Shown in pieces: positions 1 to 64,000 of a DNA stretch of 64,000 nt (its first letter is position 1; each line of letters opens with the position of its first letter). The notes below the pieces were generated by a model. It was given only the letters and a program-made list of their open reading frames with translations, was not told the DNA's origin and made no database searches. This stretch comes from an uncultured Gemmatimonadales bacterium (GTDB lineage: Bacteria; Gemmatimonadota; Gemmatimonadetes; Gemmatimonadales; GWC2-71-9). The translations under genes were made by a program, and so were the position numbers. The stretch spans positions 32,001-96,000 of the forward strand of contig CAVUAK010000001.1 in the NCBI GenBank assembly GCA_963739455.1. The letters are read 5' to 3'.

Positions 1-4
1 GTTC

Positions 5-529
5 ATGCTGGGTCACAGCGCCGGCGGGGTGGTGTCGTGCATGTACGCCTTCGACCACCAGGCGGAACTGGCGGGGCTGATCTGCATGAGTTTCGCCTTC
101 CAGGTGCCGGCACCGGACTTTGCGCTGGCGACGCTCAAGGGGCTGAGCCACATCGCGCCACATGCGCACGTGCTCAAGCTGAAGAATGAGGACTTTTCGC
201 GCGACCCCAGGGCGGTGCAGGCCATGAACGCCGACCCGTTGATCGCGCACGAGTCGCAGCCGACGCTGACGGTGGCGGAAATGGTGCGCGCGGACGAGCG
301 ACTGAAGACTGAGTTCCCGCGGTTCACGCTACCCCTGCTGATCATGCACGGCACCGGGGACAAGGCGACGAGGCCGAGCGGGAGCCAGCTGTTCTTTGAC
401 AAGGCGGGATCGGCGGACAAGACACTGAAACTGTACGACGGGCACTATCACGACATGCTGAACGACGTGGGGAAGGAAACGGTGATGGGGGACATCAAGG
501 AGTGGATCGGGAAGCACCTGCCGGGCTAG
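5..529 (+). CDS. Alpha/beta hydrolase, lysophospholipase/monoacylglycerol lipase family (5'-truncated at window edge)
   Basis: GHSAGG nucleophile elbow, HGTGD acid motif, GHYHD catalytic His region. Confidence 0.85.
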   Translation: MLGHSAGGVVSCMYAFDHQAELAGLICMSFAFQVPAPDFALATLKGLSHIAPHAHVLKLKNEDFSRDPRAVQAMNADPLIAHESQPTLTVAEMVRADERLKTEFPRFTLPLLIMHGTGDKATRPSGSQLFFDKAGSADKTLKLYDGHYHDMLNDVGKETVMGDIKEWIGKHLPG

Positions 530-555
530 GGCGATCCCGCCGTTAGCTTTCGGGC

Positions 556-1864
556 ATGACCCTGGCCCCGTTCGAACCGGCCCCGACGTCTCCCGCCGAA
601 TTGCCTGCCGTTCCGCTCCCCGAGGTGCGGAACGAGGCAATCAAGGCCGCCGAACTCGCGAGCATGAAGCGAAAGGCGACCGGCCTGCTGCTGCTCGCCG
701 CGGTGGTATTCCTCGTCGCCATCTACTTCGAGACGCGCTACACCTGGGTGACCTGGGTGCGGGCCGGCGCCGAGGCCGCGATGGTGGGTGGGCTGGCGGA
801 CTGGTTCGCGGTGACGGCGCTGTTCCGTCACCCGCTGGGCATCCCCATTCCGCACACGGCGATCATCCCGACGCGGAAGGAGCGGATCGCGCGGATCCTG
901 GCGGACTTCTTCGAGCGAAATTTCTTCACGCGCGAGGTGCTGGCGGAGCGGCTGCACCAGCTCGGCCTGGCGGAGCGGCTGGGTTCCTGGCTGGCCAACC
1001 CGGACAACGCGCGGATCATCTCGCGGCAGCTGGTGCGGGCTGCGGCGGGTGCCGCCGACGCGGTGCCGGAGGACGCGGCGCGCGCGTTCGTGGACCGGAG
1101 CATCGTGGGGCGGCTGCGGGGAATCCCGGCGGCCCCGGTGGCGGCGCGCGCCATCGAGTCACTGATGACGGATGGAAAGCACCAGGAGCTGCTTGACCGG
1201 ATGTTGGGCGTCGTGAACGGGGTGCTGGAGAAGAATGGGGAGTTCATCCGGAAGCGGATCGGGGAAGAGTCGCCGTGGTGGGTGCCGGACGCGGCGGAGC
1301 AGAAGCTGTATGAGAAGGTGGTGGGGGCGATCGAGCGGACGCTGCAGGCGATTGCCGCCGATCCGGATCATCCGCTCCGGGGACAGTTTGACGTGGCGTT
1401 GAGGGAGTTCGCGGAGCGTCTCAAGAGTGCGCCGAGGACGATCGAGCGGGCGGAGGAGATAAAGGAGGACCTGCTGAAGTCGCCGGCGGTGCTGGACCTG
1501 TCGGGGAAGTTGTGGGGGGACGTGCGGTCGACGCTGCGGCGGTACGCGGATGACCCTGAAGGGGATGAGCCGCCGGAGCTGGAGCGGGCGATCCAGTCGT
1601 TCGGGGCGACGATGCTGGGGGATCCGGAGCTGCAGGGCGCGGATCGACAAGGCGGTGGCCGACGCGGTGGCCGGGCTGGCTGAGAAGCACCGGAGTCATG
1701 TGGGGGAGCTGATTACAGAGACGGTGTCGAGGTGGGATGGGGCTGAGACCGCGCGGCGGCTGGAGCTGCAGGTGGGGCGGGATCTTCAGTATGTCAGGAT
1801 CAACGGGACGCTGGTGGGGGGACTCGTGGGGCTGCTGCTTCATCTGCTGAGGCAGGTGCTCTAG
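556..1864 (+). CDS. DUF445 family membrane protein (frameshift near 1636)
   Basis: AEAAMVGGLADWFAVTALFRHPLGIPIPHTAIIP N-terminal motif; C-terminal VGRDLQYVRINGTLVGGLVG lies in the other frame (ORF 1550..1864). Confidence 0.85.
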
Positions 1865-1866
1865 CC

Positions 1867-2004
1867 AAGGTGTAAGTCTGGTCGGGCGGGGCGCCTGGCT
1901 CGGGGAAAGGAGAACGCACGCCGGGGTTCCCCGTCGATCCGAGGCAACCGTGCGTTCTACGATCCCCTTCGCCAGGCGCCCCATCCCTCCCAGCCAGCCA
2001 CCTT
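1867..2004. ncRNA. Candidate structured non-coding RNA (long imperfect hairpin)
   Basis: Nested inverted repeats: AAGGTG/CACCTT, GGGGCGCCTGGC/GCCAGGCGCCCC (12 bp), GGGGA/TCCCC, AGAACGCACG/CGTGCGTTCT (10 bp). Confidence 0.45.
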
Positions 2005-2137
2005 CGATTTCCGCCCCCTGCCCTCCCGGCCCAGTGAGGATCGCATCCTGCGCGCAGATTCCTGCACCCCAGAACTGGCGCTTGACCCGCCCAGCGCCAG
2101 AGGGGGATCTTTGCGCATGCGGAAGCACCAGACTCAC

Positions 2138-4485
2138 ATGACAGGCCGGCGACTTCGGGACGCTCTCCCGCAGCCGCAGGAGTACGCGTGCCTGCTGACG
2201 CCGGACGGGTTCCTGGCGCGGGTGAGTCCGGACCTGGAGCGGGACTTCGGCCCGGCCGCCGAGACGCTCCATGGGCAGTTGTTCAGCTCGCTGGTGCAGG
2301 CCGACGACCAGGTGGCGGTGCGGGCCGCGCTCTCATGGATCCGGGATGACGGTGCACCGGTGGTCTTCGAGTGCCGCTGGCATCACAACGACGGAAGCTG
2401 GCGCTGGCTGGAGTGGACGGTCGCCCGGCGGCCGGGCGAGACGGTGCTGGTGTCAGTAGGTCGTGATGTCACGCGCTGGCGGGAGGACGAGGCACTCGCG
2501 CTGGGGCAGTCGCGGGTGCTGGAGCAGATCGTCAGCAACGCGCCGTTGCACGAAGTGCTGGCCGCGGTGTGCGTGACACTGGAAGCAACTTCGGATCGCA
2601 TCCGCGCCGCGGTGCACGTGGTCGATCATCCCACCAACACGTTGCGACTCGCCGCGGGCTCTGCGCTGGACGAGAACCTGCAGCGTCTCCTCGCGGTGCT
2701 TCCGCTCGACGAAGGCCCCGGTGCCGCCGTGGCTGCCGCGCGGCGGCGCGAACTGGTGGTGACCGGCGACCTGGCGGGTGCCACGCTCTGGAGCAACCAG
2801 CGGGAGGCGCCGCTGTCGTACGGGCTGCGCGCGGAGTGGGCGCTGCCGGTGCTGTCTCCCACCGGCGACATGCTCGCGGTGATCGCGGCCTACCTCACGG
2901 TGCCGGGCGAGCCGCTGCCGCGGGAGCGACAGGCGCTTGGCACTGCCGCGGAGCTGGTGCGTCTCGCGCTCACGAGCGAGCGGCGGAGTCACCAGTCTTC
3001 CCTGCTGGGCGATGCACTGCTCTCGGCGGGCGACGTGGTGATGGTGCTGGATGCCGCGAGCATCGCGAGTGCGCGGCGGATCCGCTGGGTGAACTCGGCG
3101 TTCGAGCGGCGTCTCGGCCTGTCGCGCGCGGATGTGCTGGGCCGGACGCTGGACATGCTCGCCGGTCCCGACACCGATCGCACGTCACTCGAGCGCATCG
3201 ATCGCGCGCTGGATGCGGGGCTGCCGGTGCTGCAGGATTTCCTGGCGTATGGCCGAGACGGCGCGCCGCCGATCTGGCTCGAGCTGGACGTGAGCCCGGT
3301 GCGCGACCTGCGGCACGTCACGACGGGCTGGGTGGCGGTGGGCCGCGACATCACCGGTCCCAAGCTGGCCGACGAGGCGCTCGCGCGAAGCGAGGAGCAT
3401 GTGCAGCGGGCACTCGCCGCGGCGGGAATGGCGACGTGGGAGTGGGATGCCGATCGTCGCGCGCTCGACTGCTCGGAGACGTTCGGCCCGCTGTTCGGCC
3501 TGCCGCATGGCGCCGCGTTCGCGACGTTCGCGGAACTGCTGGAGCGGACGCATCCCGATGACCGGGACCTGCTGCTGCAGGCGCGGAACATCCTCTATCG
3601 GGGCGGCCGAGTGCGTGAGGTGCAGTGGCGGGTGCTGCTGCCCGATGGCGAGGTGCGCTGGGTTCGCGCGCACATGCAGGCGGAGCGGGACAGGGGATGG
3701 TGGTTGAAGCGAGTTGCGGGGGTGATTGCGGAGGCGGAGGAGCCGGTTGGAGAGGAGACAGCTGAGGAGGAGTCGGCAGTCGACAGTCTGCAGTCGACAG
3801 GCAGTGAGCAGTCGGCAGCCGATGTGGCGCTGCCGAGGAGCTGGAGGAGGTCGAGGTCGCCACACATGCGGAGCAGCTGGTGGACCTTTCCTCGCTCGTC
3901 GCGGAGTGGAGTCCGTCGTTCCGGAAGTTCACGGTGGGCGCGGCGTCGCTGCACCTGCGCCTTGCTCCGGGACTGGCGTCGGTCTACGGCGAGCCGGAGT
4001 CGCTTCGCGCCGCGGTGGTGGAACTGGTGAAGAACGCCGCTGAGGGACTGGATACGGCGGGAGGGGTGATTTCGCTGGCGACGGGAACGGTGGAGGCGAC
4101 GCGGGCATTCCTGGCGTCGGCGTACTTCGACGACGGGTTGCCGGCGGGGCGCTACGCGTACATCGAGGTGTCGGACACCGGTCGCGGGATGGATGCGGCG
4201 ACGGTGACGCGGATCTTCGAGCCAGACTTCTCGACGCGCGGGGATGATCGTGGTGCGGGTCTCGCGACGGTGCTTGAGGTGGTGCGGGCGCACCGGGGTG
4301 CGATCCAGGTGTACAGCAAGCCGGATATCGGCACGACGGTGCGGGTGCTGGTGCCGACCGAGGTGCTGGTGCGGTCGGGGCGGAACGGTCACCATGTAAT
4401 TGGCGATGTGGCACCGGTGGACGTGACGCGGGAGAGGCTGGTGGCGCTGACGGCGCGGATGAGGGAGACGGATATGGCGAGTTGA
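2138..4485 (+). CDS. PAS-GAF-PAS-PAS sensor with C-terminal HATPase_c domain; no recognisable HisKA/DHp; frameshift near 3830
   Basis: PAS motifs (DGSWRWLEW, WVNSAFERRLG, THPDDRD, DGEVRWV) and GAF; ORF 3880..4485 has N box (ELVKNAAE), G1 (EVSDTGRGM), F box (RIFEPDFST) and G2 (GAGLA). Confidence 0.75.
3770..3822 (+). repeat. Degenerate heptamer tandem repeat (CAGTCGN) inside the kinase-like CDS
   Basis: gagtcgg cagtcga cagtctg cagtcga ... cagtgag cagtcgg cagccga. Confidence 0.7.
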
Positions 4486-4553
4486 GTCATCAGTCATCAG
4501 TCATCAGTCGTCAGTCGGCAGTGAGGGGTGAGGGGTGAGGGGTGAGGGGTGAG
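4484..4553 (+). repeat. Ten-unit heptamer tandem array grading from CAGTCAT to GGGTGAG
   Basis: gagtcat cagtcat cagtcat cagtcgt cagtcgg cagtgag (gggtgag)x4, unbroken 7-nt register. Confidence 0.9.
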
Positions 4554-4577
4554 GGGGCCCATGAATTGAGGGAGGGT

Positions 4578-5090
4578 GTGTTGAGGCGAGTTTTGCTTGC
4601 GCTGATTCTTTCGCTGCCGCCGATATCGGCGGCTTTTTCACAACAGGCTCCCTCGAAGCCGATACGGGCGACGACGCCGTGCACCGTCACGAAGCTATCG
4701 GACGGGGACTCGTTCGCATGTGCGGGACTGGGGCGGGTACGGATGCTGGGCATCGATGCCCCGGAGCTGAGCCAGAAGCCGTTCGGAACCAGGTCGCGCG
4801 ATGCACTGCTGGCATTGATGCCGATCGGGAGCGTGGTACAGCTGGAGCAGGATGTGCAGGCACGGGACCGGAATGGTCGACTGCTGGCGTACGTATGGCG
4901 GAATGGGAAAATGGTGAACTGGGAGATGGTGCGGGCGGGGTGGGTCGTGACGCTGACGTATGCGCCGAACGTGCAGTACGTGGACCAGCTGCGGAGCGCC
5001 AGTAAGGCGGCCCAGCGGGATTCGCTGGGCCTGTGGGCAGTGAATGGTTTCGCCTGCCTGCCGTTCGATCATCGACATGGGCAGTGCTGA
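4578..5090 (+). CDS. Secreted thermonuclease (SNase-like)
   Basis: Signal peptide; SDGDSF, RVRMLGIDAPE, RDRNGRLLAYV, GLW motifs. Confidence 0.9.
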   Translation: MLRRVLLALILSLPPISAAFSQQAPSKPIRATTPCTVTKLSDGDSFACAGLGRVRMLGIDAPELSQKPFGTRSRDALLALMPIGSVVQLEQDVQARDRNGRLLAYVWRNGKMVNWEMVRAGWVVTLTYAPNVQYVDQLRSASKAAQRDSLGLWAVNGFACLPFDHRHGQC

Positions 5091-5116
5091 GCCGACGTGA
5101 GCGCACCGCCATTTTA

Positions 5117-6577
5117 CTACGGCGTTCTTGTCGCCTCCCAACGTCCGGTGGTCGAGACCGTCCCGTTGAACGTGCGACGGTTGCTGACAATGCACACCGC
5201 TCGCCCAGAGAGATGATCAACCGGTGGCGCGAGGCGGCCGGCGGCGAAAGTGCAGCTGCCAAACCTGAAGACCACGCCTGAGGTAAAGGCTACCACCGTT
5301 CCGTGCAGCGTCTGACTTGAGCAGGACATTCGACCGGGGCCGGTAACGGCGACGTCGAACACCGAATCGGGCGACGCCGCCGCCACTGTTACTTGCAGGT
5401 TGCCGCTGCACCCCAGCGCGGCGTCACGCCCGGTGCCAGCGGCCGAGAATGACAGCGTCCAGCCGCCCGAGAGCGACACCGGCGTGCGCGGGTTCACCGT
5501 GATCACCGCCGAGCCCGAAGCGCCCTCGGCGGTGACAGTGATCGTCGCCACTCCCTCGCCGATCGCCGACACCCTGCCCGTCGAATCGACTGCTGCGACT
5601 GCCGGGTTGTCGGACCGCCAGGTCCGTCGTCCCAGCAGAGGGCCGAGTGCGTCCTGGACGGTGGCGGAGAGCGTGGTCGTCTCCGTGGTGAAAAGGAGGG
5701 TTACTGGAGACGACACCGTAACGGTCGCTCCCGACACCATGGCATAGGCAACGGGGATCGCAACCGGCACATCGGGCGCCGACACGTCCACCCGCGAGAG
5801 CGGAAGCGCAGGGCGCCAGGTTCGGTCAGACAACAGGACGCTCCCTGACGAAATGATGTATGTGCCGGGAATGAGGTAGTGGAGCGCCGTGGTGCCCGTG
5901 AAATGCTGCAGAAAGTTCAACGGCCCGGAGACGGAAATGTCCGCCAGGGCGCCGGCGGGGAGGCCCGAGACGGTGACCTGTAGCGCGATGTCCTGTTCCC
6001 GATAGGAAAAGGGTGCAGCGACGGGCACGGTCGAGTCTGTGACCGTGATGGTTGCCGATGCCGGAGTCGGCGCGTAGGGGTGGCCGCCCACCACTGTGTT
6101 CGTCGCCGCGATGGTGTAGGTGCCCGGCCCAGGAATCGTCACCGTACCTGATGCGGTGACGGCTTTCGCGAAGGAGGGTCCGGTGACCGTGATGTTCGCG
6201 CCGACGCCATCTGGAAGGCCAGACACACTCAGGACAAAGCCATAGGGTCCCGTTCGGCGATACAGCACCGTTGCTTCGGCGGTGGAGGACGCCGTGACCT
6301 CTACCGTCAGCGATGGCTGTTCGGCGGCGTAGTCGGCGCCCCCGACCACCACCGCTTGTGCGGAAATGGTGTATGACCCGACGGCGAGCGAAGGAATGGT
6401 GCTCGTTCCCGTCACTTCCTGAGTGAACCCCGAGGGTCCAGTGACGGTGATCGCCGCCGGCGTGTTCAGGCCGGAGACGGTGATCGTGAGGCTTCCCGTC
6501 TCAGGGCCTGACTGCTCCTGCGTGGAGCAGGCGGCCAGGAGGAGCAGGAGCAGTGGGCGCACTTGGGCGGGTTTCAT
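5117..6577 (-). CDS. Lipoprotein with repeated beta-sandwich modules and a Big_2-type Ig-like domain
   Basis: Lipobox LLAAC; three related (V/L)xVSGLPxG...VTGP modules; WRSDNPAVAAVDSTGRVSAIGEG Big_2-like motif. Confidence 0.75.
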   Translation of the reverse strand: MKPAQVRPLLLLLLAACSTQEQSGPETGSLTITVSGLNTPAAITVTGPSGFTQEVTGTSTIPSLAVGSYTISAQAVVVGGADYAAEQPSLTVEVTASSTAEATVLYRRTGPYGFVLSVSGLPDGVGANITVTGPSFAKAVTASGTVTIPGPGTYTIAATNTVVGGHPYAPTPASATITVTDSTVPVAAPFSYREQDIALQVTVSGLPAGALADISVSGPLNFLQHFTGTTALHYLIPGTYIISSGSVLLSDRTWRPALPLSRVDVSAPDVPVAIPVAYAMVSGATVTVSSPVTLLFTTETTTLSATVQDALGPLLGRRTWRSDNPAVAAVDSTGRVSAIGEGVATITVTAEGASGSAVITVNPRTPVSLSGGWTLSFSAAGTGRDAALGCSGNLQVTVAAASPDSVFDVAVTGPGRMSCSSQTLHGTVVAFTSGVVFRFGSCTFAAGRLAPPVDHLSGRAVCIVSNRRTFNGTVSTTGRWEATRTP

Positions 6578-6612
6578 TTCATCATCTCCGTGTGAGTTCG
6601 CTTGTCGCGGCC

Positions 6613-6655
6613 AAGATGCGACGGAAGCCTCAGCAAGACCTCATCTCCGCCTCCT
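6613..6655 (-). promoter_or_regulatory. Direct-repeat operator/promoter: AGGAGG-N5-ATGAGG-N5-CTGAGG-N9-CATCTT
   Basis: Exact 11-bp periodicity (6650, 6639, 6628); shares the 12-mer GACCTCATCTCC and the spacing with 7867..7921. Confidence 0.6.
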
Positions 6656-6672
6656 GCCGTGACACCAACAGA

Positions 6673-6701
6673 CCCCGCCGAGCAGGCAAGCTCGTGCGGG
6701 G
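6673..6701 (-). terminator. Hairpin downstream of the TolB-like gene
   Basis: CCCCGC-CGAGC / GCTCG-T-GCGGGG stem followed on the minus strand by TCTGTT. Confidence 0.5.
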
Positions 6702-6729
6702 CTTGTCGTTACGTACGATTTCCGGACGG

Positions 6730-7818
6730 CTATCGGTGCGTGCCCCACGCCGCGTAGGCGTAGAACTGACGATCCTGCGACAGCTTGAGGACGTGGCTTC
6801 CGTCCAGGTCCATGGTGTAGATGAGCGAATCCCTGTCATCGCCGGTACCGGCGTCATGCTGGAATACGATCTTGCGGCCATCGGGAGAGAACTTCCCACC
6901 GATGTTGGATGGCCCGCTGAGCCCGCTTGGCGTCAGCAGGGTGATATGGCTGCCGTCCGGATGAACGGTGTAGAGCTGCTCCTTTCCGAGCGGTTCGATG
7001 TCGTAGTGCGATGTGACGATGATCAGCCGCCCGTCGGGGGACCAATCGGGTTCGGTGGCATTGAGCTGCCACGGCGTAATCCGGCGGGCGTCGCTGCCGT
7101 CAGCATTGCTCACGAAGATTGCCTGCCGATTGGCGGGCTCGGCGACGTCATTGATACGGGTGAAGGCGATGCGTCGGCCGTCCGGGGACCAGGCGGCCCA
7201 CTGGTCGGTCGAGCCAGTCCCAAGCCGGCGCTGGGTGACCTGCACCGGGTTGCTTCCGTCGGCGTTCATGATCCAGATACCGACCGTAAGCGCGGTCTCG
7301 TCTCCGTAGGCCTCCGCGAACGCGATCCGGCGCCCGTCCGGGGAGTACGCCGGATTGGCGACGCCGAGGCAGAGGCCGGTGCAGAAGGTGAGCTGCGTGA
7401 GGCCGCTGCCATTCGCGTTGGCCCGAAAGAACTGGTGCGTGCCGTCCGCCGTGTAGTCCCTTTCAAATACGATCATCGAGCCGTCGGGCGACCAATCAGG
7501 ACTGTAGTCGTCATGGACGCCTGGTATGGGCGTGCTGAGCTGCTGATAGTCGGTCCCATCCGGATTGGCGGAATAGATCGCGAAGCCGGTGTAGCTGATG
7601 TAGCGACTGAAGGCGATGCGTCCGTTCTTCGGGGAGGCGCAATCGTTGTGGTGGGAGAAGCAGTTGTGCTTCGACAGTTCAGTGTCCTCGAGCGGGGCTG
7701 CTGCGTCAGGCGCCGCCGGGCTGATACTGTTGTCCGCGTTGCAAGCGGAGATGAGGAGCAGGAGCGGGAGAGCGAGCTGATTGAGATGGGCGAGGCGCAG
7801 CGTTTTCGGGGCGCGCAT
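6730..7818 (-). CDS. TolB-like (PD40 repeat) beta-propeller lipoprotein
   Basis: Lipobox LISAC; repeated WSPDG/YSPDG/FSPDG and NADGS motifs. Confidence 0.85.
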   Translation of the reverse strand: MRAPKTLRLAHLNQLALPLLLLISACNADNSISPAAPDAAAPLEDTELSKHNCFSHHNDCASPKNGRIAFSRYISYTGFAIYSANPDGTDYQQLSTPIPGVHDDYSPDWSPDGSMIVFERDYTADGTHQFFRANANGSGLTQLTFCTGLCLGVANPAYSPDGRRIAFAEAYGDETALTVGIWIMNADGSNPVQVTQRRLGTGSTDQWAAWSPDGRRIAFTRINDVAEPANRQAIFVSNADGSDARRITPWQLNATEPDWSPDGRLIIVTSHYDIEPLGKEQLYTVHPDGSHITLLTPSGLSGPSNIGGKFSPDGRKIVFQHDAGTGDDRDSLIYTMDLDGSHVLKLSQDRQFYAYAAWGTHR

Positions 7819-7866
7819 GGTCGTGTCCTCCTGGGTGGGTCGCGAATGGACATCGGTTGCGCGCGG

Positions 7867-7921
7867 ACGATGGCAATCGACGCTCAGCCGAAACCCTCCT
7901 CGACCTCATCTCCAGCCTCAT
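7867..7921 (-). promoter_or_regulatory. Direct-repeat operator/promoter: ATGAGG..ATGAGG..CTGAGC-N9-CATCGT
   Basis: Repeats at 7916, 7904 and 7882 (12 and 22 bp apart); same 9-nt gap to a -10-like hexamer as at 6613..6655. Confidence 0.55.
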
Positions 7922-8031
7922 CCGGGTCGGCGGGCCCGTAGTTGTGCCGCCCTCAATCCGATCCCATGTTATGAGCGCTGCGCAGCTTACGAGTCGCGCT
8001 GCGCCAACCAGCCCCGGCCCCAAGACTCGAT

Positions 8032-10389
8032 GTGGCGGACCTCGTGAGATGCGTCCCGATCGTCGCCTGTCTCCTGATCACGACCGCCGCCCAGGCGGCG
8101 GGGCAGAGCCATGGCCTGATCCGGGGGACGGTACGCACGCGGGGCGGAGCGGCAGCAGGGGCAAGTGTGGTGATCCGAGGAAACCTCGCGTCGGTCACCA
8201 CGACCGACAGCACGGGACATTTTGTCCTCAACGACGTGGCGGCAGGAACGCACCTGCTGGTGGCGACACTCGAGGGCTGGAATGCGGGGAGTGCCTCCGC
8301 CAGCGTGCGCGGTGGCGATACGGTCTCGGTGGTGATTACCCTCGGCAACACGCAGCAGCTTCCGGCCATTTCCGTCTCCGCAACGCGACCGTCGTCCTAC
8401 TACGCAGACAGCTCCGTGGGCGGAACGAAGTTTCCGGTATCACAACTGGACCTTCCGCAGGACATTGTGGTGGTCAACCAGACGGTAATCGACGACCGTC
8501 ATATCACCGCGCCGAACAAGCTCACCAGCAACGTGAGTGGGGTGATCGCGCAGGCGCCCCTCACCGGCGCCGGCCTGAACGAGGCCAACTTCACTTTCCG
8601 CGGCGTACCCACCAGCACCTACAACAACACCCTGCACGATGGATTCCGGGACCTGGGCGCGGTGACGCGAATCGACATGTCGGATGTGGACCATGTCGAA
8701 TTCATCAAGGGCCCGGAGTCGGTGGTGTATGGCGCGGTGGGTTCCCTTGGCGGCATCGCGAACTTCGTCTCCAAGCAGCCGCTGACGCATCGCGCCGGCG
8801 AACTCATGCTGAGCGCCGACGACAACGGTGGCGTACGCTCGACATTCGACCTTGGCGGCCCGTTGTCGCCGGCGAGCGGCATAGGCTACCGAATCACGGC
8901 CGCGGCGGAGCGCCTCCGCAGCTTCCGCGACATGAGCGAGGGCAGCAACGCCTTCGCCATCGCGCCGGTGCTCGGGTGGAAGCCCAGCTCCCGCATCATG
9001 GTCAACTTCACGACGGCCTACACCCAGTCGCGATACCGGGGCGACCCCTACCTCCCGCTCTTCGATGGCTCGTTCGCCCTGCCGGTCTCCCGCTTCTACG
9101 GCGAGCCCGGCGTGCCATTCTCCAAGGCACAGGCGCTGACCCTCCAGGGGATCATTACCTACCGGGTCAGCGACGCGGTGCAGCTGCGCCAGGGGCTGGG
9201 CTACTCCGCCAGCCGCCAGCAGGACTTCAACTACGACCTCGACGGGGTCGATTCGGCGGGCACCGTGCTGCGCGTCTATGGCAGGAGCACCGACCACACG
9301 CGTGACGCCACGTCGCAGACCGAGGTGCTCGCCACGCTGACGTCTGATGGGGTGGCGAACCGGATGGTCATGGGCGTCGAGCTGTTCGCCGAGCACTACA
9401 ACGGCATCTACAGCACCGGCGACTCCATGGCCCCGATCGACCTCAACCACCCGGTCTACGGCGCCGTGCCGTCCGACACCGGTTCGGAGAACCGATACTG
9501 GATACAGCAGAAGCAGCTCGGCGTCTACGCGCAGGACCTGGTGGAGCTGAGCCAGTGGATGAAGGTGATGCTCGGAGCGCGGTTCGACATCAACCGATCA
9601 CAGTTCAGCTACCAGGACGCCGGCGAGACCGCGATCACGCCGCTGCTGGACGGGACGGTGCATCATGTCACGCCACGCGTCGGGCTGGTGTTCCAGCCGG
9701 GGCAGCAAACGTCACTCTACGGATCGTGGGCCAACTCCTTCACGCCGAACATGAGCTGCGCCCGCTGCGGCGACCCGTCGAGCTTCCCCCCGGAGGTCGG
9801 CCGGCAGTTCGAGGCGGGCGTGAAGCAGCAACTCGCACAGGGACGGTTTGGGGCGACGCTCGCCGTGTACCAGCTCACCAAGGAGAACGTGATGATCGGG
9901 GATCCCTCGGATCCGACCGGCAATCGCGTCCTGATCGTGGGGCAGATGCGCAGCCGTGGTATCGAGCTGGATGCCTCGGGCTCACCAGCACCGGGTCTCG
10001 ATCTCGTGGCGGCCTACGCGTTCACCGACGTCAAGGTGACCAAGGGAAACGACCAGTACTTTCCGGTCGGGATGGTTCCAGCGGGCCAGCCGCGCAACCG
10101 CGTGAGTCTCTGGTCCACCTACACAGTGCACCATGGGACCATCAGTGGCTTTGCGCTTGGCGCTGGCGTCACCGCACAGGAGGCGGTGTACGCCACCTGG
10201 GGAGATCCCCTGCGGCTTCCCGGCTACGCCATCCTCGATGCCTTGCTCGGCTATCACGGCCGGTCCTTCATGGTGCAGGTCAACCTCACCAACCTGACCA
10301 ATACGCGGTCGTATCAGGGCGTGAGCACGCTCCGGGTGTCGCCGGGACCACCGCGATCACTCGTGACCTCCGTTGCCTACCGGTTCTGA
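8032..10389 (+). CDS. TonB-dependent receptor (siderophore-receptor type) with N-terminal carboxypeptidase-regulatory-like domain
   Basis: Signal peptide; plug motif VEFIKGPESVVYG..GG..N..SKQP; barrel motifs (TPRVGLVFQP, NLTN); terminal Phe. Confidence 0.9.
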   Translation: MADLVRCVPIVACLLITTAAQAAGQSHGLIRGTVRTRGGAAAGASVVIRGNLASVTTTDSTGHFVLNDVAAGTHLLVATLEGWNAGSASASVRGGDTVSVVITLGNTQQLPAISVSATRPSSYYADSSVGGTKFPVSQLDLPQDIVVVNQTVIDDRHITAPNKLTSNVSGVIAQAPLTGAGLNEANFTFRGVPTSTYNNTLHDGFRDLGAVTRIDMSDVDHVEFIKGPESVVYGAVGSLGGIANFVSKQPLTHRAGELMLSADDNGGVRSTFDLGGPLSPASGIGYRITAAAERLRSFRDMSEGSNAFAIAPVLGWKPSSRIMVNFTTAYTQSRYRGDPYLPLFDGSFALPVSRFYGEPGVPFSKAQALTLQGIITYRVSDAVQLRQGLGYSASRQQDFNYDLDGVDSAGTVLRVYGRSTDHTRDATSQTEVLATLTSDGVANRMVMGVELFAEHYNGIYSTGDSMAPIDLNHPVYGAVPSDTGSENRYWIQQKQLGVYAQDLVELSQWMKVMLGARFDINRSQFSYQDAGETAITPLLDGTVHHVTPRVGLVFQPGQQTSLYGSWANSFTPNMSCARCGDPSSFPPEVGRQFEAGVKQQLAQGRFGATLAVYQLTKENVMIGDPSDPTGNRVLIVGQMRSRGIELDASGSPAPGLDLVAAYAFTDVKVTKGNDQYFPVGMVPAGQPRNRVSLWSTYTVHHGTISGFALGAGVTAQEAVYATWGDPLRLPGYAILDALLGYHGRSFMVQVNLTNLTNTRSYQGVSTLRVSPGPPRSLVTSVAYRF

Positions 10390-10440
10390 CTCGATGCGAC
10401 TCACCACGCCTGGCAGGCTGGCGGACCGGCGGCGCCTCGC

Positions 10441-12990
10441 ATGAAACTCACGACCTTCGGCGGGCTCACGATCACGAACGGTGCGGAGTTGGCGGGGGAG
10501 CCCCGCCTGCAGCGCCGGCAATTGGCGCTGCTCACGGTGCTGGCGACCGAGGGTGCGGGAGGCGTCACACGCGACCGGCTGATGCTCCTCTTCTGGCCCG
10601 ACCGGGAAACCGACAGGGCCCGGCACGCGCTGGACCAGGTGCTGTATGTGGCGCGCCGCGAGCTAGGCGCGGAGGCGCTGGTACAGGGGCCGACAACCCT
10701 GCACCTGAATGCGAAGGTGCTGCCCAGCGATGTCGGGGATTTTTCTTCGGCGCTTGGCCGAGGGGATCTCGACGCCGCGGTCGCGGCCTACACCGGGCCG
10801 TTCCTGGACGGCGTCCACATTCCGGATGCCGACGAGTTCGAGCGATGGGCGGAGGGGCGTCGCACCCAATTCGCGAATGCGTTCGTGCAGGCCCTGACCC
10901 GCCTGGCCAAGCAGGCCAGCGCCAGCGGCGACTACGCACTTGCCGAGCAGCACCTGCGCCGTGCCGCGGCAAGCGCGCCGCTGGACGGCACAGTGGCGCG
11001 CGCGCTGGCGCTGGCGCTGGCCTACGGCGGAAACCCAGGCGCGGCGGTGGAACTCGCCCGCGCGCACATTGCACTGGTGCGCCAGGAGCTCGGCGTCGGG
11101 CCTGATGCCGCGCTGCCCGAGCTCATCGAGAAGTTGCAGTCGCCCACACCAATGGTTCCACCGGTTCCGCCAAGAACATCGGCGGCGATCCGCGCAGTAC
11201 CACGGGTGGAGGAACCGGGTCCGGCCGACCCGGTGTCCGATGCGCCGGCAGCAGACCGATCGCCGTCGCGGGCCGGCCGACTGGGCGCAATCACTCTCGC
11301 GCTGGCCACGGTCGTGCTGCTGGTCGTCCTGGTGGCGCGGATGGAGGGCACGGCGGGTCGTCATGCTGCAGTCATGCTGAAGGATCGCCACCAGCTCACG
11401 ACGACCGGCAGGATCACCCAACCCGCGCTTTCACCCGACGGCGCGTACCTGGCGTACGTCACGACGCACTGCGGACCGGCGGGGTGCGCGTCAGATGTCA
11501 ACATCCAGGAGGTCGGGACCCGTGCTACGCGCACTATCGTAGAGGGTGTGTCGCTCGTCGAATACATCGGGTGGAGCCCGGACCGGCGGAACCTCATGAT
11601 CGGCGGCACACTGGTCAAGGGCGTGAACGGCCTGTATCTCGTGTCGGTCCTCGGCGGCAGCCCGCGTCACATCAGCGGCTTCTACTTTCCGGCATTCTTT
11701 GCCGGGGGCGACTCCCTGCTCCTGGTGCCGAGCGCGGGCTCGGACAGTGTGTACTGGGCGCGCGTTGCCGCTCTGGACGGCGTTCCACGAGACAGCATCG
11801 CGGTTCCGGGCCCGGGAGTGGGGATCCAGTACGCGATGAATGTCCCCGGCACGTCGTGGTTCGTCCTCCTCGTCATGCAGCGGCAGGGGGTCCAGCTCCG
11901 CGTGATCGACCGCGCGGGCCGGGAGACCGACCGGCGGAGCTTCTCGTCGCTCGGCCTGACGCAGGTGTCGCGCGATGCGCTGTGGTACAGCAGCGAGTTC
12001 AACCTCATGCGGGTTCCGTTCGACACGGCGATGGGCCGGTTCGGTGCGACGATCGACACGGTCTATACCGGACTCTTCACCGGTTTCGACGTGACGGCCG
12101 ATGGCCGCCAGCTCATGCTCGACGAGGGCACCGAAGACTACGACGTCTGGGCGCTCACATTCGACGACGCACTGCGCGGCAAGTTCACGCCTGACCGGCG
12201 ACTGGCCCATGGCACGGCTCGCTTCGCCGTCACGGTCAGCCCGGATGGCCAGCGCGTCCTGCTCGCCAGGGCAACGGGGATCGCCGAGGCGGTTCACTTT
12301 CGGCTGTCAACAATGCCATTTGATGGAGGGGCCGAGACGCCTGTGCCGACAAGGGGCGACCCCGGGGGATGGAGCTGGATCGACTCGACCACGATCGCGG
12401 TCAATGAATTCGAGTCGGGCCGGGCGCATGCCGTCCTGCTTGACGTGCGCGACGGCAGACGCCTGGACGAGTTCACTCCGCCCGATTCCTCGATGGCGTG
12501 CTGCCCCATGGTGTCGGCAAACGGGGTCTGGGCGTGGGTGCCGGGCGACGAGCAGAGCATCCGGGTGCAAGGCCGCGGAGAGACGACGCCGCGCACCTTC
12601 CCGGCTCCGGCATGGTTCCAGGGCATCTGGTCAATCACCCTCTCGCCCGACGGGAAGCAGGTCCTCTACCTGGGCAAGAGCGTCCTGACCGACTCACTCC
12701 GGGTCAACGTGCTGTCGCTCACGGACAGTTCAACGACGACCTGGTGGACCATCGCGGGCGTACCGGAGATCGACGCCGGCTGGCTGCAGGATGGGACAAT
12801 GCTGCTGGGGGTGCACAAGACGGCGGACACGCGCACCTTCTACCGGCTGCGGGTGCCGGGAAAAGCAGACTTGCTGGGAACGATTCCGCGGGCAGTGTGG
12901 GGGGTGGATGTGACGCCCGACATTAAGCGGGCGGTGATCAGCACGCGGGAGCACAATGGCGATGCGTGGTTGTATCGGGTGGCGAACTGA
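10441..12990 (+). CDS. SARP/AfsR-like wHTH-BTAD regulator fused to a TM helix and an extracytoplasmic PD40 beta-propeller
   Basis: LTTFGGL, VTRDRLMLLFWPD..ARHALDQ, YTGPFLDG..FERW, ELGVGPD; TM LGAITLALATVVLLVVLVA; LSPDG/WSPD repeats. Confidence 0.85.
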   Translation: MKLTTFGGLTITNGAELAGEPRLQRRQLALLTVLATEGAGGVTRDRLMLLFWPDRETDRARHALDQVLYVARRELGAEALVQGPTTLHLNAKVLPSDVGDFSSALGRGDLDAAVAAYTGPFLDGVHIPDADEFERWAEGRRTQFANAFVQALTRLAKQASASGDYALAEQHLRRAAASAPLDGTVARALALALAYGGNPGAAVELARAHIALVRQELGVGPDAALPELIEKLQSPTPMVPPVPPRTSAAIRAVPRVEEPGPADPVSDAPAADRSPSRAGRLGAITLALATVVLLVVLVARMEGTAGRHAAVMLKDRHQLTTTGRITQPALSPDGAYLAYVTTHCGPAGCASDVNIQEVGTRATRTIVEGVSLVEYIGWSPDRRNLMIGGTLVKGVNGLYLVSVLGGSPRHISGFYFPAFFAGGDSLLLVPSAGSDSVYWARVAALDGVPRDSIAVPGPGVGIQYAMNVPGTSWFVLLVMQRQGVQLRVIDRAGRETDRRSFSSLGLTQVSRDALWYSSEFNLMRVPFDTAMGRFGATIDTVYTGLFTGFDVTADGRQLMLDEGTEDYDVWALTFDDALRGKFTPDRRLAHGTARFAVTVSPDGQRVLLARATGIAEAVHFRLSTMPFDGGAETPVPTRGDPGGWSWIDSTTIAVNEFESGRAHAVLLDVRDGRRLDEFTPPDSSMACCPMVSANGVWAWVPGDEQSIRVQGRGETTPRTFPAPAWFQGIWSITLSPDGKQVLYLGKSVLTDSLRVNVLSLTDSSTTTWWTIAGVPEIDAGWLQDGTMLLGVHKTADTRTFYRLRVPGKADLLGTIPRAVWGVDVTPDIKRAVISTREHNGDAWLYRVAN

Positions 12991-12994
12991 AGCA

Positions 12995-13029
12995 GGGTGA
13001 GGAGTGAGGAGTGAGGGGTGAGGGGTGAG
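12995..13029 (+). repeat. Heptamer tandem repeat (G(G/A)GTGAG x5) between convergent genes
   Basis: gggtgag gagtgag gagtgag gggtgag gggtgag. Confidence 0.85.
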
Positions 13030-13035
13030 GGGGTC

Positions 13036-14286
13036 CTACTTCACCGCCGCCAGTGCGGGGTCGATGCCGGAGACGTAGTCCTGGAAGGTGAGCGGTGCGG
13101 GAATCGACACGGGGATCCAGGGGCGAGTATCGCGGGGATCGGAGAGTTGCCAGTAGAGTGACGAGACGCGGAAGGTGACGTGGCTGTTGGGGAGCACGAA
13201 GCGGTAGGAGTCACCGTAGTGGGTGCCGCGACTACTGGTGGGCTCGCCGACAAAGATGGCGTCGCTGTACGTCTCCAATTCCGAAACGAGCATCTGGGCC
13301 GCAGAGAAAGTGCGGCGACCGGTGACGACGTACAGCCGGCCCGGCGCGTCATACCGGGACTTGATGAGGCTCCGGAGGATGTCGCGGTTCCACTGGGCGT
13401 TCCCTCCCCCGTTCAGCCTGAGGTCAAGGACGAAGCGACCGGCACCCGCCGAGTCGGCGGAGTGGAGCGCGCGGGCAAGGAAGGTGGAGAGGGAGTCGTC
13501 GCTCTCCTGGAGGATGGCGTTGAGCTGGACATAGAGTGCGCGGGACTCGGGGAGATAGCGATACCAGTACGTGTCTCCCGCATTGCTGAGCCAGAGGGGC
13601 GTGGGCGCCTTGTCGCGGGCATCGACCCAGCCGGCGCGGGGCATCCAGGTGCGGTCGGTCTCCCCAGTGAGCATGGGAAAGAGGCCGATGGGCGTGAGCA
13701 TGACGTCGCGGCGGCCCTTGGGCGTGTCGAGTGTGAGCGTGGCGTGACCGGCGTCGGGCGCCAGGCCGACGCTGAAGAGCACTTCGGGCATGGCGAGGAG
13801 CATGGGGGCGCGGGCCAGGACGCCCATCTCGTTGTCGCGACTGACGAGCGGGCGAATGCGGGTGAGAGCGCTGTCGACAGGGACGCCGCCAATGGCGATG
13901 ACCCTGCTGCCGACGAGGTCGGCGTGGGGAGACGTCGCCGCACGAATGCGGAGCCCGTCATCAAAGGCGTAGAAGGTGACGGGGAGCTCGTGAAAGACGG
14001 TGGCGGTATCGCGCCAGGGGCCGACGCTCGAGTGACCGTCACCAATGAGCGCGGCGAGGCGCTGGAGCTCGACGATGACCTGCGACCGCTGCATGCGCGG
14101 GAGGTTCTGCTCGATGCTGGTGAGCGCGCTGTCGAACTGGGAGCGGGTCATGGAGTGGAAGAGATTGGCGTGATGAGCCGGCGCCTGGATGCGAATGACG
14201 GCGAGGTCCTCGCGCCATTGGCGAATGTGGGTGGTGTCGAGTGTGGGGGCCTGCTGAAGGAACAGTGCGAGGAGGGCGAGGGTCAT
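13036..14286 (-). CDS. Secreted S41-family (tail-specific protease-like) peptidase
   Basis: IGDGHS, LDLRLNGGGN, TFSAA, FVGEPT motifs; signal peptide. Confidence 0.75.
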   Translation of the reverse strand: MTLALLALFLQQAPTLDTTHIRQWREDLAVIRIQAPAHHANLFHSMTRSQFDSALTSIEQNLPRMQRSQVIVELQRLAALIGDGHSSVGPWRDTATVFHELPVTFYAFDDGLRIRAATSPHADLVGSRVIAIGGVPVDSALTRIRPLVSRDNEMGVLARAPMLLAMPEVLFSVGLAPDAGHATLTLDTPKGRRDVMLTPIGLFPMLTGETDRTWMPRAGWVDARDKAPTPLWLSNAGDTYWYRYLPESRALYVQLNAILQESDDSLSTFLARALHSADSAGAGRFVLDLRLNGGGNAQWNRDILRSLIKSRYDAPGRLYVVTGRRTFSAAQMLVSELETYSDAIFVGEPTSSRGTHYGDSYRFVLPNSHVTFRVSSLYWQLSDPRDTRPWIPVSIPAPLTFQDYVSGIDPALAAVK

Positions 14287-14294
14287 ACAGGAGT

Positions 14295-14331
14295 GAGACG
14301 GCGGCAACTGCCGATTGGTTGCCGCCGTCTC
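14295..14331. other. Perfect 14-bp hairpin between the cupin and peptidase genes
   Basis: GAGACGGCGGCAAC / GTTGCCGCCGTCTC; no clear U tract. Confidence 0.6.
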
Positions 14332-14341
14332 CTCGCAATGA

Positions 14342-14803
14342 CTACGGCGTTGCTGCGTGCTTCGTCGGGTCGTCGGCGGGATTGACGTAGGTCATCGCAA
14401 ACGGACCGGTGGACGCGACTGATACCACCGTTGGGCCGTGGGTGCTGGCGAAGTGGGCCATGCCGGCCTTGATGGAACCGCTGGAGCCCACGACCATCGG
14501 CTTGGCCTTCGCCTCATCGAAGGTGTTGCCCACGCCGACAAGGAAGGCGCCCTTCAGCACCGTCACCTTTTCGTCGGTGGGGTGCGTGTGCGGTGCAATG
14601 CGATAGCCGGCCGGCATGGAGAGTTCGATGACGAACGGACCGGGCTTGGCAGGATCGCCGCTCACGACAGCCAGCTGGGCCCCGGCGGGAAATATCGCCG
14701 GCGCCGGGCCCCACTTGAGGTCGGGAACGGCGGCGGCCTGCGCGGCGACCGAGGTGGCACCGGCGACCAAGCCGGCGGCGGCGAGAAAAAGGGCGTGGCG
14801 CAT
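14342..14803 (-). CDS. Secreted cupin-domain protein
   Basis: Signal peptide; GYRIAPHTHPTDEKVTVLKG cupin motif 1, HFA motif 2; GGAGG RBS. Confidence 0.85.
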   Translation of the reverse strand: MRHALFLAAAGLVAGATSVAAQAAAVPDLKWGPAPAIFPAGAQLAVVSGDPAKPGPFVIELSMPAGYRIAPHTHPTDEKVTVLKGAFLVGVGNTFDEAKAKPMVVGSSGSIKAGMAHFASTHGPTVVSVASTGPFAMTYVNPADDPTKHAATP

Positions 14804-14851
14804 ACTGCCTCCTGCGTTCGTGGTAGCTCGAACTGCCTCCCCTGCCCCTCC

Positions 14852-14880
14852 TTGGTACGGTCCGCCAGACTCCCTGTCAA
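14852..14880 (-). promoter_or_regulatory. Sigma70-like promoter for the cupin gene
   Basis: TTGACA-N17-TACCAA on the minus strand. Confidence 0.5.
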
Positions 14881-15014
14881 GCTTCAATGCTGATACCTTC
14901 GAGCCACAAATGGAGTGAATAGCGGTATCATATCCACCGGATCGTGTGCCTGCCGGCACAGCTTCAGGTGGGTCAACCGGGCTTTACAGACGACGAAAGG
15001 CAGGGCAGGAAGAC

Positions 15015-15230
15015 ATGGCCACACTGCTGAGCAAGGCACTCAAGCGGGCAATCAACATCAACGGTGCGGACTACGTGCTGACGATTACGCCGGAAGGGTT
15101 GACGCTCACCCCGAAGGGGAAGCGGAAGGGACAGTCGTGGACGTGGGGCCAGCTGCTGAGCGGCGAGGCCGGACTGGCGTCGGCGCTGGCGGCATCGGTG
15201 CGGGATGAGGGGACCGAGGGAAGCGAGTAA
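15015..15230 (+). CDS. Small hypothetical protein (71 aa)
   Basis: AGGAAG RBS, ATG start, MATLLSKALKRAINING... with high-GC codon usage. Confidence 0.7.
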   Translation: MATLLSKALKRAININGADYVLTITPEGLTLTPKGKRKGQSWTWGQLLSGEAGLASALAASVRDEGTEGSE

Positions 15231-15231
15231 G

Positions 15232-15258
15232 TAGGGCGGGTAAGGCGGGTAAGGCGGG
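15232..15258 (+). repeat. 9-mer tandem repeat TAAGGCGGG x3
   Basis: tagggcggg taaggcggg taaggcggg. Confidence 0.75.
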
Positions 15259-15266
15259 TAGGCACA

Positions 15267-16226
15267 TTGGTTGGAGGCGCGGTCCCAGCGGCTGGGATCG
15301 CGCCTTTCCTTTTCCAAGGGGCTGGGTTGATCCTCTTCATCCTGAACAGCGGGTCGGGCACGGGGAACTGCGACGCTATCACCACGCAGATTACCGAGCG
15401 CTTCTCAGTGCTGGGAGAAGAAGTGCGGATCGTCCTTGCCTCCACCGGTGAGGAGATGGAGTGGGCCGCCAGGCAGGGGCTCGCGGCCGGGGCGACCGCC
15501 ATCGTGGCGGGCGGCGGGGACGGTACGATCAGCACGGTCGCGGGGGTACTCGCCGACAGTGACGTCCCGCTCGGCGTCCTCCCCCTCGGCACCCTGAATC
15601 ACTTCGCAAAGGACCTGGGTATTCCACTGGAGCCGGCCAAGGCGCTCGAGGTGATCGTGGCGGGACACACGATCGCGGTGGATGCGGGCGAGGTGAACGG
15701 CAAGCTCTTCCTCAACAATTCGAGTCTCGGGCTCTACGCGCGGATCGTGCGGCTGCGACAGCGATACCAGGCGCGCGGGATCGCCAAGTGGTTCGTGGCG
15801 GCGTGGGCGATGCTCAAGGTGATGGAAGAGAACCCGGTCTTCACGGTCCGGATCGGGGTCAACGGTGAGAGCGTCACCTATCGCTCGTCGCTGGTGATGG
15901 TGGGCAACAATGCATACCGGATGGAAGGGCTGGACGCGGGTTCACGCGATTCGCTGACCAGCGGCCAGCTCAGCGTGTACGTGGTGCAGAGTGAGGGAAA
16001 GCTGGGCCTCGCCCGACTGATCTGGCAGATCGTCGCGGGCCGTGCCGAGGAGGGTGAGGAGTTCGAGGTGCACCATGTGACGGCGGCGACCGTGGAGACG
16101 GCATCCAGCACGATGCCCGTGGCGCGGGATGGAGAAGTAGCGCAGCTGACGATGCCGCTGCAATTCCGGATACGGTCGAAAGCGTTGCTCGTGCTGGCGC
16201 ACGAGCGACGTGAGGATGTGAAGTAG
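15267..16226 (+). CDS. Diacylglycerol/lipid kinase family protein (start uncertain)
   Basis: NSGSG, AGGGDGT, LPLGTLNHFAKDLGIP, VGNN, DGE motifs. Confidence 0.85.
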   Translation: MVGGAVPAAGIAPFLFQGAGLILFILNSGSGTGNCDAITTQITERFSVLGEEVRIVLASTGEEMEWAARQGLAAGATAIVAGGGDGTISTVAGVLADSDVPLGVLPLGTLNHFAKDLGIPLEPAKALEVIVAGHTIAVDAGEVNGKLFLNNSSLGLYARIVRLRQRYQARGIAKWFVAAWAMLKVMEENPVFTVRIGVNGESVTYRSSLVMVGNNAYRMEGLDAGSRDSLTSGQLSVYVVQSEGKLGLARLIWQIVAGRAEEGEEFEVHHVTAATVETASSTMPVARDGEVAQLTMPLQFRIRSKALLVLAHERREDVK

Positions 16227-16276
16227 ACCCTGGCGACGCAACGGGATTGTTGAGGAAGCTACGCGGCCTCGCAATG

Positions 16277-16312
16277 ACAAAGGGCGTGAGGATTTCTCCT
16301 CACGCCCTTTGT
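16277..16312. terminator. Bidirectional intrinsic terminator
   Basis: ACAAAGGGCGTGAGGA / TCCTCACGCCCTTTGT perfect 16-bp stem between convergent genes. Confidence 0.8.
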
Positions 16313-16325
16313 GTACAGCGACTGG

Positions 16326-16766
16326 CTACTGCCGGGCGCCGAGAGGCGCCGCGGTGACCACGACAGTGAGCGTCGCAGTGTCGTCGCTGACACCGCTGCC
16401 CGATGCCGTGAGCGTAAGGGGGTAGGTGCCCGGCACTGCGTCAGCAGCGGCGGAGACGGTGATGGCAGCAGTGCTTTCGCCGACACCCAGAGCGGCTGGA
16501 GCGAAGACAGCATCGACACCCGCCGGCTCACCGGTGACTGCGAGCCCCACGCCGCCCGCGAAGGTGCCACTTCGATCGATGGCAATACTGGCTGCGGCGG
16601 AACCGCCCTGGACGATCGTAATGGAGGCCGGGGTGACGCCGATGTCGATATCTCCCGTGGAATCGTTGCCGTCACTACCGCACGCCGACAAAGTGAAGGC
16701 GCCTGCAGAGATTGCGATCGCGGCTGCCAGCATCATGCTGCGGCGCCGAGCAAATGGCTTGGACAT
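16326..16766 (-). CDS. Hypothetical lipoprotein with one beta-sandwich domain
   Basis: Lipobox LSAC; Thr/Val-rich beta strands (VPGTYPLTLTASG). Confidence 0.65.
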   Translation of the reverse strand: MSKPFARRRSMMLAAAIAISAGAFTLSACGSDGNDSTGDIDIGVTPASITIVQGGSAAASIAIDRSGTFAGGVGLAVTGEPAGVDAVFAPAALGVGESTAAITVSAAADAVPGTYPLTLTASGSGVSDDTATLTVVVTAAPLGARQ

Positions 16767-16895
16767 CCAGAAGACCTCGTTCGAGAGTTGAAACACGCGG
16801 GGAGAGCGATTCCGCAGGATGCGGGACCCGGCTCTCCCTGTGTTCGTGATACACCCGTGACGTTGAGATGTATCGCTCGCGCGCGACTGACACTT

Positions 16896-17309
16896 CTACG
16901 TGCGCGTGCGTCCGTAGAGCGGCAATGGTCCGCGCGGAGCGCGCCGCACGACCGGCTGCCGAATGGCAGACACGACCACCAGGCTGAAGCCGAGCAGCCA
17001 GGCCGCCAGGGCGACAAACACGGAGTGCACCTGCTGCGGAACGGCCCAGAGGACCCCTGCGACGGCGAGAACGAAGGTGCCCCAGAAGGCAAAGCCAAAG
17101 CCGCGCCGCTTACGAAGGAGCAACGAGAGGATCATCGCGGAGGCGGCGGCGGCGGACAGCAACGCGCGGACGGCGGTGAGCAGCACCGGGCTTGGCGTTG
17201 TCGCGAGCGCCTGGGTGAGCCCCAGCGCGAGTGCGATAGCGCACAGCATGATGGTGATGTACCGAACGACTGTCAGCATTCGCGACGCTCCCAAGTTCAC
17301 ACCCGACAT
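16896..17309 (-). CDS. Hypothetical membrane protein (about 4 TM; start uncertain)
   Basis: Four hydrophobic segments in ORF 16896..17453. Confidence 0.5.
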   Translation of the reverse strand: MSGVNLGASRMLTVVRYITIMLCAIALALGLTQALATTPSPVLLTAVRALLSAAAASAMILSLLLRKRRGFGFAFWGTFVLAVAGVLWAVPQQVHSVFVALAAWLLGFSLVVVSAIRQPVVRRAPRGPLPLYGRTRT

Positions 17310-17397
17310 TTCCTTGTACCCCGAGCCATCGGAGACGGTATCGGGTATTCGTGATCTGGAGGATCTGACACTGGCACAACGGCGTACTTCCCTGCAG

Positions 17398-18423
17398 ATG
17401 GTCACCGATGACGTGCCGGGCATTTCGCGGCACCGTCGGGGAAGTTCGTTCATCTACAAGCGGGCCTCCGGTTCGGCGGTACGGGACGCCGCCTCGCTGG
17501 CGCGCATCCGCAAGCTCGCGATTCCGCCGGCGTGGAAAGAGGTGTGGATCGCGCCCGACGATCGGGCGCACATCCAGGCGACCGGGCGGGATGTGCGGGG
17601 GCGGAAGCAATACCGCTATCACGGCACCTGGAGCGCCGAGCGAGGGAAGGCCAAGTACGGGCGGCTGGCGGAGTTCGCGCGGGAGCTCCCGGGGATGCGT
17701 GCGCAACTCCGGCGCGACCTCAAGCGCACTGATGCGTCGCGGGAGCAGGTGCTGGCGCTGCTGGTGACGCTGCTCGAGGCGACGTTCATCCGGGTGGGGA
17801 ACGAGGAATACAAGCGAGCCAACGGGTCGTATGGTCTGACGACCCTCCAGGACCGTCATGTGACGATCAGCGGGTCGCACATCCGGTTCGCCTTCCGTGG
17901 CAAGGGTGGGAAGGACCGGCTGATCGACCTCAAGGACCGGCGGCTGGCGCGACTGGTGAAGCAGTGCCGGGATATCCGCGGGGCGCACCTGTTCCAGTAC
18001 GTGAACGCGAAAGGTCACCGGCGTCCGGCGCACTCGAGCGACCTCAATGGCTATATCAGCGGCATCGCCGACGGGGAATTCACCGCGAAGGATTTCCGCA
18101 CCTGGGGCGCGACGCTGACCGCCGCGCGGCTGCTCGACCGACATCGCGAGATCGTGATCGGTGTTCCGGGGAAGGCGGCGATGCTGCGGGACATTGCGGC
18201 GGTCGCGGCGGAGCTGGGGAATACGCCAGCGATCTGCCGGAAGAGCTACATCCATCCCTACCTGCTCAAGGCGTACCAGGACGAACCGGCCTGGAAGGAT
18301 TGGCGGCGCACGGCCGCGGGGCGTGCCGTGGCGGGCCTGGCACCGGACGAGGCGCGACTGCTTCGCTTTCTCGCGCTCGCGAGCCGAAGGAAGTCAGCTG
18401 GCTTGCATGGTGGAGCAGGCTAG
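17398..18423 (+). CDS. DNA topoisomerase IB (poxvirus-like bacterial TopIB)
   Basis: IPPAWKEVWI, GRKQYRYH, IRVGNEEY, FRGKGGK, FTAKDFRTW, LGNTPAICRKSYIHP (catalytic Tyr). Confidence 0.92.
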   Translation: MVTDDVPGISRHRRGSSFIYKRASGSAVRDAASLARIRKLAIPPAWKEVWIAPDDRAHIQATGRDVRGRKQYRYHGTWSAERGKAKYGRLAEFARELPGMRAQLRRDLKRTDASREQVLALLVTLLEATFIRVGNEEYKRANGSYGLTTLQDRHVTISGSHIRFAFRGKGGKDRLIDLKDRRLARLVKQCRDIRGAHLFQYVNAKGHRRPAHSSDLNGYISGIADGEFTAKDFRTWGATLTAARLLDRHREIVIGVPGKAAMLRDIAAVAAELGNTPAICRKSYIHPYLLKAYQDEPAWKDWRRTAAGRAVAGLAPDEARLLRFLALASRRKSAGLHGGAG

Positions 18424-18690
18424 CGATCGAAGGAAGGCGAGGCCGCCCGGAACCCCGAGGGGAACCGGGCGGCGCTTTCGGGGAGGACCTATGAACGATC
18501 GCACAGCAAAGAGGGCGTACTCCCTGTGGTCGATACTACCGCGGAAACATTGCTGAGTTTCGGTAACGTGCGGTCACGCCCTGCCGCCCGGGGTAGAGAT
18601 GTCATGCCTGAGGACAGCTCATGCTTCGTCCCGCGATCGGCGCGTTCTTGAAGGGCCGGCACCTTTTTATCGGGTGGCGCGCGCCCCGGA

Positions 18691-19191
18691 CTAGCTGAAC
18701 TGCACCGTGCCGGTATCGCTGCTGGTATCGGGCTTGCCGGTGACGGCTGCCTTCGCCATCGAGAACAGTGATGCAATCTTGCCGCCCGGGGTGTCCCAGT
18801 ACTCGGCCTCGTCAACATCCACGCGAATGAGGCGGACACGGGGATCATCGGGACCGTCGAACCAGGCATCCATGAACTTGTTCCAGAACTCCTTGATGCG
18901 ACTGCGATCGTTGAGCACCTGCGCCTTGCCGGTGAGCGAGAGATAGCTCTCGGAGGCCGACGAGGCGTAGGTGACGGCAACCGTTGGGAAGGCGGCGATA
19001 TCGACGATCTTCTGCGAGTCGACGTCGGAGAGGAACCAGATGCTGCCGTCGAACTCGGCGTCCTGGGTGGCCATGGGACGGCTGTGCGGCTTTCCCTGAG
19101 GAGTCAGAGTGACCAGCATCGCGGTACGAATGTCCTTGATGAGCTCGGCGACCTTGCGGATGCCAGCGTTGGGATCGGTGTCGGTGTGCAT
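18691..19191 (-). CDS. General stress protein 26 / pyridoxamine 5'-phosphate oxidase-like FMN-binding protein
   Basis: AMLVT..HSRPMA..WF..., AWFDGPDDP, AEYWD. Confidence 0.85.
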   Translation of the reverse strand: MHTDTDPNAGIRKVAELIKDIRTAMLVTLTPQGKPHSRPMATQDAEFDGSIWFLSDVDSQKIVDIAAFPTVAVTYASSASESYLSLTGKAQVLNDRSRIKEFWNKFMDAWFDGPDDPRVRLIRVDVDEAEYWDTPGGKIASLFSMAKAAVTGKPDTSSDTGTVQFS

Positions 19192-19241
19192 GGGCGGAAC
19201 TCCCGGGCTGAAAGACTTGAAGGCTTGAGGTGGAGCGCGCC

Positions 19242-19817
19242 TCAGGCGTGACGATGGCCACGGCGCACTTCGGGGGGCAGCTTCGCGGCGGGGAGGTACT
19301 TGAGCTCCTCGCCAGTCCGGACGGCGCTGAGCAGCATGGCGCCGCGGCTCATGTCACCCAGGCCCACGAACGCCGCGGGATAGAAGAGCCGCTCACCGAG
19401 TATGTCGCAGAGAATGCCGAGATACTTGCGGGTGGCAATGCTGCCAAGGAAGACGATGCGGTCGCCCGTGAGGAGCCGCACGTCCCGCTCGAGCGCCTGG
19501 CGATAGCGACTGTCGTGGATGTCGATGGCGAGCTCGCTGAAGCTCCGGAGATCCTCGGCAGTGATGCGCGTGTCGATGGGCAGGAGCCCGCGGTCGGTGG
19601 TGATGACCTGGATGCCATCACCGGGGTGCCCGAAGCGCGCAGCGTAGGCAAGCTTGCCGCGGAAGTAGAGGCCGCTGAGGAAGCTGAAGACCTCGCCGAT
19701 CGGTGCGCCGCGGGGCCCGCGGATGCTGCTTGCGAGGGGAAAGTCCGCCTCATCGTTGAGCAGCACCCTTGCCCGCCTGCCGCCAGCGTGAGCCGGCGAC
19801 AGGAGGAAGGTGGTCAC
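19242..19817 (-). CDS. Conserved hypothetical protein, possibly YaaA/DUF6884-like
   Basis: FLLSPA, FLSGLYFRGKLAYA, VITTDRGLL, VFLGSIATRKY, GDMSRG; coding-like codon usage. Confidence 0.6.
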   Translation of the reverse strand: MTTFLLSPAHAGGRRARVLLNDEADFPLASSIRGPRGAPIGEVFSFLSGLYFRGKLAYAARFGHPGDGIQVITTDRGLLPIDTRITAEDLRSFSELAIDIHDSRYRQALERDVRLLTGDRIVFLGSIATRKYLGILCDILGERLFYPAAFVGLGDMSRGAMLLSAVRTGEELKYLPAAKLPPEVRRGHRHA

Positions 19818-19833
19818 TTCCGACGCACCGGGC

Positions 19834-20391
19834 TCAGAAGCGGATTCGAATACCAGCATTGATCGGGATGAAGCTGATATCATCGGGATCTGTGAAGACG
19901 CGGTGGAAGCGCGTTTCCGCAAAGAACCCGAACGGAGCATTGACGACGGCGAAGTCGACGCCGATGCCGGCGTTGAGGCCGAAGTTGCCGTCATAGAGGC
20001 CGAGCCCGCCGATGAGGTACGGGCGAAAGGCATTCGAGTCGGAGCCGAGTTCATACACGACCCCGATGGTGGCCTGGAACAGCGTGGAGTTCAGGTCCAC
20101 TGCCATCAGGTCGAGCTGCAGGTCGATGGGCCAGTTGTGCGGCGTGGCCCGGAGGCTGGCACCGATATCCCAGCCGGTGCTCAGGCCATCGGGGGACGTC
20201 GGAAACACAACGCCGATGGTGGGGCGGATCTCGAACTTGTACTCTCGCGCGGCCTGGGTGGCAGCGTTGGGCTTGTTCGCCTGTGCCGCGAGGAGGCCCG
20301 GTGTCGCGACGGTGGTAGCCAGTGTAACAAGGGAAACGGCGGTGACAGCGCGAATGAGCTGTGATCGCAGTTCGTATGTACGTCCGTGCAT
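19834..20391 (-). CDS. Outer-membrane beta-barrel protein (small OmpA/OmpW-like)
   Basis: Signal peptide; FRPYLIGGLG, FGLNAGIG strands; C-terminal GIRIRF. Confidence 0.8.
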   Translation of the reverse strand: MHGRTYELRSQLIRAVTAVSLVTLATTVATPGLLAAQANKPNAATQAAREYKFEIRPTIGVVFPTSPDGLSTGWDIGASLRATPHNWPIDLQLDLMAVDLNSTLFQATIGVVYELGSDSNAFRPYLIGGLGLYDGNFGLNAGIGVDFAVVNAPFGFFAETRFHRVFTDPDDISFIPINAGIRIRF

Positions 20392-20541
20392 TGAGTTCTC
20401 CCGAGCAAGTTGGGACATGCGCTTTGCATGCCTGTGCTGTATACCCATCAGTGTCCCAAAGCACTCGAAATGAATCCTGAAACCAACGGCGGCCATGTGT
20501 TGTAGTAATGGTTTCACAACGTAGACAGGACATTCATATCC

Positions 20542-20976
20542 ATGCATACTGATCGCATAGCAGAGGCCTCGGTCATCATCAACATGTCGCGCGAGGCGGT
20601 GTGGAACGCGCTGACAGACCCCCAGGCCATTTCGCAGTACATGTTCGGCACGACGGTGACGACGGACTGGCTCGAAGGGAGCGAGATCCGCTGGAAGGGC
20701 GAGTGGAAGGGCCGCGCCTACGAAGACAAGGGCACCATACTGGCCATCGTGCCATTCCGGCGGCTCGTGTATACGCACTACAGCCCACTTTCGGGGCAGC
20801 CGGACACGCTGGACAATTATCACACTGTAACAATTGCGCTGGTTCCCGATGGACAGCGCACCGAGGTGACACTGACACAGGACAACAATTCCTCTGACGA
20901 CGCGAAAGCGCATTCAGAGGAGAATTGGGCGGGGATGCTGATCGGTCTCAAGCGTTACGTCGAGGCGCGACGGTAA
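20542..20976 (+). CDS. SRPBCC/AHSA1 domain protein
   Basis: VWNALTDP..ISQYMFGT..TDW..G; C-terminal W..ML..LK..VE. Confidence 0.85.
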   Translation: MHTDRIAEASVIINMSREAVWNALTDPQAISQYMFGTTVTTDWLEGSEIRWKGEWKGRAYEDKGTILAIVPFRRLVYTHYSPLSGQPDTLDNYHTVTIALVPDGQRTEVTLTQDNNSSDDAKAHSEENWAGMLIGLKRYVEARR

Positions 20977-21102
20977 TTCCGCTCTAAAGCAACGGGATCC
21001 CCTCGCTTCGCTCGGGATGCTTCGCACATTGCGAGTCTTGCGAGTGCAGTTGTGAGTTGTTAGTCTGAGTGGCGGTAAAGAGCACGAAGAAAAAAAGCAG
21101 TA

Positions 21103-21170
21103 CCTTGACGACGGAGAGCATGTCTCCGAAGTGGAAGGCGCCAGCAGACACTGTCTGCGGCGCCTTTTTT
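21103..21170 (+). promoter_or_regulatory. Leader element A: hairpin plus intrinsic terminator 5' of yciF (attenuator/riboswitch candidate)
   Basis: CGGAGA/TCTCCG stem, then GGCGCC-A-GCAGAC / GTCTGC-GGCGCC-T6, ending about 30 nt before the ATG. Confidence 0.6.
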
Positions 21171-21199
21171 GTTCACACTACTCAAGCAGGAGTTGCATC

Positions 21200-21799
21200 A
21201 TGTCGCTCGACAACTTGAATGACCTGCTCACCGAGCAGCTGCAGGATATCTACTACGCAGAGAAGCAGCTGGTGAAGGCGCTCCCGAAGATGGCAAAGGC
21301 CGCCAACACCCCGGAGCTGGTGACGGCCTTCACCGATCACCTGGAGCAGACGAAGGAGCACGTGGCGCGGCTGGAGCGCGCGTTCGCGGCAATGGGCGTC
21401 ACCGCGAAGGCGAAGAAGTGTCCGGCGATCGAGGGCCTGATCGAGGAAGCGTCGGAGATGATCGAGGAAGAGGGTGAGCCGTCAGTGCTGGACGCCGGCC
21501 TCATCGCCAGCGCACAGCGGGTGGAGCACTACGAGATCGCCGCGTATGGCAACGCGCGCGCGTTCGCGGAGGCGCTGGGCAACAATGACGTCGTTGCCAT
21601 CCTGGACGAGACGCTGGGTGAGGAGCATGCGGCCGATGAGCTGCTCGGCACGATCGCGATGGACACGGTGATCCCCGCGGCGCTCGAGGCGGGCGGCGGC
21701 TCGGAGGAGATGCAGGACGAGGATGAGGACGAGGAGGAAGTGGCCTCGACGGCGAAGGCGTCATCCAGCAAGGGACGCCAGAACCCGGTCAAGAAGTAG
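21200..21799 (+). CDS. yciF: Ferritin-like stress protein YciE/YciF (DUF892)
   Basis: DIYYAEKQLVKALPKM, HLEQTKEH, AQRVEHYEIAAYG, TLGEE..AD. Confidence 0.9.
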   Translation: MSLDNLNDLLTEQLQDIYYAEKQLVKALPKMAKAANTPELVTAFTDHLEQTKEHVARLERAFAAMGVTAKAKKCPAIEGLIEEASEMIEEEGEPSVLDAGLIASAQRVEHYEIAAYGNARAFAEALGNNDVVAILDETLGEEHAADELLGTIAMDTVIPAALEAGGGSEEMQDEDEDEEEVASTAKASSSKGRQNPVKK

Positions 21800-21842
21800 C
21801 GAGCGAAGCGAAGTCTCGTCGAATCGAATGGTGCGGTCGTGC

Positions 21843-22292
21843 TCACGTGGGCAGGGCCGCGCCATTTTTCGTGTTGTCCCCGGAGTCGTCGGGGAGGATC
21901 CGGCTGCGAGTGAGTTCGTCGAACTCGTCGAGTCCCATCCAGCCGAAGTAGCGGCGATTGTTCGCGAAGGTGCGGTACATCCAGTCGCCGATGGCGCGGG
22001 GCACGAGCCGTCCGAGGGTGCCGACGACTCCCCAGAGCCCGCCGACAAAGTGCATGACGCCGAGCACCGCTGCGTAGCGCTGCACCGGGAGACCGTTGCG
22101 GGGCATCCAGATGGCGCTGTCGCGCGCGCTGAAGGCGGGATCCTCGCGCCTCACGGCGTCGCCATGTGCTCCCTGAAGCGGTGCGATGCGGAGCTGCCCG
22201 GAGGAATCGGCGTGAACGAACCACTGGACGAAGCGACGGCAGACGCTACAGCGCGCGTCGTACAGAAGCAGGGGATTCTCATTGTCTGGCAT
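21843..22292 (-). CDS. DCC1-like thiol-disulfide oxidoreductase (DUF393)
   Basis: LLYDARCSVC (DxxCxxC), D.MY..FA.NR. Confidence 0.85.
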   Translation of the reverse strand: MPDNENPLLLYDARCSVCRRFVQWFVHADSSGQLRIAPLQGAHGDAVRREDPAFSARDSAIWMPRNGLPVQRYAAVLGVMHFVGGLWGVVGTLGRLVPRAIGDWMYRTFANNRRYFGWMGLDEFDELTRSRILPDDSGDNTKNGAALPT

Positions 22293-22339
22293 TCGAGCAA
22301 CGTACCACGGAAGGTGGCTGCCGGGTCATTTCGTGGTGT

Positions 22340-22783
22340 TCAAGCAGCAGCGCAGTCGGGACCCTTCACCGTCCGGTCGCGGAAGAGCACGGAACCGGGA
22401 TCGGCGGGGACGGCGATGATGTCGATGGGCATGGTCTTCGCCGCGCCCGGCTTGCACGAGCGGTAAGTGATGACGGTGAAGACGCCCTTCACACCCTTGG
22501 GATCGGGCTGGATGACGACGGAGTCGCCCGCAGTGGCGGGGTTGGCGGCGACGATCACCATTTTCCTGGTGAAGTTGATATTGGGGGCCTTCCGCACCTT
22601 GCCGCTGGCGTCGGGGCGACCGGCGGATGTTGCCCAGGCGCTCCGGAAGGTGGCGGTGTCCCGGATGACTTCCTGGTATGGTGCGATGAAGTCAGAGTCG
22701 GCGCCGCGATAGACCTTCTGCGCCTTGGGCGCAGGCGCAACCGTGATGAGGGCGAGTACGGCAGGAACGGTGAATGCGCGCAT
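22340..22783 (-). CDS. Hypothetical secreted protein
   Basis: GAGG RBS, signal peptide MRAFTVPAVLAL; follows the BNR gene in operon. Confidence 0.6.
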   Translation of the reverse strand: MRAFTVPAVLALITVAPAPKAQKVYRGADSDFIAPYQEVIRDTATFRSAWATSAGRPDASGKVRKAPNINFTRKMVIVAANPATAGDSVVIQPDPKGVKGVFTVITYRSCKPGAAKTMPIDIIAVPADPGSVLFRDRTVKGPDCAAA

Positions 22784-22790
22784 GTTGTCC

Positions 22791-23846
22791 TCAAAATCCG
22801 CTGATCTTGGTGATCTTGCCACGTGTGCCAACGGCCCAGCCTGCACGGGGTGAGGCGAACCCCACACTCCAGTAGTTGAGCGTGTCGATGGCGACCCAGG
22901 TGGCGCCATCATCGGCGGACCAGGCGGCGCCACCGGGGCCCACCACGACGGCGGTGGGCTTCTTCGTGCCCGGGACGTAGACGCCGCCCCACGCACCAGT
23001 CTTCATGGGAAGCTTGCCGCGGAGCGCCCAGGTGAGGCCACTGTCGGCGGTGAGAGCAACGTTCTCGTCTCCCAGTTTCCCCGTGGTGCCACCACCGAAC
23101 GCCATGCCATGCTTGCCGTCGCGAAAGGCAATGGATGCTGCACCGGCACCGGCGCGCGTGGTGAGGGGCAATGTTACGGAGCCCCAGGTGCGGCCGTAAT
23201 CACCCGAAAGTAGTACGCGGGAACGGATGCTGTCGGCAGCGACGATCCAGACGCGGCCCGGCGGGCCCGTCACCAGGCAGGTGCCGCTCGCGGCGTAGCT
23301 GCCCTCACCGTCGGGTGCGGTGGGCGTGGTGGCCGCCGGCGTAGGGTTCCAGTGCAGCCCGCCATCGTCGGTGGTGAGGATGCCGGTGTGACCCTTCGAC
23401 GCGTCGCCGACGGCGATGCCGCGCTGAGCGTCCCAGAAATCGAAGCAATCGTAGAAGGCGTCGGGGTCCTGGTTGGTGAACTGGAGGGTCCAGTTGGTGC
23501 CACCGTCGGCGGTGTAGTAGATGCGCGAGCTGGCGCCGTTGCCGATGCTGAGGAGCCAGGCGTGGTTGGCATCGAGGGCGTGCACATCGCGGAACTGGAG
23601 CGAATCGGCGCCGGGCACCTTCCCGGCCTGCCAGGTGGCACCGCCATCGATGGTGCGAAGCCAGGTGCCGCCGCTGCCACTGACCCAGGCAACCGAATCG
23701 GTGACGGCGCTCACGGCAATGAGCAGCGCCGAGGTGTTGCTTACCTGAGTTGTGCGCGAGACGTTGACGGGCGCCGCGGCGGGGCTGCCGCCGCCGGAAC
23801 AGGCTGCCAGGACGATCAGGGCGAAGGCAGGAATACGACGCATCAA
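22791..23846 (-). CDS. Ycf48/BNR (Asp-box) repeat beta-propeller lipoprotein
   Basis: Lipobox LAAC; repeated TxDGGxxW Asp boxes. Confidence 0.85.
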   Translation of the reverse strand: MMRRIPAFALIVLAACSGGGSPAAAPVNVSRTTQVSNTSALLIAVSAVTDSVAWVSGSGGTWLRTIDGGATWQAGKVPGADSLQFRDVHALDANHAWLLSIGNGASSRIYYTADGGTNWTLQFTNQDPDAFYDCFDFWDAQRGIAVGDASKGHTGILTTDDGGLHWNPTPAATTPTAPDGEGSYAASGTCLVTGPPGRVWIVAADSIRSRVLLSGDYGRTWGSVTLPLTTRAGAGAASIAFRDGKHGMAFGGGTTGKLGDENVALTADSGLTWALRGKLPMKTGAWGGVYVPGTKKPTAVVVGPGGAAWSADDGATWVAIDTLNYWSVGFASPRAGWAVGTRGKITKISGF

Positions 23847-23942
23847 TGGCTCCGTCAGCGGGTAGCAGGAGAAGAGCCCAGAGCGGGCTCGAACAACGTA
23901 TCAGTGTTACAGAAGAGAATCCGCCCAACCAGGGGCGAGATT

Positions 23943-24013
23943 GCCTTACGATCGGAGCGATGTCGGCTTCGAACGGGCGGGCGCGGCAGCAGACGCTGCG
24001 TGCGCCCTTTTTT
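23943..24013 (+). promoter_or_regulatory. Leader element B: hairpin plus intrinsic terminator 5' of the HhH protein gene (homologous to element A)
   Basis: TCGGAGC/GCTTCGA stem, then GGGCGCG-GCAGC / GCTGC-G-TGCGCCC-T6, about 40 nt before the ATG. Confidence 0.6.
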
Positions 24014-24052
24014 GTGTTACTGACCACGACACCCAGGAAAGAGAGCAATCAT

Positions 24053-24484
24053 ATGCGAAACAAGCTGATCGCCGTACTCGGGGCACTCATGCTGAGCGCC
24101 GGAGCAATGCAGGCCCAGACGGGTGCTGCCACGAAGGCACCGATGGACATCAACACTGCGTCACGCACCGAGCTCGCCTCGGCCGGCTGGGGCCAGTATG
24201 CCGATGCCATCATCGCGGGCCGGCCGTACAAGAACATGAATGACCTGGTGGAGAAGAAGGTCGTTCCGCAGAAGGCGTATGATAAGGGGTACGGCAACTT
24301 CACGATCGGGGATGGCAACTCACCGCTGTCCGACGGTAACAGCGCCCAGCCGATGACGCCGCCGGCCGCAACGCCGCCGACCGTCACGCCGGGCACTGCT
24401 CCGACCGTCACGCCGGGCACTGCCCCGACCGTAACGCCGGGTGCAGCCCCGACCACGACCGCACCTGCAGCTCCAGCCAAGTAA
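24053..24484 (+). CDS. Secreted ComEA-like helix-hairpin-helix protein with Pro/Thr-rich repeat tail
   Basis: Signal peptide; DINTAS..EL..., AIIAGRPY..DLVEKKVVP..YD; PTVTPGTA repeats. Confidence 0.75.
   Translation: MRNKLIAVLGALMLSAGAMQAQTGAATKAPMDINTASRTELASAGWGQYADAIIAGRPYKNMNDLVEKKVVPQKAYDKGYGNFTIGDGNSPLSDGNSAQPMTPPAATPPTVTPGTAPTVTPGTAPTVTPGAAPTTTAPAAPAK
24377..24455 (+). repeat. 24-bp in-frame tandem repeat (PTVTPG(T/A)A) x3
   Basis: ccgaccgtcacgccgggcactgcy repeated. Confidence 0.85.
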
Positions 24485-24567
24485 CCTGTCCGTCGGGGGC
24501 GCGCGCGAGTTCGTTCGCGCGCGTCCCCGTCGTGACGTCCCCAGTCAACGAAGCAAGAGGATAGACG

Positions 24568-25179
24568 ATGAGCCGCTCCACAACCGAAGCAATCAACAGC
24601 TACCTGACCGATATGCTGGCGCTCGAGGAGCACATCCTCGTGGCGGTCACGGCACAGGTGAAGGACTTCAAGGATGGGCCGCAGGTGCTGGTCATGGCGC
24701 TCGAGGCGATCCAGGTCACGGTCGAGCATCATGTGGTCTCGCTGAAGGAGATCATCCAGGAGCGCGATGCGGGTGCGGCGAACTCGATCGCGGAGGCAGT
24801 GAAGCGCGCGGCGTCGGTCCTGGCGGGTGCAGGAGCTGCTGCAGTCGACCTGGTGCGGAACGAGAAGTTGCCCAAGGACCTGCGGGACGACTACACCGCC
24901 TTCAGCCTGGCAACAGTGAGCTACGTGATGCTGCTGACCACAGCCATGTCACTGAACGACCAGCCTGTGGCGGAAGTGGCGGAGCGTCACTTGAAGCACT
25001 ACACGAAGGTGGTCATGAAGCTGAACAACATCCTGCCGTCGGCGGTGATCGCGGAACTGCGGGAAGAGGGGTTGCCGGCGCGGGAAGAACAGTTGCCCGC
25101 GATCGCGCGGACGCTCAAGGGCGTGTGGAGTGATCCGTACAACGAGGTGCCGGAGGTGGATGAGGTGAGCGTGGGCTAG
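24568..25179 (+). CDS. Ferritin-like domain hypothetical protein
   Basis: YLTDMLALEEHI, HH, LRDDYTAFSLA..SY.ML four-helix pattern; GAGG RBS. Confidence 0.7.
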   Translation: MSRSTTEAINSYLTDMLALEEHILVAVTAQVKDFKDGPQVLVMALEAIQVTVEHHVVSLKEIIQERDAGAANSIAEAVKRAASVLAGAGAAAVDLVRNEKLPKDLRDDYTAFSLATVSYVMLLTTAMSLNDQPVAEVAERHLKHYTKVVMKLNNILPSAVIAELREEGLPAREEQLPAIARTLKGVWSDPYNEVPEVDEVSVG

Positions 25180-25189
25180 GAACTGCAAC

Positions 25190-25232
25190 TGAGTGAGGGG
25201 TGAGGGGAAAGTCTCCCTTCACCCCTCACTCA
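25190..25232. terminator. Hairpin built from inverted GGGTGAG heptamer units between convergent genes
   Basis: TGAGTGAGGGGTGAGGGGA / TCCCTTCACCCCTCACTCA (19 bp, one G-U). Confidence 0.65.
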
Positions 25233-25236
25233 TTGC

Positions 25237-25575
25237 TCAGGCGTCGCGGAGGGCCCGGGCGGCGAGGTAGCCCACGGCGAGTGCCGCCAGGAGGGACTTG
25301 GCGGGATGGCGGCGGACGATGGACTCGACATCGGCGAGCATGTCGCGGCCATCGTTGTGACGAACGTAGCGGGAGGCCGACTCGACCCTGTCGGCCACCT
25401 TGTGGGTGACCGCGCTGACGCGCTCGGCGCTGGTGGTGATATCGTCGGCGCGGCGGTGCAAGGTGCGCGCGGCGCCCTTCAGGCTGTCCGCGGCGACGGT
25501 ACGGCCGTCGTCGAGCGTTGCTTCTACGGCGTCGCCGATGTCATTGCCCAGGTGCCGGCCAGTATCGTGCTTCAT
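25237..25575 (-). CDS. ElaB/YqjD-like C-tail-anchored stress protein
   Basis: Helical N-terminus; C-terminal VRRHPAKSLLAALAVGYLAARAL; GGAGG RBS. Confidence 0.7.
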   Translation of the reverse strand: MKHDTGRHLGNDIGDAVEATLDDGRTVAADSLKGAARTLHRRADDITTSAERVSAVTHKVADRVESASRYVRHNDGRDMLADVESIVRRHPAKSLLAALAVGYLAARALRDA

Positions 25576-25599
25576 AAGTCCTCCGCTAGTGGAAAATGC

Positions 25600-25845
25600 C
25601 TACCTCGTACTACCGAGCGGGGACAGTTTTGTGTCGGTGATCAGGCGCTCGGTGAAATCGAGCCGCGCCTCGAGCTCACTGACCCGCGATTCGAGCGCGT
25701 CAATGTAGGACTGGTGCCGCTCGACCTCCTCGAAGCGGGACCGATACTCGCTGACCTGTTCCCGGCGCTGCCAGCGCCGGCGCCGCATCATCATGAACAG
25801 CATGATCAACGGCACCCAGAACATCCACCCCATCGCCCAGAACAT
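25600..25845 (-). CDS. Small membrane protein with coiled-coil tail
   Basis: N-terminal TM, ELEARLDFTERL tail; AAGGAGA RBS. Confidence 0.7.
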   Translation of the reverse strand: MFWAMGWMFWVPLIMLFMMMRRRRWQRREQVSEYRSRFEEVERHQSYIDALESRVSELEARLDFTERLITDTKLSPLGSTR

Positions 25846-25872
25846 TTCTCTTCTCCTTGCTCGTTGCCGTAG

Positions 25873-26448
25873 CTAGGCGGTCCGTTCGCTCCACGCGCCA
25901 TCGATATCTTCTGCAGCCTTCTTCAGGATCTCCGCCACCTTCCGGAGGGACGGATCATCGGGTCCGAGGCGCCATGCCCGCTTGAAGGTGGTGCCCGCCA
26001 GGTGCGCGAAGGCAGTGTGCACCTCACCCATGCCGCCACCGGCGAAGTCGCGCACCGTCTCGCGGACGCGGTCGAAGATCTCGTCGAGGACATCGCGATG
26101 CTCGTCGAGATACTTCTCGCCCTCCGGCGTGACGTGATAAACCTTCTTGCCCTCGGTGTCGACAGCGCGGACGTAGCCCTCGTCCTCGAGGAGCTGAAGG
26201 GTGGGATACACCGTGCCCGCGGACGGGGTGTAGTGGCCGCGGAACTTCTCCTCCAGGGCCTTCATGACCTCGTAGCCGTGCCTCGGCTTCTCGCGGAGAA
26301 GCCGGAGGATGACGAACTTCATTTCCCCCGATTCGAACATCTGGCTGCGGCGGCGTCCCCTGGGACCACCCCCGCCAGCCCAGCCACGCCAGCCTCGGCC
26401 GAAGGGGAAATCGGCCCCGAAACCCCAGTCATCACATGACTTACGCAT
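25873..26448 (-). CDS. PadR family transcriptional regulator (YqjI-like)
   Basis: PRHGYEVMK, YTPSAGTVYPTLQLLEDEG, KKVYHVTPEG. Confidence 0.92.
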   Translation of the reverse strand: MRKSCDDWGFGADFPFGRGWRGWAGGGGPRGRRRSQMFESGEMKFVILRLLREKPRHGYEVMKALEEKFRGHYTPSAGTVYPTLQLLEDEGYVRAVDTEGKKVYHVTPEGEKYLDEHRDVLDEIFDRVRETVRDFAGGGMGEVHTAFAHLAGTTFKRAWRLGPDDPSLRKVAEILKKAAEDIDGAWSERTA

Positions 26449-26481
26449 TTTCCTACCTCGTTATTTCGTGAGACATTACGC

Positions 26482-26493
26482 ACGATATATCGT
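26482..26493. promoter_or_regulatory. Palindromic operator, probable PadR autoregulatory site
   Basis: Perfect palindrome ACGATATATCGT about 35 nt upstream of the padR ATG. Confidence 0.55.
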
Positions 26494-26546
26494 AAGATAT
26501 GACGAGGAAGGCGTCAAGTGGGATGTGCTCTCGGGGCGGACTCGAA

Positions 26547-27122
26547 CTATCCGCCGTTTCGCTCTCGCGCGAGTTCCGACAGGAGGTGTCGCAAGGCATT
26601 CACGAGATCCTTCTCCCTCGACCCCACATCTGGTCCCGTGCCTTCGGCTCCCTTCCCTTCACCGCGCGACTTGGCCTCCAGTGCTGCGATCATGGCGATC
26701 ACCGCCGCTACCGCCGCCAGCACCGCCGCGATCATGGTGCCTATCGGAGGAAAGCATGCCACCACCGCAGCCGCCATCGCCTGATCTGGTGACACACCAA
26801 GATTCGCCCCTGCCCCGGCAGATGCGCGAAAGAGCGAAGCGAAGACCGCCGCCTCGGACTCACGTTCCGATGGCTCCTTGAACCGCACGCGAACGGCGGC
26901 ATGCGAGGCGCCGGAGGACGACTCATTTCCAAGAAACTCGACACTCTCAACCATTGTCGCGGGAATCTTCGCCCAGTCCGTGCGCGATGGTGCAGGCGAG
27001 AAAAGGAAGGCGTCCGACCCAGTTTCCATCGACTTCGCAAAGCCGCTGCATGCCAGCGGCGCACGCAATGCGCCGTCACGGAGCTTCCTGATGAAGTCCT
27101 CTGCGGATAGTGTGTCGCCCAT
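26547..27122 (-). CDS. Hypothetical protein with C-terminal hydrophobic helix
   Basis: GAGGTG RBS, 191-aa ORF. Confidence 0.55.
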   Translation of the reverse strand: MGDTLSAEDFIRKLRDGALRAPLACSGFAKSMETGSDAFLFSPAPSRTDWAKIPATMVESVEFLGNESSSGASHAAVRVRFKEPSERESEAAVFASLFRASAGAGANLGVSPDQAMAAAVVACFPPIGTMIAAVLAAVAAVIAMIAALEAKSRGEGKGAEGTGPDVGSREKDLVNALRHLLSELARERNGG

Positions 27123-27198
27123 GGGCCCACCTCATGTTGTTGCAGGGTGAGCCTGAAACACTACCGCAATCCGTGCTTCCGTGAATTGGGTGCCGGGC

Positions 27199-28410
27199 CT
27201 AGGGAGAGATGGCCTGCGCTTCCACTATCTCCGCTCCCGGGAGTGTGTGCCAACTCGACCAGGTCTCCTTGGCAATCACGTAGCGCAGCGCGGCGCGGCC
27301 ACTCACCGTCAGCGTGTCGACCTGCGGCCTTGTAGCCGGGCTTGGCGCGCGCCTTGAACTTGGCCCCCGTCGCGTTGAGGAACCAATCGCGATAGCGGGG
27401 CTCATCCCACACGGAAATCCAGACGAGCGCGGGGCCGCCGTTGGCTTCATCGAGACGGAAGCGATCGCCGCCCCAGCCGAGCGGGAGTGCCGCGTTGCTG
27501 GCCTTCCTGCCGGTGAGTTCCTGCATGAGCAGGCGGATATCAAACTCGCCGAGCACGTCCTCATAGCTGCCGGGGACAGTGTCGGTGAACTGGATGTCGA
27601 TGGGCTGGTCGCCACGCTGCGTAGCGCTCGGGGTGAATGATCTGCTCGGTGGAGCGCGGCATGCGCGGACCATAGGGGAGCGTATCGGCGAAGGGCGACT
27701 TGCCCCACCAGAGCATGAACTCGGCGCCGGCGAGATAGGGAAAGAGCAGTCCCTCGCGCAGCACGGCCGGGGTCTTCTCCATGCCGCCGCCGGAGAGCAT
27801 CTGGTCTCCCGTCTTCCGGAACTCGTCCCAGAAGTCCTGGCTCTGCGCCACCTCGGCGCCCTGGAGCATGACGATGGAGGCGTAGTTGGCCTGTCCCTCG
27901 AGGATGGCCTGCGCTGCGGCACTGCGATCGTTGCTGCTCTTGTCCTTCAGGATGGAGTCGAGCGGCATGTACTGGTCCTGCAGCGCGTGCACCAGCTCGT
28001 GCGCGACGGTGAGGCGGAGCACCGGCCCGTCGGCGCCCTCGACGCCGTAGAGCGTGGCGGAGTCGGGATCGTAGTAGCCGGCGATCTGCTGGGAGAGCAT
28101 GTCCTCCATGACGGCGCGGAGGTCGAGCGAATCGGGGAGGAGTCCGAGAAGGGTGTAGGCGCGGGTCAGCTGGAGGAAGCGCTCGGGGGGCATTTCCTGG
28201 GACGAGCTTGGCGCGGACGAAATTTCGCACCTCATCGCGGGTGCGGAGGACGGCCGCGGGGCGGCGCTTGAACTTGATGCCGACGCTCTGCTCGACGGCG
28301 GGCATGAGGCTGTCGACGAGATGTGCGAGATTGCGATCGGCGTCGGTCTCCCGAGGCTCGCCGCGACAGGCGACCGTCGCGACGAGCAGGAGGCAGAGCG
28401 ATGCCCGCAT
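27199..28410 (-). CDS. Lipoprotein with HExxH zinc-metalloprotease motif (frameshifts near 28195 and 27615)
   Basis: Lipobox TVAC; IAGYYDP, AHELVHALQDQY, LEGQA, FPY..G..F, GWGGD segments spread over three frames. Confidence 0.7.
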   Translation of the reverse strand: MRASLCLLLVATVACRGEPRETDADRNLAHLVDSLMPAVEQSVGIKFKRRPAAVLRTRDEVRNFVRAKLVPGNAPRALPPADPRLHPSRTPPRFARPPRRHGGHALPADRRLLRSRLRHALRRRGRRRAGAPPHRRARAGARAAGPVHAARLHPEGQEQQRSQCRSAGHPRGTGQLRLHRHAPGRRGGAEPGLLGRVPEDGRPDALRRRHGEDPGRAARGTALSLSRRRRVHALVGQVALRRYAPLWSAHAALHRADHSPRALRSVATSPSTSSSPTLSPAAMRTCSASLISACSCRNSPAGRPATRHSRSAGAAIASVSMKPTAAPRSSGFPCGMSPAIAIGSSTRRGPSSRRAPSPATRPQVDTLTVSGRAALRYVIAKETWSSWHTLPGAEIVEAQAISP

Positions 28411-29209
28411 CACGCGTTCAGGTAGGTGACGGCGTACCACTGCACGATCTTCGGGCCGAAGAGGTAGGCGACACCGGCCCCGATGGCGAGGTAGACGCCG
28501 AAGGGCACCGAGCTTCTTCCGTCCCATGAGTGCGAGCGGGAGGAAGATGATGGTGCCGATGAGCGCGCCGAGGAAAATCGTGAGCAGCACACCGGTCCAG
28601 CCGACGAAGACGCCGACCATCGCCATCATCTTGATGTCGCCACCGCCCATCGCATCCTGCTTGAGGATGATGGAGCCGAGCCAGCCGACGGCCCAGAGGA
28701 CGCCGAAGCCGAGTGCGCCGCCCATGAGGGAGAAGGTGAGGCCGTGCAGGCCGCCGCCGATGCCGGTGATGATCAGGCCGAGCACGAGCGCCGCCGATGG
28801 TGAACTCATCGGGGATGATGTATGGCGCGGGCATCGGTGACCAGGATGCCGAGCAGCAGGGTGAAGAAGACGCGCGGCACGGACGGCGGCGAGGGTGGGA
28901 CCGAAGAGCCAGACGAAGTAGACCCAGATGAGGGCGGTGAGCGAGCTCGACCAGCGGGTACATGAGCGAGATGCGCTCCCTGCAGTGGCGGCACTTGCCG
29001 AGCAGGATGAGCCAGGAGATGACGGGGATGTTGTCATACCAGGCGATCTGGTTGCCACACTTGGGGCAGCGCGAGCGCGGACGGAGCACCGACTCCGGGG
29101 GTTCCTTGCCCCAGGAGAGGATGCACACGTTGAGGAAACTGCCGATGAGGAGGCCGAAGACGGCGGCCACGATGTAGAAGAAGTTGGAGCCCAGTCCTTC
29201 AGTCGGCAC
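28410..29209 (-). CDS. pilD: Prepilin peptidase/N-methyltransferase, A24 family (several frameshifts)
   Basis: [57 protein letters not shown]. Confidence 0.85.
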
Positions 29210-29968
29210 GCAAGACCTCGTAGAGAAGAATCCCGGCAGCCACAGCCACGTTGAGCGACTCGGCGCCAGGTGCAAGGGGAATGCCCACGCGACGGGAGGC
29301 GTGGGCGGTCATCGATTCACCAACACCAGCGCCCTCGTTGCCGACGACGAGGAGCATCGCGGTGGTACGGGGCGCGCGGGGGACGGGGTCGCCGTCAGCG
29401 GCGGTGACCCAGATGGCGGCCCGTGAGTCGCGGCCCAGGCGGCGAGCAGTCTCCACGTCGGTCGCGACACAGGGGAGACGGAACGACGCTCCCATGCCGC
29501 CACGCATCGCCTTCGGGTTGCAGGAGATCGGCGGTGCCGGGCAGGGCGACGACCCCGGCGGCGCCAAGGGCCAGCGCGGTGCGCAACATGGTACCCACGT
29601 TGCCGGGATCCTGCACGGCGTCGAGGACGAGGACGGCACTGCGCGGGGCGCAGGGCGATATCGTCGAGGGACCAGTCGCGGGGCTCGATGACGGCGACGA
29701 CGCCCTGCGGGTGCTCGGTGTCGGCGAGCTCGGCGAGGGCGCGATCGTCCAGCTTCTCGAGCTTGATGCCGGCCGCGATAAGTGCGCCTTTCAGCGTCTC
29801 GCCGCGACGGGTAGCTTCGAGCGCGGGTGAAATGACGGCGCCCTTGATGGGAATGCCGGCGGCCATCGCCTCCTCGACGAGGCGGACGCCCTCGGCGAGT
29901 GCGAGGGCGCGGCGCTCACGGCCGCGGCGTCGCTGCAGGTCACGAATCAACGTTTCGAGTGCACTCAT
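29199..29968 (-). CDS. TrmH/SpoU family RNA 2'-O-methyltransferase (frameshifted)
   Basis: [52 protein letters not shown]. Confidence 0.88.
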
Positions 29969-30746
29969 GCGGATAGCGCTGTCGATCGCCGGATCAGACC
30001 CCAGCGGGGGTGCGGGGATCCAGGCGGATCTCAAGACCTTTCATCAGTTCGGTGTCTACGGCATGTCGGCGCTGACGGCGCTGACGGCACAGAATACACT
30101 GGGCGTGAGCGGCGTTCACGTGGTGCCGCCGGCGTTCCTGCGGCAGCAGCTGGAGGCACTGGCCGCCGACATGCCGCCCGATGCGCTCAAGACCGGGATG
30201 CTGGCCGACGCGGACCTCGCCATCGACGGCAGCGGACTGTATCCGGAGCTTCGGCTGGACGCCACTGGTGGTGGATCCGGTCATGATCGCGACGTCGGGT
30301 GACCGGCTGCTGTCGGTGGACGCGGAGCGGGTGATCCGGGACCGGCTGCTGCCGCTGGCGACGCTGGTGACGCCGAACCTGGACGAAGCCGCGCTGCTGA
30401 CCGGGCTCGAGGTGCGCGACGTGGCGCAGATGGAGCGCGCGGCCGCGGTGCTGCTGGACTCGGGTGCGGCCGCGGTGCTGCTCAAGGGCGGACACCTGGC
30501 TGACGATACGATCGTGGACCTGCTGGTGACGCCTGACGGGACAAGGCGGTTCAGTCATCCGCGGATCAAGACGACGTCGACGCACGGGACGGGGTGCACG
30601 TTGTCGGCGGCGATCACGGCCGGGCTGGCTCAGGGCCAGGCGCTGGAGCGCGCGGTCGAAGCTGGCGCTGGACTACGTGGTGCGAGGCGATCGCGTCGGC
30701 ACCGGGATTCGGGGCAGGACACGGGCCGGTAAATCACATGGCGTAG
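29967..30746 (+). CDS. thiD: Hydroxymethylpyrimidine/phosphomethylpyrimidine kinase (frameshifts near 30225 and 30668)
   Basis: [59 protein letters not shown]. Confidence 0.92.
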
Positions 30747-30833
30747 GTGGCGGAGGCACAGCGGGCCGCACCGTCCCGGCATCACGCTCGTGCTCCCGAT
30801 GCAACGTTTGCCCCACCGCTCCCGCGCTCGACG

Positions 30834-30890
30834 TGCTGTTCCCTGTTCCCTGTCCTCCCTGTTCCCTGTTCGCCGTTCACGCCGTTCACG
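30834..30890 (+). repeat. Short tandem repeats (CCCTGTT heptamers, then CGCCGTTCA x2) between convergent genes
   Basis: ccctgtt ccctgt cct ccctgtt ccctgtt cgccgttca cgccgttca. Confidence 0.7.
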
Positions 30891-31803
30891 TCTTGTCGCC
30901 CTCAAACGGCTCCATGTGGATCAGCACGCCCGACACCTCGGGCACGGCCTTGCAGATGGCACCCTTGACCATGCCGCTCAGGATGTGGGCCTCGTGGAGC
31001 GAGAGCGTGGGGTCGGCCTGGACGTGGAGGTCGACGTAGTAGGCGGTGCCGGCGCGGCGCATCTTGAGTTTCTCGGTGGCGAGCACGCCGGTGACGGAAT
31101 GCGCGGCGCGCTCGACGCGGGCGAGGAGGGGCTCACCGGGTGCGCGGTCCATCAACTCCTGCAGCGCCGGGCGCATGACCTGCACGCCGTTGTAGACGAT
31201 GACGCAGGCGGCGAGGAGCGCGGCCCAGTCGTCGGCCTGCTCCCAACCGGGTCCACCAATCAGCGCGATGCTGATGCCGATGAACGCCGCGAGGGAGGTG
31301 ATGGCATCGCTGCGATGGTGCCAGGCGTCGGCGCGGACGGCGGTGCTGCCGGACGCGATGGCCGCGCGCTGGACGCGGCGGAAGAAGAGTTCCTTGATCA
31401 GGACGACGGCCACCAGCACGCCGAGCGTGAAAGGCGCGGGCGCGTGGTGCGGGATCATGATCTCGCGAATGGCCTCGATGGAGATACCGATCGCGGCACC
31501 GACGAGCATGAGGCCCACTGCCGCAGCGGCCAGTGCCTCGGCCTTGCCGTAGCCGAAGGGATACGCGGTGTCGGCACTGCGTCGCGCGACGCGGAGGCCG
31601 CTCCAGACGATCAGCGACCCGAAGATGTCGGCCGCCGACTCGATGCCATCGGCGATGAGGGCGTAGGAGTGGCCGATGAGCCCGGCGAGCACCTTGACGA
31701 CGGCGAGCACCATGTTGAGGAGCATGCCGGCTTGAGCAAGCCGCATTCCGTCATGAGTCGGCAGTCGTGAGGCGTGAGGCGTGAGGCGTGAGTCCTCAGT
31801 CAT
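30886..31803 (-). CDS. Cation diffusion facilitator family transporter (FieF-like)
   Basis: SYALIADGIES..D, YPFGYGKAE, DAWHHRSD, VLIHMEP. Confidence 0.9.
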   Translation of the reverse strand: MTEDSRLTPHASRLPTHDGMRLAQAGMLLNMVLAVVKVLAGLIGHSYALIADGIESAADIFGSLIVWSGLRVARRSADTAYPFGYGKAEALAAAAVGLMLVGAAIGISIEAIREIMIPHHAPAPFTLGVLVAVVLIKELFFRRVQRAAIASGSTAVRADAWHHRSDAITSLAAFIGISIALIGGPGWEQADDWAALLAACVIVYNGVQVMRPALQELMDRAPGEPLLARVERAAHSVTGVLATEKLKMRRAGTAYYVDLHVQADPTLSLHEAHILSGMVKGAICKAVPEVSGVLIHMEPFEGDKT

Positions 31804-31858
31804 GAGTGAGTCGACAGTCGGCAGTCGTCAGGCGGCAGTGAGTCATCAGTGGGCAGCC
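31751..31858 (+). repeat. Heptamer repeat tract spanning the PNP stop / CDF start junction
   Basis: gagtcgg cagtcgt gaggcgt gaggcgt gaggcgt gagtcct cagtcat ... cagtcgg cagtcgt caggcgg cagtgag. Confidence 0.8.
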
Positions 31859-32649
31859 GTTCGATAATGCCAGTGAAGAGCGAGATCATGTCGCGTTGGA
31901 CACTGCGGGCCGTCTCCATCACTTCGGCGTGCGAGAGGGCTTCGTGGCCGATGCCGCTCGCGAGGTTGGTGACGGTGGAGATGCCCATGCATTTCATGCC
32001 CAGCGCGCGCGCGGCGAGGACCTCGCTCGACGGTGGACATGCCGACCGCGTCGGCACCGAGCTTCTCGAGCATGCGGACTTCGGCCGGGGTCTCGTAGCT
32101 GGGACCGAGGAGACCGGCATAGACGCCTTCCTCGAGCTGAATACCGCGATCGCGGGCGACGTCACGCGCGAGGGCGCGGAGGGCGGGATCCCAGGGGTCG
32201 GACATGTCGGGAAAGCGCGTCTCACCGCTGCGCACGGCGCCGATCAACGGGCTCTGGAACTGAAGATTGATGTGATCGGCGATGAGCATGAGGGTGCCGG
32301 GCTTGAACGTCCTCCGGATGCCACCCGCTGCGTTCGTCAACATCACAGTCCGGATACCTACCGCGGCGGCGGTGCGGACGGCGAGTGCACTGGTATCGGC
32401 GTCGTGTCCCTCGTACATGTGGAAGCGGCCTGCCTGGGCGAGGACATCGCGACCGGCAAGCTGGCCGAGGACGAGTTCGCCCTTGTGGCCCTCGACGGTG
32501 GGGATGGGGAAGCCGGGGATGTCGCGATAGGCGAGGCGCGTGGGCGCGGAGAGATGCTCGGCGAGATCGCCGAGGCCCGAGCCGAGGACGATGAGCGCCG
32601 CAGGCTTCCGGCCCGCGAGGAATGCGGAGATGGCAGCGGCAGCGGTCAC
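31800..32649 (-). CDS. punA: Purine nucleoside phosphorylase (trimeric type; frameshift near 32025)
   Basis: VLGSGLG, VEGHKG, GRFHMYEG, TNAAGG, GPSYETPAE, VGMST, LSHAEV. Confidence 0.9.
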
Positions 32650-33950
32650 AGCAGCATCCCCGCCAAGCTCGCGGACATGAAGCCGGCGAGGTTGCCGACG
32701 ATCATGGCGCGCAGGCCGAAACGGGCGACGTCGGAGCGGCGCTCAGGCGCCAAGCCACCGACGACGCCGACCTGGATACCGATGGTGGCGATGTTGGCGA
32801 ATCCAAGCAGCGCGTATGTGGCGATGATCCTGCTGCGGGGATCGAGGACCATCCCCGCGGCGAGGTCCGCGGCGAACTGCTTGTACGCGACGAGATCAAC
32901 GAGGGAGACCTTGAGCGCAATGAGTCCGCCGACGTAGGCGGTGTCAGCCCAGGGCACACCCATGATGAAGACCAGCGGTCGAAGCAACTGTCCGCCGATG
33001 ACCTGCAAGCTGGCTTCGGGATGCCCCATGAGCCCACCGAGCCAGCCGAGTCCGGCGTTGAGCAGCGCCACGAGACCCACCAGGGCGATCACGATGGCCA
33101 CGATGTTGATGGCCACCTGCATGCCCTTGAGCGCCCCATTGGAGATTGCATCGAGGACACCAGAATCGGTCCTCTCGACCGCAACGTCGAGCGAGTCGGC
33201 CGTGACGGGCACTCCCGTCTCCGGCAGGAGAATCTTGCTGAGCAGAAGAGCGCCCGCTGCGTTCAGGACGCTGGCTGCCACGAGACTTCCGCCAACGCCG
33301 CCGATCTGGGGCTGCAGGAACGCCACGTACACCGCCATCACGGCGCTGGACGCCGTGGCGAAGCTCACCACCATGAGGCACACGAGTTCGGACTGCGTGA
33401 GGCGGGCGATGAAGGGCTTGATGAGCAGCGGCACCTGTGCCGCCCCCAGGAAAATGTTGGCGGCCGCGGCAAGGGTCTCGGCGCCGGAGGTCCGGATGGT
33501 TTTCTGGAGGACCCAGGCAATGCCCTTCACGATCGGGTTCATGACGCCGAGATAGTAGAGCAGCGACATCAATGCGGAAAAGAAGATGATGGTCGGCACC
33601 ACACCAAAGGCGAACGTCGCCCCGGTGCGAACGACGAAGCCTGCGCTGACGTCGAAGGCGCCGGCGGGACCAGGGACGCCGACCGCAACATCGGGCTGGA
33701 CCAGGTTACCGAAGACGAAGCGCGCGCCCTGTTCCTGGAACCGCAGCAACGCGTTGAACGCCATCCCGATGCGGCTGAACAGCGCCTGACCCGCACCGGT
33801 CTTCAGCATGAGCACCGCGAGTCCGCCCTGGAGCGCCAGGCCCAGCGCGACGCGGCGCCACTTGATGCTCCTCCTGTCATACGACAGCAGCACGGTCAGC
33901 AGCACCATCGTGGCGACGCCGAGCAAGCCGATGAGGCGGGACGCGTTCAT
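32646..33950 (-). CDS. nupC: Concentrative nucleoside transporter (CNT/NupC family), copy 2
   Basis: PTIIFFSALM.LLYYLG, TSGAE..AAANIFLG, YALLGFANI..IGIQ.G. Confidence 0.88.
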   Translation of the reverse strand: MNASRLIGLLGVATMVLLTVLLSYDRRSIKWRRVALGLALQGGLAVLMLKTGAGQALFSRIGMAFNALLRFQEQGARFVFGNLVQPDVAVGVPGPAGAFDVSAGFVVRTGATFAFGVVPTIIFFSALMSLLYYLGVMNPIVKGIAWVLQKTIRTSGAETLAAAANIFLGAAQVPLLIKPFIARLTQSELVCLMVVSFATASSAVMAVYVAFLQPQIGGVGGSLVAASVLNAAGALLLSKILLPETGVPVTADSLDVAVERTDSGVLDAISNGALKGMQVAINIVAIVIALVGLVALLNAGLGWLGGLMGHPEASLQVIGGQLLRPLVFIMGVPWADTAYVGGLIALKVSLVDLVAYKQFAADLAAGMVLDPRSRIIATYALLGFANIATIGIQVGVVGGLAPERRSDVARFGLRAMIVGNLAGFMSASLAGMLL

Positions 33951-35186
33951 CAGAGCAGCATCCCCGCAATGGTGGCGGACAGGAAGTTCGCGAGCGTGCC
34001 GGCGAGCATGGCGCGGAAGCCGAGCCGGGCGAGGTCATCCTTGCGCTCGGGGACGAGGGCACCGATGCCGCCGATCTGGATGCCGACCGACGCGAAGTTG
34101 GCGAAGCCGGCGAGCGCGAACGACGCGATGGTGAAGGAGCGCGGGTCGAGCGTGTCCTTGAGCTGCCCGAGCTGGGCAAAGGCGATGAACTCATTCAGCA
34201 CCGCGCGGGTGCCGAGCAGGCCGCCGATGACGCCGCTGTCAGCCCAGCTGACGCCCATCACCCAGGCGACGGGACGGCCGATCCAGGAGAGCACGGTCTG
34301 GAGGTTCTCGGGCATCCAGGGGAGCCAGTCATGGAAGAGCCCGAAGATGCCGTTCACCAGTGCCACGAGCGCCACGAAGGCCACGAGCATGGCGATGACG
34401 TTGAGCATGAGGTGCAGGCCCTCGCTGGTACCGCGCGCGGCGGCGGCCACGAGGTTCACGTCGGCCTTCGGGATGTCGAGATCGACGTTGCCGAAGGTCT
34501 CGGGGTGGCCGTCCTCGGGCTCGAAGATCTTGGCCATCATGATGGTGCCGGGCGCGGTCATGATCACGGCAGTGAGAAGATGCTTCGCGTCCACGCCAAA
34601 GGCTATGTACGCCACCATGATCGAGCCGGAGATGTGGGCCATGCCGGCGGTCATCACCGTCATGAGCTCGGAGCGGGTCATCTTCGGCGAGGAAGGGCCG
34701 GATGGTGAGCGGCGCCTCGGTCTGTCCCATGAAGATGGACGCGGCGACATCGAGACTCTCGGCGCCGGACGTCCGCATGAGCTTCGCCATGACGATGGCG
34801 AACACGCGCACGATGACCTGCATGATGCCGAGGTAGTACATGATCGCGAAGAGGGCGGAGACGAAGATGATCGCCGGGAGGATCTGGAAGGCGAACACGA
34901 CGCCGATGCTGCTGTGCTGCTTGCCGAGCTCGCCGAAGACGAACTCGCTGCCCTGATAGCTGTAGTTGAGGACGGTGGTGACCAGGTCACCGAGCTTGCG
35001 GAAGAGAACCTGTCCGGCGGGGACGCGCAGGACGAAGATGGCGAAGATGAACTGGAGGGCGAACCCCCAGGCAACGACGACCCAGGGGATCTGGCGGCGA
35101 TTGCGGGAGAAGAGCACGGCGACCGCGATGAAGACGACGAGGCCGAGGATGCCGCGGAAGCGATCGATGAGGGGAAGGCCGTCCAC
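33950..35186 (-). CDS. nupC: Concentrative nucleoside transporter (CNT/NupC family), copy 1 (frameshift near 34685)
   Basis: TSGAES..IFMGQTEAPL.IRPF, MT.GMAHISGS, LNEFIAF, GFANFAS.GIQIGG. Confidence 0.88.
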
Positions 35187-36211
35187 TATTGGATGCCCGC
35201 CAGTTCGTCGCGCACGGAGGCGACGAGCTTCTGGCGCTCAGGCCAGGGGAGAAACGCCGACTCGAATCCGTTCAGGATCATGCGGTCGATCTCCGGCCGG
35301 GTGAACCCGAGCGCCATGTGCGCGAGCCAGTACTCGTCGGTGAGGGAGACGCCGCACATGAGCCAGCTGTCGGTGCAGAGGGTCACGTTGAGCCCGCGAT
35401 CGAAGTAGTCGCGCACCGGGTGTGCGGCGGCCACCTTCACGGCGTGGGTCTGCAGGTTGCTGGTGATGTTGACCTCGAGGGTGATGCGGCGATCGCGGAC
35501 GTAGTCGCGGAGTCGCGGATCCTCATAGAGCCGGGTCCCGTGCCCGATGCGGTCGGCATGGCAGAGATCGATCGCCTCGGCGATCGACTCGGCACCGGCG
35601 GCCTCGCCGGCGTGCACGGTGATGCCGAGCCGACCCTCCTGGGCCAGGTCAAAGGCATCGGCATGGGCGCCGCAGGGGCGGCCGGCCTCGCCGCCGGCGA
35701 GGTCGAAGGCAACGACGCCCTGGTCGCGGTAGCGCACGGAGGCTTCTGCGATGCGGAACGACACTTCGGGTTCGTAGTGGCGGAGCGAGCAGTTGATCAT
35801 GCGGGTGATCACGCCGAAGTCCTGCTCGCCGCGGGCCAGCCCTCGCAGCTCGGCCTCGATGGCCTCGTCGAGCGAGAGGCCCTGCTTGGTGCTGAGATGG
35901 GGGCAGTAGCGCACCTCCAAGTAGCGGAGATGATCACGCTGCGCATCCTCGCACATTTCGTATGCCACCCGCTCGATGGCCTCCGGCGTCTGCAGCACCG
36001 CGACGGTGGTGTCGAACTTCTTCAGGAACTCCTCGAGGTCATGCGCGTGATCGACGAGCATGAACTTCCGGATGACGTCGGGGTCGGACGATGGGAGCGA
36101 CGTCCCGGCGGCGCGGGAGAGCTCGATCAGGGTTTCGGGGCGAAGCGAGCCATCGAGGTGGACGTGGAGTTCGGCCTTGGGGAGCCGGGCGATGAGGTCA
36201 CGAGTGAGCAC
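35186..36211 (-). CDS. add: Adenosine deaminase
   Basis: LPKAELHVHLDGS, FDLAGGE, TVHAGEA, RIGHG, SNLQT, LCTD. Confidence 0.92.
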   Translation of the reverse strand: MLTRDLIARLPKAELHVHLDGSLRPETLIELSRAAGTSLPSSDPDVIRKFMLVDHAHDLEEFLKKFDTTVAVLQTPEAIERVAYEMCEDAQRDHLRYLEVRYCPHLSTKQGLSLDEAIEAELRGLARGEQDFGVITRMINCSLRHYEPEVSFRIAEASVRYRDQGVVAFDLAGGEAGRPCGAHADAFDLAQEGRLGITVHAGEAAGAESIAEAIDLCHADRIGHGTRLYEDPRLRDYVRDRRITLEVNITSNLQTHAVKVAAAHPVRDYFDRGLNVTLCTDSWLMCGVSLTDEYWLAHMALGFTRPEIDRMILNGFESAFLPWPERQKLVASVRDELAGIQ

Positions 36212-36441
36212 TAGGACGTGAGGACGTGAGGACGTGAGGACGTGAAGACACGGAGGATCGATCCCGGACCGACTGCCTCTGTGGGGGAGATCTCGATCCC
36301 CCTCGCGTCGGTGACACGGGCCGCACCCGCGGCGACTGCCGCGCCGAGCGTCGCGTCGAACGCGGTCACCGCATCGGCGACGGTGGCGGGTGCCGCGAGG
36401 TCCACCGGCTTCTCGTTGACGAAGACCCGGATGTCGCTCAC
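36211..36441 (-). CDS. Small ThiS/MoaD-like (beta-grasp) hypothetical protein
   Basis: IRVFVNEKPV..., TVADAV, GSILRV; AAGGGG RBS; sits in operon; no C-terminal GG. Confidence 0.55.
   Translation of the reverse strand: MSDIRVFVNEKPVDLAAPATVADAVTAFDATLGAAVAAGAARVTDARGIEISPTEAVGPGSILRVFTSSRPHVLTS
36213..36244 (+). repeat. 8-mer tandem repeat AGGACGTG x4
   Basis: Directly visible; encodes the C-terminal tail of the small ORF on the minus strand. Confidence 0.85.
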
Positions 36442-39400
36442 TTCCCCTTCTGCACGAAGGTGGTCGAGGTCGGGGCCTTCACCGGCTGCGCCATGCGCTT
36501 GAGGTAGAGCTCGAGCACCTCGATGTCGCCCATCATCTCGCGCTCCTGCGGCTTGCCCACGAGCATGGTGTAACCGCTCCCGCCGCTGGCGAGGAAGTCA
36601 TTCACGGCGAAGCGATAGGTCTCGCTGTCGCGGAACTTGCGCTTGCCGGGGAACTCGATCTCGACGATGCGCTGGCCGGGCGGCTTGGTGCTGTCCCAGG
36701 TGACGGTGACCCCGGAGACGTGCGCCGTCGGCGCGCCTGTCTCCAGCGCATGCTCGATGGTGGCGCGGACTTCCTTGCCACTCAATAGCAGCACCACGAC
36801 CTGGTTCCCGAAGGGCTGCAGCACAAAGAGGTTTTCGTAAGTGACGGCACCCGATGGGAGGCTCGCGCGGATGCCGCTGTTGTTCATGAGCGAGATATCG
36901 GCGCGGAGGAGGTTGCGCTGCGCATCGGCGATGAAGGTGCCGAGCGGGTACTCGCCGTCGTCGTGTTCCTTGTCGAGCGGCTGGGCGAGGGTCGCGACCT
37001 GACGGGAGGCGAGCGGCGCGGTCTGCTTCCGGACCTGGTAGGTCAGCTCACCGAGCGCGCTGTCGGGCGTGACCTGGTCGACATAGGCAGGGCGCACGTC
37101 GATGTACCCGCGGAAGCCGCCGTCGGCGCGACGCACGAGATCGGTGACCCCGATGGCGGCGCCACTCGAGCGGGACTCGACGATGGGAATGCCATTCACC
37201 TCGGTGGCGAGCTTCACGTGAGTGTGACCGGCGACGATGAGGTCCACGGACCCGGCGGGGAGCTGCTTCGCCAGGTCGAAGATCTCGCCGCTGCAACCGG
37301 ACTGCTCGCAGAACCCGCCTTCATGCGCGAGCAGGATGACCACGCTGGGGCGCTTCGCCTTCACCTCGTCGAGGACGTCGGCGATGGCGGGGAGCCCGGT
37401 GCGCCAGCGAAGTCCCGCAGTGTTCTCGGGGCGCACCATGCTCTTGGTGCCGCCGGCCATGTAGCCGATGACCGCGACGCGCAGGCTGTCGACCTGGATC
37501 ATTGCCCAGGGCTTCACCCAGTCGGGGCGCCTGCCGGTGGCGGAGTCGACGAGGTTGGCGGCGAGCCAGGCGTACTTCGACTCAGCCATGCGCGCGCGCA
37601 GGGTGTCGACGCCCCAGTCGAGCTCGTGATTGCCGATCGCGGCTGCGGCGATCTTCATCCGGTTCATCGCCTGGATGGTGGAGCGCCCGAAGAGGAGGCC
37701 CGACTCCAGGGTGCCCTGCATTTCGTCGCCAGCATCGAGGCGAATGGTGGGGCAACGGCACTGCGCCGTGGCGGAGTCCATCATGGCGTCGAGGACGGCG
37801 ACGCCGCCCACCTGGCGGGCATCGGTGGTCGACGACGCGCGAGGGAAGAGTGCCCCGTGCAGGTCGTTCATGCTGAGGACACGCAGCAGCACCGAGTCGC
37901 GCATGCGCGCCGCGCGGGGCCTCGCCTCGGCGGCGGTGCCGAAGAGGAGGCGTACCTGCTGGTCGGCGGCGGGCGGGACGATGCGCCAATCCTTCTCGGC
38001 GTAGTCGTTGGGGTCGAGCACCTTCTTCTGCTCGACGCTGGCGGTGAGGAGGTCGCGAATGGACTCGCCGCGGTCGTAGATGACGGGAGCACCGGCGACG
38101 ACGCCGTAGCCGCCAGCACCGGTCGCCCGATAGCTGTTGATCGCCATCGTGAAGCTGTCGGCGGGAGCGACGTCGGCGCCCTTGTAGCGCAGGTTGCGGA
38201 TGCGGGATCCGACGGGCTGCGAGAGGTCGATGTCGTATGCGACCCCGCTCACGATGTCGAAGTTGTAGCCGGCGATGCCCGGATCGATGCCGATCTTGCC
38301 GTCCTTCAAGGAGTAGTACTTCGCGCTCTGCTCGAGGTAGACGCGGAGCTGCGCGCCGGTGATGCGAATCGCCTTGAGCGTGTTCTCGTACGGATAGATG
38401 CCGGCGATCGCTCCGCGGGAGACGTCACCCTCAGGAATCCCACTCTCGAGGCGGAATACCGATGTCGCGGAGAGCTGGGCGCCGGTCTTCTGTCGCTGCA
38501 CGGCGTTCATCCAGTTGACGAGCGGCGTGGCGCCGACCCGACCGTAGCGGGCGGGCATGGCGGCGGTGGCTCGACCGATGGGAGTGCCGAGCCAGCGACG
38601 GGCATCGTCGCCGGGCCCGGCGAGGATGTTCTGAATGCGCTGGTTGACGGGCACGTCGGCGAGAGGGACGATCTCGGGAATGACCGAGACGACTTTCCAT
38701 CGCCCGCTGCCGGTGCGCTCCAGGAGAACCTGGGTGACGCTCAGCGACTGGGCCCAGAAATTCGGCTGGGTGAAGTGGGTCCGCCCGATGAGCGAGTCGC
38801 GGAGTTCCTTGTGGGTGTGTCCCACGACGACGAGATCGGGTGCATCGGGAATGCGGCCGAGCATGGCGGCGTCATTCTCGGGGCCAATGCCGGTGGTGTC
38901 GTAGGTGGAAGGCGCGCTGAGTCCGCTGTGCACGATCATGATCGAGAGATCGGCATCGAGGCGCATCTGGCGCGCAAGCGTGGGCGCCGACTGGGCGAGA
39001 TTGGCGACGCGCACCTGTCCCCCGAGCTCCTGCTTGTCCCAGATCATCACGCCGGGCGTGGTCAGGCCGCCTACGGCGACGCGGATCGGGCCGCGACGAA
39101 TGACCGCATGAGAGGGAAAGAGCAGGGTGTCGGCGGGGACGGTCCAGATGTTCCCGCTCACGAACCTGAACCTGGCACCCGATGCGGCACCGGTGAGGAA
39201 GGGCAGGCCAAAGTCGAAATCGTGGTTGCCCGGCGTCGCGGCATCGTAGCCCATCGCGTTCATCGCGTTGATGATCGGATGGGGGGTCTGGGGCTCCTTC
39301 GCGAGGAAGGCGGCGAAGGGGCTGCCCTGCAGGAGGTCGCCGGCATCAACGAGAACGACTTGTTCGGGGTACAGTCTACGGAGGGAGTCGACGACGGTCG

Positions 39401-39554
39401 CGGCGCGGGTGAGGCCGCCCTGGAACGGGCGCTCGAGCGCGTAGTCCCAGGCGGTGGCGTTGCCGTGCACGTCGGTGGTGGCCACGATGACGACTCGGGC
39501 CGTGTCTGCCGGAGCCGCGAAGCTGAGGCAGGCCAACAGGATGGCTTGGACCAT
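36438..39554 (-). CDS. Secreted tandem 2',3'-cyclic-nucleotide phosphodiesterase / 5'-nucleotidase (two metallophosphoesterase + 5_nucleotid_C units)
   Basis: TTDVHG, DAGDLLQG, GNHDFD, GHTH, YPYEN; second unit NDLHG, DAGDEMQG, GNHELDWG, GHTH, QPFGN, FLASGGSGY. Confidence 0.9.
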   Translation of the reverse strand: MVQAILLACLSFAAPADTARVVIVATTDVHGNATAWDYALERPFQGGLTRAATVVDSLRRLYPEQVVLVDAGDLLQGSPFAAFLAKEPQTPHPIINAMNAMGYDAATPGNHDFDFGLPFLTGAASGARFRFVSGNIWTVPADTLLFPSHAVIRRGPIRVAVGGLTTPGVMIWDKQELGGQVRVANLAQSAPTLARQMRLDADLSIMIVHSGLSAPSTYDTTGIGPENDAAMLGRIPDAPDLVVVGHTHKELRDSLIGRTHFTQPNFWAQSLSVTQVLLERTGSGRWKVVSVIPEIVPLADVPVNQRIQNILAGPGDDARRWLGTPIGRATAAMPARYGRVGATPLVNWMNAVQRQKTGAQLSATSVFRLESGIPEGDVSRGAIAGIYPYENTLKAIRITGAQLRVYLEQSAKYYSLKDGKIGIDPGIAGYNFDIVSGVAYDIDLSQPVGSRIRNLRYKGADVAPADSFTMAINSYRATGAGGYGVVAGAPVIYDRGESIRDLLTASVEQKKVLDPNDYAEKDWRIVPPAADQQVRLLFGTAAEARPRAARMRDSVLLRVLSMNDLHGALFPRASSTTDARQVGGVAVLDAMMDSATAQCRCPTIRLDAGDEMQGTLESGLLFGRSTIQAMNRMKIAAAAIGNHELDWGVDTLRARMAESKYAWLAANLVDSATGRRPDWVKPWAMIQVDSLRVAVIGYMAGGTKSMVRPENTAGLRWRTGLPAIADVLDEVKAKRPSVVILLAHEGGFCEQSGCSGEIFDLAKQLPAGSVDLIVAGHTHVKLATEVNGIPIVESRSSGAAIGVTDLVRRADGGFRGYIDVRPAYVDQVTPDSALGELTYQVRKQTAPLASRQVATLAQPLDKEHDDGEYPLGTFIADAQRNLLRADISLMNNSGIRASLPSGAVTYENLFVLQPFGNQVVVLLLSGKEVRATIEHALETGAPTAHVSGVTVTWDSTKPPGQRIVEIEFPGKRKFRDSETYRFAVNDFLASGGSGYTMLVGKPQEREMMGDIEVLELYLKRMAQPVKAPTSTTFVQKGK

Positions 39555-39624
39555 TGGGTGGTAATATCCCCGGTTTGGGGGGCAGTTGGAAGCCACCGGG
39601 CTTCCGGTGCCAAGGAGGGGCCAA

Positions 39625-39653
39625 TGTCGCAATCGTGTAACCGCTCTTGCGAC
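39625..39653 (-). promoter_or_regulatory. Pho-box-like direct repeat upstream of the nucleotidase operon
   Basis: Minus strand GTCGCA-N6-GTTACA-N5-GCGACA. Confidence 0.4.
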
Positions 39654-39687
39654 GGAGTCGGGGGGGAGCGTATTCGTTTCCGCGTAT

Positions 39688-40056
39688 ATGGCTAAGCCAT
39701 CACCCACGGAACTGCTGCAGGCGGTCGCCGAACCGACCCGGTTGCGGATCCTCAACTGCCTTGCGGCGGCGCCGCTGTTCGTGGCGGACCTGCAGGATGT
39801 GCTGGCGCTGCCGCAACCGACGGTCTCGCGTCACCTGCAGATATTGCGGAAGGCGGACCTGGTGCGGGACACGCCGATCGCGCCGTTCGTGCTGTACCGT
39901 CTCAAGCGGGGTGCCGGTCCGCTGGCGAAGATGCTGGATTCGATCCTGTCGGCGCTGGCGGAACTGGAGCCGACGCGCACGGAGCGGACCCGGGCGCGGG
40001 AGCGCAGCCGGGCCGAGTATACGTCACGCGTGAGTGAACCGGCTGGGGACATATGA
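39688..40056 (+). CDS. ArsR/SmtB family transcriptional regulator
   Basis: AEPTRLRILNCL, LPQPTVSRHLQILRKADLV. Confidence 0.85.
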   Translation: MAKPSPTELLQAVAEPTRLRILNCLAAAPLFVADLQDVLALPQPTVSRHLQILRKADLVRDTPIAPFVLYRLKRGAGPLAKMLDSILSALAELEPTRTERTRARERSRAEYTSRVSEPAGDI

Positions 40057-40075
40057 GCCGGGTGAGAGGAGAGCC

Positions 40076-40783
40076 ATGACGCATCGCATTCTCGTGGTGG
40101 ACGACGAGCCGGACATCACCGCGCTCGTAGCGTACCACCTGGCGAAGACGGGGTACCGGGTCTCCACGGCCACCAATGGCGCTGATGCGCTGAGGTCGGC
40201 GCGGGAGGAACGGCCGGACATCGTGGTGCTCGACCTGATGCTGCCGGGATTGTCGGGGTACGAGGTGCTCGCCGAGCTGAGGAAGCGGGACGAGACACGC
40301 GACGTGGGCGTGATCCTGCTGACGGCGCGGCGCGAGGAGGCGGACCGGATCAAGGGCCTGTCGCTTGGTGCGGATGATTACCTGACCAAGCCATTCTCCC
40401 CTCATGAACTGGCTCTCCGCGTGGCAGCCCTGCTGCGGCGGCTGGCGTCGCCGGCGGTGTCGGGCGGCTCCATGATGGCGGCCGGCCCGATTACCATTGA
40501 TCGCGCAGCGCACAAGGTGATGCTCGACGGCCAGGAGCTGCAGCTCACGTCGACCGAGTTCAAGCTGCTGCTGACGCTGCTGGAGCGTCGCGGGCGAGTG
40601 CAGACGCGGCCGCAGCTGCTGGAGACGGTGTGGGAGGCGCAGCCTGACATCCAGACTCGGACGGTGGACATGCACGTGCAGCGATTGCGCACAAAACTTG
40701 GTGAGCACGGCCCCCTCATCGAGACGGTTCGCGGGTTCGGTTACCGCTTCAGGGGCACGGACAAGGTGAGCAAAACGAGGTGA
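40076..40783 (+). CDS. phoB: Phosphate regulon response regulator (OmpR/PhoB family)
   Basis: VVDDE, LDLMLP, GADDYLTKPFSP, RTVDMHVQRLR.KL, ETVRGFGY; pst context. Confidence 0.88.
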   Translation: MTHRILVVDDEPDITALVAYHLAKTGYRVSTATNGADALRSAREERPDIVVLDLMLPGLSGYEVLAELRKRDETRDVGVILLTARREEADRIKGLSLGADDYLTKPFSPHELALRVAALLRRLASPAVSGGSMMAAGPITIDRAAHKVMLDGQELQLTSTEFKLLLTLLERRGRVQTRPQLLETVWEAQPDIQTRTVDMHVQRLRTKLGEHGPLIETVRGFGYRFRGTDKVSKTR

Positions 40784-42489
40784 GGTTCGCCGGACGGCTG
40801 GTCGCTGGAACCGTTGTCGTCCTCTTCTTTACCGTCGCCATCCTCGTCTGGACCGCGGGGCGGTCGCTGCAGCGCAATCTCGAGGATGAACTCGAGCGCA
40901 GCCTCCAGCTCGAGGCACGACTGGTCGACGCCGCCGTGACGGCGTCGGGCAAGCCCACCGATGTCCTTCGCGGCCTCGAGCGCCGCAGCTCCCACCGCAT
41001 CATGATGTTCAATCGCACCGGCGACATCGTCGCGTCGGGGGATACCGTGCGCGCGGGTGCGTCCCCGGTGGACGAGGCGTCGTTTCCCGAGGTGCGGGCG
41101 GCATTGTCTGGCAGTACCGGGCGGGACGTGCGCCGAGCGGATGCGATCTCGCCGATGGAGATGCACGTCGCGGTCCCGACGGTCGATGGCGCGGTGCGGG
41201 TGTCGGCCAGCATGGCGCAGGTCGATGACATCGTGCGCAAGGCGCGCCGCGCGATGCTGGGCGCGGCGCTGATCGCGCTGCTGGTGGGATCGGGTCTGGC
41301 GTTCGTGGCGGGCCGGTCGATCGCGCAACCGCTGAGTGACCTCGCCGGCGCGGCGCGCGCCATCGCGGCCGGTTCCCTGCCCCGCTTTCCCCGGTCGGGC
41401 ATCCCCGACATCGACAGCCTGGTGCAGGCGGTACGGCAGATGCATCGCCAGCTGGATGAGCGGTTTGCCCAGTTGAAGAATGAACAGTCGGCGTCGGCGG
41501 CACTGGTGGAGTCGATGCTCGAGGGCGTCATCGCGGCGGACGGTCGCGGCAGGATCACGACGGCGAATGCGGCGGCGCGACGCCTGCTGGGCTATGAGCC
41601 GGAGCATCCGCTGCCGGACGTGCGGCAGCTGTTCCGGTCCAAGTCGGCGCGGGAGATCGTGACGGCGGTGCTCGAGGGCGAGGCGGTGCAGGATCGCCAG
41701 CTCGACCTGGATGGGAGCACGCTCCTGGTGAATGCGCGGCCGCTGGAGAACGAGGGCGCGGTACTGGTGCTGCACGACCTGACGGAACTGCGGCGGCTGG
41801 AAACGGTGCGACGGGATTTTGTCGCGAACGTGTCGCATGAATTGAAGACGCCTCTGACGAGCATTTCGGGATACGCGGAGACGCTGCTCACCGATTCGCC
41901 TGACGCCGTCACTGGTCGCGAGTTCCTCGGCATCATCCTCAGCAACGCGCACCGCATGCAGCGGCTGGTGGACGACCTGCTGGACCTGTCACGCATCGAG
42001 TCGGGCCGGTGGCAGCCGGGGGTGGAGCCGGTGGACGTGGTGGGCGCGGCGCGCGAGGTGTGGGCGACGCTGGCGGAGCGGGCCGCGGTGCGCGGCACGA
42101 CGTTCGAGGTCAAGGTGGATGCGGGTGCGGCGACGATCGAGGCGGATCCCGATGGCCTGCGCCAGGTGCTGACCAACCTGGTCGACAACTCGCTGCGCTA
42201 TGTCGGCGCGGGCGGGATAGTGACGGTCGCGGCGCGCGAGCTCGATGGTGGCGTTGAGCTGAGCGTGAGGGACAACGGGGTGGGGATCACGTCGGATCAC
42301 CTGCCGAGGATCTTCGAGCGGTTCTACCGGGCCGATCCGTCGCGATCACGGGAAGAGGGTGGAACGGGGCTGGGGTTGTCGATCGTGAAGCACCTGCTGG
42401 AGGCGCATGGTGGACGAGTGTCGGCGGAGAGTGAGCTGGGGGTGGGGACGGTGATCAGGTGCTGGTTTCCGGGAACTGCAACTGCGTGA
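40780..42489 (+). CDS. phoR: Phosphate regulon sensor histidine kinase (HAMP-PAS-HisKA-HATPase)
   Basis: RRDFVANVSHELKTPLT, NLVDNS, DNGVGI, RIFERFYRAD.SRSR..GGTGLGL. Confidence 0.9.
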   Translation: MRFAGRLVAGTVVVLFFTVAILVWTAGRSLQRNLEDELERSLQLEARLVDAAVTASGKPTDVLRGLERRSSHRIMMFNRTGDIVASGDTVRAGASPVDEASFPEVRAALSGSTGRDVRRADAISPMEMHVAVPTVDGAVRVSASMAQVDDIVRKARRAMLGAALIALLVGSGLAFVAGRSIAQPLSDLAGAARAIAAGSLPRFPRSGIPDIDSLVQAVRQMHRQLDERFAQLKNEQSASAALVESMLEGVIAADGRGRITTANAAARRLLGYEPEHPLPDVRQLFRSKSAREIVTAVLEGEAVQDRQLDLDGSTLLVNARPLENEGAVLVLHDLTELRRLETVRRDFVANVSHELKTPLTSISGYAETLLTDSPDAVTGREFLGIILSNAHRMQRLVDDLLDLSRIESGRWQPGVEPVDVVGAAREVWATLAERAAVRGTTFEVKVDAGAATIEADPDGLRQVLTNLVDNSLRYVGAGGIVTVAARELDGGVELSVRDNGVGITSDHLPRIFERFYRADPSRSREEGGTGLGLSIVKHLLEAHGGRVSAESELGVGTVIRCWFPGTATA

Positions 42490-42537
42490 GGGGGAACTGA
42501 AACAGCGTGAGGAGGAACTGCGACTGCGGGGAAACTG
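42471..42537 (+). repeat. ~21-nt tandem repeat GGAACTGCRACTGCGTGAGGR (about 3 units); inverted copy at 56215..56285
   Basis: gggaactgcaactgcgtgagg gggaactgaaacagcgtgagg aggaactgcgactgcg. Confidence 0.7.
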
Positions 42538-42586
42538 TTACATCGGCTTCAAGTGGTTGTGTTGCCTGGATTAGACCTTCCCTGGC

Positions 42587-42901
42587 ATGACAAATCCCAT
42601 GCAGATGCGCGGCCCGCTCGACACTTCCGCAGTCAACTACCTGCTCGACCACATTGCCCAGGCGCCGGACGCCGCCCACGTGCTGGTTGACTGCTCGGCG
42701 GTATCGAGCGTCGACCCGGTGGGGACGGCGCGACTCTGGGTGCTGGCACGGGAGCTCGAGCTCGCGGGCCGGGTGCTCCGGATCATCGGGATGCCGGAGC
42801 GATTCATCCGGCGTCTCCGGCTCCACCCGGTGCTCAGGTTCGTGGAGCAGGAGGAGAGCGTCTTTGCCGATCCGTTCAGTGCGGCAGTGAGTTCGCGGTA
42901 G
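42587..42901 (+). CDS. STAS domain protein (anti-anti-sigma-like)
   Basis: RGPLD, VLVDCSAVSSVDPVG..L..L, LRIIG. Confidence 0.7.
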   Translation: MTNPMQMRGPLDTSAVNYLLDHIAQAPDAAHVLVDCSAVSSVDPVGTARLWVLARELELAGRVLRIIGMPERFIRRLRLHPVLRFVEQEESVFADPFSAAVSSR

Positions 42902-42902
42902 G

Positions 42903-44154
42903 CTAGAACATGAACTGCGCCTGCAGGCGCAGCGTCTGGCCCTTCTGCGGGTTGTTCGGGGTGAATGCCGTCGTCCTGCGTACGGTTCGAGATCATGTAG
43001 GCGGCGGTGAACTCGAATGCCTTGAGCGGCAGGATCTCGGCGCCGAACTCGATTTCCTTCACCAGGTATGACCGGGCGTCGAGCTCGTACTTCTTTCCGC
43101 CACTGTAGTACTGCGCGCGCACGTAGGGGAAGATGAGCTTGTGCGCGATGTAGGTGCGATAGAATGCCATGAGGTACCCGCCGGTCAGGTCCTGCTCCGT
43201 GATGTCGTTCAGCACGTTGTCGTACTCCGGCCCCTTCCCCCAATTCCATTCCGCCTGCAAGCCAATCGGCCGCGGGATCAAGAGCGCCGAGAGGGCAACC
43301 CGTTCGTCGCGGAAATTGTTGGCGCCGCCGACGCCTGGGGAGCGGTTCTCGGGCGGGATCACGAAGATGCCGGTGTATCCCTGTACGGCAGCGAAGAGGA
43401 CCTGGTCATGCCCGAGGGCGAAGGGGTAGGCCAGGCGTGCCACGACGTGCTTGTTGCCATTCAGCTCGGGTCGGTTGGCACCCTGGCCGTTGTATACGCC
43501 GAAGCTGATGACGCCGTAATCCTGGGCTCCCTTGAAGGAGCTGTCGATCAGCATCTTGAGCTCCCGGTGGATCTTCGCCGGTGCCCAGATGAACCAGGCA
43601 CCGAGATCGCGCTCGCCCGGCGCGCCGCTGTTGAGTGCGTCGTCACGGTCGAAGGGAATGCGCACGGCGCTGGACTGCAGGTTCTCGTAGCCGAAGGGGA
43701 TCTTGGCGAGGCCGATGCGCACGAAGCCATTCTTCTTCTTGTCGAGGGACACGTCGCCGAAGAGGTCGCGGAGCTGCAGGATGAACACCGACGACCCAAC
43801 GGCCTGTGTCAGGTCGACCTCCATCTTGGTGTCCACCCGGTCAACCGGCTTTCCCTCCACGATAAGTCGCGCGCGACGCAGGGTGAACTTGGGGTCACCG
43901 CCGAGCCCCGGGTCGCACTGGATGCAGACCAGGTCGGGGTTGGTCTGGAAGAGCTGGTTGTAGCGCACCTGGATGTAGCCACGGACGAGGATGCGATCGG
44001 TCCACGACTTGGGCTTGGCCGGCTGGGAGTCCGGCTTGATCACGGGCGCCGGCTGCGAGTCAGGCTTCTCCGCCTGGGCCAGGAGGGCAGCGGGCAGCAT
44101 CAGGGCACCGATCACAGCTAGGCGGACAGCGCGGCGCGCAACCGTCGGCAGCAT
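42903..44154 (-). CDS. Phosphate-selective porin OprO/OprP family (frameshift near 42960)
   Basis: Signal peptide; GYIQVRY, FTLRRARL, KIPFGYENLQSS, ERDLG, YNGQG; true C-terminus LRLQAQFMF in another frame. Confidence 0.8.
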
Positions 44155-44184
44155 CAGGACCTCTCTGGCGTTTTTTCCGGGAGC

Positions 44185-44263
44185 GTTACTGGGACGTGAC
44201 AAGCTGGCGCGCCGTCCGTGACGGTGCAACTTACGTTATAGAGTCGTTACATGACCCATCACA
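44185..44263. promoter_or_regulatory. Pho-box arrays in the divergent porin/pstS promoter region
   Basis: Plus strand GTTATA(44235)-GTTACA(44246)-ATCACA(44258); minus strand CGTCAC(44223)..TGTCAC(44201)-AGTAAC(44190), 11/22-bp phased. Confidence 0.6.
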
Positions 44264-44277
44264 TAAAAGGAGCGCCA

Positions 44278-45352
44278 ATGCCGGTTCACTCGCGCGGTCG
44301 CCAGCGGTTCGTCCTGATTGCTTCCGCCATGGTAGCACTCGGTGCCTGCGGCGGTGACAAGGCGAAGGACCAGGCGGCCGGCGGGGCCGCGCCGACGACG
44401 TCCGGCGTAGCGCTCACCGGTGCCGGCGCCACCTTCCCCAACCCGATCTACACGAAGTGGTTCGACACCTACGCCAAGGCGACCGGCGTGCGGATCAACT
44501 ACCAGTCGATCGGGTCGGGCGGCGGGATCCGGCAGTTCACCGAGGGCACGGTGGACTTCGGCGCCACCGACGGGCCGATGTCGAACGACCAGATGGCGGC
44601 GGTTCAGGGGAACGTGCTCCACGTGCCGACGGTGCTCGGCGCCGACGTGCTGACCTACAACCTGCCGGCGATCGGCGCCGCCAAGCTGGTGCTCGATGGC
44701 GATGCGATCGCGGGCATCTTCCTCGGCCGGATCATCGAAGTGGAATGATCCCAAGCTGGTGGCGCTCAACCCGGGCGTCCCGTTGCCGAACGCCGACGTG
44801 ATCGTGGTGCACCGGTCGGACGGCTCGGGCACGTCGTTCATCTTCACCGACTACCTGTCGAAGGTGTCGCCGGAGTGGAAGGCGAAGGTGGGTGCCGCGA
44901 CGTCGGTCAACTGGCCGATCGGGCTGGGCGGCAAGGGAAACGAGGGCGTGACGCAGCAGGTGAAGCAGACCGAGGGCGCGATCGGCTATGTCGAGCTGAT
45001 CTACGCCGCGTCAAACGGGCTGTCGTTTGCGGACATCAAGAACGCATCGGGCACCGCCGTAACGCCCAACCTGAAGTCGGTAACAGCGGCCGCGCAGAGT
45101 GCCCATTTCGCGCCGGACACCGATTTCCGGGTCTCGATCACCAACGCCCCGGGGGCCGACGCCTACCCGATCGCGTCGTTCACCTGGCTCCTGATCAAGG
45201 CGACCAATCCGGACGCGACTAAGTCGAAGCAGATCAACGACTTCATCAAGTGGATGCTGTCGCCGGACGCCCAGCGGATGGCGGCCGACCTGCAGTACGC
45301 TCCGCTGCCGGTCCCGCTGATCGAGCTGATCCAGAAGCGGGTCGGGGGCTGA
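44278..45352 (+). CDS. pstS: Phosphate ABC transporter substrate-binding lipoprotein (frameshift near 44738)
   Basis: Lipobox LGAC; GAGATFP, YQSIGSGGG, DFGATD, HRSDGSGT, GKGNEGV, YPIASFTW. Confidence 0.93.
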
Positions 45353-45357
45353 CCGTA

Positions 45358-45385
45358 GTTACACATCCGTTACATGCCCGTGACG
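45358..45385 (+). promoter_or_regulatory. Internal Pho box between pstS and pstC
   Basis: GTTACA-N5-GTTACA-N5-GTGACG, exact 11-bp period. Confidence 0.6.
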
Positions 45386-45418
45386 TAACGAGTCCGGGCG
45401 GGGGATACGTTGCCCCCA

Positions 45419-46411
45419 ATGACTACCGCCGTCTCCGCCCCCCGCGCCGCCGCTGCTCCGACGGGGGGCGCGTACTCCCTTGAACATGCGAGCCGAGGCG
45501 ACCGGGTCTTCAAGGCGCTGCTGACGCTGGCGTCGGCATCGATCCCGGTCCTCCTCGGCTTCCTGGTGTACGAGCTCTGGATCGGGTCGGCACTGGCCAG
45601 GCAGACCTTCGGCCTCACCTTCGTCACCACCAGCGAGTGGGACCCGGTGGCCGACAAGTTCGGGGCGCTGCCCCTGATCTTCGGTACCCTGCTCTCCTCG
45701 CTCCTCGCCCTGCTCATCGCCGTGCCGCTGTCGCTCGGCGTCGCCATCTACCTCACCGAGTTCGCCCCGCGCAGCCTGCGCCAGCCGATCGCGAACATCA
45801 TCGGCCTGCTCGCGGCGATCCCGAGCGTGGTCTACGGCCTGTGGGGCATCTTCGTTCTGATCCCCTTCCTCCGCGCGACGGTGTTCCCGGCGCTCAAGGG
45901 CGCGTTCGGGTTCCTGCCATTGTTCGAGGGACCGATCTACGGCCCGTCGATGCTCTCGGCCAGCATCATCCTCGCGATCATGGTCATGCCGTACATCATG
46001 TCGGTGTCGCGCGAGGTCCTGCTCGCCGTGCCGGGCAGCCAGCGCGAGGCGGCCCTGGCGCTCGGCGCCACGCGCTGGGAAGCGGTGGTGACGGCGGTGG
46101 TGCCGTACGCCCGCACCGGGATCATGGGCGCGATCATTCTCGGGCTGGGTCGGGCCCTGGGCGAGACGATGGCGGTGACGATGCTCATCGGGAACCGGCA
46201 CGAGATCGCGGCGTCGCTCTTCGCGCCGGGCTACACCATGGCCGCTGCGATCGCCAACGAATTCGCCGAGGCAGCGACGCCGATGCACTTCTCGGCGCTG
46301 ACGTATGTGGCGTTCACGCTGTTCGTCGTCACCGTGCTGGTGAACGCCGGTGCGCGGTTGCTCATCTGGCGCGTGGCCCGCGGGTCCGGCGCCGGCAGCT
46401 CGGCGCTCTGA
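45419..46411 (+). CDS. pstC: Phosphate ABC transporter permease
   Basis: LLAAIPSVVYGLWG, REAALALGATRWE, LGLGRALGETMAV. Confidence 0.93.
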   Translation: MTTAVSAPRAAAAPTGGAYSLEHASRGDRVFKALLTLASASIPVLLGFLVYELWIGSALARQTFGLTFVTTSEWDPVADKFGALPLIFGTLLSSLLALLIAVPLSLGVAIYLTEFAPRSLRQPIANIIGLLAAIPSVVYGLWGIFVLIPFLRATVFPALKGAFGFLPLFEGPIYGPSMLSASIILAIMVMPYIMSVSREVLLAVPGSQREAALALGATRWEAVVTAVVPYARTGIMGAIILGLGRALGETMAVTMLIGNRHEIAASLFAPGYTMAAAIANEFAEAATPMHFSALTYVAFTLFVVTVLVNAGARLLIWRVARGSGAGSSAL

Positions 46412-46412
46412 C

Positions 46413-47258
46413 ATGAACCGTCGCGTCTTCCGCCGCTTCAAGAGCAACGTGATGACCGTCGTGCTGATGGGCTGCGTGCTCGCCGCCGTGCTGCCGCTGC
46501 TCTTCATTCTCGGCACGCTGCTGCTCAAGGGTGCGGGCAGCCTGTCGTTCGACTTCTTCACCAGGATGCCGGCGCCGGCAGGGGAGAATGGCGGCGGCGT
46601 GGCTCACGCCATCGTGGGGACGCTGCTGATGGTCGGCACGGCATGCCTCATCGGGATCCCGATCGGGATCGGGGCCGGCGTGTTCGCGTCGGAGTATCCC
46701 GGCAACCGCCTGGCGATCCTGTCGCGGTTCGTCGCCGACGTGCTCAACGGGACGCCGTCCATCGTCATCGGCGTTTTTGCGTGGACCTGGATCGTGGCGC
46801 GGCAGAAGCATTTCTCCGGCTTCGCCGGGAGCGTGGCGCTGGCAATCCTGATGGTGCCCATGGTGATGCGCACCACCGAGGAGATCATCAAGCTGGTGCC
46901 GCACTCCCTGCGCGAGGCGGCGCTCGCACTGGGCTACCAGCGCTGGCGCACGACGCTGCAGATCGTGCTCCTCACCGCGCTGCCGGGCATCCTCACCGGC
47001 GCCCTGCTCGCGGTGGCGCGTATCGCCGGCGAGACGGCCCCGCTGCTCTTCACCGCGCTCGGCAGCCAGTACATGGGCACGAACCTGAACCAGCCGATGG
47101 CGGCGCTACCGCTCACTGTCTACACCTATGCCACTGGCCCGTACGAGGAGTGGCATCGCTATGCCTGGGCCGCGGCGCTGGTCCTGATCCTGATGGTGTT
47201 CATCCTGAACATGGGGGCGCGATTCGCGACGCGCCGGATGGCGAGGCTCGGTGGCTGA
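46413..47258 (+). CDS. pstA: Phosphate ABC transporter permease
   Basis: GGVAHAIVGT, PSIVIG.F, LREAALALG, ARIAGETAPLLFT. Confidence 0.93.
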   Translation: MNRRVFRRFKSNVMTVVLMGCVLAAVLPLLFILGTLLLKGAGSLSFDFFTRMPAPAGENGGGVAHAIVGTLLMVGTACLIGIPIGIGAGVFASEYPGNRLAILSRFVADVLNGTPSIVIGVFAWTWIVARQKHFSGFAGSVALAILMVPMVMRTTEEIIKLVPHSLREAALALGYQRWRTTLQIVLLTALPGILTGALLAVARIAGETAPLLFTALGSQYMGTNLNQPMAALPLTVYTYATGPYEEWHRYAWAAALVLILMVFILNMGARFATRRMARLGG

Positions 47259-48069
47259 GGCGACAGTGGCCCCGATGGTTGCCGGCGAGGCGCCAGTCGC
47301 GCCCGTGGTAGCGCGCGCCCGGCTGGAGACCGACAAGCTCTCGGCGATGTACGGGAAGTTCACCGCGGTGAAGAATATTTCCCTCGGCTTTTCGCCCAAC
47401 CGGGTGCATGCGCTCATCGGTCCGTCGGGCTGCGGCAAGTCAACCTACCTGCGCACGCTCAACCGGATGCACGAGATGTCCGAGGGCGGGTGGATCACCG
47501 GGCGGGTGCTGCTCGACGGCGAGGATGTCTACGCGTCACGCGTGAGCGCGATGCAGCTGCGGAAGCGGGTCGGCATGGTGTTCCAGCGGCCGACGCCCTT
47601 CCCCACCATGACCATCTACGAGAACGTCGCTGCGGGCCTGAAGGTGAGCGGGCGCGTGAAGCCCACGGAGCTGCGGGAGACGGTGGAGCGGGCCCTGGAG
47701 CACGCGGGACTCTGGAACGAGGTGAAGGATCGCCTGCACCAGAGCGCGATGGCGCTGTCCGGCGGGCAGCAGCAGCGGCTCTGCATCGCCCGCACCATCG
47801 CGCCGGCGCCCGAGGTGATCCTGCTCGACGAGCCGACGTCGGCGCTCGACCCGCAGGGCACCCAGCGCATCGAGGAGCTGCTCTACAACCTCAAGCGCGA
47901 CTTCACCATCGTCATCGTCACCCACAACATGCAGCAGGCGGCGCGCGTCTCCGACACCACCAGCTTCTTCTACATGGGGACGCTGGTCGAGTCGGGCGCC
48001 ACCCGCCAGATCTTCACCGCACCCCGCGAAGAGCAGACAGAGGCCTACATTACGGGGCGATTCGGATGA
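47251..48069 (+). CDS. pstB: Phosphate ABC transporter ATP-binding protein, copy 1
   Basis: [48 protein letters not shown]. Confidence 0.93.
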
Positions 48070-48911
48070 CCATAGCGATCGAGACCCAGCCGATCATGAC
48101 CAGCGCGCCCAGGCCCACGTTCACCCCCCGCGCGCCCTCCGCCAACGAGGGCCCGACGGCGGCCGCGATCACCGTGCGCGATTTCCACTTCGCCTACGGC
48201 AAGCGCGACGTGCTGAAGAACCTGAATTTCGTCATCCCGCGACGCGCGGTGACGGCGATCATCGGGCCGTCCGGGTGCGGCAAGTCCACCTTCCTGCGCT
48301 CGGTCAACCGGCTCAACGACCTGATCCCGGGGACGCGCCACCGGGGCGACATCCTGGTGGACGGCCTCTCGGTGTTCGATCGCGAAACCGACCTCGTCGT
48401 GCTCCGCCAGCGCGTCGGCATGGTGTTCCAGCGGCCGAACCCGTTCCCCAAGTCGATCTTCGAGAACGTGGCGTACGGACCGGCACTCAACGCCCTCGTG
48501 CCGAAGGGCGACCTCCCCGACCTGGTGGAGCGGAGCCTGCGCCAGGCCGCGCTCTGGGACGAGGTGAAGGATCGCCTGGAATCGCCGGGCACCGGGCTCT
48601 CCGGGGGACAGCAGCAGCGGCTCTGCATCGCGCGGGCGCTGGGCAACCATCCCGAGGTGCTGCTGATGGACGAGCCCTGCTCCGCGCTCGACCCGATCGC
48701 CACCCAGCGGATCGAGGAGCTGATCCGGACGCTCAAGCGGGACTATACGATCGTCATCGTTACGCATAACATGCAGCAGGCCGCGCGCGTGTCCGACTTC
48801 ACCGCCTTCTTCGACCAGGGCGAGCTGATCGAGTACAGCGAGACCGAGCGCATCTTCACGGCACCGTCCAACGCACGGACCGAGGCCTATATCACCGGGA
48901 GATTCGGATGA
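48066..48911 (+). CDS. pstB: Phosphate ABC transporter ATP-binding protein, copy 2
   Basis: [47 protein letters not shown]. Confidence 0.93.
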
Positions 48912-49625
48912 CCTTCGAGACGCACCGCCACTTTCATGACGAGCTGAGTGCCGTCAAGGTGCGCTTGCTGACCATGTCGGGCGAGGCCGAGGCCGCGCTC
49001 GGGCTGGCGGTGGAGGCGCTCCTGGAGCGCGACGCCGACAAGGCGCGCCACGTCATCGTCGAACGACCGCGCCATCGACAACATGGAAATGGAGATCGAG
49101 GAGCAGTGCATCAACCTCCTCGCGCTGCAGCAGCCGATGGCGCGCGACCTTCGCATGCTCACCTCGGCGCTCAAGATCGCCAACGACCTGGAGCGGGTGG
49201 GTGACCACGCCGTGAACATCGCCCAGTCCGCCGAGCGGCTCGCCGAGGCGCGCGCGATCGCGCCGGAGCCGGAGATCATCGAGATGGCTCGCCTGTCCCG
49301 GGAAATGCTCTCCGATGCGCTCGAGGCGTTCATCCGTGGCGATGCCGCCGGCGGCCGCGACGTCTGCCTCCGCGACGACAAGGTGGACGCCCTGCACCGG
49401 TCGGTGTTCCGCATCCTCCTGACGCACATGATGGAAGACCCGCACACCATCAGCACCGGCATGGAACTGTTCCTCGTCAGCCGCAACCTGGAGCGCGTCG
49501 CCGACCTCGCCACCAACATCGGTGAGGACGTCGTGTTCCTGGTCGAGGGCAAGTCGATCAAGCACCACGCCGAGGACCGGGGCGAGGACCGCCCCGTCCC
49601 GATGCGTCACCTGGTGCCGGAGTGA
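48908..49625 (+). CDS. phoU: Phosphate signalling complex protein (frameshift near 49062)
   Basis: [36 protein letters not shown]. Confidence 0.92.
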
Positions 49626-51211
49626 ACGAGGGCACGCTCAGCGTGCTTCCCGAGCCCGACGGCGCCCCCGCGCCGGCCGCCGCCGGGCGCGAGCGCCTCG
49701 CGGCGCTCGATGTCGGCTCCAACTCCATCCGCCTGCTCGTCGCCGAATACGACTCGGTCGCCGGCCTCACCGTCGTCGACGAGGTGAAGGACCAGCCCCG
49801 CCTGGCGCAGGGCGTCGCGACCACCGGGATGCTCGATGCCGGCGCCGTGGAGCGCGCGATGGCGGGCCTGGCGCGCATGCGCGTGGTCTGCCAGCGGCGC
49901 GGCGTGCGGCGTATCGCCGCGGTCGCCACCTCGGCGGTGCGCGAGGCCAGCAATGGTGAGGAGTTCGTCCAGCGCGTGCGCGACGAGCTCGGCATTCCGC
50001 TGCGCATCATCGACGCCGAGACCGAGGCGTCGCTCTCCTGGCGATCGGTGGCGCATCATTTCCGCATGGACGGCGCGCGCACCATCGTGGCCGACATCGG
50101 CGGCGGCAGCCTCGAGCTGATCGCCGCGGTCGATGGCCTGGTGGAGTCCACCGTCTCCCTGCCGCTCGGCGCGGTGAGGCTGACCGAGACGCACCTGAGC
50201 GGCCGCAAGGATCCCCGCAAGGAAGTCGAGGTGCTTCGCCGGCACGTGCGGAAGGTGCTGCGGAAGGGATTCCCCTGGCGCGAGTGGACCAACCCGGTGT
50301 TCCTCGGCTCCGGCGGCACCTTCACCAACCTGGGCCGGATGGCGATCGGCCGGCGCGGCCTGCCGGTGCCCGACAGCATCCACGGCACCAACGTCCCGAC
50401 CGGCGAAGTCGAGCAGCTGCTCGAGTGGCTCTGCACCCGGACGCCCGAGCAGCGCAAGAACATTGTCGGGCTCAATCCCGAGCGGGCCGACATCATCCTT
50501 GCCGGGCTCGCCGTCACCGCGGAACTGCTCGACCTCGCCGATGCGCGCAGCGTCACCGTGAGCGCGTTCGGCCTGCGGGAGGGCCTGCTCCTGGAAATGG
50601 CGGGCGCCACGACTCCCGCCGGCAACGATCCGCTCCGCGCGTTGCGCGAGTTCGTGGAGCGCTGCCAGGGCGACCGTCGCCATGTCGAGCAGGTGCGATA
50701 CCTCGCCCTCCAGCTGTACGACCAGCTGGGCGAGGTGCTTGGGTGCACGCCGGAAGAACGCCCGCTGCTCGAGGCGGCGTCCCTGCTGCACGACGTGGGG
50801 CAGCTCGTGAGCTACCGGCGGCACCACAAGCACAGCTACCAGCTCATCATGCACGCCGACCGGCTGCCGCTGTCTCCCCGCGACCGGGCCATCGTGGCGC
50901 TGGTGAGCCGGTATCACCGGAAAAGTGGTCCCAAGAAGAAGCACGAGGAGTTCGGCGAGATGGAGACTGCCGATCAGGCGATCGTGCGCCGCATCTCGAG
51001 TCTGCTTCGCGTCGCAGATGGACTGGACCGGGGTCACACCGCGGTGGTGGAGACGGTGCAGAGCGAACTCACCGACGATCGGCTCACGGTGCGGGTGGCG
51101 CCGCGGCTGTCGAACTCCGACCTGTCGCTGGAGTTGTGGGGAGCGGAACGGAAGAGCGACGTGCTGGCGAGGCTGCTGGGTCGCGAGGTGGAGGTCGTGA
51201 CGGCCAGCTAG
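49622..51211 (+). CDS. ppx: Exopolyphosphatase Ppx/GppA with HD domain
   Basis: LDVGSNSIRL, ATSAVREASN, DIGGGSLE, GLREG, LLHDVG, LRVADGLD. Confidence 0.92.
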   Translation: MNEGTLSVLPEPDGAPAPAAAGRERLAALDVGSNSIRLLVAEYDSVAGLTVVDEVKDQPRLAQGVATTGMLDAGAVERAMAGLARMRVVCQRRGVRRIAAVATSAVREASNGEEFVQRVRDELGIPLRIIDAETEASLSWRSVAHHFRMDGARTIVADIGGGSLELIAAVDGLVESTVSLPLGAVRLTETHLSGRKDPRKEVEVLRRHVRKVLRKGFPWREWTNPVFLGSGGTFTNLGRMAIGRRGLPVPDSIHGTNVPTGEVEQLLEWLCTRTPEQRKNIVGLNPERADIILAGLAVTAELLDLADARSVTVSAFGLREGLLLEMAGATTPAGNDPLRALREFVERCQGDRRHVEQVRYLALQLYDQLGEVLGCTPEERPLLEAASLLHDVGQLVSYRRHHKHSYQLIMHADRLPLSPRDRAIVALVSRYHRKSGPKKKHEEFGEMETADQAIVRRISSLLRVADGLDRGHTAVVETVQSELTDDRLTVRVAPRLSNSDLSLELWGAERKSDVLARLLGREVEVVTAS

Positions 51212-51246
51212 ATTCCTGCCGTCTCTCGAACGGGGTCGTGGGTAGC

Positions 51247-53034
51247 ATGTCCGCCGCCGCAGTACAGCCGCACCTTCCGCAACGCGCCAATCCGGCCAGT
51301 CGCCGTCTCCTGATGATCTGCGGGCTGGCCTTTGTCATCGCCATCGGCGCTGCCATGCTGGCCGAGGTGCTGGTCGCCCTCATCGGCCTGATCACCAATC
51401 TTGCCTTCTACGGGCGCTTCTCCCTCGTCTTCACCTCTCCCGCCGGAAATACGCTCGGTCCCTGGGTGGTCATCGTACCGGTCATTGGCGGCCTGATCGT
51501 CGGCGTGATGGCACGATGGGGGTCGCCCGCGATCCGCGGACACGGCATCCCCGAGGTGATGGAGCGCGTGCTGCTTGGCGAGAGCCGCATCCCCCCACGG
51601 CTCACCATCCTCAAGCCGGTCGGCACCGCAATCTCCATCGGGACCGGTGGTCCGTTCGGCGCCGAGGGCCCGATCATCGCCACGGGCGGCGCCCTCGGTT
51701 CCCTGGTCGGCCAGGGCCTGGCCATGACGGCGGACGAGCGGAAGACACTGCTCGCCGCCGGCGCCGCCGCTGGCATGGCCGCCATCTTCGGTGCCCCGGT
51801 GTCGGCCACGATTCTCGCCGTCGAGCTCCTGCTCTTCGAGTATCGCGCCAGTTCGCTCGCGCCGGTGGCCCTCGCCTGCGCCACCGCCGCCGCGGTGCGC
51901 GTAGCCCTGCATGGCACGGCGGCTGTCTTTCCCATGGAGATCACGGCAACGCCGTCTGGCTCGGCCCTCGCGGTCTACACCTTCATCGGCATCGTCGTGG
52001 GTGGATTCGGTGTGGCGATCACGCGCGGGCTCTACTACATCGAGGACCTGTTCGAGCGCCTTCCCATTCACTGGATGTGGTGGCCTGCCCTCGGGGGCGT
52101 GGTGGTCGGCGTCATGGGCTTCATCTCGCCCCGCACGCTGGGCGTGGGATACGACAACATCCAGCAGCTGCTCGACGGTACGCTCGCCGGCGAGGTCCTC
52201 CTCCTGCTCGTCCTCTGCAAGCTCGTGTCCTGGTCGATTGCGCTCGGCAGTGGCACGGCGGGCGGCACCCTCGCGCCACTCTTCACCATTGGTGGCGGAG
52301 CCGGCGTGCTGCTTGGGACCCTCGTTGCGGCGCTCTTGCCGAGCCTCGGCATCGATCCGCGTGTGGCCGGGCTCGTCGGGATGGCCGCCGCGTTCACCGG
52401 GGCGTCGCGCGCGCTGCTCTCCTCGGTCGTGTTCGCCTTCGAGGCCACGCGGCAGCCGATGGGACTGTTGCCGCTGCTGGCCGGCTGTACCGGCGCCTAT
52501 CTCATTTCGCTCCGCACCATGCGCCATACCATCATGACCGAGCGACTGGCGCGCCGCGGTACCCCCGTCATCACCGAGTACTCGGCGGACTATCTCGCGC
52601 GATCGCTCGTGCGAAATCACGCCTCGGCGGCGGTCGTGACACTTCCCGCGACCCAGACGGTACAGCAGACGCGGGCCTGGCTGCAGCAGGCTGACGCGCC
52701 GCGGCATCAGGGCTTTCCCCTCGTGGATACCGATGGCAGGCTGGCCGGCGTGATCACGCGGCGTGACCTGGCGATGAGCGCCGACGACAATCGCATGCTC
52801 GTCGACCTCCTGCAGCGCGCGCCACTCTTTGTCAGCGGCCGCCACTCCCTCCGGGAGGCCGCGGACATCATGGTGCGGGCCAGGGTCGGTCGCCTCCCGG
52901 TCGTCGCGGAGGACGGCTCGGGCAGGGTGGTGGGCATCCTCACTCGCAGTGACGTGCTCGAGGCACACCAGCGCCGCCTCGATGAAACGGGCCACCTGGC
53001 TGGCGCTACTCTCTGGGGCGGGGGCGCCCCCTAG
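51247..53034 (+). CDS. ClC family chloride channel/antiporter with CBS domains
   Basis: GHGIPE, GGPFGAEGP, GGTLAP; C-terminal CBS pair. Confidence 0.9.
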   Translation: MSAAAVQPHLPQRANPASRRLLMICGLAFVIAIGAAMLAEVLVALIGLITNLAFYGRFSLVFTSPAGNTLGPWVVIVPVIGGLIVGVMARWGSPAIRGHGIPEVMERVLLGESRIPPRLTILKPVGTAISIGTGGPFGAEGPIIATGGALGSLVGQGLAMTADERKTLLAAGAAAGMAAIFGAPVSATILAVELLLFEYRASSLAPVALACATAAAVRVALHGTAAVFPMEITATPSGSALAVYTFIGIVVGGFGVAITRGLYYIEDLFERLPIHWMWWPALGGVVVGVMGFISPRTLGVGYDNIQQLLDGTLAGEVLLLLVLCKLVSWSIALGSGTAGGTLAPLFTIGGGAGVLLGTLVAALLPSLGIDPRVAGLVGMAAAFTGASRALLSSVVFAFEATRQPMGLLPLLAGCTGAYLISLRTMRHTIMTERLARRGTPVITEYSADYLARSLVRNHASAAVVTLPATQTVQQTRAWLQQADAPRHQGFPLVDTDGRLAGVITRRDLAMSADDNRMLVDLLQRAPLFVSGRHSLREAADIMVRARVGRLPVVAEDGSGRVVGILTRSDVLEAHQRRLDETGHLAGATLWGGGAP

Positions 53035-53849
53035 TATCCTGCCGGCGCCGGCGCCGGATCGGGCAACTTCGCAAACAGCTCCGCCAGCGTCGGCGCGCCC
53101 GGCCCGATGATCGCCGACATCTCGCTCGTCATCGATGTGCCCAGCCGGTTGGCACCCGCCGCAAGAAACCGGATCGCCATTTCACCGCTGCGCACCCCAC
53201 CGGACGCCTTCACCCCCAGGCTGGTACCAACGGTGCGGCGCATGAGGCGCACCGCCGGCTCGAGTGCCCCGCCCGCGCCGTGAAATCCCGACGACGTCTT
53301 CACGAACGCCGCCCCGGTGTCCATCGCGACCTGTGACGCCTGAACAATGTCCGCGGGTGACAGCACCGCTGTCTCCAGGATCACCTTCACCGGCACCTTT
53401 CCCGCCGCCGCGACCACCGCCGCGATGTCCTTCGCCACCAGGTCCCAGTGCCCCGCCCTCGCGTCGCCCAGGCTCATCACCATGTCGAGCTCGGCGGCAC
53501 CATCTGCCACCGCCTGGCGCGCCTCGTCGGCCTTCACCGACGTCGCCATGGCGCCGAGCGGAAAGCCGATCACTGCGCAGGTCTTCACCGCGGATCCCTC
53601 GAGCGCCGCGCGCACCCGCGCCACCCAGCGACCGTTGACGCACACCGACGCCGTGCCCAGCGCGCGACCCTCCTGCGCCGCCTGGTCGATCTCGTCCGGC
53701 GTCGCCTCGGCCCGGAGCAGCGTGTGATCGATGAACGCCGCGATGCCGCGCTGCGACGCATCCCCGAGCCATGCCGGGACCTCCCCCGTCCACTGGTGCG
53801 CATCGGGGAGGGCAAGGACCTTCGCTACGCGATCAGGAGGGGCGTTCAC
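53031..53849 (-). CDS. deoC: Deoxyribose-phosphate aldolase
   Basis: IDHTLL, VIGFPLG, ELDMV, KVILET, FVKTSSGF, GVKASGG. Confidence 0.93.
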   Translation of the reverse strand: MNAPPDRVAKVLALPDAHQWTGEVPAWLGDASQRGIAAFIDHTLLRAEATPDEIDQAAQEGRALGTASVCVNGRWVARVRAALEGSAVKTCAVIGFPLGAMATSVKADEARQAVADGAAELDMVMSLGDARAGHWDLVAKDIAAVVAAAGKVPVKVILETAVLSPADIVQASQVAMDTGAAFVKTSSGFHGAGGALEPAVRLMRRTVGTSLGVKASGGVRSGEMAIRFLAAGANRLGTSMTSEMSAIIGPGAPTLAELFAKLPDPAPAPAGY

Positions 53850-54603
53850 GGAATTGGCCTCGCACGAAGTTCTGCAGGTTCGCGCGATGCTCCGCCACGA
53901 GGTCGGACTGGCTGAACAGCTTTACCAGGAGGGCACCCGCCGCGAAGCCACCGACGTGGGCCCAGAATGCCACGCCACCGCGGTCGGCACCGATCGAGCC
54001 GTAGCCGCTGAATACCTGCATCAGGAACCAGTAGCCCAGCATCCAGTACGCCGGCACCACGATGCGGGTGACGAACACGAACAGGAAGATCAGCATGTGG
54101 ATCTGCACGCGCGGGTACAGCACGATGTACGCGCCCATGATCCCGCCGATCGCGCCCGATGCACCCACCATCGGCACCGCGCTGTTGGGGCTCAGGAACG
54201 CCTGCGTCAGCGCCGCGATCAGGCCGCACAGGATGTAGAACACGAGATAGCGCAGCCGACCCATCGAGTCTTCCACGTTGTTCCCGAAGATGTGCAGGAA
54301 CCACATGTTGCCGATGAGGTGCAGCCACCCGCCGTGCAGGAACATCGACGTCAGCGGCGTCCACCAGGTGCTCACGTTCCCCAGCACGCACGCGACGCCC
54401 TCGCCCGCGGGCACCTCGGTGCCCGCCGGCAGCGTCTGGAAGAGCTCGCCCGGAATCATGCCGAGCTCGCACACCGACTGGATCAGTCGCGGTTCAGTGC
54501 CCGCTCCTTCCACCAGCAGCCACACCGCCACATTGGCCGCGATGAGCGCGTACGTGACCACCGACGTGCGGATTGTCGGGTTGTCGTCCCGGATTGGAAA
54601 CAT
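53833..54603 (-). CDS. Rhomboid family intramembrane serine protease
   Basis: SMFLHGGWLHLIGNM, GASGA, AFWAHVGGF. Confidence 0.92.
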   Translation of the reverse strand: MFPIRDDNPTIRTSVVTYALIAANVAVWLLVEGAGTEPRLIQSVCELGMIPGELFQTLPAGTEVPAGEGVACVLGNVSTWWTPLTSMFLHGGWLHLIGNMWFLHIFGNNVEDSMGRLRYLVFYILCGLIAALTQAFLSPNSAVPMVGASGAIGGIMGAYIVLYPRVQIHMLIFLFVFVTRIVVPAYWMLGYWFLMQVFSGYGSIGADRGGVAFWAHVGGFAAGALLVKLFSQSDLVAEHRANLQNFVRGQFRERPS

Positions 54604-54653
54604 GGAACCTCAATATACGTGACTTGCAACGTTAGGAAGCCCATATTCCGGTC

Positions 54654-56204
54654 ATGACCCCCTCACGTCACACCGTCGTCGCCGCACTCCTGCTCGCAAT
54701 CGCCACGTCGCCCATTGCCGCGCAGGAGCAACTCGGCGTCATCGTGTTCCCCAATTCCGGTAACGCCGCGGCCGCGCCCGCGTTCCTTCGCGGTGTGAAG
54801 CTGCTCCACAGCTTCGAGTTCGAGGACGCCGCCGCCGCCTTCCGCGCGGCGCAGCAGGCCGATCCCGGCTTCGCCCTGGCCTACTGGGGCGAGGCGATGA
54901 CCTACAACCACGGCATCTGGAACGAGCAGGACCTCGTCGCGGCCCGCGCCGTCCTCGCGCGACTCGGCGCCACCCCCGCCGAGCGGCAGGCGAAGGCGGC
55001 GACCCCCCGCGAACAGGCATGGCTCACCACCGCCGAGATTCTCTATGGCGACGGACCCAAGGCGAAGCGCGACACCCTCTTTTCCGCCGCACTCGAGCAG
55101 CTGTCGGCCGCCGACCCCGCCGACAACGAGGCACTCGCCTTCTACGCCCTCTCGCTCATGTCATTGAGCCAGGCGGTGCGCAACATTCCCACGTACATGC
55201 GGGCGGGCGCCCTCGCGCAGGAAGTCCTGCGCCGCAACCCTGACCACCCCGGCGCCGCGCACTACGTCATCCACGCCTTCGACGATCCGGTTCACGCGCC
55301 GATCGGCCTCTACGCCGCGCAGCGCTACGCCCAGATCGCGCCGAGCGCCGATCACGCGCAGCACATGACCACGCACATCTTCCTGGCGCTCGGCATGTGG
55401 CCGGAAGTGGTGCAGCAGAATGCCATCGCGTCAGGACCGGACAGTGCACAGTGGCGGCCCGGTCACTACACCAGCTGGATGCAGTACGGCCTGCTGCAGG
55501 AAGCTCGCTATGCCGATGCGCGACGGCTCATCGAGCTGACGCGCGCGAACATGGCGACGCCGTCCCGCCCGGGAAACCGCTACTACCTCGTGCTCATGCG
55601 GGCACAGCAGGTCATCAACGCCGAGGAGTGGCACGATCCCGTCCTCGACTGGACGGTGGACACCACCGGCATCGGTACTTCGCCCCAGGCCATCGCCGTG
55701 TTCACCGATGGTTTCGCGGCTTACAAGCGCGGGAACCTCGAGGCTGCAGCGAAGGCCACCGACCAGCTCGCTGTCATCAATGCGCAGGGCAAGAGTGACC
55801 GCTTCGGCCGGGTGGAGACGGGTGTCGCGCTGGAGAAGGAACTGCGGGGACTGGTGCATATCGGCGCCGGACGGAACGCGGAGGGCCTGGGGTTGCTCCG
55901 TGAGGCGGCGACGTTCGAGGACGGACTCGCGGCCGAGTACGGGCCGCCCGATATCGTGAAGCCGACGCACGAGCTGCTGGGTGAGGTCCTGCTGGCGAAG
56001 GGCCAGTCCGCCGAGGCACAGCAGGAGTTCGCCCGCGCACTGGCCCTGGCCCCGGGGCGCTCGCTGTCGCTGCTGGGCCTCTCCCGCGCCGCCCGCGCGG
56101 CCGGCGACACCGCAGTCGCCTTGCAGGCCGAGACAACGCTCAAGAAGAACTGGCAGGCCGGCGACGCCGCTGCCCTGGCGAGGTACTCAGCAAAAGAGCC
56201 CTGA
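54654..56204 (+). CDS. Secreted TPR-repeat protein
   Basis: Signal peptide; FLRGVKLLHSF, ALAYWGEAM, PDHPGAAHYVIHAFD, HAQHMTTHIF. Confidence 0.8.
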   Translation: MTPSRHTVVAALLLAIATSPIAAQEQLGVIVFPNSGNAAAAPAFLRGVKLLHSFEFEDAAAAFRAAQQADPGFALAYWGEAMTYNHGIWNEQDLVAARAVLARLGATPAERQAKAATPREQAWLTTAEILYGDGPKAKRDTLFSAALEQLSAADPADNEALAFYALSLMSLSQAVRNIPTYMRAGALAQEVLRRNPDHPGAAHYVIHAFDDPVHAPIGLYAAQRYAQIAPSADHAQHMTTHIFLALGMWPEVVQQNAIASGPDSAQWRPGHYTSWMQYGLLQEARYADARRLIELTRANMATPSRPGNRYYLVLMRAQQVINAEEWHDPVLDWTVDTTGIGTSPQAIAVFTDGFAAYKRGNLEAAAKATDQLAVINAQGKSDRFGRVETGVALEKELRGLVHIGAGRNAEGLGLLREAATFEDGLAAEYGPPDIVKPTHELLGEVLLAKGQSAEAQQEFARALALAPGRSLSLLGLSRAARAAGDTAVALQAETTLKKNWQAGDAAALARYSAKEP

Positions 56205-56214
56205 CTCCAGGGCC

Positions 56215-56285
56215 CGCTCACCGCTCACGCAGTCGCTGTTCCTCCTCACGCTGTTGCACTCCCTCCTCACGCAGTCGCAGTTCCC
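56215..56285 (-). repeat. Inverted copy of the ~21-nt GGAACTGCGACTGCGTGAGGAG repeat
   Basis: Reverse complement gggaactgcgactgcgtgaggag ggagtgcaacagcgtgaggag gaacagcgactgcgtgag. Confidence 0.7.
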
Positions 56286-56461
56286 TACCACCCATACCCC
56301 ATCGGCACCGCCGCCCCGATCGTCACAGCACCCCACGGCGCCGGGATCCCCATCCCCACCGTCACCGACCAGTTCGTGGCATGCCCGGCACACGCCAGGG
56401 CACTGAGGCACAGCAGCGCGATCAGCACCACCAGTGAACCGCGCGATCCCAAACGGTTCAT
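56285..56461 (-). CDS. Small hypothetical lipoprotein (58 aa)
   Basis: AAGGAG RBS; ATGA overlap with the VOC gene; lipobox-like ALAC. Confidence 0.55.
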   Translation of the reverse strand: MNRLGSRGSLVVLIALLCLSALACAGHATNWSVTVGMGIPAPWGAVTIGAAVPMGYGW

Positions 56462-57313
56462 TGGGCTGGCTCCTTTGCGTCTGGTGGAAGCGGACCGTCC
56501 CACTGCTGCACCGCGAACGCCGCACCGGTTGGATCGCCGATGATCGCCACCATGCCGTTTCGCACGTCGGCTCGCGGCGCAAGGATGACCCGTCCGCCAA
56601 GTGCCACCGCCTGTTGCACCGTGGCGTTCACGTCCGCCACGCGGATCGTGGGGAGCCAGTTGGGCTTCACGTCCTTCACCGGCAGCTTGAGCAGCCCTGC
56701 CATCGGCGTCGAGTCACGCATGAATCGCTGGTACGTTGTCCCCGCGACAGTCACGGTATCACGCTGCCAGCTGAGCAGGTTGCCGTAGAAGGACGTCGCA
56801 GCGTCGACATCCTTCGTCCACAGCTCCACCCACAGCCAGCCGTTGATCGGTACCGGGAGATCACGCGGTTCGAGGCCCGGCTTCATCAGCGCGAAGGGCG
56901 CGCCCTGCGGATCGATGAGGAGCGCAGCCTCGTCGTTCCAGCTCCCCGTGCGCATGGGAGCAACCACGGTGGTCGCCCCCGAGTCGGTCGCCAGCTTCGT
57001 GGCCCGCCTTACATTGTCCACCGCGAAGAAGGTGATCCACTGCGACGCATTCACCTTCCCCTCACGTCCCGCCGAGATGCCCGCCATGGCCACGCCCGCC
57101 TTCTCGCCAATCGACATAGACGAGGTCCTTGCCGAACGTCGGCGCCCGCCAGGTCCAGCCGAACAGCGCGCCATAGAAGGCCTTGGAGGCATCGACATCT
57201 CGCGTCACCAGGTCATGCCAGACCACCCGCCCCGGCGTCACCTGCGCATTCATCGACGAGGGAAGTGACGCCAGCCCCACCACCGCAACCAGCCCGACGA
57301 GACCTCGCCTCAT
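56458..57313 (-). CDS. Secreted VOC/glyoxalase family protein (frameshift near 57115)
   Basis: GRVVWHDLVT.D..SKAFYG.LFGW; DPQGAPFAL; W.ELWT.D..FY; DPTGAAFAV. Confidence 0.8.
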
Positions 57314-58118
57314 TCGATGGTCGCCGCGCAGCTGAGATCCGCGCCGAGCCAGGTCACCGTCGCGTCGCGACCCTTGTTCCAGAACATCACCCCGGACCCC
57401 TCATACTTCGCGCCACTCGCCGGACTGCACCTGCGGGATCGTGATGGTCTTGCCACCCCGGCTCAGCGTGACCTTGCCCGGCGTTACCGGTCGGAGAACG
57501 TGGCGAGCATCCGGCTCCTGGTTCCCTTGGAGTCGGTGCACAGGAAAATCACCTGTGACGGACCCGGTCCACTGCCCCTCCACCACCAACGGCTCCGCCG
57601 GCTCGAACTCATAGACGCCTCCATCGGCCATGAGGCTGATGTGGAGGTGGCCGTCGACGATGACGTACGACCGCATGTGCTCGAAGTCGCGCAGGAAGCG
57701 GGCAGACATCGATCCCGGTGGGCACATCGCCCGCGTCGTGGCCAGCGGACCGAATGCTGAGCCCGCTCGGCGGCGTCGTGGTCCACGTGCCGCTCCCGCG
57801 GTTGCATCCTGCCACCACGCTGACCTTGCCGTCGCTGTCGAACTCGACGGTGTACACCGCCGATCGCTCTGGCGTGATCACCGTGTCCGCCGACGACTGG
57901 AAGCGCACCAGCTGCCAGGCCGATCCCTTCAGGTCGCTCGGCGCAGCGTCGGCAATCTCGTCTGCCTCCATGCGCGCACTGTCGATGGCCCAGCGATCCT
58001 TCGCTTCGTCCACCTGCTCGCCCATCGTCGGCCCCTTCGCCTCCCGGCGACACCCCGCCACGGCAGCGAGCGCGAGCACGCCCGCCAGTGTCACAACCTG
58101 TGCACGTCCACCCCTCAT
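57310..58118 (-). CDS. META-domain lipoprotein fused to C-terminal MliC-like domain (several frameshifts)
   Basis: Lipobox VAGC; GSAWQLV, GCNRGSG, CPPGS..LMADGG.YEF; terminal SGAKYEG..FWNKG..A ending at TGA 57310. Confidence 0.65.
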
Positions 58119-59031
58119 GGCACTCTCCCTTGAATCAGCAATGCGCGCGGCGCCACCTCGATTACCGCGCGCGACTCACCCATCAGCTCGCCATCAGCCG
58201 TCATGAATACATGGTCCTCGGCCTCGATTTCCAGCCTCCGCGTCCGCACCATCTCCACCTCGGCGTAGCGACCATGCGTCCCCGAGTAGGTTCGCGGCAG
58301 CAGCGCCAGCGCCCGCAGCCGCGAGAGATCTCGCACCAGGCAGCAATCGAGCAGGCCATCGTGTGGTGACGCACCCGGCGTCATGATGACGCCCCCACCG
58401 TACCGCGTGGTGTTCCCCGCCGCCGCGACAAGATAAGGACCTTCCCGCTCGCCGAAATCACCCCGCAGGCGGAGCCTCGGCGCCCGCCAGGTCGGCAGCA
58501 TCCAGAGGGCGCACGGCCAGGTAGGCCTGGTGACCGAAGATGCGGAACCCGCCGTTGGCCACCCGGCGCGCCACCGCCGAGTCGAGCCCGGTCGCCGCGA
58601 CCGTCAGGAAGACGCGACCGTTGATGACGCCGAGGTCGATCGGCGTTTGCACGTCCGAGAGCATCGACCGCCGCCGCGATCGCCGGGTCGCGCGGCAGGC
58701 CCAGCGCCCCCGCAAAGTCATTCCCCCGGCCCGCCGCCAGCACACCCATGGCGCACCTGGTGTGCGCCAGCGCCGTGGCCACCTCGTGCAGCGTCCCGTC
58801 CCCGCCGGCGGCCAGTACCCGGTCGACGCCACTCGCCGCCGCCGCCCGCGCCAGCTCGCAGGCATGCCCCGAGGCCACGGTCTCCTGCAGCACTACCTCC
58901 ACTCCCTGCTGCTCGATCAGCGCCACCGCCGCCCGCGCCATCGCCACCGCTCGTCCGCGGCCCGCCACCGGGTTGGCAATCACGACGACGGCAGGCGCTG
59001 GCATCCCCAACGTTAATCCCGTGACCGGCAT
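58115..59031 (-). CDS. YegS/DAGK family lipid kinase (frameshifts near 58660 and 58505)
   Basis: NPVAGRG, AGGDGT, GRGNDFA, GNTTRYGGG, DGLLD, ADGE. Confidence 0.85.
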
Positions 59032-59065
59032 GGCGGCCCGCGCTCACCCTGAGCATCTTTGCGGT

Positions 59066-61802
59066 GTGACTCCCGCGCCCGATCCCGCCGACATTCCGCC
59101 CCCTCTCGCCGCCGCCCTTGCCGATCGCTATCGGCTGGTGCGCGAGGTGGGCATGGGCGGGATGGCCACGGTATACCTCGCGGAAGACCAGAAGCATCAC
59201 CGCCAGGTCGCAGTGAAGGTGCTCCGCCCCGAACTCGCCGCATCGCTTGGCACCGAGCGCTTCCTTCGCGAAATCGAGATCGCCGCCGGCACTGCATCAC
59301 CCGCACATCCTGCCACTCTACGACAGCGGCACCATCTCGCTGCCGACCGACTCACGACTGACGACTGCCGACTCACGACTGTTGTTCTACGTCATGCCGT
59401 TCGTGGAAGGCGAGTCTCTCCGCACCCGGCTCGAACGCGAGAAGCAGCTCCCCGTCGACGACGCCGTCCGCATTGCCCGCGAGGTCGCGGACGCCCTGGC
59501 CTACGCTCACGGCAAGGGCGTGGTGCACCGCGACATCAAGCCCGAGAACATCCTCCTCGAATCGGGCCACGCGATGGTGGCCGATTTCGGCATAGCGCGC
59601 GCCCTCACGATTTCCGGCGAGCAGCGCCTCACTGAGGTGGGACTCGCCCTCGGCACGCCGGCGTACATGAGCCCCGAGCAGGCCGCCGGCAACACCGACG
59701 TCGACGCGCGGAGCGATATCTACAGCCTCGGCTGCGTGCTCTATGAGATGCTCGCGGGCCAGCCGCCCTTTCAGGGGGCCACGTTCGAGGTGCTGCTGCG
59801 CCAGCATATCACCGCGACGTCGCTCCCGATCACCCAGTTCCGTCCAGCGACCCCCGCCTTCCTCGCGGACGTGCTCACCCGCGCGCTGCAGAAGAACCCC
59901 GCCGACCGGTTCACCAGCGCCCGCGAGCTCGCGGCGGCACTGGGAGACGGGTACACCAGCGGCCCGCGGCCCGCGCCAACGATCAGCGGGCCGGTGGCCA
60001 CACCCCTGGCCGCTCCGCATACCCGCTTTCCCCGCGCGGTTCTCTACGCCTTCCTGGCAGTCGGCGCGGCAGCCATCGCCTGGCGCCTTTCGCGAGACGG
60101 ACCAGTGCGCCTCGCGGGCGACAAGCCCCCACCACTACCGGCCACCAGGCTCGTGCAGCTGACCTTCCACGAGGGCGTGGAGGAGTGGCCCGCCTGGTCA
60201 CCCGATGGAAAGCGGCTCGCCTTTTCGCAGGAAGTGGGCGGCTTCAAGAAATTGTTCGTGAAGGATCTCGCCACCGGCGCGGAGCGGCAGGTCACCACCG
60301 CGCCGAAGGACGACATCCAGCCATCATGGTCGCCCGACGGGAAACACCTCGCCTTCGTGCGGGCCAGCCTGGCCACCGGCAAGCTCGAGCCGGGCGACGT
60401 GCTGGGCTGGTACGCCGACGGCGGCGACATCTGGTCGCTCGACATCGATGCGGGCACGGAACGGCTGCTCATCGAGAAGGCGTTCAATCCCGCCTGGTCT
60501 CCCGACGGCAATCGCCTCTCGTTCGACGCGGCGTGGGCCGGGTCGCGGCGCATCTGGGTCGCCGACAGCAATGGGCGGAACCCGCAGCAGGTCACCGGCG
60601 ACAGCGTCGAGTCGGTCGTGCATGCGTCGGCGCGCTGGGCACCCGATGGGAAGCGGCTCGTCTTCCGCCGCATCCTCAAGACCAGGTCGGACATCCGGGT
60701 GGTCGACCTCGGGACCAAGTCCGTCACGGTCATTACCGACGACAACGTGCCCGACCTCGACCCCGTCTGGTCGCCGTCGGGGCGCTACATCTACTTCAGC
60801 TCGTCGCGCGGCGGCGGGCTCAACATCTGGCGCGTGCCCGTCGACGAGTCGGGAATCTCGTCCGGGCCGGGACAGCAGCTCACCACCGGGGCGGGACCCG
60901 ACCTCGAGCTCGCCACCGCGCCCGATAGCAAGCGTCTCGCCTTCGCAGTGCTCGGCATCAACTCCGACGTGTGGCGCCTGCCGGTCGATCCCGTCACCGG
61001 GCGCCCCACCGGCGATCCCACCGTGCTCGTCGGCACCACGCGCGTCGAGAGCCGCGCCTCCTGGTCGCGCGATGGCAAGTCGATCGCATTCAATTCCGAT
61101 CGTCAGGGCGACATGAATCTCTGGGTCCGGACGCTCGCCGATGGGGTAGAGAAGCAGGTGACGACCGGCCCCGGCGGCGACTACCAGCCCGACTGGTCGC
61201 CCGATGGCAGCGCGCTCATTTTCTTCTCATCGCGCTCGGGCAACAACGAGATCTGGACCGTGAACATCGCGAGCGGCGCCCTGAAGCAGCTCACCAGCGG
61301 GCCCGGCACCAAGACCAACCCGTTCTACTCCCCTGACGGGCGACAGGTGGCCTATCACTCCGATGCCAATGGCCGCATCGAGGCCTGGGTCATGAACGCC
61401 GATGGCACCGGTGCGCGACAGGTCACCACCAGCGGCGCCGGCGGGCATTTCATGCGCTGGACCACCGACGGCAAGGCACTCTTCCTGAGCGCCCGCACGT
61501 CATCGGGTGTGCGCATCGTGCGGCTGAACGTCGCCACCGGCGCCATGGACTCGCTCCCGCCCATCGCCAGTGGTGCGCACATCTCGCTGTCACCCGACCA
61601 GCAGCGCATCCTCGACGTGCGGAACCACAAGACCGTCTGGGTCCATCCGCTCGATGGCAGCGAGCCGTACCAGGTGTTCGAGTTCCCCGATCCTGATATC
61701 CGTATCGACTATCCCGTCTGGTCGCCCGACGGGAAGTGGATCCTCTTCGATCGCGCCGCGCCGAGCGGTGGTGACATCTGGTTGCTGGAGGGCATCGAAT
61801 GA
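59066..61802 (+). CDS. Hanks-type Ser/Thr protein kinase with TM helix and TolB-like PD40 beta-propeller (frameshift near 59290)
   Basis: GMGGMATVY, VAVK, HRDIKPEN, DFG, GTPAYMSPE, DIYSLG; many WSPDG repeats. Confidence 0.9.
59341..59381 (+). repeat. Heptamer repeat (GACTNNC type) inside the kinase domain
   Basis: tgccgac c gactcac gactgac gactgcc gactcac gactg; encodes LPTDSRLTTADSRL. Confidence 0.75.
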
Positions 61803-62665
61803 GCGGCACCGGCAAGATCACCCACATCTCCGACACCGCGCTGTGGGTCGCCTGCTATCGCGCCCAGGAAACCGAGCGCCCCGACGCGATCTTCAAGGAT
61901 CCGTACGCCCGGCGCCTCGCCGGCGAGCATGGATTCCAGATTCTTCAGGCGTTCAAGGACGGCGGCAAGGATCTCTCCTGGCCCCTGGTCACCCGCACCG
62001 CCGTCATGGACGAGATCATCCTCCGTGTCGTCCGCAACGGTACCACTGACGCCGTGCTCAACCTGGCCGCCGGCCTCGATGCCCGCCCCTGGCGCCTCGA
62101 CCTGCCGCCCGCACTCCGCTGGTACGACGTCGACTTCCCCGACATGATCGACTACAAGCTCTCGCACCTGGCCGGGGAACGCGCCTCCTGTCACTATGAG
62201 CCAGGACGCGTAGACCTCTCCGACGGCTTTGCCCGGCGTGAGCTCTTCCGCGAGGTCGGCGCGGCCCATCGCAACGTGCTCGTGATCAGCGAGGGCCTGC
62301 TCGTCTACCTCCACGCGGAACAGGTCACCAACCTCGCGCGCGACCTCCACGACATTCCCGCGATGCGCTGGTGGCTCTTCGACCTCGCGAGCCCCGCGTT
62401 GCTCAGGATGCTCGACAAGACCCGCGGCCCCGTGCTCCGCGCCGGCAACTCACCCATGGTGTTTGCACCGCCCGACTCCACCCGCTTCTTCCAGCCACTC
62501 GGCTGGAAGGAGATCGAATGGCGCTCCACCTTCGCCGAGGGCATGCGCCTCAAGCGCAGCTTCCCGATGGCGCCGTTCTGGGCCTTCGTCACCCGCATCT
62601 CCAGCAAGAAGCGACAGGAGGAGGCGCACCGCTTCTCCGGCTACGCACTCCTCGAATGCACATGA
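61799..62665 (+). CDS. SAM-dependent methyltransferase (leucine carboxyl methyltransferase-like)
   Basis: TALWVA..RA.E, DPYA..LAG, LNLAAGLDARP.RL, EGLLVYL. Confidence 0.85.
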   Translation: MSGTGKITHISDTALWVACYRAQETERPDAIFKDPYARRLAGEHGFQILQAFKDGGKDLSWPLVTRTAVMDEIILRVVRNGTTDAVLNLAAGLDARPWRLDLPPALRWYDVDFPDMIDYKLSHLAGERASCHYEPGRVDLSDGFARRELFREVGAAHRNVLVISEGLLVYLHAEQVTNLARDLHDIPAMRWWLFDLASPALLRMLDKTRGPVLRAGNSPMVFAPPDSTRFFQPLGWKEIEWRSTFAEGMRLKRSFPMAPFWAFVTRISSKKRQEEAHRFSGYALLECT

Positions 62666-64000
62666 CACTGACTCTCCTGGCACTCGCCGCCTCGCTGTTC
62701 GCGGGCGACACCGCAGGCGTATTCGTATTGCACAAGATCGGCAACCCAATCGGGAAGGAGACGTGGCGCATCACCAGCGCGCCGTCTGGCGCGCGCCAGC
62801 TCTCCACCGACTTCACCTTCAGCGACCGCGGCACCACCGTCACCCTCACCTCCACCCTCGACTACGCCGCGAACGGCCGCCCCACGCACTTCACGCTCGG
62901 CGGGCAGACGTCGCGCATGTCCAGCATCGACCTCGACGTCACCCTCTTCGGTGACTCGGCGCGTATCCGTGAGGACAGCACCACCACTACCGTGCTCGCG
63001 AAGGGCGCCTTCCCCGCGCGCGGCTACGCGCCGATGGCGATCCAGCAGGCCTTCATGCGCGAATGGCTGCGCCGCGGCCGGCCGGCAACGTTCCGGCTCG
63101 TCCCCGACGCCACCCTCCGCATCACCGCGCGTGGCACCGACACCATCCACGTCGCCGATCGCTCCCTCCTCCTCCAGCGCTACAGCGTCACGGGCCTCAT
63201 CTGGGGACGTGAGACACTCTGGCTCGACGCGCGCGGCGACCTCGTTGCCGTGGCAACGGTGGACGCCGAGTTCGATCCGGTCCAGGCGGTGAAGGAAGGG
63301 TTCGAGTCCGCGACGGGGACCTTCGTGCGACTCGCCGCCACCGATGCCATCAACGCCCTCTCCAGCGCAACGCCAGCGCGCAGCAAGGACACCCTGATCG
63401 CACTGGTGGGTGGCATGCTCATCGACGGCACCGGGTGCGCCGCCGGTGCCCGACGCCGCCGTGGTCATCAGCGGCACGAAGATCATCGCCGCCGGCCCGC
63501 GCGCCTCGGTGCAGCATTCCTCGCGGGGCGCGGGTGATCAACACCACCGGCACCACCATCATGCCCGGCCTCTGGGAGATGCACGCCCACTACGCCCAGG
63601 TGGAATGGGGACCCATCTACCTGGCCTCGGGCGTCACCACCGCGCGCGATGTCGGCAACCAGTTCGATTTCCTCCTGGGCGCGCGGCAGGTGCTCAACAG
63701 CGGCACGCGGCATCGGGCCGCGCCTCCTCTCCGCCGGTATCATCGATGGCGACGGACCCACTGGCATCGGCACCGCGCGCGCGGGCACGCCGGAGCAGGG
63801 CGTCGCCTGGGTGCGCCGCTATCACGATGCCGGATTCGAGCAGATCAAGATCTACAGCAGTATCGTCGACTCCGTCCTCAAGGCCATCACCGCCGAGGCC
63901 CACGCGCTCGGCATGACGGTGACGGGCCACATTCCTCGCGGCATGGATGGCTACCAGGGTGTCGCGGATGGCATGGACCAGGTCAACCACATCAGCTTCA
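62662..64000 (+). CDS. Secreted amidohydrolase family protein (frameshifted; 3'-truncated at window edge)
   Basis: Signal peptide; LIDGTG, MPGLWEMHAH, GVTTARDVG, QIKIYSS, AH..GM.V.GH. Confidence 0.8.

Follow-up and report, generated by a model that had tools for sequence, protein, structure and literature searches.

The two hairpin-plus-terminator leaders found in the window (the whole 64,000-nt stretch of DNA analysed here) belong to a multi-copy RNA family with two competing, covarying folds, and this family occurs together with a response regulator that carries a basic, unannotated tail domain. With a confidence only slightly better than even, we read these findings as a multi-phylum signalling system, in which a new RNA-binding output domain and its cognate hairpin would serve as an ON switch through antitermination and, at some sites, as an OFF switch on translation. 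Within Gemmatimonadales, this system would run a general stress regulon (YciF, CsbD, DUF1328, DUF5670, Ku, ECF sigma), using antitermination of transcripts begun at housekeeping-type promoters in place of a stress sigma factor. The original prediction of a cis-regulatory RNA family is supported by the lack of an Rfam match, the two covarying folds, the sense position, a promoter pattern upstream and, in Gemmatimonadales, stress genes downstream.

Copy A (21103..21170) and copy B (23944..24013) were confirmed in sequence and place, both in sense orientation shortly before a start codon: the U-tract of A ends at 21170, with yciF starting at 21200, and that of B ends at 24013, ahead of the exported helix-hairpin-helix (HhH) protein gene at 24053. 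As had been claimed, B has no same-strand gene 5' of it, the upstream gene (22791-23843) lying on the opposite strand; a same-strand AHSA1 gene (20542-20976) ends 126 nt upstream of A. The proposed homology of A and B holds, and their likeness exceeds chance, because both are members of a multi-copy family with covarying stems. The layout they were said to share stands for the conserved hairpin base, but neither the ATGTC of the loop nor the CAGCAGAC stretch is a family feature, since the apical loop and upper terminator stem vary freely. As whole elements, A and B fold with z-scores of -5.2 and -3.0, their 5' hairpins alone being unexceptional (z -1.5 and -0.5), and the family model, whose training set includes both, gives them 59 and 41 bits. 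B is a divergent member, which departs from the family consensus and has no promoter pattern before it. The promoter spacing of A recurs identically in its three orthologs (L002, L060, L061) in the pattern scan; a stricter consensus promoter/terminator scan listed neither this promoter nor the bulged terminators of A and B. Orthologs of yciF retain the element upstream, those of copy B are present in G004, G006 and G009, and a paralog of the HhH gene in this genome (G000:C1:1724365-1724733) is likewise preceded by a copy. Feature coordinates are given in the table.

Table. Predicted features in the window, and the kinase gene elsewhere in the same genome (G000).
Feature	Position	Strand	Basis and remarks
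Possible half copy (3' strand and terminator, no 5' strand), before YegS-like lipid kinase gene	15261..15314	+	16.9 bits, E 0.245 genome-wide
Predicted sigma70-like promoter, copy A	21038..21066	+	Pattern scan; -35 TTGCGA 21038-21043, 17-nt spacer, -10 TAGTCT 21061-21066
5' hairpin of copy A, predicted to serve as antiterminator and to bind protein	21103..21138	+	Fold, covariation over 127 copies; CCUU 21103-21106 pairs with AAGG 21135-21138
Copy A predicted intrinsic terminator, U6	21135..21170	+	Fold, covariation; AAGG common with 5' hairpin
yciF-like ferritin-fold stress protein gene (DUF892), predicted copy A target	21200..21799	+	Pfam E 2e-52
Copy B 5' hairpin, compensatory changes in basal stem	23944..23981	+	Folds, alignment columns
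Copy B predicted intrinsic terminator, U6	23979..24013	+	Fold
Exported HhH protein gene, Pro/Thr-rich tail, predicted copy B target	24053..24484	+	HHH_3 E 2.5e-5 (weak, below curated cut-off)
Second YciF-like gene	24568..25179	+	DUF892 E 5e-5
PAS histidine kinase gene next to regulator	G000:C1:1725095-1728007		

Across the family, the conserved part is the hairpin base, with CCUUG-N-CG on its 5' side and A-GUCG-AAGG on its 3' side; the 5' hairpin and the terminator use one common strand, AAGG, and both covary. For the antiterminator (127 copies), 90.0% of cells are paired and the score is 0.529, compared with 0.206 after shuffling and at most 0.090 after sliding, while the terminator reaches 97.8% and a held-out alignment 86.5% pairing. 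At two positions a three-way change from U-A-U to C-G-C is seen, in as few as 5 and 3 copies, and 12 of 127 copies have lost the pairing at position 8. The terminator is the stabler fold in 120 of 122 copies, by a median of 6.0 kcal/mol (6.3 in A, 9.1 in B). Covariation in both structures, and a competing pairing conserved with compensation, agree with the mutually exclusive folds that had been proposed. The fold itself is one bulged hairpin with a loop variable in length and letters. In L317 and L318 the hairpin occurs without a terminator, placed over the ribosome-binding site, and in L339 and L340 its loop holds inserts of 50-75 nt; the hairpin therefore behaves as a movable binding module. 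That it belongs to no named riboswitch class is in line with Rfam 15, which at its gathering threshold gives no match in the window, nor over the elements in 20 further loci, and at E<=10 returns weak chance matches only. A two-sequence nhmmer model of A and B recovered a third copy only at E 3.5.

This genome holds five copies: one each ahead of yciF, csbD and a DUF5670/ECF-sigma pair, and two ahead of genes for HhH exported proteins. Members of the family are present in records of Gemmatimonadota, Planctomycetota, Acidobacteriota, Verrucomicrobiota, Chloroflexota and Zixibacteria, at 1-18 copies per genome. At least 124 stretches matched in a GTDB pattern scan; many proteobacterial and actinobacterial matches fell inside coding regions and gave no score with the model, so this list of taxa is a sample. 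A sigma70-like promoter pattern lies upstream of 60 of 125 copies, where 3.1 would be expected; it turns up in 23 of 5000 background windows and with 1 of 54 generic terminators. Same-strand ORFs start within 330 nt downstream of 139 of 144 copies, as counted with a crude caller and without an opposite-strand control. Genes downstream across the family include REC, MCP, CheW, HD-GYP, HDOD and stress proteins. The general-stress targets originally proposed stand for Gemmatimonadales, but elsewhere signalling and chemotaxis genes prevail, and the label 'stress genes' is therefore lineage-specific. One RNA contig of G188 spans the terminator, in RNA-seq (four runs, as contigs) of low, patchy cover in which ends are not resolvable.

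The partner protein consists of a REC domain, a long helix (residues 109-149 in the predicted model) and a basic tail domain of ~90 aa without an annotated family. Genomes with both, regulator only, RNA only and neither number 21/1/1/128, 46/1/2/38 and 11/2/3/105 in three samples, at a regulator cut-off of 1e-6 chosen post hoc from a score gap, with 13, 4 and 5 weaker-match genomes dropped; these counts include kin genomes, which are not independent, and linkage to the regulator gene is frequent among the copies. The RNA is present and the regulator not found in seven genomes (G174, G226, G243, G363, G367, G373, G178). Copies distant from the regulator gene fall in regulator-positive genomes in 69 of 71 and 17 of 23 cases, and in 44 of 45 locus rows, some of which represent the same gene, the regulator gene lies directly 5' of the motif match. 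Loci fetched by the regulator alone carry the RNA in 21 of 29 cases, always on the gene's strand, versus 0 of 9 REC-only loci. Regions upstream of yciF in regulator-negative genomes (18 regions, 17 genomes) hold no copy, and neither do two such regions from the regulator-positive G139 and G074. The regulator stays beside the element across phyla while the downstream genes change, and at the element loci inspected, a narrower set than a genome-wide screen, no other protein except the kinase recurs. Co-occurrence of this kind is evidence of a system that RNA and regulator share, but not of direct contact.

The tail domain comprises at least 1,302 clusters at 50% identity, with the consensus CxxxxCPR ... 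LExTKxxFKSKxLxxLR, and occurs in fusions whose input part is REC, PAS, MEDS or hemerythrin; it retains K/R residues, and its invariant surface is basic. The phosphoacceptor Asp is found in 47 of 50 parsable sequences (92 full-length in all), and a kinase gene adjoins the regulator in G000, G006, G074 and G188. The regulator gene of this genome has a frame shift ~45 codons in, probably an assembly error; the cultured Gemmatimonas phototrophica encodes the regulator (WP_026848919.1). Searching seven regulators against Pfam at E<=1 gave REC as the sole significant family, without PF03861, and the tail domain, when searched by fold and by sequence, returned no family, no known RNA-binding fold and no enzyme likeness. 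The best fold matches (Z 7.1, for a model with pTM 0.49) are generic helical hairpins, with no ANTAR chain among the matches listed. A weak PDB match to a Pumilio-domain protein (E 0.0026), with no single significant stretch, is not read as homology. The dimer prediction scored 0.25, a search for fused forms >435 aa (a weak test) found none, and viral contigs gave no relative of the tail domain.

We consider it probable that the kinase-activated regulator, by binding the hairpin, blocks termination in the manner of EutV, on a single hairpin like the RAT. Between the two forms of antitermination originally suggested, ligand- or protein-controlled, the evidence speaks more for a protein than for a riboswitch that senses a ligand, and the likely protein can be named. 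Transcription would start at the promoter upstream of the hairpin and, by default, terminate at the U-tract. As EutV and BglG suggest by analogy, phosphorylation of the regulator would come from the PAS histidine kinase encoded next to it, activation would pass through the regulator's long helix, and the basic terminal helical hairpin (T-K-x-x-F-K-S-K ... L-R) may contact the bulged base of the RNA hairpin directly. The phosphorylated regulator would then keep the 5' hairpin shut, blocking the terminator and allowing transcription into the stress genes. Elements flank the regulator gene on both sides in L170 and L317-L319, as they do at bglG.

According to the available part of PMC3369931, the ANTAR regulators EutW/EutV (Enterococcus faecalis), AmiR and NasR combine a kinase with a regulator of REC, long helix and output; their multi-copy target leaders overlap an intrinsic terminator, the output domain is joined to varied sensor domains, and the target RNA has two hexaloop hairpins with A1/G4. 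The present system shares the kinase, the regulator layout, the phosphoacceptor Asp, the multi-copy leader overlapping a terminator and the varied sensors, and EutV (6ww6) aligns to the predicted regulator model over 146 residues (TM 0.55). Unlike ANTAR systems, it has a regulator without a PF03861 match and one bulged, variable-loop hairpin; ANTAR itself was rejected as partner, PF03861 occurring in 4 of 151 genomes, none of them RNA-positive (no positive in 14 control genomes). The RAT of BglG/SacY/LicT is described in the available part of PMC12591593 as a single stem-loop of ~30-40 nt that partly overlaps the terminator, and here too a single stem-loop overlaps the 5' arm of an intrinsic terminator. 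However, the CAT domain (PF03123) of those proteins was dismissed as partner, being found in 0 of 5 RNA-positive genomes tested (control positive in 4 of 14), and a receiver domain stands in the place of PTS/PRD control, with stress and signalling genes as targets. The motif named YjbJ (WRC-39-1) likewise has two hairpins with a terminator before a CsbD-like gene; compared by description, not consensus sequence, it is set apart by its range, given in the available part of PMC11109978 as Streptococcus only (40 representatives).

Indirect control seems fairly unlikely to us: the regulator would bind RNA polymerase, an elongation factor or some other reader of the hairpin, or else its binding would favour termination as an OFF switch. 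Direct and indirect action are inseparable by genomics, the tail domain is without an RNA-binding relative, and a stabilised hairpin in L317 and L318 would mask the ribosome-binding site. On the other hand, nearly all copies have the terminator as the stabler structure from the outset, so that the switch needs an activator; the invariant surface is basic, and at the element loci inspected no second protein except a kinase recurs beside the element. We also think it unlikely that the hairpin serves as the aptamer of a riboswitch sensing an ion or a signalling molecule, with the kinase-regulator pair simply in the same signalling module. Against it stands the fold, one bulged hairpin with a free loop; in its favour, some conserved bases that stay unpaired (G.A, bulged G) could make a pocket, and tandem copies exist (L070, L078, L083, L091). 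The downstream REC, MCP, CheW, HD-GYP, HDOD and stress genes do resemble second-messenger regulons, but the regulator keeps its place as these genes change and, lying usually 5' of the element, is not its target. Moreover, the tail domain is short and helical, without enzyme likeness, and no copy was found before yciF in the regulator-negative genomes examined.

We regard a reading without any switching as very improbable; the copies would then be a dispersed repeat, small RNAs or plain terminators, in which the 5' hairpin does no more than stabilise a short transcript. Such a reading would suit copy A, close behind a same-strand gene, and the many copies that follow the regulator gene, and a promoter-to-terminator unit would yield a stable RNA of ~100 nt, a possible decoy. 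It does not suit copy B, the ORFs starting downstream of most copies, the compensated competing pairing, the strand of the protein-first matches or the low copy numbers.

If protein-controlled antitermination is true, the tail domain would be a second, unrelated RNA-binding response-regulator output besides ANTAR, with RNA target and regulon; the available part of a 2025 antiterminator review gives ANTAR as the output through which two-component regulators bind RNA (PMC12591593). It would also show what an unannotated domain family does, account for general-stress gene control in an abundant, poorly studied phylum, and provide a compact protein-RNA switch of about 38 nt and 90 aa. Full-text searches of the openly accessible literature listed no description of this RNA or tail domain. 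Elsewhere in the window, a match at 29699-29798 (E 1.7e-4 locally) was dropped for want of the family core. The G009 ortholog of the half-copy locus has no copy, and the half copy may be just a usual terminator. The second YciF-like gene has no copy detected upstream here; in G006 one is present (L062).

Elements A and B are present in the window as originally noted, just 5' of genes: the yciF start lies 29 nt past A, which itself follows an AHSA1 gene by 126 nt, and the gene of an exported HhH protein starts 39 nt past B, where gene calls bear out the absence of a same-strand gene upstream. The two mutually exclusive folds proposed for them both covary in a 127-copy alignment, with AAGG common to antiterminator and terminator. 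From base to tip, the conserved core comprises CCUU/AAGG, a bulged G, three pairs of which the middle one is loose (unpaired in 38 of 127 copies), a G.A juxtaposition (107 copies), a stem whose roughly seven pairs covary freely, and a variable loop. AAGG is also the first strand of the terminator, whose end is formed by CCUU and a U-tract (at least five U in 8 nt in 106/127 copies). The antiterminator reaches 90.0% paired cells and a covariation of 0.529, versus 0.206 when shuffled and at most 0.090 when slid, the model that built the alignment having held the upper antiterminator stem without the five basal antiterminator pairs; the terminator reaches 97.8% and 0.278. Three-way changes preserving both pairings occur in five copies at one position and in 3+1 at the next, where the pair is broken in 12 of the 127 copies.

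Of 122 copies, 120 are more stable in the terminator fold, the margin being 6.3 kcal/mol for A and 9.1 kcal/mol for B. Furthermore, the pattern TTG-N16-18-TAnnnT lies within 110 nt 5' of 60/125 copies (A with, B without), where base shuffles give an expectation of 3.1 and controls gave 23/5000 random windows and 1/54 generic terminators of the same genome. As such, fold stability and promoter pattern lead us to predict that the copies use these promoters, sit in 5' leaders and terminate by default. RNA-seq contigs at one locus (G188) give patchy cover, too sparse to place transcript ends, and one contig crosses the terminator.

Copies were detected by a descriptor scan and covariance models R1 (12 copies) and R2 (127 copies), which together place at least five in the window's genome, per-genome copy numbers being lower bounds. 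A same-strand ORF follows within 330 nt in 139/144 copies, by a crude ORF caller, which speaks against random orientation. A GTDB pattern scan returned at least 124 stretches; by record titles, the listed matches that also score with R1 belong to Gemmatimonadota, Planctomycetota (Scalindua, Pirellulaceae, Phycisphaerae, Planctomycetia), Acidobacteriota (Holophagaceae, Solibacteraceae), Verrucomicrobia, Chloroflexota and Zixibacteria, with one gammaproteobacterial bin among them. Among the 83 downstream ORFs submitted to Pfam, Gemmatimonadales targets include DUF892, CsbD, DUF1328, DUF5670, Ku and HhH proteins, LuxR-type and sigma54 regulators, PAS and HAMP kinases, cox1 and peptidase M48, which we take to be a general stress regulon by comparison with those of SigB, RpoS and EcfG. 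In other phyla, targets are REC proteins, MCPs, CheW, hemerythrin, HD-GYP, HDOD, kinases and porins. Near csbD and kinase genes, complete elements also come as tandem pairs within one leader, and divergent pairs are seen as well (L070, L078, L083, L091, L092, L047, L160). The element of one Scalinduaceae record is directly followed by a transposase-like HTH gene.

Positions of family copies, regulator genes and neighbouring features (G, genomes, G000 being that of the window; L, loci)
Feature	Position	Strand	Remark
Element A	window 21103..21170		5' of yciF
Element B	window 23944..24013		5' of HhH-protein gene
Copy C	G000:C1:1724769-1724854	minus	5' of second HhH protein
Copy D	G000:C1:1728858-1728946		5' of csbD
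Copy E	G000:C3:118395-118480		5' of DUF5670 protein and ECF sigma factor
Only regulator gene of G000	G000:C1:1728028-1728745 (L025:529-1246)		frame shift about 45 codons in
Second kinase-regulator pair of G006	L293:9107-9898		within its stress island
Stand-alone tail domain of G148	L292:1263-1475		degenerate, beside csbD
HTH gene	L109:1609-2133		transposase-like
Hairpins without terminator	L317:1853-1889; L318:2325-2361
Further hairpin-only matches	G232:C245:3824; G383:C14:864415
Loop insertions	L339:2386-2542; L340:1468-1597		50-75 nt, structured
Stress-gene island	window 15000-25600
Half copy or plain terminator	window 15261-15314	+	5' of YegS-like kinase gene (start near 15327)
Small protein	window 25237-25575		in the island
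Palindrome	window ~20995-21020		between AHSA1 and predicted A promoter
Genes seemingly split	window 27200-29300; 32646-34408; 44278-45352		overlapping frames

Copies C and D bracket genes for a PAS kinase of 970 aa and a response regulator; the last ~90 aa of the regulator have no match among Pfam or NCBIfam models. In 44/45 locus rows from several phyla (some rows repeat a gene), the regulator gene ends 4-262 nt 5' of the motif match. A search with this tail domain returned at least 1,302 clusters at 50% identity. In the AlphaFold model, REC is followed by a helix of 40 residues, another helix, a Cys loop (low confidence) and a terminal helical hairpin, and a structure search with the tail gave no outstanding fold match. 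Residues C53, C58, P59, T78, K79, F82, K83, S84 and R91 are 91-100% conserved in 131 aligned sequences, and the Cys are absent from some distant members. Fusions of the domain to PAS, MEDS and hemerythrin inputs occur as well (P0061, P0094, P0096, P0121, P0136), one-component versions that could reveal signals.

RNA and regulator occur together. Counting genomes as RNA-positive at E<=1e-6, a cut-off placed at a gap in the scores, and leaving out those with weaker matches (13, 4 and 5 in the family, genus and class samples), we found both, regulator only, RNA only and neither in 21, 1, 1 and 128 of 151 family genomes, in 46, 1, 2 and 38 of 87 genomes of G180's genus, and in 11, 2, 3 and 105 of 121 genomes of G176's class, counts that include kin genomes and are not independent. 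The family's regulator-only genome (G048) yielded a copy 95 nt downstream on deeper search (E 1.3e-5), three genomes outside the training set (G074, G139, G148) gained RNA matches once the regulator had pointed to them, and in G248 the regulator gene is interrupted by a contig end. Linkage accounts for the pairing only in part, because copies on other contigs or more than 20 kb off lie mostly in regulator-positive genomes (69/71 and 17/23, distances in draft genomes being blurred by contig breaks); in the class sample, 1/36 copies lies within 1 kb of the regulator gene. Metagenome loci fetched by distant protein alone carried the RNA in 21/29 domain-bearing cases (18 at >=46 bits; several are close kin, and 5/8 misses have <230 nt downstream) and in 0/9 REC-only cases. 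Conversely, the tail domain was found in 4/5 non-Gemmatimonadota genomes chosen by RNA. yciF is present in 18 regulator-negative family genomes; no copy was found in 18 yciF upstream regions from 17 of these, nor in either of two from regulator-positive genomes. Among other partners tried, ANTAR occurs in 4/151 genomes, none of them RNA-positive, and CAT in 0/5 RNA-positive genomes.

We think it likely that the kinase-activated regulator causes antitermination by binding the hairpin. The kinase would phosphorylate the regulator, which would then bind the nascent hairpin and hold AAGG paired with the 5' CCUU, thereby preventing the terminator from closing. The analysis shows the structure, position and pairing; binding, activation and signal are modelled on what PMC3369931 describes for the ANTAR response regulator EutV, and PMC12591593 for the CAT-domain antiterminator BglG. 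The system resembles ANTAR at the protein level and RAT, the RNA target of BglG-type proteins, at the RNA level, but tests placed it in neither class. That the regulator acts indirectly, or as an OFF switch, is unlikely; a candidate translational OFF version does occur where the hairpin lacks a terminator and its 3' strand enters the purine-rich ribosome-binding site a few bases 5' of ATG (L317, L318).

Seven genomes with the RNA, in which the tail domain was not found, stand against the pairing. A riboswitch is a slightly less probable reading again; Rfam 15 gave no match in the window, with nothing credible at E<=10, nor over elements in 20 further loci, which upholds the view that no named riboswitch class is involved. 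A passive element is very improbable beside two covarying folds. Among openly accessible papers, literature searches turned up no description of this RNA or domain.

In L339 and L340 the apical loop takes up structured insertions, where a second input could be nested, and copies flank the regulator gene on both sides in L170, L317, L318 and L319. Taken with the hairpins that lack a terminator, this is consistent with a binding site that is recognised at its base and serves two expression platforms.

The frame shift in the G000 regulator gene is likely an assembly error, probably an indel, because several of the window's other genes look split too (by eye prepilin-peptidase-like, nucleoside-transporter-like and PstS-like), consistent with indel errors in assembly. 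If real, it would leave five copies orphaned. The stress-gene island holds genes for a YegS-like kinase, topoisomerase IB, a pyridoxamine-oxidase-like general stress protein, AHSA1, two YciF-like proteins, a DCC1-like and a small protein. A short GGGCGGGTAA-type repeat precedes its half copy or terminator, occupying the place expected for the 5' strand, and the palindrome upstream of A is presumably akin to a REP-type repeat.
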